Assembly: GCA_005882045.1 (NCBI GenBank) | Contig: VBHO01000010.1 | Coordinates: 680-64,679 of the forward strand | Direction: 5' to 3' | DNA length: 64,000 bases | Source: Chloroflexota bacterium | GTDB lineage: Bacteria; Chloroflexota; Dormibacteria; CF-121 | Shown here: positions 1 through 64,000 of the stretch, piece after piece | Position numbering within the stretch: position 1 is the stretch's first letter | Layout of the letters: each line of letters starts with the position of its first letter | The notes under the pieces: model-generated | The model's database searches: none | Seen by the model: the letters and a program-made list of their open reading frames with translations, nothing else | Told to the model about the DNA's origin: nothing | Translations under genes and position numbers: made by a program

Positions 1-386
1 ATCTCCCCGTCTGCCGCGCGGCGAACCGCTTCGACCACGTCAGCGGTGGCACGCGACTTCGGGAGGTAGGCGCAGGCTCCGGCGCGGACCGCCGCGATCA
101 TCGCCACCTCGCTTTCGTCGGCGCTGAGAAAGACGATCGGCACCGCCGGCTGGCCCTCGCGGATGTGGCCGGCGACGTCCGCCCCGCTGCCGTCCGGCAG
201 GTGGGAGTCCATCACCACGACATCGGGCTGCTGGAGCAGAGCCTGCCGCACCGCCTCCGCCGCGGTCGCGGCTGTCGCTATCACCTTGAGGTCGCCGGTG
301 GCATTGATCATGGCGGCCAGCCCTTCCGACACCAGGAGGTGGTCCTCGACGAGCAAGACGGTGATCGGCGCGTGGTCAGGCGGCAT
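1..386 (-). CDS. Response regulator, receiver domain visible (N-terminal part only; gene continues beyond window start). Probably NarL/LuxR-family partner of the adjacent HisKA_3 kinase.
   Basis: Minus-strand translation MPPDHAPITVLLVEDHLLVSEGLAAMINATGDLKVIATAATAAEAV...VVMDSHLPDGSGADVAGHIREGQPAVPIVFLSADESEVAMIAAVRAGA is a canonical REC domain. Its start overlaps the stop of the upstream kinase by 11 nt. Confidence 0.8.
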   Translation of the reverse strand, partial: MPPDHAPITVLLVEDHLLVSEGLAAMINATGDLKVIATAATAAEAVRQALLQQPDVVVMDSHLPDGSGADVAGHIREGQPAVPIVFLSADESEVAMIAAVRAGACAYLPKSRATADVVEAVRRAADGE

Positions 387-1602
387 TGCTAACCACCTCC
401 CTGGCATCCGGGATCCAGTACTCGACGACGCAGCCCTGGCCGGCGGATGACGTGATTCGAAACCACCCGCCTGCCATCTCGGCACGTTCGCGCATGGCGA
501 TCAGGCCGAGGTGACCTGGGACGGACCCGTTGCGGCCGCTATCGAAGCCCACGCCGTTGTCGACGATGCGAGTCAAGACGCCGTCATCCACAGCCGACAC
601 TGCACATTCGACGCGGCGGGCCCGGGCATGCTTGCGCACGTTGGCCAGCACCTCCTGGGCAATGCGGTAGGCGATCACCTGCGTTTCGGATGCCGGGTTG
701 TGCTCCAGCGCCGTCTGTAGCTCGACCTCGATGCCGGTTTCTTGTTTCATCGTGTCGAGGTACTGTCGCAGCGCCGCCGGAAGTCCGCCCTCATCCAATG
801 CAGCTGGCCGCAACTCGAAGAGCAGGTGGCGCAGGCGATCGGTGGATTGCTGCACGTTTTGCTGGAGGCGGTCCACCTGCTCGATCTGGGCGGCATCGTG
901 CATTGACTCCCGTAGCGAGAACAGACGGAGGCCGACGGCGAACATCGACTGGATCGAATCGTCGTGGATGTCGCTAGCGATCGCCCGCCGCTCCGCCTCC
1001 TGGGCATTGACCAGCCGTCGGAGCAGCGCGCGACGGTTCTGGTCCACCTGCTTGAGCGTCTCCACCGACTGCCGCAACGCGGCTTCGGTGCGGCGGCCCT
1101 CCGTCACGTCCATCGCCACCACGATCGCGCCCGCCGTGTTCCCGGCGGCATCGCGGAACGGCGCCAGGCTGAAGGAAAAGGTTCGCTCCCCCTGGGTCAG
1201 CTCAGCCCGTCCCTCGATCCCCGAGAGGGACTGGCGAATGCCCTCGACCACCCTGGGGTGCTCGACGAAGAGATCGGCAGCCGACCAGCCCACGGCCTCG
1301 CCCGGTTTCTTGCCGAGTGGGTCGGGCCCGACCCCGGCGGAGAAGGTGATCGCCCCATCACGGTCGATCGCAAACAGCACGATCGCGGCGCTATCGACAA
1401 TGGCCCGCACGCGCGCCTCGCTCTCGCGCAGCTGCCGTTGCACCTGGAGGCGCTGCTCCAACTCGTCTCGAAACATGGCCTGTTTGCGATCGAGCTCAGC
1501 CGTCGCGGCCGCGGCGGCTCGCGCGCGCGCCCGGCTCGCACCCGGTGGCCAGGTGAACAGCCGGCGAATCACGGCATCGACCGCGGAGCGGCCGGCTTCC
1601 AT
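376..1602 (-). CDS. Sensor histidine kinase with PAS domain, HisKA_3-type (NarX/DesK-like) dimerisation domain and HATPase_c.
   Basis: H-box AIASDIHDDSIQSMFAVGLRL, then HATPase motifs (VANVRKHARA, DNGVGF, GHLGLIAMRERAEMAGG). A PAS-like segment lies upstream. The internal ATG at 1602 was chosen because it avoids overlap with the cupredoxin gene; the ORF extends to 1722. Confidence 0.8.
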   Translation of the reverse strand: MEAGRSAVDAVIRRLFTWPPGASRARARAAAAATAELDRKQAMFRDELEQRLQVQRQLRESEARVRAIVDSAAIVLFAIDRDGAITFSAGVGPDPLGKKPGEAVGWSAADLFVEHPRVVEGIRQSLSGIEGRAELTQGERTFSFSLAPFRDAAGNTAGAIVVAMDVTEGRRTEAALRQSVETLKQVDQNRRALLRRLVNAQEAERRAIASDIHDDSIQSMFAVGLRLFSLRESMHDAAQIEQVDRLQQNVQQSTDRLRHLLFELRPAALDEGGLPAALRQYLDTMKQETGIEVELQTALEHNPASETQVIAYRIAQEVLANVRKHARARRVECAVSAVDDGVLTRIVDNGVGFDSGRNGSVPGHLGLIAMRERAEMAGGWFRITSSAGQGCVVEYWIPDAREVVSNAA

Positions 1603-1634
1603 CCCGGTATAACGCGGGGCCGGGGTCGACCGGG

Positions 1635-2162
1635 TTACGGGCGGGTGACGGCCCGACGACGCCCCAGTCCATAGCCCAGGGCTCCGGCAGCCGCGGCAGC
1701 GAGCAATGCCAGCAGCAGCCATGGATCGGCGCCGGAGCGGGGCGAAGCGGTGGCCGGGACGGCTGGTTGGATCACCGCGAGTGGGACGCTCGCCTTGCCA
1801 TCGCCCACGATGACGACGGCGTTCATCCCGTAGTGGAGGGGGCAGCTATACGGAAAGATGCCGGCTGTAGGGAACGTCTGGCTGATGGTCTGACCATCCT
1901 CGAGGGTGCTCGGGCCACGACTCCATCCAGTGCCGACGACCTCGTGCCGCATCGAGTCCCGATTCGACCAGGTCACGATGGCGCCGGGCTGCACGTACAG
2001 GATCGTCGGGCTGAAGCACATGCCGGTGAGGTCGACCCTGGTGCCCACACCCTGGGTGGCGCCTTGATGGCAGCCTCCGCCGGCGAATGCCGTCTGGGCG
2101 GCGACGAGGAGCGCGGCTCCGGTGATCACCGGAACGAATAGGGCGATGATGCCTCTTCTCAT
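1635..2162 (-). CDS. Type-1 (blue) copper cupredoxin, plastocyanin/amicyanin-like, with signal peptide and C-terminal hydrophobic anchor.
   Basis: Ligand pattern H...C-P-L-H-Y-G-M (YSCPLHYGMNAVVIV). Signal peptide MRRGIIALFVPVITGAALLVAAQTAFA. C-terminal WLLLALLAAAAAGALGY segment. Confidence 0.7.
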   Translation of the reverse strand: MRRGIIALFVPVITGAALLVAAQTAFAGGGCHQGATQGVGTRVDLTGMCFSPTILYVQPGAIVTWSNRDSMRHEVVGTGWSRGPSTLEDGQTISQTFPTAGIFPYSCPLHYGMNAVVIVGDGKASVPLAVIQPAVPATASPRSGADPWLLLALLAAAAAGALGYGLGRRRAVTRP

Positions 2163-2226
2163 GTCCCCTATACCCCGCCAGGGACGGGCTGGTTCCATGC
2201 GGGCGCGCCGACTCGGCTTTAGATCC

Positions 2227-2967
2227 CTAGGACGATTGCGCGGCGCCGGCCGCGCGTTCGCCGGTGCCGGCGACGTCGCGGATGGGGTCGAGCCGGTAGC
2301 CGGCTCCCCGGACGGTCACGATCTCGAACCCCAGCTTGCCGAAGCGGCCAAGCTTCTCCCGCAACCAGCGGATATGGACGTCCACCGTCTTGCGGTCGCC
2401 CAGGTAGTTGTAGCCCCAGACCTGCTCCAGCAGGATCTCGCGGGTAAAGACTCGTCCGGGACGGCGGACCAGGTAGGCGAGCAGTTCCCATTCCTTGGGG
2501 GTCAGCTTCAGCTCGGCGTCGTCGACCATGGCTCGGTGCCCGGCGCGGTCGATCCGCAGCCGGCCGAGCCGGTCCTCCTCGACCTCGGGGCGCACATCCC
2601 GCTGCTCGCTGCGCCGCAGTACGGCCGTCATGCGAGCGAAGAGTTCCCGCAGCGAGAAGGGCTTGGTGATGTAATCGTCGGCACCCAATTGCAGCCCCAC
2701 CACCTTGTCGACTTCACTCTCCTTGGCGGTCAGCATGATGATTGGCACGTTGCTTTCCTGGCGGAGGATGCGGCAGACCTCGAGGCCGTTCAACTCGGGC
2801 AGCATGAGGTCGAGCAGGATCAGGTCGGGCCGCGAGCTCCGGGCGCGCGCGACAGCGTCGGCGCCATCCTGCGCCGCCGTGACCACATAGCCTTCTTTCT
2901 TCAGGTTGAAGGTCAGCGTGTCCCGGATGGTCGCGTCATCCTCGACCACGAGGATGCGCTTCGGCAC
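2227..2967 (-). CDS. phoB: OmpR/PhoB-family response regulator (REC + winged helix). By context the phosphate-regulon regulator.
   Basis: MPKRILVVEDDATIRDTLTFNLKKEGY...LILLDLMLPELNGLEVCRIL...; C-terminal LGYNYLGDRKTVDVHIRWLREKL wHTH. Last gene of the pstSCAB-phoU operon. Confidence 0.85.
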   Translation of the reverse strand: MPKRILVVEDDATIRDTLTFNLKKEGYVVTAAQDGADAVARARSSRPDLILLDLMLPELNGLEVCRILRQESNVPIIMLTAKESEVDKVVGLQLGADDYITKPFSLRELFARMTAVLRRSEQRDVRPEVEEDRLGRLRIDRAGHRAMVDDAELKLTPKEWELLAYLVRRPGRVFTREILLEQVWGYNYLGDRKTVDVHIRWLREKLGRFGKLGFEIVTVRGAGYRLDPIRDVAGTGERAAGAAQSS

Positions 2968-3627
2968 CTAGCTGAGCTCCACGATCCGGCCGGTGTGCAG
3001 GAAGACCACGTCTTCGGCGATGTTGGTGACGCGATCCGCGATTCGCTCCAGGTCCTTGGCGAGGAAGAGCAGGATGGCGGCACGCTGGACATTCGCCGGG
3101 TCGTCGACCATGTAGCGGATCAGCTCCTCCCAGATCTTGTGGTACAGGACGTCGACCTCGTCGTCGCGCTCGGCAATGGCGCGCGCCCGGTCCTCGTCGG
3201 CTTCGATGACGGCGCCCAGGATCTCGTGGACCTGCAACTCCGTGAGCTCGGCCATCTTCGGAAGGTCGACGTAGGGCTTCAACTGGGGCAGGTCGTTGAG
3301 CCGGAGCGCCGCCCGCGCTATGCCGACGGCGTGGTCGCCCATCCGCTCCAGTTCGAGCACCATGTGCTGGAAGCTGACGATCAGGCGGAGGTCGCGGGCC
3401 ACCGGCTGCTGGGTCGCCATGATCATGAAGGCCCGCTCGCGCAGCTGCCGGTGCAGCTCATTGACGTCCTGGTCGCGGGCGATGACCATCTTCGCCAGGG
3501 CGTTGTCGCGATCGACCAGCGCCCGCATCGAGTCGGCGATGGCCTGCTCGACCATGCTGCCCAGGCGGACCACGCCGGACTTCAGCTCGGCGAGCTCCTG
3601 GTCGAAAAGGGTACGGGTGGTGGCCAC
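2968..3627 (-). CDS. phoU: Phosphate signalling complex protein PhoU.
   Basis: Two PhoU repeats (LVDRDNALAKMVIARDQDVNELH ... ERMGDHAVGIA ... DLERIADRVTNIAEDVVFLHTG). Located between pstB and phoB. Confidence 0.9.
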   Translation of the reverse strand: MATTRTLFDQELAELKSGVVRLGSMVEQAIADSMRALVDRDNALAKMVIARDQDVNELHRQLRERAFMIMATQQPVARDLRLIVSFQHMVLELERMGDHAVGIARAALRLNDLPQLKPYVDLPKMAELTELQVHEILGAVIEADEDRARAIAERDDEVDVLYHKIWEELIRYMVDDPANVQRAAILLFLAKDLERIADRVTNIAEDVVFLHTGRIVELS

Positions 3628-3637
3628 GAGGGTCGTT

Positions 3638-4483
3638 CTACCCGAAGCGGCCGGTTATGTAATCCTCGGTCCGGCTGTCTTTCGGGCGATTGAAGATGTC
3701 GTCGGTCGGGCCGAACTCAATCACCTCGCCAGCCCGCTTCTGGTTCATCAGCATGAAGGCGGTGAAGTCCGAGGCACGTGCCGCCTGCTGCATGTTGTGC
3801 GTCACGATCACGATCGTATACCGCTCTTTCAGTTCTTGCATGAGTTCTTCGATGCGCAGCGTGGCAATCGGGTCGAGCGCCGAGGCCGGCTCGTCCATAA
3901 GGACGACTTCGGGCTTGACGGCGAGCGCGCGTGCCAGGCATAACCTTTGCTGCTGGCCGCCGGACAGGTTGAGGGCGGAGCGTCGCAACCGGTCTTTCAC
4001 CTCGTTCCACAGCCCGGTGTCCTTGAGGCTCTCTTCCACCACCTCGTTGATCCGTTGTTTCGACCAACCGAGCATGTGAGGCCCGTAGGCGACGTTGTCG
4101 AAGATCGATTTCGGGAAGGGGTTCGCCCGCTGGAACAACATGCCGACCTGTCGGCGCAGGTTGATGACGTCGGTCTCCGGCGAGAGCACGTTGTGGCCGT
4201 CGATCAGCACCTCGCCGGTGGCGCGCGTGCCGGGGACCAGATCGTACATCCGGTTGAACATGCGCAGAAAGGTCGTCTTTCCACAGCCGGAGGGCCCGAT
4301 CAGGGCGGTGATCTTGCGCGCCTGGACGGAAAGCGACGCGTCGTGTAGCGCCTGGAAGTCGCCGTAGAAAAAGTTCACCTTGCGAGCGTCGAGCTTGATC
4401 TCGATGTTCGGCTCGGGCACCGGCGGCGGGGCGACCTCAGTCTGCATCGTGGTCCAAGCCGTCATTCTCCCATTGACCGCCAT
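3638..4483 (-). CDS. pstB: Phosphate ABC transporter ATP-binding protein PstB.
   Basis: Walker [10 protein letters not shown], signature [15 protein letters not shown], Walker [13 protein letters not shown]; PstB-typical N-terminus. Overlaps the pstA stop by 1 nt (TGATG). Confidence 0.92.
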
Positions 4484-5322
4484 CAGCGCTGGATCCGCCG
4501 GACATAGACCCGGGCCAGGATGTTGGTGGCCGCCACCAGGATCACGAGCAGCAGCGCTGCCGCCCAGGCCTGGTCCTGCAAGTTGGGGTAGGGAACCAGG
4601 GCATTACGGAAAACGGTGAGCGCCAGGGCGCCCATCGGCTGGAGCGGGTTGGTCTGCACGATATCGTTGCCGAAGGCCGTGAAGAGGAGCGGTGCCGTCT
4701 CGCCGGCGGCGCGCGCCATCGCGAGCAGCGCGCCGGTGACGATGCCTCCCAGCGCGGCCGGCACGACGATTTCTAGCGTCACGCGCCAGCGCGGCGCGCC
4801 CAGGGCAAGTCCGGCTTCACGGAGCGCATTGGGCACCAGCAGGAGCGCGGTCTCCGTCGCCCGAAGGATCACCGGCAGCATCAGCACCGCCAGCGCGATC
4901 GATGCCGAGAGTGCCGAGAAATGATGCGTGGTGAGGACCACCACGCTGTAGCCGAAGATGCCGAAGGCAATCGAGGGCAAGCCGGTTAAGACGTCGCTGA
5001 TGAAACGGACCGTGTCCCCCACCTGGTTGCGTCCGTACTCCGAGAGGAAGATGCCGATCAAGACACCGACCGGTACCGCCAACAGCGACCCGATGCCCAC
5101 GATCTCGAGCGTTCCAATGATGGCGTTGAGCACCCCGCCACCCGGCACCCCCTGCGGATGCGGTGACTGGGTGAAGAATCCCGGCGTCAGGATTCCCGGT
5201 AAACCCTTGATGATGACGAAGAGGAAAAGCACGAGGACCGGGATGGCGGCCACCATCACGCAGAGCACGACCAGCGCGCCAACGACTCGGTCGAGAAGGA
5301 TGCGTACGAAGGGGAGGCTCAT
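4483..5322 (-). CDS. pstA: Phosphate ABC transporter permease PstA.
   Basis: Polytopic ABC permease with EAA-like loop ([30 protein letters not shown]). ATGA overlap with pstC. Confidence 0.88.
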
Positions 5323-6305
5323 GCTGAGGCCCGAGCCGATCCAGAAAACCGCCAGATCAAAAGGCGCGCCAGGACGTTGACGACGATCGTGATCAGCACC
5401 AGCACCACCCCCAGATAGAAGAGGGAACCGAGGTAGACATTCCCGGTGGCTTCGGTGAATTCGTTGGCGATCACACTCGGCAGCGTGTATCCCGAGGCGA
5501 ACAGCGAGGCGCTGATCTGCATCGTGTTGCCGATCACCATGGTGACCGCGATCGTCTCACCAAGCGCGCGCCCCAGCGACAGCAGGACCGCACCGGTGAT
5601 CCCCACTCGGGCGTAGGGGAGGATCACCGACCAGATGGTCTCGGCGTTGGTCGCGCCGAGCGCCAGGCTGGCCTCGCGGAGCTCGCGAGGGACGGCGCGA
5701 ATCACGTCGCGGGAGAGCGCGATCATGATCGGGAGGACCATGATGGCCAGCACCAGGCCGGCGGTGAGGAAGCCATAGCCGGTAGGCGTGCCCTTGAACA
5801 GCGCAAGGAAGCCCACGGTGTGCTGAAGGAATGGATCGACCTTGTCGCGCATCAAGGGAGTCAGGATGAAAAACGCCCAGAGGCCGATGACGACGCTGGG
5901 AATACCGGCGAGCAACTCGATCAAAAAGGACAGCGGGCCGCGGACCAAGCTCAGGCGAGCGTCCTCCGCGAGGAAAAGCGCGGCGCCCAGTCCGATCGGA
6001 AAGGCGATCAGCAGGGCGATCGCGGAGGTTACCAGTGTGCCGTAGATCGCAGTCAGCGCACCGAACTGATTTCTCACCGGATCCCAGGTGCGGCTGGTAA
6101 AGAAGCCGAGTCCGAACTTTGTGATCGCGGGGAGCGCGGGAATAAACAACGCGATGATGAAGATGACCGCGATCAGCATGATCAGGGCGGCCGCGCCGTA
6201 CGCGATCACGCTGAAGACGCGGTCGCCTGAAACGAGCGGCCGCTGGTGGCTCGCGGCCACCAGCGGCGTGGGAACCATCCGCTCGGCGGCAGTTCCTCGA
6301 CTCAT
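5319..6305 (-). CDS. pstC: Phosphate ABC transporter permease PstC.
   Basis: Polytopic permease with EAA loop (LREASLALGATNAETIWSVILPYARVGITGAV). Lies between pstS and pstA. Confidence 0.88.
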   Translation of the reverse strand: MSRGTAAERMVPTPLVAASHQRPLVSGDRVFSVIAYGAAALIMLIAVIFIIALFIPALPAITKFGLGFFTSRTWDPVRNQFGALTAIYGTLVTSAIALLIAFPIGLGAALFLAEDARLSLVRGPLSFLIELLAGIPSVVIGLWAFFILTPLMRDKVDPFLQHTVGFLALFKGTPTGYGFLTAGLVLAIMVLPIMIALSRDVIRAVPRELREASLALGATNAETIWSVILPYARVGITGAVLLSLGRALGETIAVTMVIGNTMQISASLFASGYTLPSVIANEFTEATGNVYLGSLFYLGVVLVLITIVVNVLARLLIWRFSGSARASA

Positions 6306-6312
6306 TGCGACG

Positions 6313-7425
6313 TTAGGACGGGGCGGGCACGCTGAGGAGGGTGCTGCCTCCCGAGGTAACGGTCTTCAGTGAATTGATGTCGTCGCGCACGATGTTGGAC
6401 GGAAGCCTCGCATAGTGGACATTGGCCGCGTACTGCTGGCCGTCGGTGACCAGCCAGTCGAGGAAGTCGACCAGCGCGGTGCCTTTGGTCTTGTCGGGTT
6501 GGTCCGTATAGAGCATCAGCCAGCTGTAGCCGCTGATCGGGGCGCTGTTCTTGCCGGGGGCGTCGACGATCGAGAATTGCGACGGGTTGACGGCCAGGAA
6601 CTGGCTGGCGGCCGCGGTCGCGCCCTCGGGGCTCGGGATCACGAAGTTGCCATCATGGTTCTGCAGCGAGGCCTGGGTCATGTTGGTCTGGAGGACGTAG
6701 GCGAGCTCGACGTAGCCGATCGCCCCGGGCGTCTGCTTGATGGTGGTGGCGACGGCCTCGTTACCCTTGGCGCCCTGGCCGACGGGCCAGGAGACCGACT
6801 TGCCCTTGCCGACCTTGGTCTTCCAGTCAGCGCTCACCGTCGAGAGGTAGTCGGTGAAGATGTAGGTTGTCCCGCTGCCATCCGAGCGGTGCACCACGGT
6901 GATTGACTGGTTGGGCAGGCTGACGCCGCTGTTGTCAGCGGCCAGTGCCGGATCGTTCCAATTCTTGATGGTCCCGAGGAAGATACCGGCGATCGTCTTG
7001 GGCGTGAGCCTGAGCTGGCCGTTCGAGACGCCGGCCAGGTTGTAGGCCATCGATTCCGTGCCCAACGTGGACGCGATCTGGACGACCTTGTCGCTCCCAC
7101 CCGCGGAGGCAAGCTCCGAGGCATTCATCGGCACGTCGCTCGCGCCGAAGTCGACAGTCTTCTTGATCAGCTGCTGGATGCCGGCTCCTGAGCCGATCGA
7201 CTGGTAGTTGATGGTGACCTGGCTGAACTTCTGGTTGTAGGCGAAGCGGGCGGCGTCGTAGAACGGGGCCGGGAAGGTGGCGCCGGCGCCGGTCAGGGAG
7301 GCGGCGGGCGGTGTCGGCACGCCAGGACCGCCGGTGGACGGATTGGTGACGCCGGTGTTGCCACCGCAGGCAGCAAGCAGCAGCACGCTGCTAGCCGCGG
7401 CAACAAATCGAGCGCCGCTCATCAT
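6313..7425 (-). CDS. pstS: Phosphate-binding lipoprotein PstS.
   Basis: Lipoprotein signal MMSGARFVAAASSVLLLAACGG. PBP-like domain (SIGSGAGIQQL, VVHRSDGSGTTYIFTDYL). First gene of the pst operon. Confidence 0.9.
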   Translation of the reverse strand: MMSGARFVAAASSVLLLAACGGNTGVTNPSTGGPGVPTPPAASLTGAGATFPAPFYDAARFAYNQKFSQVTINYQSIGSGAGIQQLIKKTVDFGASDVPMNASELASAGGSDKVVQIASTLGTESMAYNLAGVSNGQLRLTPKTIAGIFLGTIKNWNDPALAADNSGVSLPNQSITVVHRSDGSGTTYIFTDYLSTVSADWKTKVGKGKSVSWPVGQGAKGNEAVATTIKQTPGAIGYVELAYVLQTNMTQASLQNHDGNFVIPSPEGATAAASQFLAVNPSQFSIVDAPGKNSAPISGYSWLMLYTDQPDKTKGTALVDFLDWLVTDGQQYAANVHYARLPSNIVRDDINSLKTVTSGGSTLLSVPAPS

Positions 7426-7517
7426 GTTGGTGTCTCCTCCTTCACAAGCAGGTCACACGACCCTTTGGGCTCATCAACAGGCTAGCCCGCCCTCTTTATG
7501 GGGCGGGGCGCAGATGG

Positions 7518-8615
7518 TTAAGCCGGCGTTAACGACGCGGCCGGCAGGCGGAGCCGAATGACGGTCCCCGCTCCTGGCGTGCTGTCGGCGTCGATGGTGC
7601 CTCCTTGCAACTCGACCAGATGCCGGGCGATCGAAAGGCCGAGGCCGCTTCCCGGAAGGCCACCTCTTGAGCGGTCAACCTTGTAGAACCGCTCGAAGAT
7701 CCGGGAGAGATCACGGGAAGGAATCCCTGGGCCGGTGTCCCGTACAGCGAACTCGACCCGGTCATGGTCGGCGCTGGCAGTGATGACCACCTCCCCTGCG
7801 GGAGTGAACTTGAGGGCATTATCGAGAATGTTCTGTAGTGCCTGGTCGGTCTTCGCCCGGTCGCCGAGCGCCGTGCTGCCCGTGGTCGCAATCTCGGCTC
7901 GTAGGATCAGCTGGCCGGCCGCGGCCCTGGCCTGGTATCGGTCGATAAGAGCGCGGACCAGTTCATCCACCGAGAAGGGCAGGTGTTCCACCGCGATACC
8001 CTCCGCATCGAGCGCAGCCAGCTGATTCAGATTGAACACGATGTTGGCGAGGCGCTCTGCCTCCTGGGTGATGCGGTCGATAAACAGCCGGCTGTCTCCA
8101 TCCGCGGGAAGCTGAGCCGATAGGGTCTGCGCCGCGAGGTCCAGACCAGCCAGCGGCGTTCGAATCTCATGGGAAAGGTTGGCCACGAATTGCTGCCGAA
8201 CCGTTTCGAGGTGGCGCAGCCGGGTTATGTCTCGCACCAGGAGAGCGACCTCGGCATCGGCAAGGGGCACGGCGCGGACCTGCAAGATGCGGCCTGATAC
8301 TGGCAGTTCGACCTCGGCCGCCTGTTCAAGCCGCGACTCACGGGCTCGGAGCGCCAACCCATCGATGCGATGGTCTCGAGCGACGTCGACCAGCGGACGG
8401 CCCACCGGCTGCTCAAGGGCTGGAAACATCAGCCGCGCCGCCGGATTGAGCCAGCGGACCTGATCCCCCTTCAGGAGCAGGACGCCCTCTTCCACGTGAT
8501 CGATGATCCCGGCTAGCATGGGGCGCGACTGGGCAGCATTGCTCGGCTCGGCGGGAGCCGGGATCGAGGTCCCGCTCAAGCCATTTGGCGGTCGCCGTCG
8601 CCAGAATCGCGCCAT
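7518..8615 (-). CDS. PhoR-like sensor histidine kinase (PAS + HisKA + HATPase), apparently cytoplasmic with no TM segments visible.
   Basis: H-box NLSHEIRTPLAGL. N/G1/G2 boxes (LDNALKFTPAG, RDTGPGI, GSGLGLSIARHLVELQGG). Immediately upstream of pstS on the same strand. Start may be the internal M (MLAGIIDH...). Confidence 0.8.
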   Translation of the reverse strand: MARFWRRRPPNGLSGTSIPAPAEPSNAAQSRPMLAGIIDHVEEGVLLLKGDQVRWLNPAARLMFPALEQPVGRPLVDVARDHRIDGLALRARESRLEQAAEVELPVSGRILQVRAVPLADAEVALLVRDITRLRHLETVRQQFVANLSHEIRTPLAGLDLAAQTLSAQLPADGDSRLFIDRITQEAERLANIVFNLNQLAALDAEGIAVEHLPFSVDELVRALIDRYQARAAAGQLILRAEIATTGSTALGDRAKTDQALQNILDNALKFTPAGEVVITASADHDRVEFAVRDTGPGIPSRDLSRIFERFYKVDRSRGGLPGSGLGLSIARHLVELQGGTIDADSTPGAGTVIRLRLPAASLTPA

Positions 8616-8828
8616 CCTCGCCGAATCTAGCAGACGATCGAACCGCCCCAGTGAATGAAAGCCGCTCCAAAAGGGGGAGTGCCTCGGAGCGGCGATGGGA
8701 ACGTGTCAGCGGTGTCCGTAGCATGCACCTCGAAGGCAAAGCGTTGGCCGCCGGACGGTTAACAATCGGACGCCGCTCGCCTTCCTTTAAGGTTGTGTGG
8801 GGACGTCCACTGCAGCGGAGGTGCGGTC

Positions 8829-9437
8829 ATGAGGTTGAGCCTGGTACCCCAGGAGCGGCGGTTCTACGCCCTGTTCAAGAAGCAGGGAGAGTTGGTCAGC
8901 GAGTCTCTGGAGCAGCTACGCAATGGTTTGCTGGAGGGCCAGACGAGGCACCCGCGCCTCCGCGAACTCGAACACGAGTGCGACGACGTGACGCACGAGA
9001 TCTACAACTTGATCAACCAGACCTTCGTCACACCCTTCGAGCGTGAAGATATCTACTCGCTGGCGTCATCGCTGGACGAGGTCGTTGACCTGGCCGAGGA
9101 GGTCTCAGACAAGATTGACCTCTACCGGGTGAAGGAAATCAGCCAGTCCGCTCGCCGCATGGGGGAACTGCTGGCCAAGGCGGGCAAGGAAGTTCAGGAG
9201 GCCGTCGCCAACCTCGAGGGGTTCAAGAACCTGGCTCCCCGCCGGCTCGCGATTCACAGCCTGGAGAACCAGGGGGACCGGGTCACCCGCGAAGCGCTGG
9301 CCGAACTCTTCACGGACGGCGCCAGCCCCAGTGACCTCGTCAAGTGGAAAGATCTTTATGACTTGCTCGAGACGACCATGGACCAGTGCGAACACGTGGC
9401 CAACGTCCTGGAAGCGACCTCGATCAAGAATGCCTGA
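8829..9437 (+). CDS. DUF47 (PhoU-like, TIGR00153) Pit-accessory protein.
   Basis: MRLSLVPQERRFYALFKKQGELV...HECDDVTHEIYNLINQTFVTPFEREDIYSLASSLDEVVD. SD GGAGGT 7 nt upstream of the ATG. Stop overlaps the pit start by 8 nt. Confidence 0.8.
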   Translation: MRLSLVPQERRFYALFKKQGELVSESLEQLRNGLLEGQTRHPRLRELEHECDDVTHEIYNLINQTFVTPFEREDIYSLASSLDEVVDLAEEVSDKIDLYRVKEISQSARRMGELLAKAGKEVQEAVANLEGFKNLAPRRLAIHSLENQGDRVTREALAELFTDGASPSDLVKWKDLYDLLETTMDQCEHVANVLEATSIKNA

Positions 9438-10437
9438 CGTCCTATTGCTGATTACGATCCTGATCGCCGTTGGTTTCGACTTCACGAACGGCTTTCACGA
9501 TACCGCCAATGCCATCGCCACGTCGGTGTCGACCCGCGCCGTGTCACCCAGGATGGCGGTCCTGATTTCGGCGGTCCTCAACCTGGCCGGCGCGGTGATC
9601 ACCGTGGTCTTCTTCCAGGCCAAGGTGTCGAATACCATCGGCAAGATCGTCGCCTTCAAGGCGGGTCTCGTGGTGATCATTGCGGCCCTGATTGGAGCAA
9701 TCGCCTGGAACCTCATCACCTGGTACCTCGGACTGCCGAGCAGCTCGACCCACGCGTTGGTTGGGGCCCTGAGCGGGGCTGCCATCGCAGCCGCGCACGG
9801 GGTCGGTGGAGTCCGAGCGTCAGAGTTCTGGAAGACCGTACTCTCGCTCGTCATCTCGCCACCCGCAGGCTTTATCCTGGCCGCGGTCGTCATGACGCTG
9901 TTGCTCGTAGTCCTGCACGGCGCCCGGCCTGCGCCGTTGAACCGCACCTTTCGCAACCTTCAGATTCTCACGGCCGCGCTGGTCTCCTACTCTCACGGGG
10001 CCAACGACGCGCAGAAAACGATGGCGGTGATCACCCTCGCGCTGGTGGCCACGGGTCGTCTTCAGAAGTTTCAGGTGCCGGTTTGGGTCGTTCTCCTATC
10101 CGCGTCGGCGATCGCCTTTGGTACCTACGCGGGTGGATGGCGGATCATCAAAACCCTTGGCTGGCGCATCTACAAGCTGGACCCGCCGACCGGCTTCGCG
10201 GCGCAGTTGACCGGAGCCGCCGTGATCCAGTTCGCAACCCAATTTGGCCTTCCCGTATCGACCACGCACGTCGTGACGGGGTCCGTCATGGGGGCCGGCG
10301 CCTCGCAACGGCTTTCTGCCTTGCGATGGGGCGTAGGAGCCAATATCGTGCTAGCCTGGGTGCTGACAATCCCGGCGGCGGGCCTGATGGCCTGGGTGCT
10401 CTACGCGATCCTCAACACGGCCGGACTGCGCGGATAG
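9430..10437 (+). CDS. pit: Inorganic phosphate transporter, PiT family.
   Basis: MPDVLLLITILIAVGFDFTNGFHDTANAIATSVSTRA contains the hallmark GxxDxxN motif twice (also GANDAQKTM). About 10 TM segments. Confidence 0.88.
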   Translation: MPDVLLLITILIAVGFDFTNGFHDTANAIATSVSTRAVSPRMAVLISAVLNLAGAVITVVFFQAKVSNTIGKIVAFKAGLVVIIAALIGAIAWNLITWYLGLPSSSTHALVGALSGAAIAAAHGVGGVRASEFWKTVLSLVISPPAGFILAAVVMTLLLVVLHGARPAPLNRTFRNLQILTAALVSYSHGANDAQKTMAVITLALVATGRLQKFQVPVWVVLLSASAIAFGTYAGGWRIIKTLGWRIYKLDPPTGFAAQLTGAAVIQFATQFGLPVSTTHVVTGSVMGAGASQRLSALRWGVGANIVLAWVLTIPAAGLMAWVLYAILNTAGLRG

Positions 10438-10446
10438 TCGCTCGAA

Positions 10447-10905
10447 TCAGGGCGCGGCCACATAGCGGGCGCCCGTGATTTTTCCACCGGTCTCCTCGAC
10501 CACCCATGTAGATCCCTTCTCCATGTCGGCCCGCCCCCTTGGTACCAACTCTTGTTCCACGAGCTGCTCGAGGAACTCTTCGACGAGGTCGCCGTGGGTG
10601 CATAGAACGATGTTGCGTCCCTCGAACTGCGCTACCAGGCGGATGAGACTCTCGCCACCGGAGCCTTCTTCCAGGTCCTTCCTTGGCTCGATCGGGAGCT
10701 TGCGTTCTTCGGCCAGCGGCTCGAGGGTCTGCACGCAGCGAACGTAGGGGCTGGAGAGGATCGCGTCGAGCGGTTCTTTCTTGAGCCAGGCCGCGAGCGC
10801 CTCCGCCTGACGGCGGCCGGTCTTGGTCAGTGGCCGCAGCCGATCATCGCCCTCCCACTCGCCACGATCGCCCGCCTTTGCGTGGCGGACAATGTAGATC
10901 GCCAT
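10447..10905 (-). CDS. Histidine phosphatase superfamily protein (SixA/phosphoglycerate-mutase-like).
   Basis: N-terminal catalytic RHAKAGDR (RHG-type motif, MAIYIVRHAKA). Histidine at ...LCTHGDLV. 152 aa, SixA size. Confidence 0.7.
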   Translation of the reverse strand: MAIYIVRHAKAGDRGEWEGDDRLRPLTKTGRRQAEALAAWLKKEPLDAILSSPYVRCVQTLEPLAEERKLPIEPRKDLEEGSGGESLIRLVAQFEGRNIVLCTHGDLVEEFLEQLVEQELVPRGRADMEKGSTWVVEETGGKITGARYVAAP

Positions 10906-10935
10906 CAGGTAATGACGGCCTCGAGCGGAGCCGTG

Positions 10936-11439
10936 CTATCCGGTGGCTTCGAGGTCGAGCGCCCGCAGGAGAGCACGATCCCGGCGATAGCTGAGCAGGT
11001 CGAGCGCATCGTCGATCGTCACCCAGCGGACCTCGTCGATCTCGCTGCCTGCGCGGAACCGGCCGCTGACGACGTCCATCAGCCAGTAGCAGGCGACTTT
11101 GTCACGACCCTTGTGGTCGGTGTACGCCGTGCAGCCGAGCGGCGCCACGAGTTTGCAGCGAAGACCCGTCTCCTCCTCGACCTCGCGCAGCGCGGTTTCC
11201 TCTAACGTTTCCCCACGGTCAACCTTTCCCTTGGGAAAGGACCAGTCGTCGTAGCCCGGGCGGTGGACGACGGCGACGCGCAGTGCGCCGCGGGACCCAT
11301 TTCGACGGACGACGCCTCCCGCGGCCCTCACCAGCTTTGCCTCATCGACGTTCAGGATCTTTGCTGCCATGGACACCCCTTGCGGTATTAGTTGCTGTGA
11401 CGATGGCTGGGTCGAGGCGGCTCGGCTCATATCATCCAC
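10936..11439 (-). CDS. NUDIX hydrolase.
   Basis: Nudix box GKVDRGETLEETALREVEEETGL. Start is either 11439 (13 nt overlap with upstream gene) or the ATG at 11370 (MAAKILNV). Confidence 0.8.
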   Translation of the reverse strand: MDDMSRAASTQPSSQQLIPQGVSMAAKILNVDEAKLVRAAGGVVRRNGSRGALRVAVVHRPGYDDWSFPKGKVDRGETLEETALREVEEETGLRCKLVAPLGCTAYTDHKGRDKVACYWLMDVVSGRFRAGSEIDEVRWVTIDDALDLLSYRRDRALLRALDLEATG

Positions 11440-12905
11440 CTTCTGAGCCGTTTACGGTCAAGTTTTTTCCACACTTTAGGCCATTCCGCCCGATCACGGG
11501 CCGCAACTTCGCGCTCGAGGGCGCACAATTCGCCGGCGACGAAGGCTCGTGATCCACTGCCGGCCCCTCGCAACCACACTTGAGCGGTCGCGCTGTCCTG
11601 ATGATCACCGAGGATGTCCTGGAGGGCCGCGGCGGCCTCGGAAAAGCGCGGCACGGTCTTTCCGGCGATGGGCGCCGCGGCTTCGGCGGCATAACGCGCG
11701 CGCTTGGCGAGGATGCGGATTCGGTGCAGGTCGGCGTCGGCGGCCGGTTCGGGCACGCGCTGTACGCCCTGGCGCAAGCGTTTCCAGTCTCGCCGGGCAA
11801 GCGCAGGCAGGGTGGTCGAGGCCGGTTGATCGGCGTGCGCGGTCAACGCCGGGGCGCGAGAGGCCTCGACCAGCCGCTCGATCAGGTCGATGTATCGGTC
11901 GCTGCGCATATCGAGCACGAGCCGGGCGCGGGCTTCCTCACTCTCCGCTTGCAGTTCATCGGCAAGCTCACCCACGATCGGGGCATCATCGGCGGCCAGT
12001 GCCGTCGTCCGGTCGCGCAACCGCTGGCTCATCACTTGCTTGTCGCGAACGCTGCCCAGGCGGGCACCGAGCCAGCGCAAGTCGGCGAGCCACGCGTTGG
12101 CCCACACGGGATCGAGCAGCGGGCGGAAGGTCCGCAATTGCGAGCGCAGGCGGCGGGTCGCGACCCTGGCCCGGTGGACATCTTCCGGATCGTCGCCCAA
12201 CCGCACGCCGGGGTCGTGACGCAGCAGGCTCGCCACCGACACCGCGATCACGTGCCGGACCAGGTCGCCGGCGCGCGCGGTCGGCGCCAGCAGGATGGGC
12301 TCGACCTCGGGCGCGGCCGTCGCCCGCGCCCCGAGCGCGCGCACGAGCTTCGATGCCTGGTCCTCGTCGGACGCGCCGGCGTGACGCAAGCGCGCGAGGA
12401 TGGGATCCAGTAGGCGATCCGCCGACGGATCGCGCAACTCGACCTCGACCTCGCGGAAACGGTTCTGGATGCGAAGTCCCTGGATGACGGAAACGTCGTC
12501 ATCGACGACCTCGGCCAGCACGGCCCCATCCTTGTTCTTGAGTTGCACCCGCCGGCGCACGGTAGAGAGGCTGGCCACCGGCACGAGCGTGGAGCGGCGC
12601 ACGTACGCGATCACGAGCGCGAGCGCCGCATCCGGTGGCCGGTTGCCATCGCCTGGAAACTCGAGCTCCCGCCGGTTCAGCGTCGGGCCTTCGCTCATGG
12701 TCGGGAGCTTGAGGGTCCAACCTTCACCCTGGCGCAGGCGCAGGTTGCAGCCCCAGCGCGCCAGGCGTAAGTCCGGTGTGTCGTAGTAGACGGTCTCCAG
12801 GCGGCGCTCGTCCACGGGCGACGTATCGACCGCCGCCGCTACGTCCTCGAGATTCGGTAGATGGAAACTGGGCGTGACCGCGAGCTTGATCTCGCGCTCA
12901 AGCAT
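11427..12905 (-). CDS. CYTH (triphosphate tunnel metalloenzyme)-CHAD two-domain protein.
   Basis: N-terminal MLEREIKLAV (CYTH ExExK motif) plus downstream beta-strands with conserved acidic/basic residues. C-terminal helical region with CHAD-like features (HRARVATRRLRSQLRTF...RDKQV...LHRIRILAKRARYAAE). The internal ATG at 12905 was chosen because it is tightly coupled to the ppk1 stop at 12898. Confidence 0.7.
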   Translation of the reverse strand: MLEREIKLAVTPSFHLPNLEDVAAAVDTSPVDERRLETVYYDTPDLRLARWGCNLRLRQGEGWTLKLPTMSEGPTLNRRELEFPGDGNRPPDAALALVIAYVRRSTLVPVASLSTVRRRVQLKNKDGAVLAEVVDDDVSVIQGLRIQNRFREVEVELRDPSADRLLDPILARLRHAGASDEDQASKLVRALGARATAAPEVEPILLAPTARAGDLVRHVIAVSVASLLRHDPGVRLGDDPEDVHRARVATRRLRSQLRTFRPLLDPVWANAWLADLRWLGARLGSVRDKQVMSQRLRDRTTALAADDAPIVGELADELQAESEEARARLVLDMRSDRYIDLIERLVEASRAPALTAHADQPASTTLPALARRDWKRLRQGVQRVPEPAADADLHRIRILAKRARYAAEAAAPIAGKTVPRFSEAAAALQDILGDHQDSATAQVWLRGAGSGSRAFVAGELCALEREVAARDRAEWPKVWKKLDRKRLRRWMI

Positions 12906-15120
12906 CCGGCGTGTGCCCGTTCGTCCCGTTCGTTGCCGCCGCGCGTGCCGCGGCCAATTGCTCGAAGGCCTGCTGCGCATTGACGCCCTTGACCGTCGGG
13001 ATCTTCGACCAGGACCCGTTCGACTGCAGGCCCCAAGCGAGTACGTCGTCATCGAGCTCGACATCGAGGATCTGCGCCAGCCGATCCTGCAACGTGCCAT
13101 CGAGGACGGGAACCATTGCCTCGACACGGCGATCGAGGTTCCGCGGCATCAGGTCCGACGAACCGAGATAGTATTCGGCCGCATCGCCGTCTGGACCGAA
13201 TCGAAAGATTCGTGAATGCTCGAGGAAGCGGCCGATCAACGAGCGCACGCGGATTCGGCCGGAAAGGCCAGGCACGCCAGGCCGCAAGGAGCAGAGACCG
13301 CGGACGATCAGGTCGACTTCGGTCCCGGCCTGGGATGCGGCGTAGAGCGCCTCGACGATTTCGGGGTCGACCAGGCTGTTGACCTTGAGGATGATGCGAC
13401 CGCCGCCCGGACGGGCGGCTTCGCGCCGGATCATGCGGATGATGTTGGAGCGCAAGCCCACCGGCGCGACCAGGAGCCGGCCGAATCGACGCTGGCGGCT
13501 GTAGCCGGTGAGGAAGTTGAAGAGCTCGGAGACGTCCGAGCCCAGCTCGGGGTCCGCCGAGAGCAAGCCGACGTCTTCATAGATCTGTGCGGTCTTGGGA
13601 TTGTAGTTGCCGGTGCCGACGTGGACATAGCGTCGGATGCCATCTGTTTCTCGTCGAACAACCAGCGCGACTTTTGCGTGCGTCTTGAGGCCGACGACGC
13701 CATAGACGACGTGGACGCCGACCTGCTCCAGCTCCTGGGCCCACGCGATATTCGCTTGCTCGTCACCGCGCGCCTTCAGTTCGACGAGCGCCACCACCTG
13801 CTTGCCGCTCTCGGCCGCGCGGATCAGCGCCCGGACGATAGGACTCACCGGGCCAGAGGTGCGATAGAGCGTCTGCTTGATGGCAAGGACGTCGGGATCG
13901 TTGGCCGCCTGGTCGATGAAGGCTTCCGCCGAGGTGGTGAAGGAGTCATAGGGGTGATGGACGAGGATGTCCCCGTCCTTGAGGGCCTCGAAGATATCGG
14001 CCTGCTCGACCCCGACGCCCTGCAGCCGCCGCTGGGTGACGGGAGTCCATGGCTCGCCCTTGAGATCGGGACGGTCGAGCGCGTAGATCGCCCAGAGGCT
14101 GCTCAGGTCGAGGAGGCCGTCGACGCGGTAGACGTCCGTGGGTTCGAGCTCGAGCTCACGGACGAGCAGGCCCAACACTTCGTCGGACATTCCGGCATCG
14201 ACTTCGAGTCGGACGACCTGCGCCTTGCGCTGCTGCCGGCGCAACTCGTTCTGGATGGCGGCCAGCAGGTCCGCCGCTTCCTCGTCGACCAGGTCGAGGT
14301 CGGCGTCGCGTGTCACCCGGAAGGGGTGCTGGCTGACGATCTCCATACCGGGAAACAGCTCGCCCACGTAGAGCGCAATCACCTGCTCGAGCGGAATGAA
14401 CCGCTTCCCGTCCGGCAAAGCGATGAAGCGAGGCAGCAACGGCGGCACCTTGACACGGGCGAAGCGCATCTGGTGACGGACCGGGTCGCGCACCATCACC
14501 GCGAGGTTGAGCGAGAGGTGAGAAATGTACGGAAAGGGATGCGCCGGATCCACCGCGAGCGGCGTGAGCACGGGGAAAATCCGGGCACGAAACTCGGCGA
14601 GGAGGAAGTCGTGAGCCGTCTCATCGAGGTCGGCGACCGAGGCGATCGAGACCCCTTGCTGCTCGAGGGCCGGTGCGATATGGCGCGTGAAAAGATCGGT
14701 ACTTCGCTGGAGGAGGGCCCCGGACCGCTGGTGAATGGCTCGCAGCTGCTCGCCGGTGGTCATGCCGTCGGGCGAGGTCTGCGGGAGGGCGGCGTGAACC
14801 TGCTCCTTCAGGCCGGCGACCCGGACCTGGAAGAACTGGTCGACGTTCTCGCCCAGGATCGCCAGAAACCGCACCCGCTCGAGCAGCGGCAGCGACTCGT
14901 CCTCGGCCATGGCCAGCACGCGATCGTCGAAGTCGAGCTGGGAAAGCTCCCGGTTCAGGTAGCGCGGCTGCGATTGGACCGGGGCCGGCTGCGCGGGAGG
15001 GGCTTCAATGGTTGCACCCTGGACGGTCGGTGCTGAAGCTACCGGCATTTGGTCCCAGAGTGACACGGAAGCGGGCTGGGCAGCCGCGGACGCTTCGAAC
15101 TTAGGCGTGCCTTCCCCCAT
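12898..15120 (-). CDS. ppk: Polyphosphate kinase 1.
   Basis: PPK1 N-terminus RYLNRELSQLDFDDRVLAMAED...ERVRFLAILGENVDQFF. PLD-like HxK motifs (HAKVALVVRRE). About 700-aa length. Start may be the internal M at 15048. Confidence 0.9.
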   Translation of the reverse strand: MGEGTPKFEASAAAQPASVSLWDQMPVASAPTVQGATIEAPPAQPAPVQSQPRYLNRELSQLDFDDRVLAMAEDESLPLLERVRFLAILGENVDQFFQVRVAGLKEQVHAALPQTSPDGMTTGEQLRAIHQRSGALLQRSTDLFTRHIAPALEQQGVSIASVADLDETAHDFLLAEFRARIFPVLTPLAVDPAHPFPYISHLSLNLAVMVRDPVRHQMRFARVKVPPLLPRFIALPDGKRFIPLEQVIALYVGELFPGMEIVSQHPFRVTRDADLDLVDEEAADLLAAIQNELRRQQRKAQVVRLEVDAGMSDEVLGLLVRELELEPTDVYRVDGLLDLSSLWAIYALDRPDLKGEPWTPVTQRRLQGVGVEQADIFEALKDGDILVHHPYDSFTTSAEAFIDQAANDPDVLAIKQTLYRTSGPVSPIVRALIRAAESGKQVVALVELKARGDEQANIAWAQELEQVGVHVVYGVVGLKTHAKVALVVRRETDGIRRYVHVGTGNYNPKTAQIYEDVGLLSADPELGSDVSELFNFLTGYSRQRRFGRLLVAPVGLRSNIIRMIRREAARPGGGRIILKVNSLVDPEIVEALYAASQAGTEVDLIVRGLCSLRPGVPGLSGRIRVRSLIGRFLEHSRIFRFGPDGDAAEYYLGSSDLMPRNLDRRVEAMVPVLDGTLQDRLAQILDVELDDDVLAWGLQSNGSWSKIPTVKGVNAQQAFEQLAAARAAATNGTNGHTPDA

Positions 15121-15162
15121 CGGTCAAGTATAGGAAGGCCAGATTAAGGGACGGGTTGCGGC

Positions 15163-16362
15163 TCAGCCGCCCTTATCTGGGGCCCTCGCATATTCGTCTG
15201 GCAGGTCCACGCCGAACTTGTCATGAAGGGCGTAGACGTCGTGAAAGTCCGCGTCACCTGGATCGTAACCGGCGTGGTTGGCGACTTGATATTCGGCGGT
15301 CATGCACCGCACGGATTCGCCGTCGATCGTCCCGGTGCCGGTAAAGGCAACGGCCGGAAAGGCCAGCCCAGTGCCGTCGTCTGGCTGCGGCCCATACAGT
15401 CCATCGCCCGCCCCATCAAAGACCACACCGTGCAGATCAACCTCCCGGCCCCGCCCATCAGCCATGACGAAGTTGAAGGGTCGTGCCGCCTCCTCGACCC
15501 GACGAAATCCGGCCGCACCAAGCACATCGGCGAGACGGTCTATCTCGCTCTGGCGGAGCACGAGGTCGATGTCATCGTGTGGTCGACTCTGTTTGCCGAG
15601 AAGCGCATCGACACCCCACCCACCATCGACCCACACATCGAGCCCTTGGCTCTTCAGGAGCCGGAGGATCTCCGCCGCATCCGCCTCCGTCATTTCGGCC
15701 GTTGAGCCTCGTATTGGCCGGAGTCCCCTGAGCACGTACGGGAGTCTCTCGAGCGACGTGATCACGGGAACGTCCATCGCTTCCGCTTTCCGGGCGTGCA
15801 CTTCACCCCAGGGCCCGCGTCCGAGCAAGATGCCGTAAACTCCGGCCGCTCTCGATGGAATCACATCGGTATCGAGCCGGTCTCCCACGTACGCAATTTG
15901 CTCCGGCGGAACGCCCGCCGTTTCGATCAGGCGTTGAAAGAATGCTGTCGAGGGCTTGCTGGCTCCCCAACGGTCCGGCGCCCCCAGAACATCGACCGGA
16001 AGGTCGGCATCCAGCATGGCCTGCTCGATGACGTCTGAAGGAAAGTTGCCGGCGACGCCCACGAGGCGGCCCCTTGCCTTCACATTAGCCAGGCATGGTC
16101 GAGCATCGGCGTAGACATCACTTGCTCGAAGGCGGTGGGGCCGTCCGGCTCGTATCCGCGCAATCTGCTCGGCCTCAAGGTCAAATCCGGGTCGCAGAAG
16201 TTCGAAGGCCTCACGATGATCTCGTCCCTGCGCAATAACCTCGCGCAGGGTCGTAAACAGCCGTTCCTCGTCCACACCAAGCCAGTCGGCCCATTCGCGC
16301 CACAACCGCGTCTCATCGAAGAGGGTATAGCCGACGTCGAAAAATACCGCGCGGATGATCAT
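15163..16362 (-). CDS. Fusion protein: N-terminal HAD-superfamily hydrolase domain + C-terminal ANT(2'')/Lnu-like nucleotidyltransferase domain.
   Basis: HAD motif I-like FFDVGYTLFD and motif IV YVGDRLDTDV. C-terminal AAEILRLLKSQGLDVWVDGGWGVDALLG...HDDIDLVL resembles the aminoglycoside-2''-adenylyltransferase / lincosamide NTase family. Confidence 0.6.
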   Translation of the reverse strand: MIIRAVFFDVGYTLFDETRLWREWADWLGVDEERLFTTLREVIAQGRDHREAFELLRPGFDLEAEQIARIRAGRPHRLRASDVYADARPCLANVKARGRLVGVAGNFPSDVIEQAMLDADLPVDVLGAPDRWGASKPSTAFFQRLIETAGVPPEQIAYVGDRLDTDVIPSRAAGVYGILLGRGPWGEVHARKAEAMDVPVITSLERLPYVLRGLRPIRGSTAEMTEADAAEILRLLKSQGLDVWVDGGWGVDALLGKQSRPHDDIDLVLRQSEIDRLADVLGAAGFRRVEEAARPFNFVMADGRGREVDLHGVVFDGAGDGLYGPQPDDGTGLAFPAVAFTGTGTIDGESVRCMTAEYQVANHAGYDPGDADFHDVYALHDKFGVDLPDEYARAPDKGG

Positions 16363-16379
16363 TGGTCCGAGGTGTCAGA

Positions 16380-16455
16380 TGGAGCGGGAGACGAGACTCG
16401 AACTCGCGACTCCGACCTTGGGAAGGTCGTACTCTACCAACTGAGTTACTCCCGC
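16380..16455 (-). tRNA. tRNA-Gly (anticodon CCC), encodes 3' CCA.
   Basis: Folded by hand on the minus strand: acceptor GCGGGAG/CTCCCGC, D-arm ACTC-AGTTGGTA-GAGT, anticodon stem CGACC/GGTCG with loop TTCCCAA (U33, CCC, A37), T-arm GCGAG-TTCGAGT-CTCGT, discriminator U, CCA. Confidence 0.9.
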
Positions 16456-16964
16456 TCGGCTAGCCGGATTTTAGCATCGCTCCTTCGCAGGTCCTGGCAC
16501 ATCGGCCAGATGACCCCGATCAACTCGGCCATGCGCGCCGCCGTCACTTTCACCCGGGCCGCATCGAAGACCTCGACCGGGTGGGTTTCGTACAGCCGAA
16601 TCCAGCCACGATCCCAGGGCTCGAGGTCGATCCGCTCGCCGAGGCGCGCCTTGATCATCAGCAACTGCCGTGCCAGCCCGGCGGCGATCCGCTCGTTTAA
16701 GGCCGGCGCCGCCTCCAGGTGAAGGCCCAGCTCGAGCCGGCCCGTGTTGCGATGCCACCAGGCCTCGAAATGCAGGCGCGGGTCGTCGTAGAACCACTGC
16801 GCCTGGCTGGAGCGGACCCGGTGGCTGACCTCCTTCAACCGCGCAGGGAGGGCGGCCTTCACGGGTGCCGGCAATGCCCGGAAGAATCCGGCCGTGCGCA
16901 CGAATCGACGCTCGTTGCGAGCGCGCGCACCCGGTCGGGCGGGAACGATGGGCCGGATCGGCAC
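16446..16964 (-). CDS. Hypothetical protein (no recognisable domain).
   Basis: 172-aa ORF with coding-like GC3. Its stop overlaps the tRNA 5' end by about 10 nt. Function unknown. Confidence 0.4.
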   Translation of the reverse strand: MPIRPIVPARPGARARNERRFVRTAGFFRALPAPVKAALPARLKEVSHRVRSSQAQWFYDDPRLHFEAWWHRNTGRLELGLHLEAAPALNERIAAGLARQLLMIKARLGERIDLEPWDRGWIRLYETHPVEVFDAARVKVTAARMAELIGVIWPMCQDLRRSDAKIRLAERE

Positions 16965-16978
16965 GCGGGCGTGCCGAC

Positions 16979-19474
16979 TTAGCGGGCGGCCGCCGGGCTG
17001 ACCGAGCCCGTGTCGCCGACGGCGGTTTTAACCATGGCGCTGTAGCGGTCGGCCAGGGCGCGCGCCTTGTCCGAGTCCTCCATGCTGACGATGATGTGGT
17101 AGCGCGGCATGTCCGGGTCGGGCAGCACCAGCACCCATCCGCCGTCCACGAACACCTTGATCCCGTCGGCGAGATCGACCGGCGCGTCGCGGTGCATCTC
17201 CACTATGGTGCGCATCACCCGACCCTTGGCGTCCCACGGCACGGTCTCGAGCCGGTGCTCGTAGGCCTCCCGCGGCACCTCCTTCCGAACGGCGGAGACC
17301 GCCCGCCCATCCTTGGCGAGCAGCTCGAGCAGCTTGATCAGTGTGAAGATGGCGTCGAACCCCAGCAGGTGGTCGGGGAAAACGTAGCCGCCGTTCGCGT
17401 CCGACGCCAGCCGGGCCTGGTGCTGCTGCGCGGCGCGCAACAGCGAGGATGGCTCCGTCTTGCCGGGCACGAAGTGTGATCCCGGCACCTGCCGCACCAG
17501 GGCGGCGATCGTTTGCGGCACCGTCGCCGGCGCGAGCAGCACGCCGGGCTTCGCCTTCAACGCCAGCAGGGCGATCACGCCCAGCGCCTCGTGGTGGTCG
17601 AGCAACTCGCCCTGCTCATCGATCAAAAAGAGCCGCTCCGAGCCGTAGTCGATGTAGGCGCCCAGCTTGCAGCCGAGCGTGCGCGTGATCAGCGCCGACT
17701 GCCGGCGCGCCTCGTCGAAGGCCTCATTCGTTTTCGACTGGTAGGTCTCGTCGAAGCCGGCGTTCAGCGGAATCGCCTCGATGTTAAGTTCCTTGAAGAG
17801 ACGCGGCAGCACCAGTGAGGCGCTGCCGTGATCGAAGTCGACCAGCACTTTCAAGTGCCCCTGGCGGATGGCCTCGACATCGATCAACCCGATCAGCCCG
17901 TCGATGTAGGAATCGATCGCGTCCTGCGGGTAGGTGATGTCGCCCATCTCATAGAAATGCACGCGGCGGATGTCCTCTCGGAAGAAGAGATTCTCCAGCT
18001 TGCGCTCCACCTTCTTGTCGAGCACCACGCCGCTGGCGTCGAACATCCGGATGTCCGCGGAGCGGCTGTCGAGCGGTGACATCTGGATATGGATGGCGCC
18101 GGCGATCCGATGACCGAGCGCGTAGTACTGGACCACGGGGATCGGGAGCTCGCTCAGGTCGATGATCGAGGCGCCGGACGAGATCATGCCGGCGACCATC
18201 GCCCGCTTGATCATTCGCGAGGGACGCTGGCCGTCGCGGGCGGCCGCCACCGCGGCACCCTTGGGAAAGAGCGCGGCGAAGGAGGCGCCCAGGCGGGCGC
18301 AGTACTCGGGCGTGAGCTCGATGTTGATCAGGCCGACGAGACCGTTGGAGGAGAACAGCCCCCGCTTGTAGTGGCCGGCCCAGATGATGCTCTCGTGGAC
18401 CGTCGACCCCGGTTCGATCTGCTTGTCGGGCCAGATTTTCACCCCGGCATCGATCGTGGTGCCCTCACCGACGACGACGTCGTCACCGATCACCGCGCCC
18501 TCCTCGAGCAGGCAGCCGTTCTTGATGGTGGCGTGGCGGCAGACGATCGCCTGGCGCAACCGCGAATTTTCCCCGATATAGGAATAGGTCCAGATGATCG
18601 AGTTGCTGACCTTGGTGTTCTCGTCGATCACGGAGAAATTCCCGACGCACGCCGGCCCATTGATGAAGACGCCCGCCTTGAGCTTGCATTCGTTGCCGAT
18701 GTACGCCGGGCCATTGATGCGCACGTCGTAGCCGATCTCGACGTCCTCGCCAATCCACACGTTGCCATGCCGCCGCTCACCCGCGATCTCGACATCGACC
18801 CGTCCCTCGAGCGCGTCCCAGTTCGCCTGGTAGTACGTCTGGATGTTGCCGATGTCGCACCAGTAGCCGGGCGCCAGGAAGCCGTAGAGCGGCATGGCGC
18901 TGGCCAGCATCTTGGGGAAGACGTCGCTGCTCCAGTCCACCACCGTCGCCGGCGGCATCATGTCGAGTACCGTCGGCTCGATGATGTAGATCCCGGTGTT
19001 GACCTGGTCGGAGAAGACCTCGCCCCAGGATGGCTTTTCGAGAAAGCGGTTGATGGTGCCGTCCGGGTTGGTGATCACGACCCCGTACTCGAGCGGGTTC
19101 GGCACCGAGGTCAGCACGATGGTGGCCGCTGCGCCCTTTTCCTCGTGGAATTGCATCACGCGCGTCAGGTCGATGTCGGTGAGGGCGTCGCCGCTGATGA
19201 CGATGAACGGCTCGTCCAGGAACTCCTGCGCATTCTTGACACTGCCGGCCGTGCCCAGTGGCGAATCTTCGACCACGTAGGTGATGTCGACGCCGAAGTC
19301 CGAACCGTCGCCGAAATAGTCGCGGATCGCCGAGCCAAGATACTGCAGGGTCACGACCACATCGGTGATCCCGTGCTTTTTGAGCAGGCGAAGGATGTGC
19401 TCCATCACCGGCACCCCGCTCGTGAGCGGCCGCAGCCGTGAGCCCTCACCGCCCGCCATCACGACCGCCTTCAT
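16979..19474 (-). CDS. Bifunctional NDP-sugar pyrophosphorylase (mannose-1-phosphate guanylyltransferase-like, with left-handed beta-helix) / phosphomannomutase-phosphoglucomutase-like protein.
   Basis: N-terminus [18 protein letters not shown] (G-x-G-x-R NTP_transferase motif). Hexapeptide-repeat region ([21 protein letters not shown]). C-terminal alpha-D-phosphohexomutase-like domains. Start at internal ATG 19474; the ORF extends to 19552. Confidence 0.8.
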
Positions 19475-20471
19475 GCGGGCTGCGCCTCCCGCTTCTGGAC
19501 ACGCTCGCGTAGGAACGCGGCGGAATCCTCGGGCTTGACGACGTTGATCCACATTCCGGTCCCCAGCTCGAAGCCCGCGGCGGTGCTGAGCTTGGGAATC
19601 AGCTCGAGGTGCCAGTGGTACGCATCGCCGACGTCAGCCTTGAGCGGCGCACTGTGGATGAAGTAGTTGAAGGGCGGATCGTTCAGGCCTTCGCGCAAGG
19701 CTTTCAGCGTGAGTTGCAGCGCCTCCGCAAACGCCGGTTTCTCTCGGCTGAGATCGAGGTCGCCGAAGGATGCCGTATCCTCGCCGCATAAGGCGCAAAG
19801 ACGACGAAAGCATCGTTCTCGAACACGATGCGGGCGCCGGCGGCGAGCTCGTCGTCCAGCGTCCGGCAGAAGACGCAGGCATGCTGCTCCTGATGGAAGC
19901 GCCGCCCACCCTGCAGCTCCTCGGTGAAACTCGGTGAAACCAGGCTGATGGCATAGAGCTGGGAATGCGGATGCTCCAGCGAGGCCCCGGCTGGGCGGCC
20001 GTGGTTATACAGGATCAGCACGTGCTCGAGTTGCGGATCATTGGCGTGGTGGCGATAGCGGTCGACGTAGGACTGGACGATCTCCTCCACCTGCCGCCGG
20101 GGCAACAACGGCGTCGGCGCCACGTGGTCGGGGCTGCTGATCAACACCTCGCAGGCGCCGATGGCATCGCGCTGCCAGAAGCGACCCTCCCGCTGTTCCT
20201 GCCCATCCGGCTCGAGCCGAAACGCCGCATACAGGTTCGGCACCACCCGCACCCACCAGCCCTGGCCATTGGGCGTCCCGCCCGGCGCGCGGTAGGCGAG
20301 CACCTCCGGCGGCGTCATCGCCTCATGCCCGGGGCAGAAGGGGCACACATCGCGGGCCGCGACCGCCTCCTTGACTGCCTGGGTGAACGAATCGGGCCGC
20401 CTCGCGCGCTCGGTGGCGACGGCCACCCAGCGCCCCGTGATCAGATCCTGACGAAGCTGGGGCAGGGGCAA
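19471..20471 (-). pseudogene. galT: Galactose-1-phosphate uridylyltransferase (GalT, HIT superfamily) interrupted by a frameshift near 19770-19790.
   Basis: Upstream ORF (20471-19704) carries the Zn motif CPFCPGHE and ends in out-of-frame residues. Downstream ORF (19698-19471) carries the HIT motif [11 protein letters not shown]. Hand translation shows the two frames join at ...AARIRHP / FGDLDLSRE, needing 1 nt. Either a genuine pseudogene or a sequencing indel. Confidence 0.7.
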
Positions 20472-20549
20472 ACTCCTGGGGAAGGACGCGAGAACGCAGT
20501 GTCCATTATGCCGTAAGGTTTAACGTTTAGCATTGTCGCGGCCGATCCC

Positions 20550-21392
20550 TTGGCCGGTGAGTGCGGCGTCGCGGTGGCGTCGAAGTTCCTGTCGGCCGGG
20601 GCCGTGGTCCCCTGGGCTCGGGGTGGGGTGGGTGCGATCGCCACCCAGTCGTACGCCAATACGAGTTACGGCCCGGCCGGCCTCGACCTGCTGGCGGACG
20701 GCGTGTCACCCCAGGCCGTCATCGACCGGCTAACCGCCGCCGATCCCGACTCGGCGAAGCGCCAGGTCGGCATCGTCGATATGAAGGGTGGCGCGGCAAG
20801 CTTTACCGGCAGTGCGTGTTTTCCCTGGTTCGGAGGCCTGACCAGTGACCACGTCGCCATCCAGGGCAACATCCTGGTCGGCGAAGCAACGGTTAGCGCC
20901 ATGCTGCGGGCCTTTCAGACCACCACGGGCACTCTCGCCGGACGCTTGCTCGCCGCATTGAAGGCGGGGGATCGCGCCGGCGGCGACCGCCGCGGGAAGC
21001 AGTCGGCGGCGCTGCTGGTGGTCAAGCCGGCTGGTGGGTACGGCGGCCTCAACGACCGCTACCTGGACTTGCGAGTCGATGACAACCCCCATCCGGTTGA
21101 CGAGCTCGAACGGCTCACCCGCCTCTGGCGCCTCTACTTTGAAAAACCGGCCGAGGACGACCTGCTGGTCATCGATGAGCGGCTGGCGCATGAGTTGCGC
21201 GACGGCCTGCGCCGTTTGGGGTACGATGCGGGCCCCGACGGCGAGCCTTGGGGCGACCGGGCTCGCCGTGCCTTCACCGCCTTCTCGGAGATGGAAAACC
21301 TCGAGGACCGACTGCGCGCCGACGGCCGCACCGACCGCCAGGTGCTTGCCTACTTTCGGGACCGGCTCGCCTCCTCCTCCGGCTCGGCGTAG
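20550..21392 (+). CDS. DUF1028-family protein (predicted Ntn-hydrolase-like fold).
   Basis: The translation GECGVAVASKFLSAGAVVPWARGGVGAIATQSYAN matches the DUF1028 N-region. The conserved extreme N-terminus (T)FSIVAADP is encoded upstream (20523-20549) but has no canonical start codon. Confidence 0.65.
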   Translation: MAGECGVAVASKFLSAGAVVPWARGGVGAIATQSYANTSYGPAGLDLLADGVSPQAVIDRLTAADPDSAKRQVGIVDMKGGAASFTGSACFPWFGGLTSDHVAIQGNILVGEATVSAMLRAFQTTTGTLAGRLLAALKAGDRAGGDRRGKQSAALLVVKPAGGYGGLNDRYLDLRVDDNPHPVDELERLTRLWRLYFEKPAEDDLLVIDERLAHELRDGLRRLGYDAGPDGEPWGDRARRAFTAFSEMENLEDRLRADGRTDRQVLAYFRDRLASSSGSA

Positions 21393-21985
21393 GTGAGCCG
21401 GGCACCGATCCGGCGAAAGCCAAGCCTTTCGTAAAGGGCCTCCGCGCCAGGATTCTCTGCGTCGAGGAAGACCAGGCTGCCACCGTCGTGGAATTGCCGC
21501 TCGATGAGCGCGCTGCAGATGGTCGCGGCGACGCCCCGACGCCGAAACGGCGGGTCGGTCACGACCCCGTACAGCTCGGCGACCCCGTCGACGGTGCCGA
21601 TCGACGCCCGGCCAGCCACCTGACCGGCCAGCTCCCCAACGGCGCGCAGCGTCGACGGATAGCGCGGATCGACATCGAGAAACCGGACCACCACCGACGA
21701 GCTCGTAAACGGCCGAAATTCGCCCGGCTCGCAGGCCATCAACGCGTTGCGGCTCTCGAGGATCAGGCCAGCCCGATCCAGCGCTGCACCGAGCTCCGGC
21801 CAGGTTTCCTCGTTGAACTCCAGGCGCAGCGGCTCGTGGTGGCTGCGGTAGCGGGCCCGAAGCGCGGCGATGGCGGCCGGCAATCTCTCGTCAAGCGGAT
21901 CCACCGGCAGCGCGTAGTTGAATCCGACCATCTCGCCGGTTCGTCCTGGAATGGCACGGAAAGGTGCGATGACCTCCACCGGCAC
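21350..21985 (-). CDS. GNAT-family N-acetyltransferase.
   Basis: Acetyl-CoA binding motif A region (LYGVVTDPPFRRRGVAATICSALI) and C-terminal LYERLGFRRIG. Convergent 43-nt overlap with the DUF1028 3' end. Confidence 0.7.
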   Translation of the reverse strand: MPVEVIAPFRAIPGRTGEMVGFNYALPVDPLDERLPAAIAALRARYRSHHEPLRLEFNEETWPELGAALDRAGLILESRNALMACEPGEFRPFTSSSVVVRFLDVDPRYPSTLRAVGELAGQVAGRASIGTVDGVAELYGVVTDPPFRRRGVAATICSALIERQFHDGGSLVFLDAENPGAEALYERLGFRRIGARLTYAEPEEEASRSRK

Positions 21986-22072
21986 CTGGGTGGCGGCCTT
22001 CTCGAGGAGCGTCAGCTCCCATCGTTGCAGCCGGTCGATGGTCGTGATCGACGAAGGAGTGGGTGCCAGTGG

Positions 22073-23128
22073 TCAGGCCGACGGCAAGCCGGCTTCCGTC
22101 GCCGACCTGGCGCTGAGCTCGCCGGCGAAGTGGCAGGCGGCCACCTGCCCCGGACGTCCGTGCGCGACCAGCGGCGGCTCGATTTCGGAGCACACGCCGG
22201 GTACGCGCGCGATCGGACAGCGGGTGTGAAAGCGGCAGCCACTCGGTGGGTTGACCGGCGAGGGAATCTCGCCCTTGAGCGGGATCGGCTCGCGGTTGGC
22301 CTCGCGGCGCGGGTCCGGGACCGGGATGGAGCTGAGCAGGGCGCTGGTGTAGGGGTGTTGCGGACGGTCGTAGATATCGAGCCGGTCGGCGATCTCCACG
22401 ATCTTCCCCAGGTACATGACGGCGATCCGGTTCGAGATATGCCGGACCACGGCGAGGTCGTGGGCGATGAAGAGATAGGTGAGGTTGAACTCCCGTTGCA
22501 GGTCCTGGAGCAAGTTGATGATCTGGGCCTGGATCGAGACGTCGAGCGCCGAGACCGGCTCGTCGCAGACGATCAGCGATGGGTTCAACGCCAGCGCCTT
22601 GGCGATGCCGATGCGCTGCCGCTGGCCGCCAGAAAACTCGTGCGGGTAGCGGTTGGTGAAGTTCGGGTTCAAGCCAACAACTCGCAACAATTCCTGGATG
22701 CGCAGCTGCCGCTGCCGGCCGCGGGCGAGTCCGTAGTTGTCGAGCGGTTCGGCGATGATCTCGCCGACTGTCATGCGGGGGTCGAGCGAGGCGAATGGGT
22801 CCTGGAAGATGATCTGCAACTGCCGGCGGATCTGTCGCAACTTGCCGCCGCGCAGCTTGGTCACATCTTTCCCCTCGAAAAAGACGTGCCCACCACTGGC
22901 GGGGTGCAGGGCGGTGATCACCCGGCCCAGGGTCGACTTTCCGCTCCCGGACTCCCCCACCAGCCCGAGCGTTTCCCCCCGGCGAATCTCGAAACTGACC
23001 CCATCGACGGCTCGGACTGCTCCGCCGCCGAGGCCGCCCACCGGGAAATGCTTGTAGACGTTGTCCACCCGCAGGATGACGGGGTCGACGCGGCGCTCGG
23101 TCGAGGGAGGGGCCTCGGCGACTTTCAC
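22073..23128 (-). CDS. oppF: Oligopeptide/dipeptide ABC transporter ATP-binding protein (OppF-type).
   Basis: Walker A GESGSGKST, signature FSGGQRQRIGIAKAL, Walker B LIVCDEPVSALD, C-terminal oligopeptide-transporter extension. GTG start at 23128 overlaps the oppD stop (GTGA). The 481-aa ORF-track entry is an N-terminal over-extension. Confidence 0.88.
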   Translation of the reverse strand: MKVAEAPPSTERRVDPVILRVDNVYKHFPVGGLGGGAVRAVDGVSFEIRRGETLGLVGESGSGKSTLGRVITALHPASGGHVFFEGKDVTKLRGGKLRQIRRQLQIIFQDPFASLDPRMTVGEIIAEPLDNYGLARGRQRQLRIQELLRVVGLNPNFTNRYPHEFSGGQRQRIGIAKALALNPSLIVCDEPVSALDVSIQAQIINLLQDLQREFNLTYLFIAHDLAVVRHISNRIAVMYLGKIVEIADRLDIYDRPQHPYTSALLSSIPVPDPRREANREPIPLKGEIPSPVNPPSGCRFHTRCPIARVPGVCSEIEPPLVAHGRPGQVAACHFAGELSARSATEAGLPSA

Positions 23129-24183
23129 CCGGATCCGGCCTGCTTGAGCTCGGTCGCCGCCTCGCGCGACACTTCTCCGGCCTTGGTCTCCTCTCGCTGT
23201 TCCTGCGCCACGTTGCGCATCATCACCCAGCATCGAGCCACCTGGTTGGGCGCCACTTCCTCGAGGGGCGGCTCCTCCCGCTCGCATTTCTCGATCTTGA
23301 ACCGGCAGCGGGGGTGGAATTTGCAGCCGGGCGGCAGGCGCACCAGGTCCGGCGGCAACCCCTTGATGCTGACCAGGCGTTCGGCGCGGGCCACATCGAC
23401 CCGGGGGACGGAGCGCAGCAGGGACCAGGTATACGGGTGCTGGGGGCTGTCGAAGATCTGCTCGACCGGCCCTTCCTCGACGATCCGGCCCGCGTACATC
23501 ACGATGATGCGCTGGCAAAGGCTGGCCACCAGGGCCATGTTGTGGGTGATCAGGATGATGGCTGCCCCAACGTCGCGATTGAGCTGCTTTAGCAGCTGGA
23601 TGATCTGCGCCTGGACCGTGACGTCGAGGGCGGTGGTCGGCTCGTCGGCGATCAGCAGTTCTGGCTCGTTGGACAGGCCCATGGCGATCATGGCCCGCTG
23701 CCGCATCCCGCCCGAGAACTGGTGTGGGTAGTCCTGTGCCCGCCGGGCCGCCTCGGGGATTCGCACCTGCTGGAGGAGCGGGATGATTCGCGCCTGCGCC
23801 TCCTTCTTCGAGAAGCGCTCGTGGGCCGTCATCGCCTCATCGATCTGGGTCCCGACCTTGGTCACCGGGTTGAGTGACGTCATCGGGTCCTGAAAGATCA
23901 TGGCGACGTCGTTGCCGCGAAACTCACGGACGTCGTCGTCGTTCATCTGGACGACGTCCTGGTCCTTGAACAGGATCCGCCCAGACACGATCCGTCCGGG
24001 GTCAGGGACCAGCCGCAGGATGGAAAAGGCGGTCATCGTCTTCCCCGAGCCCGACTCCCCGACGATGCCGACCGTCTCCCCGCGATTGACGTTGAAGCTG
24101 ATCCCGTCTACCGCGTGGACGATTCCGCGAGAGGTGAAGAACTGCGTGCGCAGGTCCTCGACGCGCAAGAGAGGCGCTGCCAC
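23125..24183 (-). CDS. oppD: Oligopeptide/dipeptide ABC transporter ATP-binding protein (OppD-type).
   Basis: Walker A GESGSGKTM, signature FSGGMRQRAMIAMGL, Walker B LLIADEPTTALD, C-terminal Cys-rich Opp extension (CKFHPRCRFKIEKC). Confidence 0.88.
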   Translation of the reverse strand: MAAPLLRVEDLRTQFFTSRGIVHAVDGISFNVNRGETVGIVGESGSGKTMTAFSILRLVPDPGRIVSGRILFKDQDVVQMNDDDVREFRGNDVAMIFQDPMTSLNPVTKVGTQIDEAMTAHERFSKKEAQARIIPLLQQVRIPEAARRAQDYPHQFSGGMRQRAMIAMGLSNEPELLIADEPTTALDVTVQAQIIQLLKQLNRDVGAAIILITHNMALVASLCQRIIVMYAGRIVEEGPVEQIFDSPQHPYTWSLLRSVPRVDVARAERLVSIKGLPPDLVRLPPGCKFHPRCRFKIEKCEREEPPLEEVAPNQVARCWVMMRNVAQEQREETKAGEVSREAATELKQAGSG

Positions 24184-24187
24184 AGCG

Positions 24188-25093
24188 CTATCTTCGCATT
24201 CGGGGATCGATGGCGTCTCTCAGTCCATCTCCGATGAAACTGAACGACAGCATGGTGACGGCCAGCGCCAGCGCCGGCACCAGCACCTGGTGTGGGTAGG
24301 CGAAGATCGCCTGGTTTCCGTCCGAGATCATGATGCCCCAGCTCGGAGTGGGTGGCGGGATGCCGACGCCCAGGTAGCTGAGGGTAGCCTCGAGGAAGAT
24401 CGCCCGCGGGATGCCGAAGGTCAGGCTCACGATGATCGGGCCGAGGGTGTTGGGCAGCAGGTGCCGGAGGATGATCTTCGAAGGACCGCTGCCGGCGGCA
24501 CGCGCGCCTTCCACGAACTCCTTCTCCTTGAGCGAAAGCACCTGGCCGCGGATGAGCCGGGAGAGGTCGACCCACCCAATCAGCCCGATGGCCCCGAAGA
24601 TGACGAACAGGCTGGGCTGGAAGACGGAGACCACGACCAGAATGAAAAGCAGGTCCGGGAAGGCATACCAGATGTCGACGAAGCGCATCAGCAGGTTGTC
24701 GGTTCGGCCGCCGAAGTACCCGGCGATCAGCCCGATGGTGCCGCCGACCACGAGGTAGATCGCCTGCACGGTCAGCCCGATGGTGAGCGAGATCCGGGCG
24801 CCGAACATGGTCCGACTCAACAGGTCACGGCCGAGGTAGTCGGTGCCGAGCAGATGCTGGAGGCTGGGCCCCGCGTAGGAGTCCGCGGGGTTCTGCTTGA
24901 GCGGATCCGCGATCACGTGGAAGTTCACCAGGAGCGGTGCGAACAGGGCGTCGAGCGCGAGCAGAATGACGAAGACCAGCCCGCCGACCGCGATCGGGTT
25001 TCGACGGAAGCGCAGCCAGGCGTCCTGCCAGAGCCCGATCTGCTCGGGATTTTCCCAATCGATCTGCTCGAGCGAGACGGCCGCGGCAGCCAT
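24188..25093 (-). CDS. oppC: Oligopeptide ABC transporter permease (OppC-type).
   Basis: Polytopic permease with EAA-type loop (KEFVEGARAAGSGPSKIILRHLLPN). Gene order within the opp operon. Confidence 0.85.
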   Translation of the reverse strand: MAAAAVSLEQIDWENPEQIGLWQDAWLRFRRNPIAVGGLVFVILLALDALFAPLLVNFHVIADPLKQNPADSYAGPSLQHLLGTDYLGRDLLSRTMFGARISLTIGLTVQAIYLVVGGTIGLIAGYFGGRTDNLLMRFVDIWYAFPDLLFILVVVSVFQPSLFVIFGAIGLIGWVDLSRLIRGQVLSLKEKEFVEGARAAGSGPSKIILRHLLPNTLGPIIVSLTFGIPRAIFLEATLSYLGVGIPPPTPSWGIMISDGNQAIFAYPHQVLVPALALAVTMLSFSFIGDGLRDAIDPRMRR

Positions 25094-26109
25094 CAGCCGA
25101 GTCTCACGCGGGGATCGATCACGGTGTAGAGCAGGTCGACGACGAGGTTGGCGAGCGCGACGATCACGGAAAACAGGATGGTGGTGGCCAGGATCATTGG
25201 GTAATCACGCGAGCTCACCGCCACCACGAAGGCGCGGCCGATGCCGGGGATGGCGAAGACGCTCTCCACGATCACCGATCCGGTGATCAGGACCGCGAAG
25301 GTCGGACCCAGCGCCGATACCACCGGGATCAGCGAATTCTTCAAGACGTGCTTGGTGACGACCAGGCGCTCGCGCAGGCCTTTCGCCCAGGCGGTGCGCA
25401 CGTAATCCTGGCGGAGCACTTCGAGCGTGCTGGCTCGCGTCAGGCGCGCGATGAACGCGATCGGCAAGACGGATAGGGTGACGACGGGCATGATGAGGTG
25501 CTGGTCGAATGCGAAACCGCCCGTCGGCAGTGAGAAGTTGCCGCCGGTGACGCGGTAGAGCGTGACCGAGAAGATGATGATCAGGATGATGCCGACGACG
25601 AAGGCAGGCGTCGACGCGCCGATCGTGCTGAAACCAACCACGAGATAGTCGACCCAGGTGTTCTGCCGCAGTGCGGCAATGACGCCGATCCCGATGCCGA
25701 AGATCACGATCATCAGGAAGGCGAGCAGTCCGATGGTCGCGGTGGGCGGCCAGCTTCGCAAGATGAGGCTGCTGACCGGCTGGTCCTCGTATTGGTACGA
25801 GAGGCCGAAGTCGAAATGCACCACGTTGACCAGGTAGCGGCCGTACTGGACGAGAACCGGGTCGCTCAGACCGTACTTCGCGTTTAGGTTGCGAACCACC
25901 GCCGCCGAGAGCTGTTTTCCTTCCTTATCCCATGGGCTGCCGGGGGCGAGGTGCATCAGCACGAAGGTGATGGTGATGACGAAGAAGAGGACCGGGACCA
26001 ACCACAGGATTCGTCGGACGACGTACAGGCCGAGGCCGGCCCCTCGGCCCCGCGGAATCTTGATGGAGAGAAGGGCGCCCCGCGGCGGGGCGCCCTGTGC
26101 TACTGCCAA
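25093..26109 (-). CDS. oppB: Oligopeptide ABC transporter permease (OppB-type).
   Basis: N-terminal YVVRRILWLVPVLFFVITITF is typical of OppB/DppB. EAA loop DYVRTAWAKGLRERLVVTKHVLKNSLIP. Confidence 0.85.
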   Translation of the reverse strand: MAVAQGAPPRGALLSIKIPRGRGAGLGLYVVRRILWLVPVLFFVITITFVLMHLAPGSPWDKEGKQLSAAVVRNLNAKYGLSDPVLVQYGRYLVNVVHFDFGLSYQYEDQPVSSLILRSWPPTATIGLLAFLMIVIFGIGIGVIAALRQNTWVDYLVVGFSTIGASTPAFVVGIILIIIFSVTLYRVTGGNFSLPTGGFAFDQHLIMPVVTLSVLPIAFIARLTRASTLEVLRQDYVRTAWAKGLRERLVVTKHVLKNSLIPVVSALGPTFAVLITGSVIVESVFAIPGIGRAFVVAVSSRDYPMILATTILFSVIVALANLVVDLLYTVIDPRVRLG

Positions 26110-26118
26110 GCGTGTTCT

Positions 26119-27798
26119 CTAGTGCTGGGCGATCGAGACCTTGCCCCAGAACCAGTCGCCGATGACCTCGAAGTCCTCGGCCGTCGTCGTCAGCCCCTGG
26201 AGGTACGGCTTCACCAGCTGGTAATAGGTCCGCTGGTACAGGAAGCCGCCACCAGCATCATCGATGAGGATTTTCTGCGCCTGGTCGTAGAGGTCCTGGC
26301 GCTTCTTCGCGTCCGGCTCGACGTCGGCCTTCTTCACGAGCGCGTCGTAGTCCGGGTTGCTGTAGCCACCGAACACGTTGCCGCTGCCGGTCATCCAGAT
26401 GTCGAACCAGTCCTGGTCGTCCGGATAGTCGGCGCCCCAGCCGCCCACGTACAGCTGGTAATCGTGCTTGCGGAGGCGCGTCGTCACGGTCTTGCTGTCG
26501 ATGACCACCTGGTTGACTTTGACCCCGAGGTTGGTCTGCAGCTGATCGGCGAGGAACTCGCCGAGTTGCTTGTTGGCCGTGCTGTTCCGGATCAGGAAAT
26601 CGATCGTGATCTTGCTCGGATCGCCGACCGCCGAGGTCAGCATGGTCTTGGCGGCGGCGGGATCAAACGCCTGCGACGCGCCGAGGTCAGGCCGGTAGCC
26701 GTTCATGCCCTTCGGAATAAAGAAGGGCGCGGGAGACCAGCGGCCCCTGCCGACATTTTTGACCATCGAGTCGCGGTCAACCGCCTTCGAGAACGCGAGG
26801 CGCGCTTTCGGGTTGTTGAACGGCGCCTTCCGGGTGTTGAAGTCCATCCAGAAGAGCGTTAGCTGGGGAACGATCTTGAGCTGCTTGCTCAGAACCGGGT
26901 CGTTCTTGACCAGGTCGGTGTTCGCCAGCGGAACGTTGTCGATATCGAGCTCGCCGTTCAGGTACTTCGCATAAGCCTGGTTGTCGTCGGCAATCTCGTA
27001 CTCGATAACCTTGGTGAGCGTCGGTGCCCCACCCCAGTAAAAGGTATTCGGCACCAGCGTGAGGTGGTCCTTCGAGACCATTTCCGAAACCTTGAACTGA
27101 CCGTTCGTGATCAGCGAGTCGGGCGAGGTCGCCCACTTGTCCGACCCGAACTTATCGACCACGTCCTTGCGAACCGGGGCCGACATCCAGAGGCTGGCGA
27201 TCCACTTGAAGTAGGGCGCCGGCGCCTGCAGCTTGACGACGAAGGTCGAGGCGTCCGGTGCGGAGAGGCCGAGACCTTTGATGAAGTCGGGGATCTTGGC
27301 CGCATCCTTGGTCGGATCGAGGTTGCCGTAGTCCGCCGCGCCCGCAATGGTGCCATCGAAGAAGGGATCGGCATATGGCGCCGCGAGGCGCGGGTCCAGG
27401 ACCCGCTGCCAGGCATAGACGAAGTCGGCGCCCGTGACAGGTTTGCCGTCGTTCCACTTGGCGTTCGAGCGGATGTGGAAGGTCCAGGTCAAGCCATCGG
27501 ACGAGATGTTCCAGCTGGAGGCGGTCGCGCCCACGACATCCGACAGGTCCGGCTTGATCTTCAGGAGCGCCTCGCTGATCGAGGCGCCGGCGTCGGCCTC
27601 ATAGCTGTATTGCTCCTGCCCAGGGTCGAGGCTGTTGGGCTCGGTGTTGATGTTGACCCGTAGCGTCTGGTCCTTCGCGAGGTTGCTCGTAGTGGGGGCG
27701 GAGGTTCCGCACGCCGCCACGACGAGCCCGACCACCGTTAAGAGTGCTGGCACCCGAAGCCATCGGAGTCGAGCGGCTGAATCGTCCATATACGTCAA
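26119..27798 (-). CDS. oppA: Peptide ABC transporter substrate-binding lipoprotein (SBP family 5, OppA/DppA-type).
   Basis: Lipoprotein signal ...LLTVVGLVVAACG. About 550-aa family-5 SBP. First gene of the operon. GGGAGG SD upstream. Confidence 0.85.
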   Translation of the reverse strand: MTYMDDSAARLRWLRVPALLTVVGLVVAACGTSAPTTSNLAKDQTLRVNINTEPNSLDPGQEQYSYEADAGASISEALLKIKPDLSDVVGATASSWNISSDGLTWTFHIRSNAKWNDGKPVTGADFVYAWQRVLDPRLAAPYADPFFDGTIAGAADYGNLDPTKDAAKIPDFIKGLGLSAPDASTFVVKLQAPAPYFKWIASLWMSAPVRKDVVDKFGSDKWATSPDSLITNGQFKVSEMVSKDHLTLVPNTFYWGGAPTLTKVIEYEIADDNQAYAKYLNGELDIDNVPLANTDLVKNDPVLSKQLKIVPQLTLFWMDFNTRKAPFNNPKARLAFSKAVDRDSMVKNVGRGRWSPAPFFIPKGMNGYRPDLGASQAFDPAAAKTMLTSAVGDPSKITIDFLIRNSTANKQLGEFLADQLQTNLGVKVNQVVIDSKTVTTRLRKHDYQLYVGGWGADYPDDQDWFDIWMTGSGNVFGGYSNPDYDALVKKADVEPDAKKRQDLYDQAQKILIDDAGGGFLYQRTYYQLVKPYLQGLTTTAEDFEVIGDWFWGKVSIAQH

Positions 27799-27953
27799 TT
27801 ACCTCCCTTCCAGGGGTTGATGTATCGGCGTTTTTGAATTGCCTTCAAAGCCGAATCGCCGTAATCATGACCTACCGGGTGTCAAGACATCAAGAAAATC
27901 GTCCAAATATTAAGCTCTATTAGACCGGTGCCCTTTCGGGGGCCGCCGACCGG

Positions 27954-30900
27954 CTACCAGCCGTACGGGCCGGCGGCGGCGGCCGAGTACTCCCGAGCCT
28001 CGCCGTGATTGACGATCGCCGCCCGGTAGAGCCGAATGTACTTCTCGGCCGAGTTGGCCCAGCTGACGTCGGTCGCCATCGCGTTGGCCTGTAGCCGCTG
28101 CCAGAGCTGTGGCTGGCGGAAGGTTTCGAGCGCCCGCACCACCTGGGCGAAGAGGTCCCAGTGGTCGTAGGCGCTGAAGACGAAACCGTTGCCGGTCTGC
28201 CGCACCGGGTCCCAGTCATCGATGGTGTCGGCGAGTCCGCCGGTGGCGCGCACGATCGGGATGGTCCCGTACCGAAGGCTGATCAGCTGGCCCAGCCCGC
28301 AAGGCTCGAACCGCGACGGCATCAGGAACATGTCGGAGCCCGCGTAGATGTGCTGGGCCAGCACCGGCTTGAAGCCGATGGTGGCGGAGACCTTCTGCGG
28401 GTTGTCGCGAGCGCTGGCGCGGAACATCTCCTCGTAACGCGAGTCGCCGGCGCCGAGCACGACGAGCTGGAGGTTCAGCCGCATCAACCCCCACATGATG
28501 TTCGCGATCAGGTCGAGCCCCTTCTGGTCGTAGAGGCGTGAGATCAGGCCGATGACCGGGATCGCCGGATCCTGCGGCAGCCCGGCCTCCTTCTGGAGCG
28601 CCAGCTTGTTCTCGACTTTCTTGTCGACGCTGCCGATGTCGTAGCGGGCGGCGATCGACGTGTCGACCGACGGGTTGAAGACTTCGTAGTCGATGCCGTT
28701 GATGATGCCGTGCAGCTTGCTGCCAAAGACCCGCAGCAGCGGGTCCATCTTCTCGCCGTACTCCGGCGTCAGGATCTCTTCCGCGTAGCGGTTGCTGACG
28801 GTGTTGATGACATCCGAGAAATAGATCCCGCGACCCAGCAGGTTGACGATGTCGTCGAGCCCTGGCATACCGGGCTTGATCAGCCCCCACTGCTCGAGAT
28901 CGGCCAGGTGGAGGGTGCCGTAACCGAAGACCCCCTGGAAGGCGAGGTTGTGAATGGTGAGAACGGTCGCGACATCGGCGAAAAACGGGTCGCCGGCATA
29001 GAGCCGAGCCAGCATGTTGGGGATGACGGCGGTGTGCCAGTCGTTGACGTGGATCACGTCGGGTTGAAAATCGAGCGGCCGCAGCATCTCGAGCGCGGCC
29101 CGGCTGAAATAGATGAAGCGCGCGTCATCGTCCCAGAAGCCGTACATGCCTTCGCGGCCGAAGAATTGCGGGTTGTCGATGAAGTAGATCGGCACCTCGC
29201 CACCGATCCGTCCCTCGAGCACGTCGGCGTTGACCGGTTGGTGCGCCAGGGGGACGCCGAGATTGGTCACGACCTTGCGTAGTCCGTACTTGTCGACATC
29301 GATGCTGCCGTAGCGGGGCATCACCACCCGGACGTCGTGCCCCATGGCCCGCAGCGCCTTCGGCAGCGCGCCCGCCACGTCGGCGAGCCCACCCACCTTG
29401 GCAAAGGGCGCGACCTCGGCCGACACCAGCAGGATCTTCAACGGCCGGTTCGGCCCGCCGTTGGCGACATCGCCCGGCACCCGGACCGCGATCGAGCCGG
29501 TTGGGGGTAACTGTTCGACCGGTTCGCCGTCCTGATGGGCGAGCGCCACCATGTGGAGGGTATCACCGGGGTCGTGGCCGAGAGCATGGAAGGGCACCGC
29601 GAACGCGATCGCGTCGGCGACCCTGGCGCGACCGGTCCAGCGAGACGTCCCGCCGCCCGGCGTCACGTCGTAAAGCTCGAGCTCGACGTCGCTCTCCCGT
29701 CGCTGCACCGTCAGTCGGAAGGCCGGCTCGAAACCGAAATCGGTGGTGGCGGGACCGCTCGGCGCCGCACTCCCGGAAAAGAACATCTCCAGCTTCATCG
29801 GGGGCGTCGCCTGGCGGTCGAGGAGGTCGAAGCGCAAATAGAGGTTGCGGTCGTCATGGCCGAACCAGATCCGGCGCACCGCACCGCGGGGTGGATGCAT
29901 GGCGCCGAAGAGCGCCGTCACGTCGACATAGCCGCCCGCGTTCCACTCGTCCTGGTCGACCCCACCGTTGAGCTTGGGGCTGATCTTCCGATCCGGCCGC
30001 TTGGTGGCCGCTCCCTCAGCGGCCCTCACGATCGGCTGGTAGAGACTCGCCGGTGGGCGTTCGCCGAGCGACATATATATGTTGCGCAGGTGAAGCCGGA
30101 AGAGGCTGTCCCAGATCTGGTCCATGCCGGAGTCGTGCGAGCGCCCGAACCACCAGAACCAATCGCTGCCTTCCGCGATCAGCACTTCTCGGCGCGCCGC
30201 TTTCAGTTGCTCGTGGTCGATGGCATCGCGCTCGCGCTCGCTGAAGAGATCGCGGGCGTCGGCCAGCATGTCCCAGGCGGCGTTGTGCTCCTGGTCACCG
30301 ACCCAGGTGTCGAACGAGGCGTTGATCCAGGACCCCGGATGAATGCGTGACAGCGAGCGGTCCGCCGGGAACTCCGAGAGAAACTCCGAAACGGTCACGG
30401 TCTTCAGTTCGGGCTCGCGGCTCAAGCGCGCGTAGAGCGAACGCAGGAACGGGTTACCGTTCGCTTCGTAGAAATCCCAGCAATTTTCGCCGTCGAGGGC
30501 GATCACGGCGAGGAAGGGGCTGTCCTTCTGGCGTTGCCCGATGGCCCTGAGTCGATCGACCAGGTCCTTGGCCGCCTCGTCGGGGGCCGAATTCTGATAC
30601 TCGAAGCCGATCGCGTTGGACAGGCGCCCGTCGCGGAACAGCAAGTGAATGGGCGGCGAACCACCGGCCTGCACGCGATAGGGCGCATAGAGCACCTCGG
30701 GTTGCATCACCTGCCCCTCGCCGTCGCGCGTGACCGAGCTCGAGAGCGAGCGGGCCAGGATGGCCTCATCGCTGAGCATCCACTCGATACCCTGGTCGGC
30801 CGCGAGTCGCACCACGTCCTCAGAGATGGCCTCTTCCGGTGGCCAGAGGCCGCGTGGTCGAATCCCGAAGCTGCGGGTGTGTGCCTCGATGCCACGACGC

Positions 30901-31658
30901 AGCTGTTCGGCGGCATCCTCCGGATGCGCGAAGGGCCGGTGGGGCATGGCCAGGTCCGGTCGCGCCACCCGCGCGATGCCGATGTCGGCGATCAGCGGGA
31001 GGATCGGGTGGTAGGTGGGGCTGGTGATCAGCTCGGCCTGGCCACGGTCCTGGACCTCGCGATAGGTGGGCAGCACCTTGCTCAGCAGTTGGAGCTGCGT
31101 GTCAAAGACGGGCCCCTTGTCGGCTTCCGCGAAGTCGCGGCCTCGCCGCACCAGCTCGGCGATGACGGGATCGCGCTCCATCACTTCCGGGCCGATCCAG
31201 GAGAGGTTGAACCACACCTGCAGGTCGCGCAGCTCGGCATCGCTGAAGAGGCGGGCCAGGTCAAGGGAACCGCGCGGCCAGGCCTGCTCGCGCTTTCGGA
31301 CCAGCTCGGCGTACCGCGGGTAATCCCGGACCCGACGGATCTGGCTCGACTCGGTCATCCAGCGCGCCACGAAGGCGCGCTCGTCCGCGCTCAGCTCCGC
31401 GACGGGACGGCGGGCAAGCTCGAGGTACACGTCGGAGAAACGACCGTCCGCATAGTCCTGCACCTGGGCGACCAGCGCCGGCACGAGGTTGAAGGTCTGC
31501 TTGATGGCCGGGTAGTCGGCGAGCAGCGCCGGCATCTTGTAGTAGTCCTTGGCGCAACGCAACCGTACCCAGGGGAGGAGGAACTGGTTTTGGAGGTCAT
31601 CCTTGTAATACGGCTGGTGCATGTGCCAGACGAACGCCACATGCAGGGGTCGCGTCAC
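27954..31658 (-). CDS. 1234-aa fusion protein: N-terminal GH57 glycoside hydrolase domain (alpha-amylase/4-alpha-glucanotransferase/branching-enzyme family) + C-terminal GT5 glycogen/starch synthase domain (GlgA-like).
   Basis: N-terminus MTRPLHVAFVWHMHQPYYKD (GH57 HxHQP motif). From about residue 745, KILLVSAEVAPFAKVGGLADVAGALPKALRAMGHDVRVVMPRYG (GlgA KxGGL motif) continues through a full GT5 domain. Single uninterrupted frame. Confidence 0.8.
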   Translation of the reverse strand: MTRPLHVAFVWHMHQPYYKDDLQNQFLLPWVRLRCAKDYYKMPALLADYPAIKQTFNLVPALVAQVQDYADGRFSDVYLELARRPVAELSADERAFVARWMTESSQIRRVRDYPRYAELVRKREQAWPRGSLDLARLFSDAELRDLQVWFNLSWIGPEVMERDPVIAELVRRGRDFAEADKGPVFDTQLQLLSKVLPTYREVQDRGQAELITSPTYHPILPLIADIGIARVARPDLAMPHRPFAHPEDAAEQLRRGIEAHTRSFGIRPRGLWPPEEAISEDVVRLAADQGIEWMLSDEAILARSLSSSVTRDGEGQVMQPEVLYAPYRVQAGGSPPIHLLFRDGRLSNAIGFEYQNSAPDEAAKDLVDRLRAIGQRQKDSPFLAVIALDGENCWDFYEANGNPFLRSLYARLSREPELKTVTVSEFLSEFPADRSLSRIHPGSWINASFDTWVGDQEHNAAWDMLADARDLFSERERDAIDHEQLKAARREVLIAEGSDWFWWFGRSHDSGMDQIWDSLFRLHLRNIYMSLGERPPASLYQPIVRAAEGAATKRPDRKISPKLNGGVDQDEWNAGGYVDVTALFGAMHPPRGAVRRIWFGHDDRNLYLRFDLLDRQATPPMKLEMFFSGSAAPSGPATTDFGFEPAFRLTVQRRESDVELELYDVTPGGGTSRWTGRARVADAIAFAVPFHALGHDPGDTLHMVALAHQDGEPVEQLPPTGSIAVRVPGDVANGGPNRPLKILLVSAEVAPFAKVGGLADVAGALPKALRAMGHDVRVVMPRYGSIDVDKYGLRKVVTNLGVPLAHQPVNADVLEGRIGGEVPIYFIDNPQFFGREGMYGFWDDDARFIYFSRAALEMLRPLDFQPDVIHVNDWHTAVIPNMLARLYAGDPFFADVATVLTIHNLAFQGVFGYGTLHLADLEQWGLIKPGMPGLDDIVNLLGRGIYFSDVINTVSNRYAEEILTPEYGEKMDPLLRVFGSKLHGIINGIDYEVFNPSVDTSIAARYDIGSVDKKVENKLALQKEAGLPQDPAIPVIGLISRLYDQKGLDLIANIMWGLMRLNLQLVVLGAGDSRYEEMFRASARDNPQKVSATIGFKPVLAQHIYAGSDMFLMPSRFEPCGLGQLISLRYGTIPIVRATGGLADTIDDWDPVRQTGNGFVFSAYDHWDLFAQVVRALETFRQPQLWQRLQANAMATDVSWANSAEKYIRLYRAAIVNHGEAREYSAAAAGPYGW

Positions 31659-31669
31659 GATCGAAGAGT

Positions 31670-32335
31670 CTAGCTAACCACCGCTTTTTTCAGCGGTTCG
31701 GGCAGCACCATCTTGTACACGTAAAACAGGCGCGGCGAGTACTCGACGGTGACGCGATCGCCCGGGCTGAGGCGTTGAAAGATGGCGCGGTTGACCCGGA
31801 AGGAGTCCGCCCACAGGCGTTTGGCCATCGCCTTGTCTCCCGTCTGCACGGCGATCCGGTAGCTGCGGCCGAAGACACCCGCGTCACGCCGCATCCCGAC
31901 CACCAGGCCGACCATCGAGGACCGGCGGGCGGCCAGGTCCAGGGTCGCGCGGATCAAGACCGATAATCCCAGCGGGACCAGCACGGTGGAGACGGCGATG
32001 GTAAAGATCATCATGGTCGTCGCCACCGAGTTGACCGGATGCACGACCGAGTCGAACAGCCGCGGACCAAGCGCGGCTGCCGCCGCGCAGCCAAGCGCCA
32101 CCGAGGCGAGACCGCCGATGGCCGCGAGGCGCGGGGACTCGCCATGGCTGATCGACCACAGGTGCCATTTCACGCGCGGCCGCATCGGCCGGCCGTCGGG
32201 GCCGACCGCGATCATCAGGTGTCCCCAGGGCAGCGCGCCATGCGCCAGGCGGAGGATCAGCAGTGAGCCCAACGCCACGGCGACCAGTGACAGATCGATG
32301 ACGGCCGGCAACGCCGGCACGGGCAAGGAAGGCAC
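31670..32335 (-). CDS. Hypothetical polytopic membrane protein.
   Basis: Several hydrophobic helices, no recognisable motif. Lies between the GH57-GlgA fusion and the receiver-domain gene on the same strand. Confidence 0.5.
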   Translation of the reverse strand: MPSLPVPALPAVIDLSLVAVALGSLLILRLAHGALPWGHLMIAVGPDGRPMRPRVKWHLWSISHGESPRLAAIGGLASVALGCAAAAALGPRLFDSVVHPVNSVATTMMIFTIAVSTVLVPLGLSVLIRATLDLAARRSSMVGLVVGMRRDAGVFGRSYRIAVQTGDKAMAKRLWADSFRVNRAIFQRLSPGDRVTVEYSPRLFYVYKMVLPEPLKKAVVS

Positions 32336-32399
32336 CCTTGCGGTATAACCGGCCGGCGGAGCCGACCTTGCAGCGGTCGAATACAGGTTGTATTCGCGG

Positions 32400-32804
32400 C
32401 TAGTGAGTCCGCGCGCTCACGTACTGGCGAACCTTGTCCCGCAGCCTCGGCAGGGGATCGGTCTTCAGGAAGTACTCGTCGCAGCCCGCCCGTCGCGCTT
32501 CCTCGGGCGTCGCCATGCCGGCGGTGTAGACGATCACCTTGATGCCGGCCGAGTACTCGCTAGACCGGATCTTCCGGCACAACTGCAGGCCGTCGAGGCC
32601 CGGCATCTGGATGTCGGCCACCACCACCGACGGCTGCCACTCGAGGCAAAGGCGCCAGGCCTCGTCACCGTCCTTGGCCTCCATCACCTCGTGACCATCC
32701 AGCTCGAGGAGCGTCCGTAACATGGTCCGGACATCGCGGTCGTCATCCGCCACGACCACTGGGGGAAAATCGCTGCCGGGAACAGACGCTGGGACACTAC
32801 TCAT
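32400..32804 (-). CDS. Stand-alone response-regulator receiver domain (CheY-like).
   Basis: VVVADDDRDVRTMLRTLLELDGHEVMEAKDGDEAW...VVVADIQMPGLDGLQLCRKIR...IKVIVYTAG. No output domain. Confidence 0.8.
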   Translation of the reverse strand: MSSVPASVPGSDFPPVVVADDDRDVRTMLRTLLELDGHEVMEAKDGDEAWRLCLEWQPSVVVADIQMPGLDGLQLCRKIRSSEYSAGIKVIVYTAGMATPEEARRAGCDEYFLKTDPLPRLRDKVRQYVSARTH

Positions 32805-32867
32805 CGGAGTCCCCTCCTCGCCATTCCATTCGAAATTCTAGGTCGGATGTCTATCAGACAGCAAGGG

Positions 32868-34073
32868 TCACGCGTACTCGTCCATGGCGCGCAGGAAGTT
32901 GACGTAGACGCGCTGCTGCTCGCGGAGGATGCCAAGGCCGCCCAGCTCCCACCACTCGTCCGGGGTGAAGTAGGCCGAGACCTCGGCCTGGCTGCCGCTC
33001 TTGGAAAACCACTGGATCAGGTGGAGGTTGTCCGACTGCAGCAGCCACATCGCGATGTCCATCAGGTGGGGGTGCTTGGTGAGCTTCGCCTTGTTGTAGA
33101 TGTGGTGCATCAGGCGGAAGATGCCCTGCTGGGCCTCGTTGCCCAGGAAGAAATCCATGCCGCCGTCGCCGGCCCAGGTGCAGCCGTACTCGGGCAGCGG
33201 CATCTCGTGGGCGTCCTTGAAGGTGGCGATCGCCTCCGAGGGGGTCAGGTACTTCATCTTGTTCTTGACCAGGTCGTCGTGGAGCGCGTGCATGAAGGGG
33301 AAAATCCCCGAGTCGGCGCGGTGGTGCTCGCCGAAGGTCTCGAAGTCCCAGGCGAGGAAGACGACCTCCCCCATGGCGCCGCGGAGCCAGTTGGCGTAGG
33401 TGTCGGCCATCAGCGGCCAGCCGTTCCACTCGCGGTTACTGAACCGGTATCCGACGTCGTCACTCAGCTCGTAGTGCCGGGTCAGGAGCCGCATCTCCTC
33501 ATTGGGGTAGCGGTAAAGGTGGGTCGGCTCGCGCCAGCCCATCACCCAGGGCCGGCCGTCCATGACGGCGCCCTTGAAGCCACTCGCCTGCAGCTGGAAA
33601 TAGACGTCGTTCGACATGAACATCTCGGTCGTGTCGGTGACGGCGATCGTCTTCTGGAAAGTCTCCTCGAGCTGCCGCTTGCCCCAGGCCATCCGCTCCG
33701 CGAAGGCCGCGATGTCGAGATAGAAGATGAAGGAGTGGTAGGGCTCGACCGCCACCAGCTCGACGTTCTCGTGACTGACCAGCTTCTGAAAGCCCACCAG
33801 CACGTCCGGACCGTAGCGTCGCATCTGAAGTAGGAGTGAGACCGAGAATCCGAGCGAGATCTTCATGCCCTTGTCGACCAGCGACTGAAAGAGCTCGGTG
33901 GCGGGCCGATAGCAGTACTTCGCCACCTTGTCGAAGTAGCGCCGGTCCATCTGGTCATCGAAGATCAGCGCGTCCATCTTCTCGGGCGGGGTGCCGCGCG
34001 GAATCAGCAGCGCCGGCAGGCGGACCCGCCGGGGCTGGTGCGCGACCATGTAGATCACGAGCGAGTTCGGCAC
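32868..34073 (-). CDS. GH57-family glycoside hydrolase (second copy, single domain).
   Basis: N-terminal LVIYMVAHQPRR (HQP motif). WDFETFGEHH catalytic-region motif typical of GH57. Confidence 0.7.
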   Translation of the reverse strand: MPNSLVIYMVAHQPRRVRLPALLIPRGTPPEKMDALIFDDQMDRRYFDKVAKYCYRPATELFQSLVDKGMKISLGFSVSLLLQMRRYGPDVLVGFQKLVSHENVELVAVEPYHSFIFYLDIAAFAERMAWGKRQLEETFQKTIAVTDTTEMFMSNDVYFQLQASGFKGAVMDGRPWVMGWREPTHLYRYPNEEMRLLTRHYELSDDVGYRFSNREWNGWPLMADTYANWLRGAMGEVVFLAWDFETFGEHHRADSGIFPFMHALHDDLVKNKMKYLTPSEAIATFKDAHEMPLPEYGCTWAGDGGMDFFLGNEAQQGIFRLMHHIYNKAKLTKHPHLMDIAMWLLQSDNLHLIQWFSKSGSQAEVSAYFTPDEWWELGGLGILREQQRVYVNFLRAMDEYA

Positions 34074-34086
34074 GGGCTCTATCCTC

Positions 34087-35370
34087 TCATGGCGTTTTGA
34101 GCCCTTGCTTGAGGGCGACGAACTCCAGGCGCTGCAGCAGGATGTCGATCACGCGTTGCCAGGTGTAGTCACGCGCGGTCCGCTGCGCGGCGATCCGCAG
34201 GTTGCGCGCGGCTTCCGGGCGGGCGGCCAGGTTGGTGACATAGGCGACGATCTCCGCCGCGTCCTCGGTCTCGATCACGATCGCGTTCTTGAAGGGCTGG
34301 GCGTATTCCTCGCCCGTGGCCCCGACGAAGGCGACGCCGCCGGAGGCCATCGCTTCCAGGCCGACCAGGCCGAACGGCTCGTGGCCGCTGTTGGCCAGGG
34401 TCGCGGTGGCCGAGGCGTAGAGCACCGGGAGTAAGTCGTCAGGCAGAAACGCCGTCACGTTCCAGATGTCGGCGTCGGCATGCTCCTTGAGCGCGCTCGC
34501 CAACCCCGCCACGTCCTCGATCCGGGTGGAGAGCGGCGCCACGCGCAGGCCGCGTTGCCTGGCAAAGTCCAGCACCTCACCACCGAACGGCTCCAGTCCG
34601 CCCCGCATTAGCAGCCGTGCCCCGATCCGACGATCCTTCAACTGGGCGACCGCGGCGATCGCCTGGTGCCAGCGCTTGTCGGGACTGAACCGCCCGATCT
34701 TGAAGAGGAAGGCGGGGACGGCCACCGCGGCGCGAACCGCCCGCACCTGCGCCTGGCTGACCCGCGCCATCATCGACCCGGGGATGCCGTTGGGCACCAC
34801 GATCGGGTTCACCCCCCAGCGCCACATGATGTGCTTCATGTAGCGGCTTACCGTCATCAGCGTGGCGACGAAGCCGAGTTGGCCCCAGTTGATGCGGTTG
34901 AACGAGAAGTGGTTGTTGGCGTTCCACAACAGCAGGCAGCGATCGCGGAGCCCGGCGAAATAGAGCGCGTCCGAGATCAGCGACATGGCGTGCGCGATGT
35001 GCCACTCCTCGCCAAGCACCACCACCGTGTGGCCGCGCGCGATCGCCGGCTTGATGTAATCCTTGACCAGCGCGTCGGGCAGGCTGCGGTTCAGGTCCGC
35101 CACCTTGTCGTCCTCGCCGTCGTAGACGCCCACCGGGTGATAGCGGCTGATCCACTGGCTCCAGCGATGGAGCCAGAGCCGGCCATCGAGGGCGCTCTCG
35201 TGCGCCGGGAGCGTCGGATCACCAACGAAGAACAGGTGGGTCTCGAAGCCGCGTTCCGCCAGGGCACGGGAGAGCTCCTTCACCCGCACGCCGAGCCCGC
35301 CGGCCTGGGAATAGACATCCGGGCCTTCGAAGGAGAGGATGATGAAGGTCGTCTGCTCTGGCTCGAGCAT
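34087..35370 (-). CDS. GT4 glycosyltransferase, sucrose-phosphate-synthase-like (sugar-phosphate glycoside synthase family).
   Basis: N-terminal FIILSFEGPDVYSQAGGLGVRVKELSRALAERGFETHLF resembles the SPS/GT4 N-domain. C-terminal GT4 E-x7-E region (SGHEPFGLVGLEAMASGGVAFV). Confidence 0.65.
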   Translation of the reverse strand: MLEPEQTTFIILSFEGPDVYSQAGGLGVRVKELSRALAERGFETHLFFVGDPTLPAHESALDGRLWLHRWSQWISRYHPVGVYDGEDDKVADLNRSLPDALVKDYIKPAIARGHTVVVLGEEWHIAHAMSLISDALYFAGLRDRCLLLWNANNHFSFNRINWGQLGFVATLMTVSRYMKHIMWRWGVNPIVVPNGIPGSMMARVSQAQVRAVRAAVAVPAFLFKIGRFSPDKRWHQAIAAVAQLKDRRIGARLLMRGGLEPFGGEVLDFARQRGLRVAPLSTRIEDVAGLASALKEHADADIWNVTAFLPDDLLPVLYASATATLANSGHEPFGLVGLEAMASGGVAFVGATGEEYAQPFKNAIVIETEDAAEIVAYVTNLAARPEAARNLRIAAQRTARDYTWQRVIDILLQRLEFVALKQGLKTP

Positions 35371-36197
35371 CAGGGCACCCGCTCCCCCACCAGCTGGCGG
35401 GCAAAGGCATGGACCTGCGCGGAGAGTGACGCCAGCACGGTCGTCCTCGAATCGAGGCGCACCGAAACGCCCTCCAGCGGATCCCCGTCGTAGTCGGTCG
35501 CGACCCCGCCAGCCTCCCGGAGGATCAGCAGCGGCCCGGCCAGGTCGAAGGCGCGAACCGGCGCGGGCGTCGCCTGGAGTGCAACGCCGCCGGCTGCCGT
35601 GTGGCAGAGGTTCAGCGCCGCCGAGCCAAGCTGGCGGACCTTTTCCGCCTTCGCGAAGATGGCCGCGGCGCGTTCGCGCGGCTCGACGCCGCTGGGGGCA
35701 TCGAACGAAACCAGCGGAATTGACCGACCATCGAAGGCGGCCGGACTCGGCTGGAGCGGCTTCCCATTTCGAAAGGCGCCGGCGCCCTCGATCGCGTGGA
35801 ACTCGTCGGCGGTCACCAGGTTCTGGACGTAGCCGAGGCGCACCTCCCGGAATCGGTCACCCTCGGTGACAGCCAGCACGACGGCATAGTACGGCAGTCC
35901 CATTTTGGCGTTGACGCTGCCGTCCAGGGGGTCGCAAAGGACGAGCGCCGAGCCACCGAAGTCACGTTCGCCGAGCTCTTCCGAGATCAAGTGAAAACGC
36001 AAACCGCTGCGATAGGCTTGCTCCAGGTGGCGCACGACAATCCCTTCGGCGAGCTGGTCGAGATAGATCGTCCGGTCGCCGCCCGCGCCAAGGCCGACCA
36101 CCTCGCGGCCGCGCACCGTGCCCGCCAGGGGCACGATCTCGGCGCGGATCTCCGCGGCGATGGCGCGGAAAATCGGAAGCCAGGCTTGTGAAGTCAC
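35370..36197 (-). CDS. Inositol-monophosphatase/FBPase-family (IMPase-like) phosphatase.
   Basis: Metal-binding motifs ISEELGE and LCDPLDGSVN. C-terminal CHTAAGGVAL (WD-x-AAG-like). Start overlaps the GT4 stop. Confidence 0.7.
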   Translation of the reverse strand: MTSQAWLPIFRAIAAEIRAEIVPLAGTVRGREVVGLGAGGDRTIYLDQLAEGIVVRHLEQAYRSGLRFHLISEELGERDFGGSALVLCDPLDGSVNAKMGLPYYAVVLAVTEGDRFREVRLGYVQNLVTADEFHAIEGAGAFRNGKPLQPSPAAFDGRSIPLVSFDAPSGVEPRERAAAIFAKAEKVRQLGSAALNLCHTAAGGVALQATPAPVRAFDLAGPLLILREAGGVATDYDGDPLEGVSVRLDSRTTVLASLSAQVHAFARQLVGERVP

Positions 36198-37354
36198 TCA
36201 GCGCGACGGCCGGCAAGCCGTTGCGTCGCTATGGTACCCGAACATTAGCGATCGGGGGGCCGATCCCTGATCGAATCCGGCCCTGGCTCGGCCTTCTCCT
36301 CCTGGCCCTGCTGGTCAAGGCGGTGCTCATCGCCCTCACGCTGGTCGAATTCGGCGCGGCGCCCGATCCGCTGACCGCCCTCGGCCGCGCCTGGGACCGC
36401 TGGGACGCGCAGCACTACCTGTACCTCGCTACCCACGGATACGGTGCGACCGGCGATGCGCGCAACCTGATCGCCTTCTTCCCCCTCTATCCGGCGCTGA
36501 TCAGCGCCATCGCGGCGACCGGCCTCCCCGCGCGCACGGCCGCCCTCGTGATCAGCAATGTCGCCGGCGTGGTGGCCGCCATCCTGCTCTATGAGATCGC
36601 TCGGCACGACCTGCGCGAGAACGCCGCCTTTCGGGCCGCCGCCTTCTTCGTCGTCTTCCCGACCGCCTATTTCCTCCTCGTCGGTTACACGGAAGCGCTC
36701 TTCTGCGCACTCGCCTTCGGCGCGGTCCTCGCGGCGCGACGGCAGCGTTGGCTGGTTGCGGGGATGCTAGGAGGCCTCGCCGCCGCCGCCCGCCTCACCG
36801 GGCTCGCGCTGCTCCCGTTTCTCGTGATCGAGCTCTTTTATGCGCGGCGATCGCTGCGCGAAGCGTGGCAGGTGATCCTCGCGCCAGCGTTGATCGTGGT
36901 TGGCTTCCTGACCTACCTTCTGACCAACCTGCTCGTCCTCGGCGATGCCTTCGCCTTCATCAGCGTGCAGCGCCAGCACTGGTCGCATTCGGTAGCGGCG
37001 CCCTGGGTCGGTTTTGCCGAGGCGATCCGGGGCATCAGCTGGCGGGTGCCGTGGGAGAAGCTGACCGTCGGTGGCGGCGAGGCCGCCGGCGGGATCGCGG
37101 CCTATGCGACGACGGCCCTCAGCTGGCTACGGCTCCGGCCATCGGATGCCGCCTACGCCACGGTGCTCACCGTGATGGTGACCTTTCTGCCCTTCTGGCT
37201 GAGCATCCCGCGCTATCTCCTGGCGATGTATCCCCTCTTCCTCCTCGTGGGACGGATCAACCAGCGATGGATCTACCTGGCGATGGTGGCGGTCTCTTTC
37301 GTGAGCCTGATGGTCTTCGGGCTCGCCTTCGGCCGCGGCTACTGGGCCTTCTAG
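36188..37354 (+). CDS. Integral membrane glycosyltransferase, GT-C superfamily (PIG-V/GT76- or DUF2029/GT87-like mannosyltransferase).
   Basis: About 10 TM helices. First-loop motif WDRWDAQHYLYLATHGY typical of GT-C mannosyltransferases. Divergent from the IMPase gene; true start uncertain. Confidence 0.55.
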   Translation: MKSLSATAGKPLRRYGTRTLAIGGPIPDRIRPWLGLLLLALLVKAVLIALTLVEFGAAPDPLTALGRAWDRWDAQHYLYLATHGYGATGDARNLIAFFPLYPALISAIAATGLPARTAALVISNVAGVVAAILLYEIARHDLRENAAFRAAAFFVVFPTAYFLLVGYTEALFCALAFGAVLAARRQRWLVAGMLGGLAAAARLTGLALLPFLVIELFYARRSLREAWQVILAPALIVVGFLTYLLTNLLVLGDAFAFISVQRQHWSHSVAAPWVGFAEAIRGISWRVPWEKLTVGGGEAAGGIAAYATTALSWLRLRPSDAAYATVLTVMVTFLPFWLSIPRYLLAMYPLFLLVGRINQRWIYLAMVAVSFVSLMVFGLAFGRGYWAF

Positions 37355-37812
37355 GCGAGCAACCTGCGCAAGGCCTCGACGTCTTCGTGTAGAACGTGGT
37401 CGTCGATGGGCGGTGGGTCATGTTCAGGGAAAGGAAAGGGCCAGCCCGGCCGGGGATCGTCGGCGTAGCGAGGGATGATATGCGCGTGCAGATGCGGAAG
37501 GGAATTCCCGAGGACGTTGTAGTTCATCTTCACCGGCTTCAGTTGCGTCTCGAGCGCCTGGGCGACGCGGAGCACCTCGAGCCAGTACGCAGACGCATCG
37601 GTTGTCGAGAGTTCCGTCGGCTCGGCGACATGGCGACCGCGCCAGACGACGACCGTGTAACCGCGCTGGATGTTGGCACGCTGCAGGTACGCATCCGACA
37701 CCCGACCCGCGAAGAAGCGCACACCCCACCGTGTCTCATCGGGCCGACCCTGTCGGCACATCTCGCAGCCTTCGCCACGCTTGAGGGCATAGAAAGACGC
37801 CGGCCACTCCAC
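37351..37812 (-). CDS. HIT-family (histidine triad) nucleotide hydrolase/transferase.
   Basis: Histidine triad NSLPHLHAHIIPR. 153 aa. Confidence 0.8.
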   Translation of the reverse strand: MEWPASFYALKRGEGCEMCRQGRPDETRWGVRFFAGRVSDAYLQRANIQRGYTVVVWRGRHVAEPTELSTTDASAYWLEVLRVAQALETQLKPVKMNYNVLGNSLPHLHAHIIPRYADDPRPGWPFPFPEHDPPPIDDHVLHEDVEALRRLLA

Positions 37813-37837
37813 CTGCGAGCCAACCTACCATAGCCCC

Positions 37838-38410
37838 ATGCCCGAGACGCCCGAGCAACTGTACCTTCGTGCCGCGAAAGCGCTGCGCATGCCAGCGGTC
37901 CAGGAGTGGGATACGTTTCCCTTCGACGGTGAGATGCGACCGCGTGCCCTGCAGCCGCCGGGCGAGCATGAGGTGCGCCGGAGCGGCGAAGGCGGAGTCG
38001 ACTGCAAGGCGTGCGCCGCTCCCGACAGCGACTTCCTCTGGACCACGGAGCGCTGGCGTCTTCACAGCCTGCCCAGGCCTTCGGGCCTGCCGGTCATCCT
38101 CTTGCTCCAGCCGCGGGCTCACTACGGAGAACCCGGCGACCTACCGGACGCGATGGCCGCCGAGCTGGGAACCCTTCTGGCCCGCATTGAACGCGCGGTA
38201 CGCAGCATCGACGGCGTTGGACGGGTTCATGTCTGCCGCTGGGGCGACGGCAGCGAGCACCTCCACTGGTGGTTCATGGCGCGTCCCGCACGCTTTCCTC
38301 AGCTGATCGGGAGCTTTGCCGCTATCTGGGACGACGTTCTGCCGGCTACACCGGACAGCATCTGGCGCGACAACCTCGCACTGGTCATCCGCGAATTGAA
38401 TCGCGCCTAG
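37838..38410 (+). CDS. HIT-like protein with degenerate triad (HLHWWF).
   Basis: ...CKACAAPDSDFLWTTERWRL...GDGSEHLHWWFMARP has the HIT topology but the third His is replaced. Divergent from the canonical HIT gene. Confidence 0.5.
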   Translation: MPETPEQLYLRAAKALRMPAVQEWDTFPFDGEMRPRALQPPGEHEVRRSGEGGVDCKACAAPDSDFLWTTERWRLHSLPRPSGLPVILLLQPRAHYGEPGDLPDAMAAELGTLLARIERAVRSIDGVGRVHVCRWGDGSEHLHWWFMARPARFPQLIGSFAAIWDDVLPATPDSIWRDNLALVIRELNRA

Positions 38411-38748
38411 CGGATCAGGTGTGACAGCACGGTGCTGATGATCACGTAGATCACATACCCGATGAGGATCTGGACGAAGCTCAGGTCGAAGTGCACGTTG
38501 AGGATCCCCTGGAGGACCGCAAAGGAGAGCGCGAAGAGCAGCGCGTTGAGGACGATGATGAACAACCCGAGCGTCAAGATGGTGACGGGAAGGGTCAGGA
38601 TGAGGAGCACCGGCCGGATGATGGTGTTGACCAGCGCCAGGATCACGGCCATGACGATGGCCGCACCGAGAATGCTGGAGTGAATGTGCCAGATGAAATA
38701 AAAGACGAATAGCAGGGCGACGATGTGGATCAGGAAGCGCGTCAGCAC
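38407..38748 (-). CDS. Small 4-TM membrane protein, phage_holin_4_2 (PF04020)-like.
   Basis: MLTRFLIHIVALLFVFYFIWHI...AIVMAVILALVNTIIRPVLLILTLPVTILTLGLFIIVLNALLFALSFAV matches the mycobacterial 4-TMS holin-like family pattern. Last gene of the minus-strand operon. Confidence 0.55.
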   Translation of the reverse strand: MLTRFLIHIVALLFVFYFIWHIHSSILGAAIVMAVILALVNTIIRPVLLILTLPVTILTLGLFIIVLNALLFALSFAVLQGILNVHFDLSFVQILIGYVIYVIISTVLSHLIR

Positions 38749-38757
38749 GCGGACATT

Positions 38758-40725
38758 CTATCCGGGCGGGACCGCGTAGATCTGGTAGCTCGCAGTATGC
38801 AGCACCAGTCGGAAGGTGGTGTTGAAGTAGTCAAGATTCGGACGAAGCGTCGTCATCTCATTCGGACCGACGACAACGTAATCGGCATGATATTGATGCA
38901 ATAAATCAAGGGCGGTTGCGCCGCCAGCGTAGATTCGCTGGATATCCGCTTCGCGGCGCGTGTAGTTGATGCCGTAGCTCCACAGCCAGCCTGGATAGCT
39001 CATCAGCACCGAACGTCCGGCGAGGTCGGCAATCGGGTTGTTCGGTTGCTCGCCGGTGACGAAGACCGCCTTCGGTGGCGTCTGTTGCCGCACCTGAGCC
39101 GCCAGCTGCACCTCCTCGTTCGTGAACCAGACGTAGGCCGGGCCCTGGGGCGGCAGGAATTGCAGCAGCGACAGCACGCCAGACCCAACCAGGCTCAGCC
39201 AGATCGCGGCCGCGACCACGGCGCCGGCCAGGTGCGCGCGCGCCAGCCGGACGAGCACGGCCTCGACGGCGACCGCACTCGCCATGTACCAGAAGACCAG
39301 CAGTTTGCTGTTGTCCCAGTCCCAGGGTTGAAACTTGATGAGGTTGGCCACAAGGAACACCAGGCTGAAGGGCGCGATCAGCAGGCGCATCCGCCCCCGC
39401 AAGGCCAGCGGACTCAGCAGGGCGAGCAGCAGGAGCGGCCAGAACAGCCCCGTGTTCTTGATCCAGAACCAGGGCGGGAAGTCCGTGCCCGATACCCAGC
39501 CGATCAGCCACCGCGGGTACTGGTGATCGGGCGGCGCGCCGGGATCCCCCGGCACCGCCATCAGCAGTCGCGGCACGGCCAGCACCGCCATGACGGCGAA
39601 GAACCCGAGCCACGCCGGCCGCGGAAAGAGCAGCGCCCAGCAGACGGTCACGATGCCGAGCACGACCAGGCTGTGCACGTGGAAGAGGGGCAGCACGCCC
39701 GTCAGCCCGCCGGCGGTAAGGAAGGCAACGGCGTCGCTCTTGATCGTCCAGCGCCGCCACGACCGACGGATGGCGTCGATGGTTTCGCGCCAACGGAAGA
39801 ACGGCGTCGTCAGGAGTGGCGGCGTCAACAGCAGCAACACCGCCATCACGATCGCCGCGCCGAAGACGAACGATCGCTGCGGGAGGTAGTAGGAGAGAAT
39901 CGGGTTGTACCACTGGATATTGACCGGCGGATCGAATCGGTCGTAGCTGCGCGGAATATGCAGCAACGTATCGAGCAGCCCCAGTCGTGCCGCATCGCCA
40001 AAAAAGAACCAGAATCCGACCCCGCCCCCCAGCAAGGTCAGCGTGACCGCGATGACGCCGGCAGCGGTCCCGCCCGTGAGCCGCCGCGCCCAGAAGATCA
40101 GTCCGCTGAGCGCGAGCACCGTCATTCCCAGGCTCGGCCAGGCTAGCGCGGCCGGGATGGTCCATCCGCCCGCGACCAACAGGGCGCTGGCAAAGTCCGG
40201 CGCAAACGTGTATCGGAACGGCGTCCCCGCGAAGATCGGATTCTGCGGCGGCAGGTTGTGGCCGTAGACGAAGGTGGTCGTGTAGCTGGCGTGGAACGAC
40301 CAGTCGGACCAGGTGTTGTTGTAGTGCGCCATCCAGGCGTCGGGGGTTACCTCCACCGCCCGGAGGAAGAGGTAGCCCATGGTCAGCGCGACAACGGCGA
40401 TCGCGACGGCGACGGATATTGTGGCGGGCTGGGCCCATGGCCGCGTGGCCGCCGCGGAACGGAGCCGCGGGAGGTGGCGCCATAGCTGGAATCCGCCGGC
40501 CGCCAATCCGAGTAGCGCCAGCAGGAGGACGAGCCCACCGGTGACCCCTAACGCGAGCGCGAGCACATAGCCCAGCAGCGTGAGCCCCACCACCGCCAGC
40601 ACGATGCCGATCACCGCGCGCTCGCCCCACGTCAGCCAGGGCGGCCCACCGGCGGCCAGGCCGAGCCCGAGGATGAGACAGCCGGCGACGAGCGCTAGCC
40701 CGGGGAAGTCCAGTAGCAGAGGCAC
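38758..40725 (-). CDS. 655-aa polytopic membrane protein, possible GT-C-type glycosyltransferase or polysaccharide polymerase (unassigned family).
   Basis: More than 12 predicted TM helices with large loops. No motif I can assign. Co-operonic with PMT. Confidence 0.45.
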   Translation of the reverse strand: MPLLLDFPGLALVAGCLILGLGLAAGGPPWLTWGERAVIGIVLAVVGLTLLGYVLALALGVTGGLVLLLALLGLAAGGFQLWRHLPRLRSAAATRPWAQPATISVAVAIAVVALTMGYLFLRAVEVTPDAWMAHYNNTWSDWSFHASYTTTFVYGHNLPPQNPIFAGTPFRYTFAPDFASALLVAGGWTIPAALAWPSLGMTVLALSGLIFWARRLTGGTAAGVIAVTLTLLGGGVGFWFFFGDAARLGLLDTLLHIPRSYDRFDPPVNIQWYNPILSYYLPQRSFVFGAAIVMAVLLLLTPPLLTTPFFRWRETIDAIRRSWRRWTIKSDAVAFLTAGGLTGVLPLFHVHSLVVLGIVTVCWALLFPRPAWLGFFAVMAVLAVPRLLMAVPGDPGAPPDHQYPRWLIGWVSGTDFPPWFWIKNTGLFWPLLLLALLSPLALRGRMRLLIAPFSLVFLVANLIKFQPWDWDNSKLLVFWYMASAVAVEAVLVRLARAHLAGAVVAAAIWLSLVGSGVLSLLQFLPPQGPAYVWFTNEEVQLAAQVRQQTPPKAVFVTGEQPNNPIADLAGRSVLMSYPGWLWSYGINYTRREADIQRIYAGGATALDLLHQYHADYVVVGPNEMTTLRPNLDYFNTTFRLVLHTASYQIYAVPPG

Positions 40726-42338
40726 CAGTTGGGTAGCGGCTTGGTCAGGGCAAACCAGACGTGGCTGTTCAGGGCCTCGCCCGTGAGCGGCAGCCCGGTC
40801 CAGAGCGGATAGAAGTAGATGAAGAAGCCGATCACCATCACCAGGTAGGCATAGGCGGGCACCGCCCCATTGAAGCGGACCGCCATCCCGGGCAGGCGAC
40901 CGGAGAGCGTACGGAGATAGGTGAGCGCAAGCGACAGGGCGAGGAACATCGCCGGTAGCCCGCCCAGCATGTGGTAAAGGAAGAGCCCGCGTGGCACCCG
41001 CGAGAGCGGCAGCCAGGCGCTAAAGAACGAGACGAGGATGAAGATCGAGGCATAGAGGCGCTGGTCCGTAGGTCCTGCCGCAGCGCGCCGCGCCGCTTCC
41101 GCTGGATCGAGCTCGCGCCGAAAGCGATGGTCGCGGATCAGCGCCGGCAATCCAATCGCGATCCCCGCGATCGAAAAAGTCGCCGCCCACCAGATCAGCG
41201 GATTACCCAGGTTGAAAATTTCCGCGACCAGCGTCGAGCCGCTGGATTGATCGACGCCGAGCCCCTGGCCCGCGTAGTAGTAGACGACCGGCCGGAAGTC
41301 GAGCGGCCAGGACCACCAGGGGCTGTAGAAGATGTGGTCCGCTTTGAGATTGATGTGGTAGAGCCAGGTCTGCCGGTGCCATTCCGCGATCTCGGTCCAG
41401 GCCGCACCGGGGTTGACGTGGAAGGGCGCGAAGCCGAGTGCCGGCTGCGGTAGGTTCGTGATTCCGTGGGTGATGGTGACGTAACGGATGAAGGTCAAGC
41501 CGTAAACGATCGCCGGCAACAGGGCGAGGCTGAGCAGTGCGATGCCGGCGGTGGCGCTGTCGTAGCGGGTCCAGCGAACGATCAGGCGAAAGACGAGGAT
41601 CACGATGATGACGCCGTAGGCGGCCAGCGTCGTCCACTTGGCGCCCAGCGCGAGGCCGAGCGTGATGCCGGTGAGCACGATCATCCAGCGCCGTCGAGTC
41701 ACCGTGTCGGCGTTGAGGTGGAGGTGGAACAGCAGATACGCCAGCACCACGAGCGTGATCGGGATGATGTCGATCACGGCCGTGCGCGCCTCGACGAAGG
41801 TCATGCCGTCGAAGGCGGTGAGCACGCCGGCGGCGATCGCGAAGAACCGCACGGACAGTAGCTGGCGGGCGAGCAGGTACATCAGGGGGATCAGCGCCGT
41901 GCCGAAAAGCACCGGCATGAAGCGCCAGCCGAAGGAGTTGAATCCGAACAGCTTGATCCCGATCGCGATCATCAGCTTGGCGAGCGGCGGCTCGGGATCG
42001 AAGTAGTCCTGGCCCAACAGGTCCTTGTTGGCATCGTTGGCGAAGTAGAGCTCGTCGAACACGAAGGGAGAGTTGGGTGCGATGTCGTTCGGTTTGCCCA
42101 GCCCCGCAATCGATGGATCCTGGTAGTTGTGCCCGATACCCCAGGCACTGACGGGCGACGCTGATCCGGGGTGGGCAAAGATGTCGAGAAAGATCGGGCT
42201 GGCGAAGCGAAGCATGCCCGCGACCAGCGTCAGGGCAATCAGCCAGTAGAGGTCGGTGCGGTCGAGGCGCCACCACGCGGCGCGCGAAACTCGCCGGGTC
42301 AATGCGGTCGGAGCCTTAAGTGTTGGCCCCGCTTGCAT
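40695..42338 (-). CDS. pmt: Dolichyl/polyprenyl-phosphate-mannose protein O-mannosyltransferase (PMT family, GT39).
   Basis: First-loop DE motif VFDELYFA, with polytopic topology (ALIPLMYLLAR...). Start chosen at internal ATG 42338, forming an ATGA overlap with the upstream gene stop. The 712-aa ORF-track entry is an over-extension. Confidence 0.75.
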   Translation of the reverse strand: MQAGPTLKAPTALTRRVSRAAWWRLDRTDLYWLIALTLVAGMLRFASPIFLDIFAHPGSASPVSAWGIGHNYQDPSIAGLGKPNDIAPNSPFVFDELYFANDANKDLLGQDYFDPEPPLAKLMIAIGIKLFGFNSFGWRFMPVLFGTALIPLMYLLARQLLSVRFFAIAAGVLTAFDGMTFVEARTAVIDIIPITLVVLAYLLFHLHLNADTVTRRRWMIVLTGITLGLALGAKWTTLAAYGVIIVILVFRLIVRWTRYDSATAGIALLSLALLPAIVYGLTFIRYVTITHGITNLPQPALGFAPFHVNPGAAWTEIAEWHRQTWLYHINLKADHIFYSPWWSWPLDFRPVVYYYAGQGLGVDQSSGSTLVAEIFNLGNPLIWWAATFSIAGIAIGLPALIRDHRFRRELDPAEAARRAAAGPTDQRLYASIFILVSFFSAWLPLSRVPRGLFLYHMLGGLPAMFLALSLALTYLRTLSGRLPGMAVRFNGAVPAYAYLVMVIGFFIYFYPLWTGLPLTGEALNSHVWFALTKPLPNWCLCYWTSPG

Positions 42339-42883
42339 CAGCTCGATTGGCCGCGCAGCCGGCCCTTGATCTGCGCCACGAAATCGTCGACGCCGACGAT
42401 CGGGATCACGATGTCCGCGCCGGCAACCAGACGCGGGCCGAGCTGTCGTTCGGCCGTTTCGATCAGGTCGGCCCGACGGCGGTCGAGCCGGATGTAGGCG
42501 GCGGGCCCACGCCCCAGCCGGCGGACGAAACGGTTGACGAAGCGACGCCGTTCCGCTGGCTGGAAGGCGACCTCGAGCGGTTGGCGGCGGACCCGCGCCA
42601 GCGCGGTGTAGGGCAGCTCGATGTGACGCAGCAGGTAGCGGATCTGGAGCCCATCGTTCGACACGTCGATGTAGGAAATCCGCTGCATCAGCCAGAAGGC
42701 GACAAGAACGACGCCGTCGAGGACCGTGACCGGAATAAAGGAAACGATCGACTGGTGCTGGACCTGCTTGATGACGATCAGCACCACCAGGATGATGAAA
42801 AAGCCGCCGTAGAACCACTTGCCGTCGTTCCAACGCTGGACCGAATAGAGGATCGGATAGCGGCGCCGCGTCGTGTCGCTCAT
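42338..42883 (-). CDS. Membrane-anchored bacterial PH-domain protein (bPH_2/DUF304-like).
   Basis: Two N-terminal TM helices followed by a bPH_2-like segment (...IRYLLRHIELPYTALARVRRQ...IRLDRRRADLI). ATGA-coupled to both neighbouring genes. Confidence 0.55.
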   Translation of the reverse strand: MSDTTRRRYPILYSVQRWNDGKWFYGGFFIILVVLIVIKQVQHQSIVSFIPVTVLDGVVLVAFWLMQRISYIDVSNDGLQIRYLLRHIELPYTALARVRRQPLEVAFQPAERRRFVNRFVRRLGRGPAAYIRLDRRRADLIETAERQLGPRLVAGADIVIPIVGVDDFVAQIKGRLRGQSS

Positions 42884-43977
42884 CGCGCCACGCGGACGGT
42901 CCCGGTGCGTTCCATCAGGTGGTCGGCGCCCTCGAAGTAGGTGTCGAGATTGGGCTGCTGCTGCAACCATTGCCAGTACTCGCGGACCATCGCCTCCAGG
43001 CCGGACTGCGCCTCCCACCCCTCAGCCTTCAGCCGGCTGACGTCCGGAACGACATGTCGCGGATCCCCCACGCGGTAGCGGCCCGGCGTCTCCGGGGCGA
43101 GGTCGCGCTCGGCGATGCGCAGAAGGGTGCGCGCGAGGTCGATCACCGCGTGGGCGCGGCCGGTGGCCACGTTGTAGGCGCCGGGCGGCAATCCGGTGAT
43201 GGCCGCCAGGTTGGCGCGCGCCACGTCCTCGACATCGACGAAATCGCGCAGCTGGTTGCCGTCCTCGAGCAGCAACGGGGCTTGACCGTGCGCCAGGCGG
43301 AGCGCAGCGATTCGGAGCGCGCCGTAGTACGCGTTCTGAAACGGTTGGCCCTTTCCCTGGACGGCGCCATAACGCAGGATGACCCACTCGATGCCATGCC
43401 GGTCGCCCAGCAACCGAACCAGGTCTTCCTGCGCTAGCTTGCTGAGACCGTAGGCGCTGGTCGGCCGGGTGACCGACTCATCGGTGATCATCGGCGTGAT
43501 CGCGCCGCCGCAAATCGGACAGGGCGGATCCCAGACGCCGCGCTCGAGGACGTCCACCCGGCGCGGCAGCGGGTAAACGTCGCCATCCTTGCCGCATCGA
43601 TACTTGCCCTCGCCGTAGACCGCCGTCGTCGATCCCAGCACGATCCGCCGCACCGATGTCTTTCCCTCGAGTAGAAGCTCGAACAGGATGGCGGTGCCGA
43701 CGGCATTGATGTGAAACAGCTTGCTGAATGACGGCAGGTAGTCGTGGTAGTCGGCGAGATGCACGACCACCTCGTTCTCCTTCAGCGCCTTGACCCAATC
43801 CTCACGCTTGCGGATGTCGCCCTCGACCAGCTCCATCCCGGCGGGTAGCGCCGGCGGGCCATCGTGGGCGGGTGGCGAGAGGTTATCGAGGACCGTGACC
43901 TGGTGCGCCTGCTTGAGAAGAAGCTGGCCGGTGCGCTGACCAATGAAACCGGCCCCGCCGGTGATCAGCACCCTCAT
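42880..43977 (-). CDS. NAD-dependent epimerase/dehydratase (SDR, UDP-hexose 4-epimerase-like) with a Cys-rich insertion.
   Basis: Rossmann motif MRVLITGGAGFIG and catalytic YxxxK (SAYGLSK). Insertion YRCGKDGDV...PPCPICGG has four Cys arranged as a zinc ribbon. Confidence 0.75.
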   Translation of the reverse strand: MRVLITGGAGFIGQRTGQLLLKQAHQVTVLDNLSPPAHDGPPALPAGMELVEGDIRKREDWVKALKENEVVVHLADYHDYLPSFSKLFHINAVGTAILFELLLEGKTSVRRIVLGSTTAVYGEGKYRCGKDGDVYPLPRRVDVLERGVWDPPCPICGGAITPMITDESVTRPTSAYGLSKLAQEDLVRLLGDRHGIEWVILRYGAVQGKGQPFQNAYYGALRIAALRLAHGQAPLLLEDGNQLRDFVDVEDVARANLAAITGLPPGAYNVATGRAHAVIDLARTLLRIAERDLAPETPGRYRVGDPRHVVPDVSRLKAEGWEAQSGLEAMVREYWQWLQQQPNLDTYFEGADHLMERTGTVRVAR

Positions 43978-44102
43978 TGCTGGGGACTATAGCTGACGCT
44001 CGATCGAGCCCCGATCCATTCCCGTGACAGCGCCGTTACGGCCCCTTCACTGGTCCTTAACAGTGCCACCGATATCGTGATCCCCGCTTCCCCTTCCTTG
44101 AA

Positions 44103-44137
44103 GGCCGAGACCCCAATCTCGGCCTTTCTTCTTTTTT
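44103..44137 (+). terminator. Intrinsic terminator-like hairpin + T-tract, plus-strand oriented.
   Basis: GGCCGAGA-CCCCAA-TCTCGGCC perfect 8-bp stem followed by TTTCTTCTTTTTT. No plus-strand CDS lies upstream. Confidence 0.5.
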
Positions 44138-44153
44138 GCGCCCGGCGCTTGGG

Positions 44154-44954
44154 TCACATCCGGGCCCCCTCGAGCGCGCGCTGACAGTTGCAACTCGGGG
44201 TGGTTGGGATGATCGGGATCAGGGTGGCCAGCAGGTCGCGAACCCGGCTGATGTTGCCGCCCAGCACGCGCATCACGTCGTGCGCTTGAACGGCCGCCAC
44301 CTCGGGCGCTTCCTCGAGCCCGGCATCGTAGTCGGTCACCAGCGAGAGGTTGAGGTAGCACATCTCCAGCTCGCGCGCCAGGATCACCTCTGGGTACTGG
44401 GTCATGCCCACGATGTCCCAGCCCATTCGACTGAACCAGCGGCTCTCGGCTCGCGTCGAGAAGCGCGGCCCCTGCACCACGACCACGGTTCCCGAAGGTT
44501 GAAACCGCAGCGATTGTTGTTCCGCGATGCGACCGGCCAGCGAACGCAGCTCCGGACAGTACGGGTCGGCGGCGCTGATGTGAACGACATCGGGTCCCGG
44601 ATAGTAGGTGTCCGCTCGACCGGTGGTGCGATCGAAGAACTGGTCACAGATCACCAGGTCTCCCGGATGCAGGTCAGGCTTCAGGCTGCCCACCGCGGAC
44701 GGGCCGACGATCCGCTTGACGCCAAGTTCGTGCATGGCCCAGACGTTGGCGCGGAAGTTGACGAAGGGCGCGGAGACCTCGTGGTTGGGTCCATGACGCG
44801 GCAGAAACGCCACGCTGCGTCCCCCAAGCTCGGCCAGCGCGATCGACCCGCTGGGTGGGCCATAGGGCGTCGCGATCTCGATCTCGTCGGCGGCGTCGAG
44901 CCACTCGTAGAAGCCGGACCCGCCGAAAATGCCGATCTCCGCCGTGGGCGACAT
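44154..44954 (-). CDS. mtnP: 5'-methylthioadenosine / purine nucleoside phosphorylase (MTAP family).
   Basis: N-terminus IGIFGGSGFY, ...RHGPNHEVSAPFVNFRANVWAMHELGV..., MTQYPEV. About 266 aa. Confidence 0.85.
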   Translation of the reverse strand: MSPTAEIGIFGGSGFYEWLDAADEIEIATPYGPPSGSIALAELGGRSVAFLPRHGPNHEVSAPFVNFRANVWAMHELGVKRIVGPSAVGSLKPDLHPGDLVICDQFFDRTTGRADTYYPGPDVVHISAADPYCPELRSLAGRIAEQQSLRFQPSGTVVVVQGPRFSTRAESRWFSRMGWDIVGMTQYPEVILARELEMCYLNLSLVTDYDAGLEEAPEVAAVQAHDVMRVLGGNISRVRDLLATLIPIIPTTPSCNCQRALEGARM

Positions 44955-45751
44955 CAGCTCCGGACGTGGCCGCGTGGCGAGACCTGTTCAGCGTAGCGAG
45001 CGAGGTCGTTGATGCGCGGCTGCGAGGAGCACACCGGGCAGTCGGCGTCGCGCGGAAACCTGGTGATGCGGGTGTCGCCGCGCAGGCCATCGTGCTGAAA
45101 GATGCGGCCGCTCAGCGGCGTGCCCACGTTGAGAATCACCTTCAGCGCTTCCTCCGCCTGCACGCTTCCGACGACGCCGGTCGCCGCCCCGATGATGCCG
45201 GCCTCCTCGCAGGTTTCGATATCGGCGTCTTGGGGGGGATCGCGGAAAAGGCAGCGCAGACACGGTCCGTCAGGGAGCACCGTCGTGACCTGGCCGCCCC
45301 AGCGCAGGACTGCGCCATGCACCAGCGGTTTGCGAAGCAGGACGGCCGCATCGTTCAAGAGGAACTTCGTCTCGAACGAATCAGTGGCATCGACGACGAC
45401 GTCGTACTCCGCCACAATGGCCTCCACGTTCGATGCGCGAACGTTCTCCTGGCGAGCATCCAGCCGGAGGGCGGAGTCGAGGATCAGTAGTCGGCCGGCC
45501 GCCGCTTCGACCTTGGGCCGGCCCACGTCACAGTCCTCGAAGAGGATCTGCCGGTTGAGATTCGAGAGTTCAACCTGCTGGTCGTCGATCAGGCCGAGCC
45601 TCCCCACCCCGGCCGCCGCCAGGTAGAGGGCGACGGGCGAACCCAAACCCCCGAGGCCGACGATCGCGACCGAGGCACGTTCGAGCCGCTGCTGCCCGGC
45701 CTCGCCGACCTCAGCGAGGATGCGTTGACGATGATGCCGCTCGGCGGTCAT
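44954..45751 (-). CDS. ThiF/MoeB-family E1-like adenylyltransferase with CxxC...CxxC zinc motif (no rhodanese domain).
   Basis: HHRQRILAEVGEAGQQRL...VAIVGLGGLGSPVALYLAAAGVG (glycine-rich ATP loop). CLRC ... CPVC. Confidence 0.8.
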   Translation of the reverse strand: MTAERHHRQRILAEVGEAGQQRLERASVAIVGLGGLGSPVALYLAAAGVGRLGLIDDQQVELSNLNRQILFEDCDVGRPKVEAAAGRLLILDSALRLDARQENVRASNVEAIVAEYDVVVDATDSFETKFLLNDAAVLLRKPLVHGAVLRWGGQVTTVLPDGPCLRCLFRDPPQDADIETCEEAGIIGAATGVVGSVQAEEALKVILNVGTPLSGRIFQHDGLRGDTRITRFPRDADCPVCSSQPRINDLARYAEQVSPRGHVRS

Positions 45752-46566
45752 CGGCGTCCCTCCGCCGCCGCGGCGACGGCGCGGTAATCGGCGAGCGATG
45801 TGATGCTGGGTCGGTCACCACAGGTTGGACACGCGGGATTGCGACGGTAGCGCACCTCACGAAAGGTCATCGCCATGGTGTCGTGCAGCAGCACGCGGTT
45901 CACCAGCGGCTCGCCCGTACCCGTGATTTGTTTGATGGTCTCGGCGGCCTGGATGGTGCCGATGATGCCGGGTAGCGCGGCCAGGACTCCGACCTGTTCG
46001 GATTCTTCGATCGCGCCGGCCGGTGGCGGTTCCGGATAGAGACACCGATAGCAGCCACGACCCGGGGTGAAGACCGTCACCTGCCCCTCGATGCGAAAGA
46101 TGCTGCCGTGCACCAGCGGCTTGCGCAGCAGGTAGGCGGTATCGCTGAGCAGGTAGCGGGCACGGAAAGTGTCCGTGCCATCGACGATCACGTCGTAGCG
46201 TTGCAGCAGCTCCATCGCGTTGTGTTCGTCGACGGTGGCCTCGACCGCGTCGACCTTGATACCAGGATTCAAGCCGCCGACGGTTCGCGCCGCACCGTCG
46301 ACTTTGGAACGGTTCAGTCCCGCCATCGAATGGATCACCTGTCGTTGCAGGTTCGAGAGCCGGACGTGGTCGTGGTCGGCGAGACCGATGGTGCCCACGC
46401 CCGCCGCTGCCAGGTAGAGCGCCACCGGCGAACCGAGCGCGCCGACGCCCACGATCAGCACGCTCGAGCGCAGCAGTCGCCGCTGACCGGCGGGCCCGAT
46501 CTCAGCCAGCGCCAGATGGCGGGCGTACCGCTGTCGCTGTTCGGCCGTCAGCGATGCCTCGGACAT
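45748..46566 (-). CDS. Second ThiF/MoeB-family E1-like adenylyltransferase (tandem paralog).
   Basis: RYARHLALAEIGPAGQRRL...VLIVGVGALGSPVALYLAAAGVG. CYRC ... CPTC. ATGA overlap with the downstream paralog. Confidence 0.8.
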   Translation of the reverse strand: MSEASLTAEQRQRYARHLALAEIGPAGQRRLLRSSVLIVGVGALGSPVALYLAAAGVGTIGLADHDHVRLSNLQRQVIHSMAGLNRSKVDGAARTVGGLNPGIKVDAVEATVDEHNAMELLQRYDVIVDGTDTFRARYLLSDTAYLLRKPLVHGSIFRIEGQVTVFTPGRGCYRCLYPEPPPAGAIEESEQVGVLAALPGIIGTIQAAETIKQITGTGEPLVNRVLLHDTMAMTFREVRYRRNPACPTCGDRPSITSLADYRAVAAAAEGRR

Positions 46567-47030
46567 TACGCGCCCCGCGGCTTGGCCGGCACGGCGTGAA
46601 AGATGCCGTGGAAGACCTGCGGCTGCGCCCGCCGCAAGCGAAGGCAGTCGGCCAGGGTATGCGCGGCGAAGACATCGCGCGCGGCCTGCTCGGCTTTCTC
46701 GGTGACCTGCGCCAGCACGCGGCTGTCTCCGGTCTCCGCTCCGTCCGGCTGGCGGCTCCTCACGCCGTCACCCTCGAGGCAGGCGATGACTTCGTCGAGA
46801 CGGATGTCTTCCGGGCTGCGGGCCAGCACATGTCCGCCGTGCGGGCCGCGGGTCGACTGCACCAGGCCGGCGCGGCGCAGCGTCATCAGCACCTGGTCAA
46901 GGAACGGCCCGGGGATCACCTGCCGGCGCGCGATCTCGCCGCTTTGCAGCGCGCCCTGTCCAGCATTGGCCGCCAGTTCCACGATGGCCCTGACTCCATA
47001 CTCGGTTTTCATCGACAGGCGCATTCGCAC
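46566..47030 (-). CDS. Rrf2-family transcriptional regulator.
   Basis: N-terminal wHTH MRLSMKTEYGVRAIVELA...SGEIARRQVIPGPFLDQVLMTLRRAGLVQSTRGPHGG. First gene of the MoeB-MoeB-MTAP operon. Confidence 0.75.
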   Translation of the reverse strand: MRMRLSMKTEYGVRAIVELAANAGQGALQSGEIARRQVIPGPFLDQVLMTLRRAGLVQSTRGPHGGHVLARSPEDIRLDEVIACLEGDGVRSRQPDGAETGDSRVLAQVTEKAEQAARDVFAAHTLADCLRLRRAQPQVFHGIFHAVPAKPRGA

Positions 47031-47076
47031 TCAGGATCCCTCAATAGTTGATCGGACCAGTCAAGTATAGGAGATT

Positions 47077-47529
47077 TTAGAGGGAAATTCGGAGCGCGAG
47101 CACGACAAAAAGTAGACCGAGGACGACCAGCGGCACGGTGGTCGCAATCAGGCTCAGACTGCGCAACCCGATCGCGCGTCGCTCCTCGTTCGAGGAGCGC
47201 ACCCGACTGCGCAGCACGAAGCCCTCGAACGCGAGCAGCAACGACGACCCGCCGAGCCCGAGCGCCACCATGACGATCGCCCAGATCGTGCTCGGCGTCC
47301 CCTCCTGTTGCGAGAAGGCATTGAAACTGGCGGCCAGCACACCCACGAGCGCGACGAGCACGCCGAGAGGGACGAGCGTGAGGTTGATGAAGCGCATCGA
47401 ACGGCCCGGCTCCGGGCGGCGCGAAAACTGCCAGGCCGAGACCAGCACGAAGGCCATGTAGGCCACGATCACGACGTAGAAAAACAGCGGCGTCAACACT
47501 TCGCCAAAGCTGAGAGCCGCAGGAATCAC
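47077..47529 (-). CDS. Hypothetical 4-TM membrane protein.
   Basis: Hydrophobic helices only, no motif. Confidence 0.45.
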   Translation of the reverse strand: MIPAALSFGEVLTPLFFYVVIVAYMAFVLVSAWQFSRRPEPGRSMRFINLTLVPLGVLVALVGVLAASFNAFSQQEGTPSTIWAIVMVALGLGGSSLLLAFEGFVLRSRVRSSNEERRAIGLRSLSLIATTVPLVVLGLLFVVLALRISL

Positions 47530-47690
47530 GCGATCAATTTAGTCTTTAGCGCCCCTCGGGGCGCCGCCCTTTCGGGCGTAAGCTGCGCCTTGCCGAGTGC
47601 ACCGGGCCCGCCGGCCCACGCGAGCGGCGCTTTAGTGCCAGGCGAGCGTTTGAGGCGTTCGTTGTGCGGCTCGACGCCGCCAATGCGCGG

Positions 47691-48059
47691 TTAGTTCAAT
47701 ATGCGGTAGATGTTGTTGATCACGGCAAACGTCGTGATCCACGCCGCAATCAGGTAGGCGTTCCAAACGGCACTGCTTCGACGCCCGTAGAGGAGCAGAA
47801 ACGCCACCAGCATGCCGACCAGGCCGAGCTTGAGGCCGTAGACGGCCAGCTCCCCGTTGTGGGCGATGATCCAGGCGGCCGCGCCATTGAGCTCCTGGCG
47901 CCCCTGCGAGAGGCCGATGTGGGTGGTGGTCACGTCGAGCAGCTGCGCCGTGCAGAACCCGCCCAGGATGATGGCTTTCTTGCGGGTGGAGACGTCTTTC
48001 TTGCCGAAGATTTTCCCCCGTCTGCTCAGCGCGCTGCCCACGTCCCCAATCCCCAGCAT
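47691..48059 (-). CDS. Hypothetical small membrane protein.
   Basis: 122 aa, 3 hydrophobic segments, no motif. Confidence 0.4.
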   Translation of the reverse strand: MLGIGDVGSALSRRGKIFGKKDVSTRKKAIILGGFCTAQLLDVTTTHIGLSQGRQELNGAAAWIIAHNGELAVYGLKLGLVGMLVAFLLLYGRRSSAVWNAYLIAAWITTFAVINNIYRILN

Positions 48060-48201
48060 GGAAAAACTCTATAGCGGCGTTATCAGAAAAGCAACGTCCA
48101 AGTTGGCGCTTTCTGAATTCCGTGGCCTTCCTTCATCGAACTGCCCGGATTATATGGGCAGTTTTAGGACTCGTCCAGAGCCAAGTTTCGCGACCCTGCG
48201 G

Positions 48202-48777
48202 TCAGCCGGCTTTTTTGCTGTCGCCCATGATCTCGCGACGCCGCGTGAAGAGGTACGGGATGGCGATCAGTAAACCGCCGACGACCAGGACGCCCGCTCC
48301 GATGCGCAGGTATAGCGTCCAGTCCGACGGGGGATCGAGGGCCGGGTCATAGACCGTGCGGGCATTGAGCTTGAAGCTGAGCGCACCCACCGTGCCGGTC
48401 AGGCTCCAGATGCCGACCGTGGTCTCCGCGTGGTTCCAGCGCTGGTCCTCATTGACCGCCGGCAGGCTGGCACAGGGCCAGACGCCGGCCGTTGGCAGAT
48501 GAACCGCGATGGGCGGCCGAGGCGTGGCGGCCTTTGGTTGGGCGGCGAAGCGAAAGGGCTTAGCTGGTTTGCTCATGTCGAAGAGCACGACGTCCTGGCC
48601 GGTCTGGTTCTGGAGGAGCAGGTCGCAACCGCCGGTCGAGCCCTCGATGGTCAGGCCGGGCGTCTTGGGCACGATGGTGTCCACGACCGTCTTGAACGGC
48701 TGATCTTCAGCCAGGGCGCTTGCCGAGAACAACAGCAGGGCGCCCGCGGGGGCAAGGGCCGCAACCAGCCGCTTCAC
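48202..48777 (-). CDS. Hypothetical secreted protein with signal peptide and C-terminal TM anchor.
   Basis: Signal peptide MKRLVAALAPAGALLLFSASALA. C-terminal VLVVGGLLIAIPYLF followed by basic residues. Confidence 0.5.
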   Translation of the reverse strand: MKRLVAALAPAGALLLFSASALAEDQPFKTVVDTIVPKTPGLTIEGSTGGCDLLLQNQTGQDVVLFDMSKPAKPFRFAAQPKAATPRPPIAVHLPTAGVWPCASLPAVNEDQRWNHAETTVGIWSLTGTVGALSFKLNARTVYDPALDPPSDWTLYLRIGAGVLVVGGLLIAIPYLFTRRREIMGDSKKAG

Positions 48778-48860
48778 GAGCCTATAACGCCGATTGGGCC
48801 GATGGCTGGCACCGGTCGTCGGGCGGCGCCCCGGCTAGACTTGGCCCGCAGGAGGGAGAA

Positions 48861-49634
48861 ATGCCCTACGAGTTCGTGCTCACCGAGACCGACGGCGCGG
48901 TGGGGATCGTGAGGATCAACCGGCCGCAGGTCCGCAATGCCCTCAACCCCCAGACTATCGCGGAGCTGGTCGACGCGCTCGAGGCGTTTGATCGCGACGA
49001 CGCCATCCGCTGCATGATCCTGACCGGCGACGACCGAGCCTTTGCGGCCGGCGCCGATATCACCCAGATGGTGGAGGCCAGCGCCGTCGACGTCCTCAGC
49101 GACGACAACTTCGCGCGCTGGACCCGCTTTCGGGCGATCCACAAACCGGTGATCGCCGCCGTCAGCGGCTACGCGCTCGGCGGCGGTTGCGAGCTGGCCC
49201 TGATGTGCGACCTGGTGGTGGCGTCAGAGACCGCCCAGTTCGGCCAGCCGGAGGTGAAGATCGGGATCATCCCGGGCGCCGGCGGCACCCAGCGATGGGC
49301 ACGGTCGGCCGGAAAAGTCCGGGCCATGGAGGCGGTGTTGACCGGCGAACCGGTGAACGCGGCGGATGCGGAACGGCTCGGTCTCGTCAACCGCGTCGTT
49401 CCGGCCGGGGCCCACCTGGATGAGGCACTCCGGTTGGCGAAGGTGATTGCGCAACGCCCGCCGCTGGCGGTTCGCCTTGGAAAGGAAGCCGTCAATCATG
49501 CGATGGAGGTGGGGCTCTCGGCCGGCCTCGACTTCGAGCGCAAGCTCTTCTACCTGCTGTTCGCCTCCGATGACAAACGCGAGGGGATGCGCGCCTTTCT
49601 CGAGAAGCGCCCCGGTCGGTTCACCGGTCGATGA
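48861..49634 (+). CDS. Enoyl-CoA hydratase/isomerase (crotonase family).
   Basis: VRINRPQVRNALN...AFAAGADI...AAVSGYALGGGCELALMCD. SD GGAGGGAGAA precedes the ATG. Confidence 0.85.
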   Translation: MPYEFVLTETDGAVGIVRINRPQVRNALNPQTIAELVDALEAFDRDDAIRCMILTGDDRAFAAGADITQMVEASAVDVLSDDNFARWTRFRAIHKPVIAAVSGYALGGGCELALMCDLVVASETAQFGQPEVKIGIIPGAGGTQRWARSAGKVRAMEAVLTGEPVNAADAERLGLVNRVVPAGAHLDEALRLAKVIAQRPPLAVRLGKEAVNHAMEVGLSAGLDFERKLFYLLFASDDKREGMRAFLEKRPGRFTGR

Positions 49635-50434
49635 GCGAGGTCATCCTCAGTACCCTTGACGCCGGCGTCCTGACGCTCACACTCAACCGGCCCGCGGCGC
49701 TCAACGCCCTCAATCGCGAGCTGACCAGCGCGCTGCGCGACGGCGTGGAGGCGGCGGCTCGTGATCTCGGGGTGGGCGCGGTGATCATCACCGGGGCCGG
49801 CCGCGCTTTTTGCGCCGGCGCCGACCTCAAGGATGTGGTGGCGCGACGCGAGGCCGGCGAGCGCGATCTCGGCGAGGACCTGCGCACGAACTACGCGCCG
49901 ATGATCCGAGCCATCCGAGCCTGTCCCAAGCCGGTGATCGCCGCCCTAAACGGAACCGCGGCCGGTGCGGGCCTCAGCCTGGCGCTTGCCTGCGACCTGC
50001 GGATCGCGGCCGCCGGCACCCCGTTGATCGTGGTCTTCGTGCGCGTCGGCCTGGTCCCCGATGCTGGCAGCCTCTTCTTCCTTACGCGCATGCTCGGTTT
50101 GAGCAAGGCGACCGAGCTCGCCCTGTCAGGCGATCCGCTGACGGCGGAAGACGCCCACATGCTCGGCCTGGTTGCGGCGGTCGTCCCGCCGGAGCAGCTG
50201 ATGGCGGCGGCATTGGAACGCGCCCGGCGCCTTAACGACGGGCCGCGCCAGACCTACGCCCTGATCAAGCACGGCCTGGAGCGCGCGCTCGACCTCGACC
50301 TCGAGCAGGCGATGGAACTCGAGTCACAGCTGCAGTCGCTGGCTGCAGAAACGCCGGACGCGAAGGAAGCGATCCAGGCGTTCCTGGAGAAACGAAAGCC
50401 GCAGTTCGGCCGCGGGGAGGTCGCTAACCCCTAA
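49631..50434 (+). CDS. Enoyl-CoA hydratase/isomerase (crotonase family), tandem paralog.
   Basis: LTLNRPAALNALN...AFCAGADL...AALNGTAAGAGLSLALACD. ATGA-coupled to the upstream paralog. Confidence 0.85.
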   Translation: MSEVILSTLDAGVLTLTLNRPAALNALNRELTSALRDGVEAAARDLGVGAVIITGAGRAFCAGADLKDVVARREAGERDLGEDLRTNYAPMIRAIRACPKPVIAALNGTAAGAGLSLALACDLRIAAAGTPLIVVFVRVGLVPDAGSLFFLTRMLGLSKATELALSGDPLTAEDAHMLGLVAAVVPPEQLMAAALERARRLNDGPRQTYALIKHGLERALDLDLEQAMELESQLQSLAAETPDAKEAIQAFLEKRKPQFGRGEVANP

Positions 50435-50470
50435 AAAGAAAGAGCGGCGGTGTTACCCGCCGCTCTCACT
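50431..50470. terminator. Bidirectional intrinsic terminator between convergent genes (stronger for the minus-strand MgtC gene).
   Basis: AAAAAGAAAG-AGAGCGGCGG-TGTTAC-CCGCCGCTCT. Perfect 10-bp stem. The A-tract on the plus strand becomes a U-tract for the minus transcript. Confidence 0.6.
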
Positions 50471-50523
50471 TAAATCAACTAATGCCATGGGCACCACCTC
50501 CCAGTTCTTAGGGAGAAATTGTA

Positions 50524-51204
50524 TCAATTCCCGGCGCGAACGCGGTCTTCGATGAGGTCGCGCGAAATGAGGACCTGGCGCGCCCCCTGCACGGCGCGGA
50601 GCTGACGCAGCAGCTCGGCGGTCGTCCGGTTGGCGGGCAGGCCGACGTCGATCTCGAGCCGATCGTCGGTTTCGTTGAGCTCGTGAATGCGGATCGCAAG
50701 CGGAAAGGCGCCGATCGCGGCGAGCGCTGCCCGCAGCTCTTCGATCTCACCATCGCCGCGGGGGACGATGACGCTGACCTGGGCCTCGCTTGGCCGCTTG
50801 AAGAAGCGTTTTTCGATCGGCTTCAACACCATCAGCACGCCCAGGATCAAGAGCGTGGTGAAGGCGGCCTCGAAGTATTGTGCCGTGCCGGCCGCCATGC
50901 CGATGGCCGCCACCGTCCAGATGGTCGCGGCGGTCGTCAGCCCTCGCACCAGGTCCTTGCGAAGAAAGATCGTCCCCGCGCCAAGGAAACCGATGCCGGT
51001 GACGATCTGGGCGGCCACCCGTGATGGGTCCGTGTTGGGGAAGCCGTAGGCGCCGATGATGGTGAAGAGGCACGATCCGAGCGACACCATGGTCACGGTC
51101 CGTAGCCCGGCCGCTCGCTCCTGGCGCTCGCGCTCCAGGCCGACGATGGCGCCCAAGGTCAGCGCCACCACCAGGCGCAGCATCAGGTCGGCGGCATTTG
51201 GCAC
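50524..51204 (-). CDS. mgtC: MgtC/SapB-family membrane protein.
   Basis: LRLVVALTLGAIVGLERERQERAAGLRT...GIGFLGAGTIF is the MgtC signature. C-terminal ACT-like soluble domain. Confidence 0.8.
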   Translation of the reverse strand: MPNAADLMLRLVVALTLGAIVGLERERQERAAGLRTVTMVSLGSCLFTIIGAYGFPNTDPSRVAAQIVTGIGFLGAGTIFLRKDLVRGLTTAATIWTVAAIGMAAGTAQYFEAAFTTLLILGVLMVLKPIEKRFFKRPSEAQVSVIVPRGDGEIEELRAALAAIGAFPLAIRIHELNETDDRLEIDVGLPANRTTAELLRQLRAVQGARQVLISRDLIEDRVRAGN

Positions 51205-51248
51205 GGCGCTATGGTACTGCCGCGCGCCTGCCGGTGACGGAAAAGGTC

Positions 51249-51629
51249 TTAGGCGGCGCTAAAGAGCGTGTTGTCGAACCCCTGGACGTCGGCGTCGGGT
51301 GACGGACCGTGACGCTCGGTGAAGAGCGCTTCCTCGACGGCAAACAGGGCATCCATCAGCTTCGAGATCCCGACCTTGACCTTGATGTTGCCCAGGTCCT
51401 CGGCGAGCGACTGCATCGGACCCACCAGCCGAAGGATCTCCTCCAGCCGCGGCTCGTACGACATCGGAACCCGCTTGAAGCCTTTGAGGTTGAGCTCCTC
51501 GAGCTCTTGCAGCAACCGGTCGATCAGCTGCACCGGACGGCGAATCTGGTCCTGCCGGGCCTTGAGGTCCTTGGACTGGCGCTCGGCATCGCGGATGTAG
51601 GCATTGGTCTGGGCAAGCAAACCTGTCAT
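51249..51629 (-). CDS. Hypothetical protein.
   Basis: 126-aa ORF, charged/helical, no motif recognised. Confidence 0.4.
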   Translation of the reverse strand: MTGLLAQTNAYIRDAERQSKDLKARQDQIRRPVQLIDRLLQELEELNLKGFKRVPMSYEPRLEEILRLVGPMQSLAEDLGNIKVKVGISKLMDALFAVEEALFTERHGPSPDADVQGFDNTLFSAA

Positions 51630-51760
51630 CGATGACCCCTCATTTCATGGCGGTGAAAATCCACGTCGACTTCGCAAACCGAATCGGCCCGGCGTTTATT
51701 CCCGGAATTCGAACCAACCTGGGGGCGGCGTCCGGGAGGCAGCCGTAGACTTTCGGTGAC

Positions 51761-53647
51761 ATGCCACTGCTCCGCGTCGACCGCCTCGCCGTGTTGTACG
51801 GCGCTACCGAGGTATTGCGCGACCTGAGCTTCCAGGTCGAGCCCCGGCAGCGGCTTGGGATCGTCGGCGCTAACGGCAGTGGAAAGTCGAGCCTCCTCAA
51901 GGCGATCTCCGGGGAAATCATCCCCACTGCCGGCTCGCTGACGCTCGCGCCGCGCGCCCGAACCGCTTACCTGGCGCAGGAGATCGAAGCTAGTCCGCAC
52001 GAAAGTGTTTACGAGGACGCGCTACACAGCCGGCCCGACATCATGGGCCGGCGCAGCCGGCTGACCGAGCTCGAGACCGCCATGGCAAAAGTCAGCGGCG
52101 CCGAGCTGACCGCGCTGGTCGAGAACTACGGCGACGTCCAGCACGAGTACGAGCGCCTCGACGGCTATGCCTACGACAACCGGGTCGCCGAGGTGCTCCA
52201 CGGGGTTGGCCTGACCGAGGCGGACCAGGCGCTGCCGCCGAGTGCGCTCAGCGGCGGACAGCGACGTCGCCTGGCGCTGGCCCGATTGCTACTCCAGGAC
52301 GCCGACCTGCTGCTGCTGGACGAGCCGACCAACCACCTCGACCTCGAGGCCATCGAGTGGCTGGAGGAATTCCTTCGGCTCTCCCGCGCCGGCATGCTGA
52401 TCGTCTCGCACGATCGCCGCTTTCTGGAGCGTACTGCCGATGACATCCTCGAGCTGCAGGGCGGATCGGGCGAGTGGTATCCGGGCAACTACCGTCAGTA
52501 CCTTCGGCTGCGCCGCGAGCGCCGGGCCGTGCGCCAGAAGGAGTACGACGCCCAACAGGATTACATCGCTCGGACCGAGGAGTTCATCCGTCGCTACAAA
52601 GCCGGGCAGCGGGCCCGCGAGGCGCGTGGCCGGCAGACCAAGCTCGATCGTCTCGACCGGGTCGCTCCACCCTCGGACGATCAGCAGATCCGAATCCGGC
52701 TGCGTGCCTCGAGCACCAGCGACCTGATCTTTCAGAGCGACGGGCTCACGCTCGCATACCCTTCCCCTTCTGGAAAGGGATCCGCCTGGCAGCTCGCCAT
52801 GCCCGCCTTCACCATCAACGCCGGAGAGCGGGTTGCCATCGTCGGGCCCAATGGCTCCGGCAAAACCAGCCTGCTCAAGGCGTTGCTCGGCGAACTTCGC
52901 CCGCTCAAGGGCCGTGTGAAGACCGGGCCGCGGGTCACGATGCGCTATTACGACCAGCACCTGGCCGACCTCGATCCCAACAAGACCGTGTTGACCGAGT
53001 TGCAGGACGCCTTCGGTCTGCCCGAGGAAACCCTGCGTACTTTCCTCGGGCGCTTGCTCTTCCGGGGCGAGGACGCCTTCAAGGTAATCCGGTCATTGAG
53101 CGGTGGCGAGAAGAGCCGCGTGGCGCTCGCGAAGCTCATGCTCGACGACGCCGGATTGCTGCTGCTGGACGAGCCCACCAACCATCTCGACATCCCCGCC
53201 CAGGAAATGCTCGAGGAAGCGCTGCAGGACTTCGAGGGCACCATCGTCTTCGTCTCGCACGACCGCTATTTCATCGACGACATCGCCACCCGGCTGTGGG
53301 TGGTCGACTGGGGCAGGGTCACAACGCACCTCGGCAACTACACCGACCTCGAGCGGTCGCGCCAGCGTGCCGGCCGGCTCGTGGTGGCCGCCGAGCCCGA
53401 GCCCGTGCCTCGCCGCGACCGCCGCCGAGAGGCGGGCGCGGCGGCCCGACCGGTCGCTCCTGCCGCCGGCGTCGAGCAGCGGATCGGCGAGCTCGAGGCC
53501 GAGATCCGACGGCTCGAGGAGCAACTCGCCGACCATCAGACCTATGACGACCCGGCCCGGGTGACACAGCTCGCGCAGGCGCACGAAGACGCCTCTCGGC
53601 GGCTGCGCGCGCTCTACCAGGAATGGGAGCAAGCCGCCGGCGAATAG
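51761..53647 (+). CDS. ABC-F family ATPase (two ABC domains, no TMD; translation-factor/antibiotic-resistance-type), with C-terminal coiled-coil.
   Basis: Two Walker A sites (GANGSGKSS, GPNGSGKTS), two signatures (LSGGQRRRLALARLL, LSGGEKSRVALAKLM). C-terminal ELEAEIRRLEEQL. Confidence 0.85.
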   Translation: MPLLRVDRLAVLYGATEVLRDLSFQVEPRQRLGIVGANGSGKSSLLKAISGEIIPTAGSLTLAPRARTAYLAQEIEASPHESVYEDALHSRPDIMGRRSRLTELETAMAKVSGAELTALVENYGDVQHEYERLDGYAYDNRVAEVLHGVGLTEADQALPPSALSGGQRRRLALARLLLQDADLLLLDEPTNHLDLEAIEWLEEFLRLSRAGMLIVSHDRRFLERTADDILELQGGSGEWYPGNYRQYLRLRRERRAVRQKEYDAQQDYIARTEEFIRRYKAGQRAREARGRQTKLDRLDRVAPPSDDQQIRIRLRASSTSDLIFQSDGLTLAYPSPSGKGSAWQLAMPAFTINAGERVAIVGPNGSGKTSLLKALLGELRPLKGRVKTGPRVTMRYYDQHLADLDPNKTVLTELQDAFGLPEETLRTFLGRLLFRGEDAFKVIRSLSGGEKSRVALAKLMLDDAGLLLLDEPTNHLDIPAQEMLEEALQDFEGTIVFVSHDRYFIDDIATRLWVVDWGRVTTHLGNYTDLERSRQRAGRLVVAAEPEPVPRRDRRREAGAAARPVAPAAGVEQRIGELEAEIRRLEEQLADHQTYDDPARVTQLAQAHEDASRRLRALYQEWEQAAGE

Positions 53648-54351
53648 ACCGGCGCCTGAGCGCGTCGGCCGCGCCGCTTGGCCCGGTGGCGAGCAACGAC
53701 CACCCGCTGCTCATCCCCGGGGTGTCGATTGCCTACGCGGCGACGATCGCCGCCGGAGTGCTGGCGGTCGACCAGCTGGCCGAGTACATGCCCGGGCCAT
53801 GGGTCGACGTCCTGGGTGCGGCCCTGCTTCTCGTCTCCGCCATGACGATCGTGGTCTGGCTCCGCGCCGGCTGGCGGCGGCGGCGAGAAGGGCTGGGCCG
53901 CCGGGCCCTGCTCTGGGCGGGCGGCGCCATCGGGCCCGCGGTGCTGGCGGTGTTCGCCGTCCTGGTGCTGGTTCAGAACGCGCAGATCGCGTCCGAGATC
54001 AGCGGTGCCGATGTCCGCCTGACCCGCCCGCTGATCGAGTCCCTGCCTCGGCCACCGGGCACCCAGTTGGTCGACCAGCGGCCGGGGCTCGCCGACACCG
54101 AGAGCATCTCCGAGGACTTCAGTGCCCAGGACCTGAACAGCATCGTTCCCTTCTACGAAGCCAAGCTGGCGAAGGACGCGTGGGTCGAGGACAAAGCCTC
54201 GGCGACGACGTCGATCGTCTGGTTCACCAAGGGTGCCTACCTTCTGTCCGTGGCGATCGACGCACCCTCGAGCAGCTACACGCTGACCCTGGACCGCATC
54301 AACCCGAACCTCGAGGGGTCACCCTCTCCTTCGGTCAGCCCCACGCCGTGA
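53623..54351 (+). CDS. Hypothetical membrane protein (start uncertain).
   Basis: Two or three hydrophobic helices followed by a soluble C-terminal region. Overlaps the ABC-F 3' end, so the true start is probably an internal Met. Confidence 0.35.
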   Translation: MGASRRRIDRRLSASAAPLGPVASNDHPLLIPGVSIAYAATIAAGVLAVDQLAEYMPGPWVDVLGAALLLVSAMTIVVWLRAGWRRRREGLGRRALLWAGGAIGPAVLAVFAVLVLVQNAQIASEISGADVRLTRPLIESLPRPPGTQLVDQRPGLADTESISEDFSAQDLNSIVPFYEAKLAKDAWVEDKASATTSIVWFTKGAYLLSVAIDAPSSSYTLTLDRINPNLEGSPSPSVSPTP

Positions 54352-54477
54352 CCGCATTGGGCGGGCTGCACAAAAAGGTGGTCCGCAACTCGTCGTTCCG
54401 GACCGATGACGCGGCCGGCAGCCGCCCCTAGGATCGAGACAGTCGGATCACTGCGTTCACACGGAGGGAAACTCTTT

Positions 54478-55935
54478 ATGGCGATTGATCAGGGCGTGCG
54501 CTCGAAAAAGGAAACCAAGGCAGATGCCCAATCCGTCATCGATCTCGCCCACAAGCAGGGGTTGAAGATCGTCGACCTCAAGTTCATCGACTTGATTGGG
54601 ACCTGGCAGCACTTCTCGATTCCCGTTCAGGAGCTGTCCAGGGACCTCTTCAGCGAGGGCATCGGCTTTGACGGCTCCAGCATTCGCGGCTTCCAGCACA
54701 TCCACGAGAGCGACATGCTGCTGATCCCGGATCCGTCGACGGCGAAGGTCGACCCGGTGCTGAAGGTGCCGACACTGACCATCAACTGCGACGTGATCGA
54801 CCCGATCACCCGCGAGCCTTATTCTCGCGATCCGCGCTACGTCGGCAAGAAGGCGGAGGCCTTCCTACTCTCCACCGGGATCGCCGACACCAGCTTCTTC
54901 GGCCCGGAATTGGAGTTCTACATCTTCAATAGCATGCGGTTCGACCAGAACCAGTTCTCGGGCATGTACGAGATCGACTCGGTGGAAGGCGTCTGGAACT
55001 CGGGCAAGAACTCCGAGCCGAACCAGGCCTACCGGCCGCGCTACAAGGAAGGCTATTTCCCGGTGCCACCGACTGACAAGCTGCAGGACCTTCGTTCGCA
55101 GATCGTCCTCAAGCTGATCGAGGCGGGCGTCGACGTCGAGGTCCATCACCATGAGGTCGGGACCGCCGGCCAGACCGAGATCGACATGCGCTACGACACG
55201 CTGGTCAACATGGCCGACAAAGTGATGATGTACAAGTACGTCGTCAAGAACGTCTGTGCCCAGAACGGGTTCGTGGCGACGTTCATGCCCAAGCCGCTCT
55301 TCATGGACAACGGGTCGGGGATGCACACACACCAGAGCCTCTGGAAGGATGGCATGCCGCTGTTCTATGACAAGGCCGGTTATGCGGGCATCAGCGACAT
55401 GTGCCGCTGGTACATCGGCGGCCTGCTCAAGCACGCGCCGTCGCTGCTCGCCTTTGCCGCGCCGACCACCAACTCGTACCGCCGTCTGGTGCCCGGATAT
55501 GAAGCGCCCATCAACCTGATCTATTCGAAGCGCAACCGCAGCGCGTGCGTGCGCATCCCGATGTATTTCGATAACCCCAAGGCCAAGCGACTCGAGTTCC
55601 GGACGCCCGACCCGTCGTGCAACCCGTACCTCTCGTTTGCCGCCTGCCTGATGGCCGGCCTCGACGGGGTCATCAACAGGATCGAGCCGCCCAAGCCGAT
55701 CGACGAAGATCTGTACGAGCTGGAGCCCGAGCTGAAGCGCCAGGTGAAGAGCACGCCCGGCTCGCTGGTCGAAGTCCTCGATGCGCTGGAGATCGACAAC
55801 GATTACCTGACCCGGGGTGGGGTGTTCACCACCGACCTGATCGAAACCTGGATCGACTACAAGCGCGTGCGCGAGGTCGATCAGGTGGCGCTCCGGCCGC
55901 ATCCCTGGGAGTTCTACCTCTACCACGACATCTAG
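54478..55935 (+). CDS. glnA: Glutamine synthetase, type I.
   Basis: DLKFIDLIGTWQHFSIP (beta-grasp N-domain), GPELEFYIFN, MPKPLFMDNGSGMHTHQSLW, NSYRRLVPGYEAP, and possible adenylylation-loop Tyr (DEDLYELEPE). SD GGAGGGAA precedes the ATG. Confidence 0.9.
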   Translation: MAIDQGVRSKKETKADAQSVIDLAHKQGLKIVDLKFIDLIGTWQHFSIPVQELSRDLFSEGIGFDGSSIRGFQHIHESDMLLIPDPSTAKVDPVLKVPTLTINCDVIDPITREPYSRDPRYVGKKAEAFLLSTGIADTSFFGPELEFYIFNSMRFDQNQFSGMYEIDSVEGVWNSGKNSEPNQAYRPRYKEGYFPVPPTDKLQDLRSQIVLKLIEAGVDVEVHHHEVGTAGQTEIDMRYDTLVNMADKVMMYKYVVKNVCAQNGFVATFMPKPLFMDNGSGMHTHQSLWKDGMPLFYDKAGYAGISDMCRWYIGGLLKHAPSLLAFAAPTTNSYRRLVPGYEAPINLIYSKRNRSACVRIPMYFDNPKAKRLEFRTPDPSCNPYLSFAACLMAGLDGVINRIEPPKPIDEDLYELEPELKRQVKSTPGSLVEVLDALEIDNDYLTRGGVFTTDLIETWIDYKRVREVDQVALRPHPWEFYLYHDI

Positions 55936-55968
55936 TTCGCGTCGCTGAATCCGTTCGTCCGACCGTGA

Positions 55969-56004
55969 GGCGGTTGCCACTCGCCCTGGCAACCGCCTTT
56001 ATCG
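55969..56004 (+). terminator. Terminator-like hairpin downstream of glnA.
   Basis: GGCGGTTGCC-ACTCGCCCT-GGCAACCGCC (10-bp stem) followed by TTTATCG. Confidence 0.45.
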
Positions 56005-56027
56005 ACCATAAGAAGAGGAGCAACGTC

Positions 56028-56156
56028 ATGGAGCAACCAGCAGAGAGAGACAAGCCCTGGCGACCCGGTGACCACCCGCGGCCGGGCCCGTCCTGGGGCG
56101 AGGACGATCGCCCACGGACGGACGTGCCCACGGAGGCCCCCAACGGCGAAGACTGA
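56028..56156 (+). CDS. Candidate small ORF (42 aa, Pro/Asp/Glu-rich) with a strong SD; alternatively the SD serves the downstream GS paralog.
   Basis: AAGAAGAGGAG then 8 nt then ATG. Translation MEQPAERDKPWRPGDHPRPGPSWGEDDRPRTDVPTEAPNGED. Overlaps the annotated start of the second GS in another frame. Confidence 0.3.
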   Translation: MEQPAERDKPWRPGDHPRPGPSWGEDDRPRTDVPTEAPNGED

Positions 56157-57513
56157 CGCGGCCGCGGGCCGCGCGAGTTCGCTCGGCATCGAGCGGGCGC
56201 TGGAGCGACTGTCCGAACGTGGGATCCGCTTCCTCGACCTGCGCTTCGTCGACGTGCTGGGGACGGTGAAGAGCATCACCATCCCGGCACAGCGGCTGGC
56301 GCACGCCGTCCGCAACGGTGAGTGGTTCGACGGCTCGTCGGTGGAGGGCTTCGCCCGGGTCTTCGAGAGCGACATGTTCCTTCGTCCCGACCTCGACACC
56401 CTGACGATCGGCGACCCCGACGGTGTGCTCGGCGCCCAGGTGATCTGCGATCTACTCACGCCCGACGGCGAGCGCTTCGCCGGCGACCCGCGGGGCGTGC
56501 TGGCGCGGGCGCTGGCCGAGGCCGCCGCCCTCGGCTTCGACTACGCCGTCGCGACGGAGCTCGAGTTCTTCCTGCTGAACACCGACGCCGCCAACGGCAG
56601 TGTTCGACCCGGCCGGCACGACCGGGCCAGCTACTTCGACCATCCGGTCGACGTCGCCAGCGATGTCCGCCAGGAGATCGTCAGCGCGCTCGACCACCTC
56701 GGCATCACGGTCGAGGCGAGCCACCACGAGGTCGCGGCCGGACAGTACGAGCTCGACCTCGCGCTTAGCAACGCGCTGAAAAGCGCCGACCATCTCGTGA
56801 CCCTCAAGCACGCCGTCAAGGCAGTGGCGCAGCGACGGGGCTTGCTGGCGACCTTCATGCCCAAGCCGATCTTCGGCGCGGCGGGCTCCGGGATGCATAC
56901 CCATCAGGTGCTCAGCGGCGTGGGGCGGGAATCGAACGCGTTCTACGACCGCGCCGACCAGTACCAGCTCTCGCCCGTTGCCAAGCACTTCATCGCCGGC
57001 CAGCTGGCGCATGCCCGCGCGCTGTGCGCGCTCGTCGCGCCGCTGGTCAACTCCTACAAGCGCTTCGTGCCCGGCTTCGAAGCCCCGGTGGCGATCAGCT
57101 GGGCGCAGGTGAATCGCTCGGCGCTGATTCGAGTCCCGCGCGCCGGAATCGGTGATCGCGCCGCGATCCGGATCGAGTTTCGCGCCCCCGACCCCTCGTG
57201 CAATCCCTATCTCGCCTTCGCCGCCATGCTGCACGCCGGCCTGTCGGGGATCCGACAGAAGCTGCCGCTGCCGCCGCCCGTGGAGGAGAATCTCTACGCC
57301 TTCGACCCGGAGGCGCTCGCCCGCCACCAGCTCGGCCAGCTCCCCAGGTCGCTCGCCGAAGCACTGCGCGACCTGCGCCAGGACGACGTGATGCGCGACG
57401 CGCTGGGTGTCCACCTCCTGGAACGTTTTATCGAGGCGAAGGAGATGGAGTGGCAGAGCTATGAGAAGCAGGTCACCGGCTGGGAGCTCGACGCCTACCT
57501 CGAAGCCTACTAG
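56068..57513 (+). CDS. Glutamine synthetase family protein (second paralog; GlnA2/GlnA3-like).
   Basis: IRFLDLRFVDVLGTVKSITIP, ELEFFLLN, MPKPIFGAAGSGMHTHQ, NSYKRFVPGFEAP. GTG at 56068 is the only canonical in-frame start and gives an Arg-rich N-terminal extension of about 35 aa with no SD. Confidence 0.8.
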   Translation: MTTRGRARPGARTIAHGRTCPRRPPTAKTDAAAGRASSLGIERALERLSERGIRFLDLRFVDVLGTVKSITIPAQRLAHAVRNGEWFDGSSVEGFARVFESDMFLRPDLDTLTIGDPDGVLGAQVICDLLTPDGERFAGDPRGVLARALAEAAALGFDYAVATELEFFLLNTDAANGSVRPGRHDRASYFDHPVDVASDVRQEIVSALDHLGITVEASHHEVAAGQYELDLALSNALKSADHLVTLKHAVKAVAQRRGLLATFMPKPIFGAAGSGMHTHQVLSGVGRESNAFYDRADQYQLSPVAKHFIAGQLAHARALCALVAPLVNSYKRFVPGFEAPVAISWAQVNRSALIRVPRAGIGDRAAIRIEFRAPDPSCNPYLAFAAMLHAGLSGIRQKLPLPPPVEENLYAFDPEALARHQLGQLPRSLAEALRDLRQDDVMRDALGVHLLERFIEAKEMEWQSYEKQVTGWELDAYLEAY

Positions 57514-57550
57514 ACAAATCTCCTTCCCCCGCTTGCGGGGGAGGGTCGGG

Positions 57551-57832
57551 ATGGGGGCCCTGGCGCTTTCCGCGATTGCACTCGCAACGCTGTATGTCAT
57601 CGAGGCCTTCACGGCGCCCAGCCCACTGCTTCGCATCGTGCTTCGTAGCGCGCCCGTCCTCCCAGTCGCGGTGTGGACCCTGTGGTTCGACCGCTCGCGT
57701 CCACTTGAACGGCAGGCGCCTGCCATCCGCTTGAGTGGACGCCTTGCCCTGCTCCTGCTGGTCATGGTCTTTGCGGTTGCCCTCCTCGGGCTCGGCCTCA
57801 ACTGGCTCTATGATCCGAAGCGAGTGATTTGA
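57551..57832 (+). CDS. Small 3-TM membrane protein, hypothetical.
   Basis: MGALALSAIALATLYVIEAF...LALLLLVMVFAVALLGLGL. 93 aa. Confidence 0.4.
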   Translation: MGALALSAIALATLYVIEAFTAPSPLLRIVLRSAPVLPVAVWTLWFDRSRPLERQAPAIRLSGRLALLLLVMVFAVALLGLGLNWLYDPKRVI

Positions 57833-57848
57833 TCGATGCCACCGAGTT

Positions 57849-58559
57849 TTGTCTGAGGCGCTGAGCAAGCGGATCGTCGCCCTGGGTGGAGGTGGGTTCT
57901 CCGACGGGGGACCATGGTCGAAACTCGACGACTACATCCTGGGACTTACGAGAAAGCCGCGACCGCGCGTCTGCTTCCTGCCCACGGCCGGTGGCGATGC
58001 CGACAGCTACGTGGCCCTGTTCTATCGAGCCTTTAGCCCAAAGGATTGCCAACCGTCGGACCTGGCGCTCTTTCGCCGAACCGTCGTCGACCTCCGCCCC
58101 TTCCTGCTCGAGCAAGACGTGATCTACGTCGGGGGAGGCAACACGGCGAACATGCTCGCCATCTGGCGCAGCCACGGCGTCGACCGTATCCTCCGCGAGG
58201 CATGGGATCAGGGCATCGTGCTCGCCGGGATTAGCGCCGGAGCGATCTGCTGGTTCGAGGCCTCGGTGACCGACTCCTTCGGCCTCAACCTCGCGGGTCT
58301 CCGCGATGGGCTGGGGCTGATCTCCGGCAGCGCCTGCCCGCATTACAACTCGGAGGAGCGTCGACGGCCGGTCTACCGGCAGCTGGTCGGCAGCGGTTTC
58401 CCGCCCGGGTACGCGATCGACGACCAGGTCGGCCTGCACTTCGTCGATGGCGAGCTGGCGGAGGTGGTGAGCAGTGTGGAAGGGCGATCCGCCTACGAGG
58501 TGAGGCTGGAAGGCGCGGCTGTCCGGGAGCGGCCGCTCACGCCGAGGATCTTGAGCTAG
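57849..58559 (+). CDS. Peptidase S51 family (dipeptidase E / cyanophycinase-like).
   Basis: RIVALGGGGFS...VCFLPTAGGD...IYVGGGNTANMLAIW...LAGISAGAICWFE (Ser nucleophile in the GISAG context). TTG start. Confidence 0.7.
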   Translation: MSEALSKRIVALGGGGFSDGGPWSKLDDYILGLTRKPRPRVCFLPTAGGDADSYVALFYRAFSPKDCQPSDLALFRRTVVDLRPFLLEQDVIYVGGGNTANMLAIWRSHGVDRILREAWDQGIVLAGISAGAICWFEASVTDSFGLNLAGLRDGLGLISGSACPHYNSEERRRPVYRQLVGSGFPPGYAIDDQVGLHFVDGELAEVVSSVEGRSAYEVRLEGAAVRERPLTPRILS

Positions 58560-58627
58560 CAGGCCCGGCCGCGCTCGCGGGATAATGGCGGCCAGGACGT
58601 GGGGGCAGTTCACGGGAGGTGTTTGTG

Positions 58628-59029
58628 ATGGCGCACCATTGGAAGGACCTGACGATCGAGCTCGAGGAGAAGGCCGGCACCGTCGCCGCGGCGGCCGAAG
58701 CCCTGGGGAAAGCCGGCGTCAACATCGAAGGCATCTGTGGCTTCGTCGTCGGTGACAAGGGAGTCGGCCATGTGTTGGTCGCCGATGCCGCGAAGGCGCG
58801 CCAGGCGCTCCAGAGCGCGGGGGCCCGGGTGACCGGCGAGCAGGAGGTCCTCGTCCTGGAGATCGAGGACAAGCCCGGCGCCCTGGGGAAGGTGACGCGC
58901 AAGATCGCCGACGCCGGCGTCAGCCTGAACGCCGTGTACCTGGCGACGAAGACGCGCGTGGTGCTCGGGGCCCGCGACCTGCAGAAGGCGCGCGCGGCCG
59001 TCGGCGAAGGCGCCGCCAGTCGTCAGTAG
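58628..59029 (+). CDS. Tandem ACT-domain protein.
   Basis: Two repeats of the pattern LTIELEEKAGTVAAAAEALGKAGVNIEG / LVLEIEDKPGALGKVTRKIADAGVSLNAV. SD GGGAGG 8 nt upstream of ATG 58628. Confidence 0.65.
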   Translation: MAHHWKDLTIELEEKAGTVAAAAEALGKAGVNIEGICGFVVGDKGVGHVLVADAAKARQALQSAGARVTGEQEVLVLEIEDKPGALGKVTRKIADAGVSLNAVYLATKTRVVLGARDLQKARAAVGEGAASRQ

Positions 59030-59522
59030 TCAGCGCCCACCGCTGGTGGTCGCGCCAGCGCCCGGCAATTTTTAGGTAGCGCGGCGAGAAGCCCTCGAGC
59101 CGGAAGCCAGTGCGCTTCACGAGGGCGATCGACGCGACGTTCTCCGGCTGGATGTTCGCCTCGACGCGATGCAGCTTCATGGTCGTGAAGGTGTGGCGCA
59201 GCACGAGCTGCATGCCCTCCCTCATGTAGCCCTGGCCGGCAAACGGACGCTCGGCGTAGTAGCCGAGGTAGGCGCTCTGAAAGAGCCGGCGAACGATCTG
59301 ACTCAGCGTGAACACGCCGACAATTGCGCCGTCCTCGCGCCGGCAAACGAGGAAGCACTGCACATTCGGTTGCCGGCAGCGCACCATCCATTCGGCGAAG
59401 CCGTGCGCGTCCGTGGGCGGGGTCACCCAGCCGCGATGCAGGGCCCGGCTGGCAGCGTTCCGCGCCACGATCTCCACCTTGTCGCGCTCGGTGGGCTCGC
59501 GCAGGTAGACCCGTTCGCCCAC
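58920..59522 (-). CDS. GNAT acetyltransferase, RimJ/RimL-like.
   Basis: VYLREPTERDKVEIVARNAAS...; LGYYAERPFAGQGYMREGMQLVLRHTF...KLHRVEANIQPENVASIALVKRTGFRLEG. GTG start chosen 20 nt downstream of the SDR stop. The 3' end overlaps the ACT gene by about 110 nt (convergent). Confidence 0.65.
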   Translation of the reverse strand: MGERVYLREPTERDKVEIVARNAASRALHRGWVTPPTDAHGFAEWMVRCRQPNVQCFLVCRREDGAIVGVFTLSQIVRRLFQSAYLGYYAERPFAGQGYMREGMQLVLRHTFTTMKLHRVEANIQPENVASIALVKRTGFRLEGFSPRYLKIAGRWRDHQRWALTTDDWRRLRRRPRAPSAGRGPRAPRASSSPGTRRSG

Positions 59523-59541
59523 CTCGAGTGCATGCTCGAGA

Positions 59542-60336
59542 TCAGGCTTGTGCACGCCGAGCCCAACCTCGCAGAACGGCGCTGACGGCCCAGCCGGCGA
59601 GCCGGTTGGCCGCGACGGCGGCACGATCGGGAATCCAGGAAATGTAGACCGAACGTTGATCACGCTCCACCGCGCGTGCGATCCTGGTTGCGACTTTCTC
59701 GGCCATCACGGGTGGGAGCCGCTGATGGGCCTGAGGGCCGCGCGCACCGAGGCGGTTCTCGCCGAAGTTCGAGCGCGTCGTCCCAGGGAACACATTCATC
59801 ACCTTGATGCCGCGATGTTCCTCTTCCATCCGCAGGGCGTCGCCGATCGCGGTCAACGCGAACTTACTCGCCGAGTAGTAGCCGATCCGCGGAACCACGA
59901 TCCGGCCGGCGATCGAGGAGATGTTGACGATCATCCCGCTGTGCTGCGTCCGCATGATCGGCACCACGGCGCGGATGGCCGCAGCCGCTGCCAGCAGGTT
60001 GAGCGCGAACACCGCTTCGACGTCGGCGCTCGAGGCGTCGGCGATGGGTGCCGTCATCCCGATGCCCGCGTTGTTCACCAGGATGTCGATGCCGCCGAGC
60101 CGGCGGATCGTATCTTGCGCAAGCTGCTCGACCGCGCCCGCCGCCGTCACGTCCGTCGGGGTGACGATCGCCGAACCACCCTCCGCCGTGATCGCCCCCG
60201 CCAGCTCTTCCAATGCCGGCCGGTTTCGCGAGGCGAGCACGAGCCGCGCGCCGCGACGTCCGAACTCGAGCGCGATCGCCCGTCCAATGCCCTGCGAGGC
60301 ACCCGTGATGATGACGCGCGCGCCCTTCAGCCGCAC
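59542..60336 (-). CDS. Short-chain dehydrogenase/reductase (SDR).
   Basis: TGASQGIGRAIA (TGxxxGxG), NNAG, catalytic S...YYSASK. Confidence 0.85.
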   Translation of the reverse strand: MRLKGARVIITGASQGIGRAIALEFGRRGARLVLASRNRPALEELAGAITAEGGSAIVTPTDVTAAGAVEQLAQDTIRRLGGIDILVNNAGIGMTAPIADASSADVEAVFALNLLAAAAAIRAVVPIMRTQHSGMIVNISSIAGRIVVPRIGYYSASKFALTAIGDALRMEEEHRGIKVMNVFPGTTRSNFGENRLGARGPQAHQRLPPVMAEKVATRIARAVERDQRSVYISWIPDRAAVAANRLAGWAVSAVLRGWARRAQA

Positions 60337-60339
60337 GAT

Positions 60340-61143
60340 CTAATGCTGGCAGCCACGACAGAAGTGGGTCGCCTCACCGCGGGCGGTCAGTTCGGAGATG
60401 CGATGACCACAGCGTGGACACTTCTCCTTCCCTTTGCCGTGGACCGCCATGAAGCTGCGGTCCTGTTTGTGTGGCTCATATTTCGCCTGGGCCTTGATCG
60501 ACTCGATGGCGTCGCGCAGAACTTTTCCGGTCGCCGCGTGAAGGCGCACCACCTCATCCGGCTTGAGCGTCGTCCGCTTGCGCAGCGGTAAGAGACCCGC
60601 CTCGTGCAGGATCTCGTCGGAGTAGGCGTTACCGACGCCGGCGATGAACGCCTGGTTGCGCAGGAGGTTCTTCAGCTCGCCCGGGTGCCGGCGAATGCGC
60701 TGCGAGAACTCCGACAGTGAGACCGTCAGCGCATCGGGACCAAGCTCCGCCCATCCGGGGATCGTCGGCAAGGCGCCGGGCACCACCCAGTAGACGCGGC
60801 CCATCTTCACAGTGTCGAGGAAGCGCAGCTCATCCCCTTCTTCGAGCGTGATTCGAAAGACGGTGGCGGCCGCGACTTTCTCCGACGCCGTGGTCCACTG
60901 CAGCCGGCCACCCAGCATGGGATTGATGACGAGGTGCTGCCCGCTGATGTCGAAAACCAGGAACTTGCCCCGGCGCCAGACTCGCTCGAAGGTCCCGCCG
61001 ATCAGCTGCCGCGCGTACTCGTCCGGCGGTGTCCGCAGCAGAAAGCTCAGCTTGGGCGAGGTCCAGACCTGGGCGATCTTCCTGCCTTCGAGACGCGGGC
61101 CGAGATATTCGCGCAGGACTTCGAGCTCCGGGAGTTCAGGCAC
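60340..61143 (-). CDS. Formamidopyrimidine-DNA glycosylase / endonuclease VIII family (Fpg/Nei).
   Basis: N-terminal MPELPELEVL (catalytic Pro2/Glu3). H2TH region. C-terminal zinc finger CPRCGHRI...CRGCQ. Confidence 0.85.
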   Translation of the reverse strand: MPELPELEVLREYLGPRLEGRKIAQVWTSPKLSFLLRTPPDEYARQLIGGTFERVWRRGKFLVFDISGQHLVINPMLGGRLQWTTASEKVAAATVFRITLEEGDELRFLDTVKMGRVYWVVPGALPTIPGWAELGPDALTVSLSEFSQRIRRHPGELKNLLRNQAFIAGVGNAYSDEILHEAGLLPLRKRTTLKPDEVVRLHAATGKVLRDAIESIKAQAKYEPHKQDRSFMAVHGKGKEKCPRCGHRISELTARGEATHFCRGCQH

Positions 61144-61182
61144 TGGCGGTCAGGCTACCGCAGAACGGCGTGGCAAAAATGT

Positions 61183-61215
61183 GTCTTGACAAGACTGGAC
61201 GTCTAGTCTAGTCTC
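61183..61215 (+). promoter_or_regulatory. Putative sigma-70-type promoter with overlapping palindromic operators upstream of the TetR gene.
   Basis: TTGACA (61186-91), then 17 nt, then TAGTCT (61209-14), 15 nt before the ATG. 13-bp perfect palindrome GTCTTGACAAGAC. Near-perfect 16-bp palindrome GACTGGACGTCTAGTC. Confidence 0.45.
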
Positions 61216-61228
61216 GTTATCAGACGAG

Positions 61229-62005
61229 ATGGCAGCGGCGGAAACATCCAGGGAGCGGATCATGAACCAGGCGGCGCGGCTACTGTCCCGGGACCGGCAG
61301 TCATCGGTGGAGGCGATTGTGAGCGCGGCCGGCCTCTCGCGAACGACCTTCTACCGAGCCTTCCCCTCGCGCGCCGAACTCCTGCAGGCTCTCGAACTTG
61401 AACCGGAACCCGATACGCGGCAGCGGGTTCTCGACGCCTCGATCCGAATGCTGCGCTTCCAGACGCTCAAGGACCTTTCCATGGATGAGCTCGCTTCGGA
61501 GGCGGACGTCTCGCGAGCGAATCTCTATCGCCTATTCCCCGGCAAATCGGCGTTGTTCCGCGCCATGGTGCTGGCGTACTCCCCGTTCGAGCCAGTGATG
61601 GCGGTGTTCGCCCGTGCCGGTGACGGCCCGCCCGAGGAGGTCATCCCAGAAGTCGTGCTCACCGCCTACCGCACGGTCGCGGGACGTTCCGGCATCGTTC
61701 GGACCCTCCTCCTCGAGGTCACCTCGATGACACCCGAGCCCACCCAGGCCTTCGCCGAGACGGGGTTGCGCGCCTTTGGCACCTTTGCCCAGTACCTGGC
61801 CGGGCAGATGGCGGCGGGCCGCCTCCGCCGGATGCATCCGATGCTCGCGGTGCAGAGCCTGGTCGGCGGTCTGATGTTTCACATGCTGGCGGGGCCGGTG
61901 CTGAGCCAGGCAACCGTCGACGTGCCCGCCGGTGAAGAGGTCGCGCTTGAGTTCGCGAATATCTGGCTGCGCGGCATGCGCCCGGAGGCCGCCCGTGGCA
62001 ACTGA
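61229..62005 (+). CDS. TetR-family regulator with two tandem TetR_N-like HTH segments.
   Basis: SVEAIVSAAGLSRTTFYRAFPSRAEL and SMDELASEADVSRANLYRLFPGKSAL are two consecutive TetR HTH signatures in a 258-aa protein. Confidence 0.7.
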   Translation: MAAAETSRERIMNQAARLLSRDRQSSVEAIVSAAGLSRTTFYRAFPSRAELLQALELEPEPDTRQRVLDASIRMLRFQTLKDLSMDELASEADVSRANLYRLFPGKSALFRAMVLAYSPFEPVMAVFARAGDGPPEEVIPEVVLTAYRTVAGRSGIVRTLLLEVTSMTPEPTQAFAETGLRAFGTFAQYLAGQMAAGRLRRMHPMLAVQSLVGGLMFHMLAGPVLSQATVDVPAGEEVALEFANIWLRGMRPEAARGN

Positions 62006-62714
62006 GACCTACGCGGTCGACGCCGAGGACGTCGTCAAACTATTCGGCAAACAGCGGGCCCTTGATGGCGTGACCCTGCGCGTCCGGCGCGGCGAGGTCT
62101 ACGGCCTGCTCGGTCCAAACGGAGCGGGCAAAACGACGTTGATCCGCAGCCTGGTCGGGTTGGTGGCTCCCGAGGCGGGGACCGTGTCCGTCCTCGGGCA
62201 CCGGATGCCGCAACTCGATGTACTCGCGCACGTTGGCTATATGACCCAGCAGGCCGCCCTCTATCCCGATCTCTCCGCCGAAGAGAACGTGCACTTCTTC
62301 GGCGCCATCTACGGACGCGTCGACGGGGTTCGCGACGCGCTCGAGTTGGTTGACCTGTGGGATCGCCGCAAATCCGTGGTCGCCAGCTTGAGCGGCGGGA
62401 TGCGAACCCGATGCTCGCTCGCCTGCGCCCTGGTCCACAAGCCGGACCTGCTCCTCCTCGACGAGCCCACCGTCGGCGTCGATCCGCAGTTGCGCGTTCA
62501 GCTCTGGGATCGCTTCCGGAAGATGGCGGCCGAGGGCACGACCATTGTTGTCTCTAGCCACGTCATGGACGAGGCCGAGCGATGCGACCGTCTCGGCTTG
62601 ATCCGCTTCGGCAAACTGCTGGCCGAAGGCTCCGTTGCCGAGATCAAAGCGAAGGCCGGCGTCGATCGATTGGAGGAAGCGTTTCTGAAGCTGTCCGAGG
62701 TTTCGCCGGCGTGA
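61995..62714 (+). CDS. ABC transporter ATP-binding protein (ABC-2/DrrA-like exporter ATPase).
   Basis: Walker A GPNGAGKTT, signature LSGGMRTRCSLACAL, Walker B LLLLDEPTVGVD. GTG start overlaps the TetR 3' end by 11 nt. Confidence 0.85.
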   Translation: MATETYAVDAEDVVKLFGKQRALDGVTLRVRRGEVYGLLGPNGAGKTTLIRSLVGLVAPEAGTVSVLGHRMPQLDVLAHVGYMTQQAALYPDLSAEENVHFFGAIYGRVDGVRDALELVDLWDRRKSVVASLSGGMRTRCSLACALVHKPDLLLLDEPTVGVDPQLRVQLWDRFRKMAAEGTTIVVSSHVMDEAERCDRLGLIRFGKLLAEGSVAEIKAKAGVDRLEEAFLKLSEVSPA

Positions 62715-63808
62715 ACGCAAGGCGCGTCGAGGCCATCACGCAACGACTCCTACACCAGTTCCGGAGAGACCGTCGAACACTCGCGCTCCTGTTTGGAGCA
62801 CCGCTCGTCATTCTTGGGCTCCTCGGTTACCTGCTACGCGGTGGGGGCGACGTGCCGAAGATGGGCGCGGTCAACCTCGACAGCGGCCAGCTCGGAAGTC
62901 TGGTCGCCTCGACGCTCGAAGGCTCAAAAACCGTATCCGCGTCCAGCATGTCGCAGGCCGACGCCGAAACCAGGTTGCGCTCCGGTGACATCGCCGGATA
63001 CGTCTTGCTGCCGGCCGACTTCACCGCGCAGGTGCAGCAACATCGCGTCGTCGCTCCCGAGGTGCATCTGGAGGGCAGCCAGCCCGGGTTGTCGCAGAGC
63101 ATCCTGCAGTCGGTCAGCCAATCGTTCGTCTCTCTCGCCAGCCAGGCCGGTGGCGTGCAGTTCACGCCCCGGGTCAGCTTCCTCTATGGCGGGCCGAGCT
63201 TCGACACGCTGGACTATTTCGGCGCCGCCTTCATCGGCCTGGTCGTCTTCTTCCTCGTCTTCGTCATCACGGCGGTCGCCTTCCTTCGCGAGCGCGGCCA
63301 GGGAACGCTCGAGCGCCTGATGGCGAGCCCGCTGCGGCGGGCGGAAATCGTGCTCGGCTACATGCTCGGCTTCACGGTGCTGGCGCTGGTGCAATCGGCC
63401 GAAGTGCTCGCGTTCAGTCTGCTGGTGCTGCACGTCCACAACGTCGGCAACGTCGCCTTGATCTTCCTGCTCGAAGCCTTGATGGCGATCGCCGCCGTCA
63501 ACCTCGGCATCTTCCTCAGCATGTTCGCCCGCACCGAGTTCCAGGCCGTGCAGTTCATCCCGCTTGTGATCGTCCCGCAGGTATTGCTCGCCGGCATCAT
63601 CTTCCCCATCAGCACCGAGCCCGGGCCACTCCAGTGGCTGTCCCATGTGTTGCCACTGACCTACGCCGTCGAGGGGCTGCGGAACATCATGATCAAAGGT
63701 GCCGACTTGACATGGTCGACGCTACAGCTCGACGTGGGCGTCGTGCTCGGTTTCTGTGTCCTCGTCATACTCGCCGGCGCAGCGACGCTCCGCCGCCGCA
63801 TCGCCTGA
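62711..63808 (+). CDS. ABC-2 family transporter permease.
   Basis: Six TM helices with ABC-2 type loop (FLRERGQGTLERLMASPLRRAEIVLGY). GTGA overlap with the ATPase stop. Confidence 0.75.
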   Translation: MNARRVEAITQRLLHQFRRDRRTLALLFGAPLVILGLLGYLLRGGGDVPKMGAVNLDSGQLGSLVASTLEGSKTVSASSMSQADAETRLRSGDIAGYVLLPADFTAQVQQHRVVAPEVHLEGSQPGLSQSILQSVSQSFVSLASQAGGVQFTPRVSFLYGGPSFDTLDYFGAAFIGLVVFFLVFVITAVAFLRERGQGTLERLMASPLRRAEIVLGYMLGFTVLALVQSAEVLAFSLLVLHVHNVGNVALIFLLEALMAIAAVNLGIFLSMFARTEFQAVQFIPLVIVPQVLLAGIIFPISTEPGPLQWLSHVLPLTYAVEGLRNIMIKGADLTWSTLQLDVGVVLGFCVLVILAGAATLRRRIA

Positions 63809-63832
63809 TCGCATCGGCGGTAGACTCACCGG

Positions 63833-64000
63833 ATGAAGCCGCTCATCTCCGGCGCACACGTGATCATCTACAGCCAGGATGCCGAGGCCGACCGGAAGTT
63901 CTTCAAGGATGTTCTCGGTCTCGACTCCGTGGACTCAGGCGGCGGCTGGCTCATCTTCGCGCTTCCCCCCTCGGAGGTTGCGATCCATCCGACCGACGAG
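63833..64000 (+). CDS. Glyoxalase/bleomycin-resistance/dioxygenase (VOC) family protein, 5' part only (runs off window end).
   Basis: MKPLISGAHVIIYSQDAEADRKFFKDVLGLD... is a typical VOC N-terminus. Confidence 0.5.
   Translation, partial: MKPLISGAHVIIYSQDAEADRKFFKDVLGLDSVDSGGGWLIFALPPSEVAIHPTDE

What the first reader, a model, noticed from the sequence alone, without database searches (positions are those of the whole stretch)
44154..47030. Rrf2-regulated operon with two tandem MoeB/ThiF E1-like paralogs and MTAP but no visible sulfur-carrier (ThiS/MoaD/CysO) gene
Two about 265-aa ThiF/MoeB-type adenylyltransferases, each with a CxxC...CxxC zinc site and no rhodanese domain, are ATGA-coupled to each other and to a methylthioadenosine phosphorylase. 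An Rrf2 regulator sits upstream, overlapping by 1 nt. E1-like enzymes normally act on a small beta-grasp carrier ending in GG. No such gene of 60 aa or more is present in the operon, and the intergenic spaces are essentially zero. The tandem duplication plus MTAP, an S-adenosylmethionine by-product salvage enzyme, hints at a sulfur-transfer or methionine-salvage-linked pathway, or a carrier encoded elsewhere or as an ORF under 60 aa.
Basis: inference. Interest (0 to 1): 0.5.

Follow-up and report, generated by a model that had tools for sequence, protein, structure and literature searches.

The report
Two sulfur-carrier activators plus MTAP operon
A soil Dormibacterota bacterium keeps a regulator, two intact E1-like sulfur-carrier-activating enzymes and a methylthioadenosine phosphorylase in one tight operon; the carrier proteins are not nearby, which is common for such enzymes, so this looks like ordinary sulfur housekeeping with one mildly unusual enzyme variant.

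Summary
On the minus strand, Rrf2 (46566-47030), E1A (45748-46566, 272 aa), E1B (44954-45751, 265 aa) and MTAP (44154-44954) overlap by 1, 4 and 1 nt. The order is conserved in every Candidatus Dormibacterota relative recovered. No ThiS/MoaD/CysO-like carrier, JAB protease, CysM or rhodanese lies anywhere in the 64 kb window.

Neither E1 is degenerate. Both keep the adenylation residues and the four zinc cysteines in about 120 orthologues each, and both are under purifying selection. They are old paralogs (46% identity, not sisters), not a recent tandem duplication.

E1A descends from CysO-linked E1-rhodanese fusions of other phyla, with Chloroflexota closest. It has lost the rhodanese domain and the crossover-loop cysteine: 0 of 123 orthologues have Cys, against 85 of 85 E1s compared from elsewhere. 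E1B keeps that cysteine and scores best against ThiF.

E1 genes far from their carrier genes are normal (M. tuberculosis moeZ/cysO, E. coli moeB/moaD). The likeliest reading is a cluster-less Rrf2 repressor controlling a sulfur-housekeeping operon whose carriers are encoded elsewhere. An E1A-E1B heterodimer is possible but untested.

Interest is low to moderate.

The parts
47044..47068 (.). Palindromic operator-like site ATACTTGACTGGTCCGATCAACTAT, directly upstream of rrf2 and overlapping a TTGACT -35-like hexamer (47059-47064, minus strand).
   Evidence: It is the only site in the 64 kb window with at least 19 of 25 matches to the IscR type-1 consensus ATASYYGACTRWWWYAGTCRRSTAT. It scores 21 of 25 on both strands, and none of 30 mononucleotide shuffles reached 21. 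The consensus wording was verified in PMC3899308. The TTGAC-N7-GTCAA core is kept in L007, L088/L090 and L008, and in L009 it is a perfect palindrome, TTGACTCC-G-GGAGTCAA. Binding by this Rrf2 is inferred, not shown.
46566..47030 (-). Rrf2-family winged-helix regulator without an Fe-S cysteine triad.
   Evidence: PF02082 scores 106 bits and TIGR00738 110.5 bits against a cut-off of 73.3. The best specific model is CymR at 74.9 bits, far below its cut-off of 195. The alignment shows no C-x-C-x-C cluster motif, unlike the Rrf2 proteins next to acidobacterial cysO clusters. dN/dS is 0.05-0.08.
45748..46566 (-). E1A: a MoeB-type adenylyltransferase with no rhodanese domain and no crossover-loop cysteine.
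   Evidence: PF00899 scores 243 bits, and the NF004281 MoeB subfamily model 270.8 bits against a cut-off of 266. The best solved structure is E. coli MoeB 1jw9 at 178 bits, ahead of ThiF at 161. R14, D62, N70, R73, K86, D130 and the four zinc cysteines are kept in 122-123 of 123 orthologues. The position of MoeB C187 is Ser in 119, Ala in 3 and Pro in 1, and G41 is Ala in 123 of 123. Its nearest relatives are Chloroflexota CysO-linked E1-rhodanese fusions.
44954..45751 (-). E1B: a ThiF-like adenylyltransferase that keeps the crossover-loop cysteine. It forms a clade specific to Dormibacterota.
   Evidence: PF00899 scores 256 bits. TIGR02356 (ThiF) scores 242.5, below its cut-off of 275 but above E1A's 226.8. 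The best solved structure is E. coli ThiF 1zud at 170 bits, ahead of MoeB at 160. All adenylation residues, the four zinc cysteines and the loop Cys are present in 122 of 122 orthologues. Outside the clade, the best identity among 1.84 billion cluster representatives is 53% or less.
44154..44954 (-). S-methyl-5'-thioadenosine phosphorylase (MTAP/MtnP), translationally coupled to E1B.
   Evidence: NF005876 scores 330.9 bits against a cut-off of 306, TIGR01694 275.8 against 274.85, and PF01048 144 bits. The TGATG junction is shown. It is conserved downstream of E1B in L007, L009, L088 and L091.
44087..44137 (+). Conserved hairpin (44100-44127) with a C/U-rich 5' flank and a T-run on the plus strand, 17 nt beyond the MTAP stop codon. 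It marks the operon's 3' boundary and may also be the 3' end of an antisense small RNA.
   Evidence: A terminator-like hit on the plus strand. The 3' ~55 nt are identical in the window, L007, L088 and L091 despite dS of 0.4-1.3 in the flanking genes. The same module is inverted in L009. The fold z-score is -4.8, and no Rfam family matches.

Best explanation
This is a phylum-specific sulfur-housekeeping operon of Candidatus Dormibacterota, rrf2-E1A-E1B-mtnP.

How it most likely works:
- The Rrf2 protein has no Fe-S cysteine triad, so it is CymR-like in that respect. It most likely represses the operon from the palindrome at 47044-47068, which overlaps the promoter.
- E1A and E1B are both working ATP-dependent adenylyltransferases. 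Each activates the C-terminal glycine of ThiS/MoaD/CysO-family beta-grasp carriers encoded outside this 64 kb window.
- They probably divide the carriers between them, as mycobacterial MoeZR and MoeBR, or E. coli MoeB and ThiF, do.
- E1A descends from CysO-linked E1-rhodanese fusions and has lost both the rhodanese domain and the loop cysteine. It would act as a pure MoeB-style adenylyltransferase on MoaD and/or CysO, with sulfur delivered in trans by a separate sulfurtransferase or cysteine desulfurase.
- E1B keeps the ThiF-type loop cysteine and would handle a ThiS-like or second carrier.
- MTAP recycles methylthioadenosine, and possibly 5'-deoxyadenosine. It is co-regulated because it belongs to the same sulfur and methionine economy, not because it takes part in the E1 chemistry.

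Shown here: gene identities, intact catalytic residues, conserved gene order, absence of a carrier in 64 kb, and the ancestry of E1A.

Inferred: the assignment of carriers to each E1, the trans sulfur donor, Rrf2 binding and its signal, and the reason MTAP is co-transcribed.
For: - Family assignments and curated cut-offs are.
- Both E1s keep R14, D62, N70, R73, K86, D130 and the four zinc cysteines in 123 (E1A) and 122 (E1B) orthologues.
- dN/dS is 0.08-0.13 for both in the unsaturated comparisons.
- The reciprocal best solved structures are MoeB for E1A and ThiF for E1B.
- In 50 of 77 other-phylum genome loci (L010-L086), E1A's relative (46-56% identity) has a CysO-like gene nearby, in most cases immediately upstream, and most of those E1s carry a C-terminal rhodanese domain.
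- A typical cluster is cysM-mec(JAB)-cysO-E1+rhodanese-rrf2 (L043).
- The loop Cys is present in 85 of 85 compared E1s and 122 of 122 E1B orthologues, and in 0 of 123 E1A orthologues.
- ThiF Cys184 in the crossover loop forms the acyl disulfide with ThiS, whereas MoeB leaves sulfuration to a separate sulfurtransferase (PMC12596934).
- MoeZR serves CysO, MoaD1 and MoaD2, while a second E1, MoeBR, serves MoaD only (PMC3227635).
- The same gene order and start/stop overlaps are seen in five to six Dormibacterota lineages with 60-100% protein identity.
- There is a unique IscR-type-1-like palindrome upstream of rrf2.
- A Nitrospirae cluster gives a parallel for two E1s next to a SAM-cycle enzyme: SAH hydrolase, CysM-like enzyme, E1, ThrC-like enzyme, ThiS, E1, JAB.
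Against: - No Dormibacterota carrier gene was found by any route, so 'encoded elsewhere' is unverified (searches were dead ends).
- The assignment of carriers to E1A and E1B rests on small score differences (178 against 161 bits, and 170 against 160) and on one residue.
- The neighbour-joining tree is star-like and places E1B nowhere informative.
- Tight ATGA coupling of two paralogous subunits of a normally homodimeric enzyme, together with complementary loss of the cysteine in one of them, fits a heterodimer as well as two separate enzymes.
- This Rrf2 is far below the CymR cut-off (74.9 against 195 bits), so its signal is unknown.
- No mechanistic reason for the MTAP linkage was demonstrated.
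Confidence: 0.6

Rival explanations
1. E1A and E1B form an obligate heterodimeric E1. MoeB and ThiF enzymes are dimers in which each active site is completed by the partner subunit. Here the two translationally coupled paralogs would pair. E1A, with no loop cysteine and no rhodanese domain, would act as a non-thiol subunit. E1B would supply the only crossover-loop cysteine for acyl-disulfide or thioester chemistry. This would be a bacterial counterpart of the eukaryotic SAE1/SAE2 or NAE1/UBA3 enzymes.
For: - The 4-nt ATGA (or GTGA) overlap between the two genes is conserved across lineages.
- The two genes are always adjacent in the loci recovered.
- The cysteine loss is strictly asymmetric: 0 of 123 in E1A against 122 of 122 in E1B.
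- Both paralogs have lost the N131 that is otherwise invariant (85 of 85 compared E1s). It is Ser/Thr in E1A and Ala/Ser in E1B, a shared derived change.
- ThiF's active site is built from two monomers (PMC12596934).
Against: - E1A keeps every ATP- and Mg-binding residue and the arginine finger. The inactive subunit of eukaryotic heterodimeric E1s has lost its adenylation site (my own knowledge).
- No prokaryotic heterodimeric MoeB/ThiF enzyme turned up in the ThiF-like enzyme review searched here, and I know of none.
- Operon neighbours with overlapping start and stop codons need not form a complex. MTAP and Rrf2 are coupled in the same way.
- Nothing here tests a physical interaction.
Confidence: 0.15
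2. One of the two E1s does not act on a beta-grasp carrier at all. It would instead adenylate a short peptide or a small molecule, in the manner of the RiPP-type ThiF-like enzymes MccB and PaaA or the tRNA enzyme TcdA. The substrate might be encoded by an ORF shorter than 60 aa.
For: - No carrier lies nearby.
- E1A has lost the cysteine that every relative compared retains.
- ThiF-like enzymes do have such alternative substrates (PMC12596934).
Against: - Both proteins are full-length MoeB/ThiF-type enzymes with the zinc-binding Cys4 motif, which TcdA lacks.
- Neither has an extra N-terminal peptide-binding (RRE) domain such as MccB and PaaA carry. They are 272 and 265 aa and are aligned end to end with MoeB and ThiF.
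- Scores against MccB, PaaA and TcdA are 46-61 bits, against 160-178 bits for MoeB and ThiF.
- E1A is 47-57% identical to E1s that sit next to CysO.
- The operon's intergenic spaces are zero, and no small ORF with coding character is present.
Confidence: 0.05
3. The E1s belong to a ubiquitin-like protein-conjugation or anti-phage system (SAMP/TtuB-type conjugation, or a CBASS Cap2-like E1-E2), with MTAP acting as a nucleoside-cleaving effector.
For: - The SAMP-activating E1 model UbaA is the second-best NCBIfam hit (309.9 bits for E1A and 258.3 for E1B).
- PADLOC E1-E2 models match the Rossmann core.
Against: - The UbaA scores are far below its cut-off of 450.
- The PADLOC matches score 73 bits or less and cover only the shared nucleotide-binding part. 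There is no E2 domain and no JAB protease, and MTAP and the neighbouring proteins have no defence-family hit.
- MTAP passes the housekeeping equivalog cut-offs.
- The operon sits in conserved core-genome synteny between glutamine synthetase and enoyl-CoA hydratase genes on one side and glycosyltransferase genes on the other, not in a variable island.
Confidence: 0.02

Closest known systems
Mycobacterial MoeZR and MoeBR (Rv3206c and Rv3116) with CysO, MoaD1 and MoaD2
   Same: One genome has two MoeB-type E1 paralogs with different carrier ranges (PMC3227635), and by my own knowledge the carriers are encoded elsewhere. E1A's nearest relatives are exactly this kind of CysO-linked E1.
   Different: Both Dormibacterota proteins lack the C-terminal rhodanese domain. 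E1A also lacks the crossover-loop cysteine. The two genes are adjacent and translationally coupled rather than dispersed. Both keep the two CxxC motifs, which that paper says most MoeZ-type proteins lack.
E. coli MoeB (1jw9) and ThiF (1zud/1zfn)
   Same: The size (about 250-270 aa), the fold, the adenylation residues and the Zn-Cys4 site are the same, and neither has a rhodanese domain. E1A scores best against MoeB and E1B best against ThiF. E1B keeps the equivalent of ThiF Cys184.
   Different: Identity is only moderate (phmmer scores 160-178 bits). E. coli MoeB itself still has Cys187, whereas E1A never does. In E. coli thiF sits in the thiCEFSGH operon next to thiS (my own knowledge). Here no partner gene is near either E1.
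cysM-mec-cysO-E1(rhodanese)-rrf2 clusters of Acidobacteriota/Vicinamibacterales (for example L043)
   Same: An Rrf2 regulator adjoins an E1 of the same clade as E1A.
   Different: Those clusters contain the carrier, the JAB protease and the PLP sulfhydrylase. Their Rrf2 has the three-cysteine Fe-S motif, which the Dormibacterota Rrf2 lacks. They have one E1 and no MTAP.
Nitrospirae two-E1 cluster (L052): SAH hydrolase, CysM-like enzyme, E1, ThrC-like PLP enzyme, ThiS, E1, JAB
   Same: Two rhodanese-less E1 paralogs lie within 3 kb of each other beside an enzyme of the SAM and methionine cycle.
   Different: The carrier, two PLP enzymes and a JAB protease are present, and the E1s are not adjacent. 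Both keep the loop cysteine. Neither is a close orthologue of E1B.
Bacillus subtilis CymR regulon
   Same: CymR is a cluster-less Rrf2 repressor of cysteine and methionine metabolism genes, including an operon with the MTA/SAH nucleosidase gene mtnN (my own knowledge). CymR is the best specific NCBIfam model for this Rrf2.
   Different: The score is far below the CymR equivalog cut-off (74.9 against 195 bits). No CysK partner or signal was tested. The operator resembles an IscR type-1 site rather than the CymR box.

Membership tests
ThiF/MoeB/HesA E1-like adenylyltransferases (PF00899) | Rossmann-type ATP-binding domain matching PF00899 above the gathering score | tested here: met
   E1A scores 242.9 bits and E1B 256.1 bits, against a cut-off of 28.1.
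ThiF/MoeB/HesA E1-like adenylyltransferases (PF00899) | Adenylation residues (MoeB R14, D62, N70, R73, K86, D130) and the Zn-binding Cys4 (C172, C175, C244, C247) | tested here: met
   These are conserved in 122-123 of 123 E1A orthologues and 122 of 122 E1B orthologues. The functional roles of these positions are from my own knowledge of the MoeB-MoaD structure.
ThiF/MoeB/HesA E1-like adenylyltransferases (PF00899) | ATP-dependent acyl-adenylation of a carrier's C-terminal Gly-Gly | not testable with these tools
   This needs a biochemical assay, and no candidate carrier has been identified.
MoeB (molybdopterin-synthase adenylyltransferase) | Score above the curated NCBIfam MoeB cut-offs | tested here: inconclusive
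   E1A passes the subfamily model NF004281 (270.8 against 266) but not the equivalogs TIGR02355 (207 against 376.55) or NF006444 (345 against 449). E1B passes none (243.5 against 266).
MoeB (molybdopterin-synthase adenylyltransferase) | Genomic or functional link to moaD, moaE or moeA | tested here: not met
   No MoaD-like ORF was found in the six-frame searches, and no Moco-related Pfam family was found among the window genes scanned.
ThiF (ThiS adenylyltransferase of thiazole synthesis) | Score above the TIGR02356 cut-off | tested here: not met
   E1B scores 242.5 and E1A 226.8, against a cut-off of 275.25.
ThiF (ThiS adenylyltransferase of thiazole synthesis) | Crossover-loop cysteine (E. 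coli Cys184) that forms the acyl disulfide with ThiS | tested here: met
   Met for E1B (Cys in 122 of 122 orthologues). Not met for E1A (Ser 119, Ala 3, Pro 1 of 123). The role of the residue is taken from PMC12596934.
ThiF (ThiS adenylyltransferase of thiazole synthesis) | Neighbourhood with thiS, thiG or thiH/thiO | tested here: not met
   There is no ThiS-like ORF and no thiamine-pathway family among the window genes scanned.
CysO-activating E1-rhodanese fusion (MoeZR/MoeBR type) | C-terminal rhodanese domain carrying the persulfide cysteine | tested here: not met
   Both proteins end after the E1 domain (272 and 265 aa, PF00899 only). There is no rhodanese anywhere in the window. Most relatives of about 380-400 aa have one (L043).
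CysO-activating E1-rhodanese fusion (MoeZR/MoeBR type) | Adjacency to cysO, mec (JAB) or cysM | tested here: not met
   None of these is in the window, L007-L009, L088 or L091. A CysO-like gene is nearby in 50 of 77 other-phylum genome loci.
CysO-activating E1-rhodanese fusion (MoeZR/MoeBR type) | Closest sequence relatives are CysO-linked E1s | tested here: met
   Met for E1A only. Its nearest neighbours are L011, L077 and L015 (Chloroflexota, CysO immediately upstream) at 54-56% identity. E1B has no close relative outside the phylum.
Rrf2 transcription factors | Rrf2 winged-helix domain above the cut-off | tested here: met
   PF02082 scores 106.2 against 30, and TIGR00738 110.5 against 73.3.
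Fe-S-sensing Rrf2 (IscR/NsrR/RirA type) | Three clustered cysteine ligands about 90-105 residues from the N-terminus | tested here: not met
   That region holds a single cysteine, which is not conserved in L009. The IscR, NsrR and RirA equivalog scores are all far below their cut-offs. The IscR and CymR reference sequences in the alignment were recalled from memory.
CymR (cysteine metabolism repressor) | Equivalog-level similarity | tested here: not met
   NF047409 scores 74.9 against a cut-off of 195. It resembles CymR only in lacking a cluster and in its sulfur-gene context.
MTAP (S-methyl-5'-thioadenosine phosphorylase) | Equivalog-level similarity | tested here: met
   NF005876 scores 330.9 against 306, and TIGR01694 275.8 against 274.85.
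Heterodimeric E1 (SAE1/SAE2 or NAE1/UBA3 type) | One subunit has a degenerate, inactive adenylation site | tested here: not met
   E1A and E1B both keep all adenylation residues.
Heterodimeric E1 (SAE1/SAE2 or NAE1/UBA3 type) | The thiol-chemistry cysteine is present in only one of two paralogous subunits | tested here: met
   The loop Cys is present in E1B only.
Heterodimeric E1 (SAE1/SAE2 or NAE1/UBA3 type) | Physical 1:1 complex of the two paralogs | not testable with these tools
   This needs co-purification or multimer modelling. The structure tool here takes single chains only.
Anti-phage E1-E2 (CBASS Cap2-like) | Fused E2 domain and a partner JAB protease or CD-NTase | tested here: not met
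   The PADLOC matches score 73 bits or less and cover only the Rossmann part of the models. There is no JAB and no defence hit in the neighbouring genes.

The most novel reading that the evidence does not exclude
E1A and E1B are the two subunits of an obligate asymmetric bacterial E1. One subunit descends from an E1-rhodanese fusion and has shed both its thiol-bearing elements. It is paired with a paralog that supplies the only reactive cysteine. That would be a prokaryotic, independently evolved counterpart of the eukaryotic heterodimeric E1 enzymes, serving carriers encoded elsewhere in the genome.
Probability: 0.13. Interest if true: 0.65.

Novelty: new member of a known kind. Interest (0 to 1): 0.27.

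Why it matters
Taken at face value, the locus adds a phylum-specific operon layout to the known sulfur-carrier and E1 systems. It also documents a clade of MoeB-type enzymes that has uniformly given up the crossover-loop cysteine, which every relative compared here retains. That natural experiment bears on what the cysteine is for in MoeB-type as opposed to ThiF-type enzymes.

It would matter more if the two coupled paralogs turned out to be a heterodimer. That would give a simple bacterial model for how asymmetric E1 enzymes evolve.

For genome annotation the practical lessons are two. An E1 gene without a nearby carrier gene is not an anomaly. And screens for carriers that end in Gly-Gly miss most CysO-type carriers, which carry C-terminal extensions or are fused to their E1.

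Tried and rejected
- **ORFs ending in Gly-Gly.** I scanned for ORFs of 35 aa or more ending in GG across the window. Only shadow ORFs in non-coding frames came up.
- **Direct searches for carriers and partner enzymes.** I ran tblastn with four reference carriers recalled from memory. I also ran a CysO profile HMM and phmmer over all six-frame ORFs of the window and Dormibacterota loci. Nothing was found. tblastn for CysM, Mec/JAB, rhodanese, ThrC-like enzyme and SAH hydrolase also found nothing.
- **Locating the Dormibacterota carriers elsewhere.**
  - A homologue search with a Chloroflexota CysO returned 120 hits, none labelled Dormibacterota.
  - A cluster-name look-up of ten unnamed hits returned no names.
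  - The soil-abundant hit P0276 turned out to sit in a canonical JAB-ThiS-E1+rhodanese cluster, so it does not come from this lineage.
- **Widening the set of Dormibacterota loci.** The metagenome scan with E1A was swamped by the conserved CYRCLYPE pattern from other phyla. It added only two Dormibacterota loci.
- **Inferring E1B's function from the gene context of its loosest tree neighbours.**
  - P0258, P0218 and P0159 sit on contigs too short to be informative.
  - P0136 lies in an E1, ThrC-like PLP enzyme, ThiS, PLP enzyme, NIL cluster. This is suggestive only, because the tree is star-like.
- **Riboswitch or known RNA.** No Rfam family matches in or around the operon.
- **Anti-phage reading.** Rejected.
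- **Pseudo-E1 or degenerate fragment.** Rejected.
- **Recent tandem duplication.** Rejected.
- **Literature.** I found no paper on Dormibacterota sulfur-carrier metabolism.

Full report
**What is there**

Four co-directional genes lie on the minus strand:
- an Rrf2-family regulator, 46566-47030;
- E1A, a ThiF/MoeB-family protein, 45748-46566, 272 aa;
- E1B, a second ThiF/MoeB-family protein, 44954-45751, 265 aa;
- a phosphorylase, 44154-44954, 266 aa.

Both E1s match PF00899 only, at 243 and 256 bits, and have no rhodanese domain. The phosphorylase passes two curated MTAP equivalog cut-offs (NF005876 330.9 against 306, TIGR01694 275.8 against 274.85).

The junctions are TAATG, ATGA and TGATG, giving overlaps of 1, 4 and 1 nt. 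The E1B/MTAP junction is therefore not ATGA, a minor correction.

A 176-nt gap with a strong hairpin (44100-44127) separates MTAP from the next gene. That gene is an NAD-dependent epimerase, which heads a glycosyltransferase cluster.

**Source and conservation**

Exact copies of E1A occur on soil-metagenome contigs. The nearest genomes are Candidatus Dormibacterota MAGs:
- L007, 94% identity;
- L008, 72%;
- L009, 66%, labelled Chloroflexi.

All of these, together with L088-L091, keep the order rrf2-E1A-E1B-mtnP. Where the contig reaches far enough they keep the epimerase too, and the same start/stop overlaps.

About 120 orthologues of each E1 at 72-95% identity were recovered, and those with NCBI names are Dormibacteraeota.

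**Is a carrier really absent?**

Yes, within reach of the data.
- No credible ORF of 35 aa or more ends in GG anywhere in the 64 kb.
- tblastn with E. coli ThiS and MoaD, M. tuberculosis CysO and T. thermophilus TtuB finds nothing in the window or in the Dormibacterota loci. The same query picks up CysO-like genes in 50 other loci. These four query sequences were recalled from memory.
- A CysO profile HMM and phmmer with --max over every six-frame ORF of 30 aa or more give only noise, at E above 0.5.
- CysM, JAB/Mec, rhodanese, ThrC-like enzyme and SAH hydrolase are also absent.
- The window genes scanned with Pfam include no thiamine, Moco, cysteine or methionine gene. They cover:
  - phosphate uptake and polyphosphate;
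  - glycogen-type glucan enzymes;
  - protein-O-mannosyltransferase-like membrane proteins;
  - two glutamine synthetases;
  - enoyl-CoA hydratases.
- No riboswitch or other Rfam family is present near the operon.

**Are both E1s real enzymes?**

I aligned 123 E1A orthologues, 122 E1B orthologues and 85 other E1s to E. coli MoeB numbering. The other E1s comprise 83 from other phyla plus E. coli MoeB and ThiF.

The arginine finger R14, the residues D62, N70, R73, K86 and D130, and the four zinc cysteines are essentially invariant in both paralogs.

dN/dS is 0.08-0.13 for both in the unsaturated comparisons, like the neighbouring genes. Neither is a fragment or a pseudo-E1.

**What distinguishes them**

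*The crossover-loop cysteine.* The cysteine equivalent to MoeB C187 and ThiF C184 is Cys in 85 of 85 other E1s and in 122 of 122 E1B orthologues. It is never Cys in E1A, where it is Ser in 119, Ala in 3 and Pro in 1.

*Other changes in E1A.* E1A has GxGAxG in place of GxGGxG in all 123 orthologues. It also has a relaxed loop sequence, IEESEQVGV against the consensus VPSCAEGGV.

*Why the cysteine matters.* In E. coli ThiF this cysteine forms the acyl disulfide with ThiS. MoeB leaves sulfuration to a separate sulfurtransferase (PMC12596934).

*Best solved structures.* The best PDB matches are reciprocal:
- E1A: MoeB 178 bits, ThiF 161;
- E1B: ThiF 170 bits, MoeB 160.

**Ancestry**

*E1A.* E1A is 47-57% identical to E1s of many other phyla. 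In 50 of the 77 other-phylum genome loci (L010-L086) a CysO-like gene lies nearby, in most cases immediately upstream. Most of those E1s are 380-400 aa long and carry a C-terminal rhodanese domain. A typical cluster is cysM-mec(JAB)-cysO-E1+rhodanese-rrf2 (L043). The nearest neighbours by distance are Chloroflexota CysO-linked fusions (L011, L077, L015). E1A therefore descends from a CysO-type E1-rhodanese enzyme and has lost both the rhodanese domain and the loop cysteine.

*E1B.* E1B is an isolated Dormibacterota clade. In a search of 1.84 billion cluster representatives the score falls from 456 bits within the clade to 258 bits or less, at 53% identity or less, outside it.

*Relationship between the two.* They are 46% identical. 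They are not sisters in a neighbour-joining tree, although that tree is star-like. 'Tandem duplication' is therefore not an apt description.

**Regulator**

The Rrf2 protein lacks the three-cysteine Fe-S motif. The Rrf2 proteins next to acidobacterial cysO clusters have it. Its best specific model is CymR, but at 74.9 bits against a cut-off of 195.

Directly upstream, at 47044-47068, lies the palindrome ATACTTGACTGGTCCGATCAACTAT, which overlaps a TTGACT hexamer.
- It is the only site in the window with at least 19 of 25 matches to the IscR type-1 consensus. It scores 21 of 25, and none of 30 shuffles reached 21. The consensus was verified.
- Its TTGAC-N7-GTCAA core is conserved, and it is a perfect palindrome in L009.

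Autoregulation from this site is inferred, not shown.

**Comparison with known systems**

E1 genes far from their carrier genes are normal.
- Mycobacterial MoeZR sulfurates CysO, MoaD1 and MoaD2, while a second paralog, MoeBR, serves MoaD only (PMC3227635). By my own knowledge those carrier genes lie elsewhere on the chromosome.
- E. coli moeB is likewise unlinked to moaD (my own knowledge).
- A Nitrospirae cluster (L052) places two rhodanese-less E1s beside an SAH hydrolase, two PLP enzymes, a ThiS-family carrier and a JAB protease. This is a loose precedent for two E1s next to a SAM-cycle enzyme.
- B. subtilis CymR, a cluster-less Rrf2, represses an operon containing the MTA/SAH nucleosidase gene (my own knowledge). 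That parallels an Rrf2 controlling an MTA-cleaving enzyme.

**Most likely mechanism**

The Rrf2 repressor controls a sulfur-housekeeping operon.

E1A acts as a pure MoeB-style adenylyltransferase on MoaD and/or CysO. Sulfur is delivered in trans by a separate sulfurtransferase or cysteine desulfurase.

E1B acts ThiF-like on a ThiS-type or second carrier. MTAP salvages methylthioadenosine.

The assignment of carriers to each E1 is the weakest step, because it rests on score differences of 10-17 bits and on one residue.

**Main rival**

E1A and E1B could form a heterodimer.

Points in favour:
- the conserved ATGA coupling;
- the strictly asymmetric cysteine loss;
- a shared derived loss of N131 in both paralogs;
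- the two-subunit active site of ThiF.

The main point against is that E1A keeps a complete adenylation site. Nothing here tests a physical interaction. I put this reading at about 0.13-0.15.

The peptide or RiPP-type and the anti-phage or conjugation readings are unlikely.

**A methodological point**

Of 50 CysO-like genes next to E1A's relatives, only 2 end at Gly-Gly. Another 29 have extensions of 1-80 aa, and 19 are fused in frame to the E1.

**Verdict**

The missing carrier is not anomalous, and the genes belong to well-known families.

The uniform loss of the crossover-loop cysteine, together with the rhodanese domain, in E1A is the only mildly unusual feature. So is its tight coupling to a cysteine-bearing paralog.

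I could not find where the Dormibacterota carriers are encoded. A whole-genome scan would settle that.

Noticed in passing
window 43995-44140, plus strand (core 44087-44137): There is a conserved non-coding element in the gap between MTAP and the epimerase gene. A C/U-rich stretch resembling an anti-Shine-Dalgarno sequence (CGCTTCCCCTTCCTTGAA) is followed by an 11-bp GC-rich hairpin and a T-run on the strand antisense to both flanking genes. The 3' ~55 nt are identical in the window, L007, L088 and L091, although the flanking genes have dS of 0.4-1.3. The fold z-score is -4.8. It is single-copy in the window and matches no Rfam family. It is a candidate small RNA or a bidirectional terminator.
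   Followed up: partly
L009 12476-12499, compared with window 44087-44109: In the deepest-branching relative the same hairpin plus C/U-rich module sits at the same locus but is inverted. There it reads as an ordinary intrinsic terminator of the MTAP operon.
   Followed up: partly
L012, L022, L023, L026, L027, L030, L031, L038, L040, L048, L049, L051, L055, L056, L060, L065, L074, L081, L086: In 19 of 50 loci the CysO-like carrier is fused in frame to the following E1, with or without a rhodanese domain, giving proteins of up to about 490 aa. In 29 more loci the carrier has 1-80 extra residues after Gly-Gly. Only 2 end at GG. All the others would need JAB-type processing.
   Followed up: partly
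window 44154-46566, compared with L007 and L088: Identity is mosaic along the operon. Against L007, E1A is 94% identical, E1B 89% and MTAP 81%. Against L088, E1A is 82%, E1B 91% and MTAP 88%. This suggests recombination between Dormibacterota populations with a breakpoint near the E1A/E1B junction.
   Followed up: no
L052 7571-13873: A Nitrospirae cluster reads SAH hydrolase, CysM-like PLP enzyme, E1, ThrC-like PLP enzyme with a NinF-like zinc ribbon, ThiS-family carrier, second E1, JAB protease. It looks like a combined carrier-dependent cysteine and homocysteine pathway. P0136 (L172) has a related layout: E1, ThrC-like enzyme, ThiS, PLP enzyme, NIL domain.
   Followed up: partly
L009 Rrf2 (about 9501-9983), compared with window 46566-47030: The L009 Rrf2 orthologue has two cysteines aligned with the first and third Fe-S ligand positions of IscR-type regulators. 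The window lineage has none there, which suggests stepwise loss of a cluster site within the phylum.
   Followed up: no
window 27954-31658, minus strand: A 1234-aa fusion joins a GH57 glycoside hydrolase domain to a starch/glycogen-synthase (GT5 plus GT1) domain. It lies next to a second GH57 gene and a GT4 gene.
   Followed up: no
window 16979-19552, minus strand: An 857-aa fusion joins a nucleotidyl transferase with a hexapeptide-repeat domain to a phosphoglucomutase/phosphomannomutase.
   Followed up: no
window 54406-55935 and 56068-57513, plus strand: Two glutamine synthetase genes lie in tandem, of 509 and 481 aa. The arrangement is conserved in the related loci.
   Followed up: no
window 47077-48777, minus strand: Three small genes lie just upstream of rrf2 and are conserved in synteny: a 150-aa membrane protein with no family, a 122-aa DUF5658 protein, and a 191-aa protein with no family. 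Only 46 nt separate the last of them from rrf2, so read-through transcription into the operon is possible.
   Followed up: no
L174 1529-4051 and 6211-7419: In the unrelated Chloroflexi-like locus carrying the CysO homologue P0276, SufB is interrupted by an intein (Hint plus LAGLIDADG domains). An IS605 OrfB/TnpB gene sits directly upstream of the JAB-ThiS-E1+rhodanese cluster.
   Followed up: no
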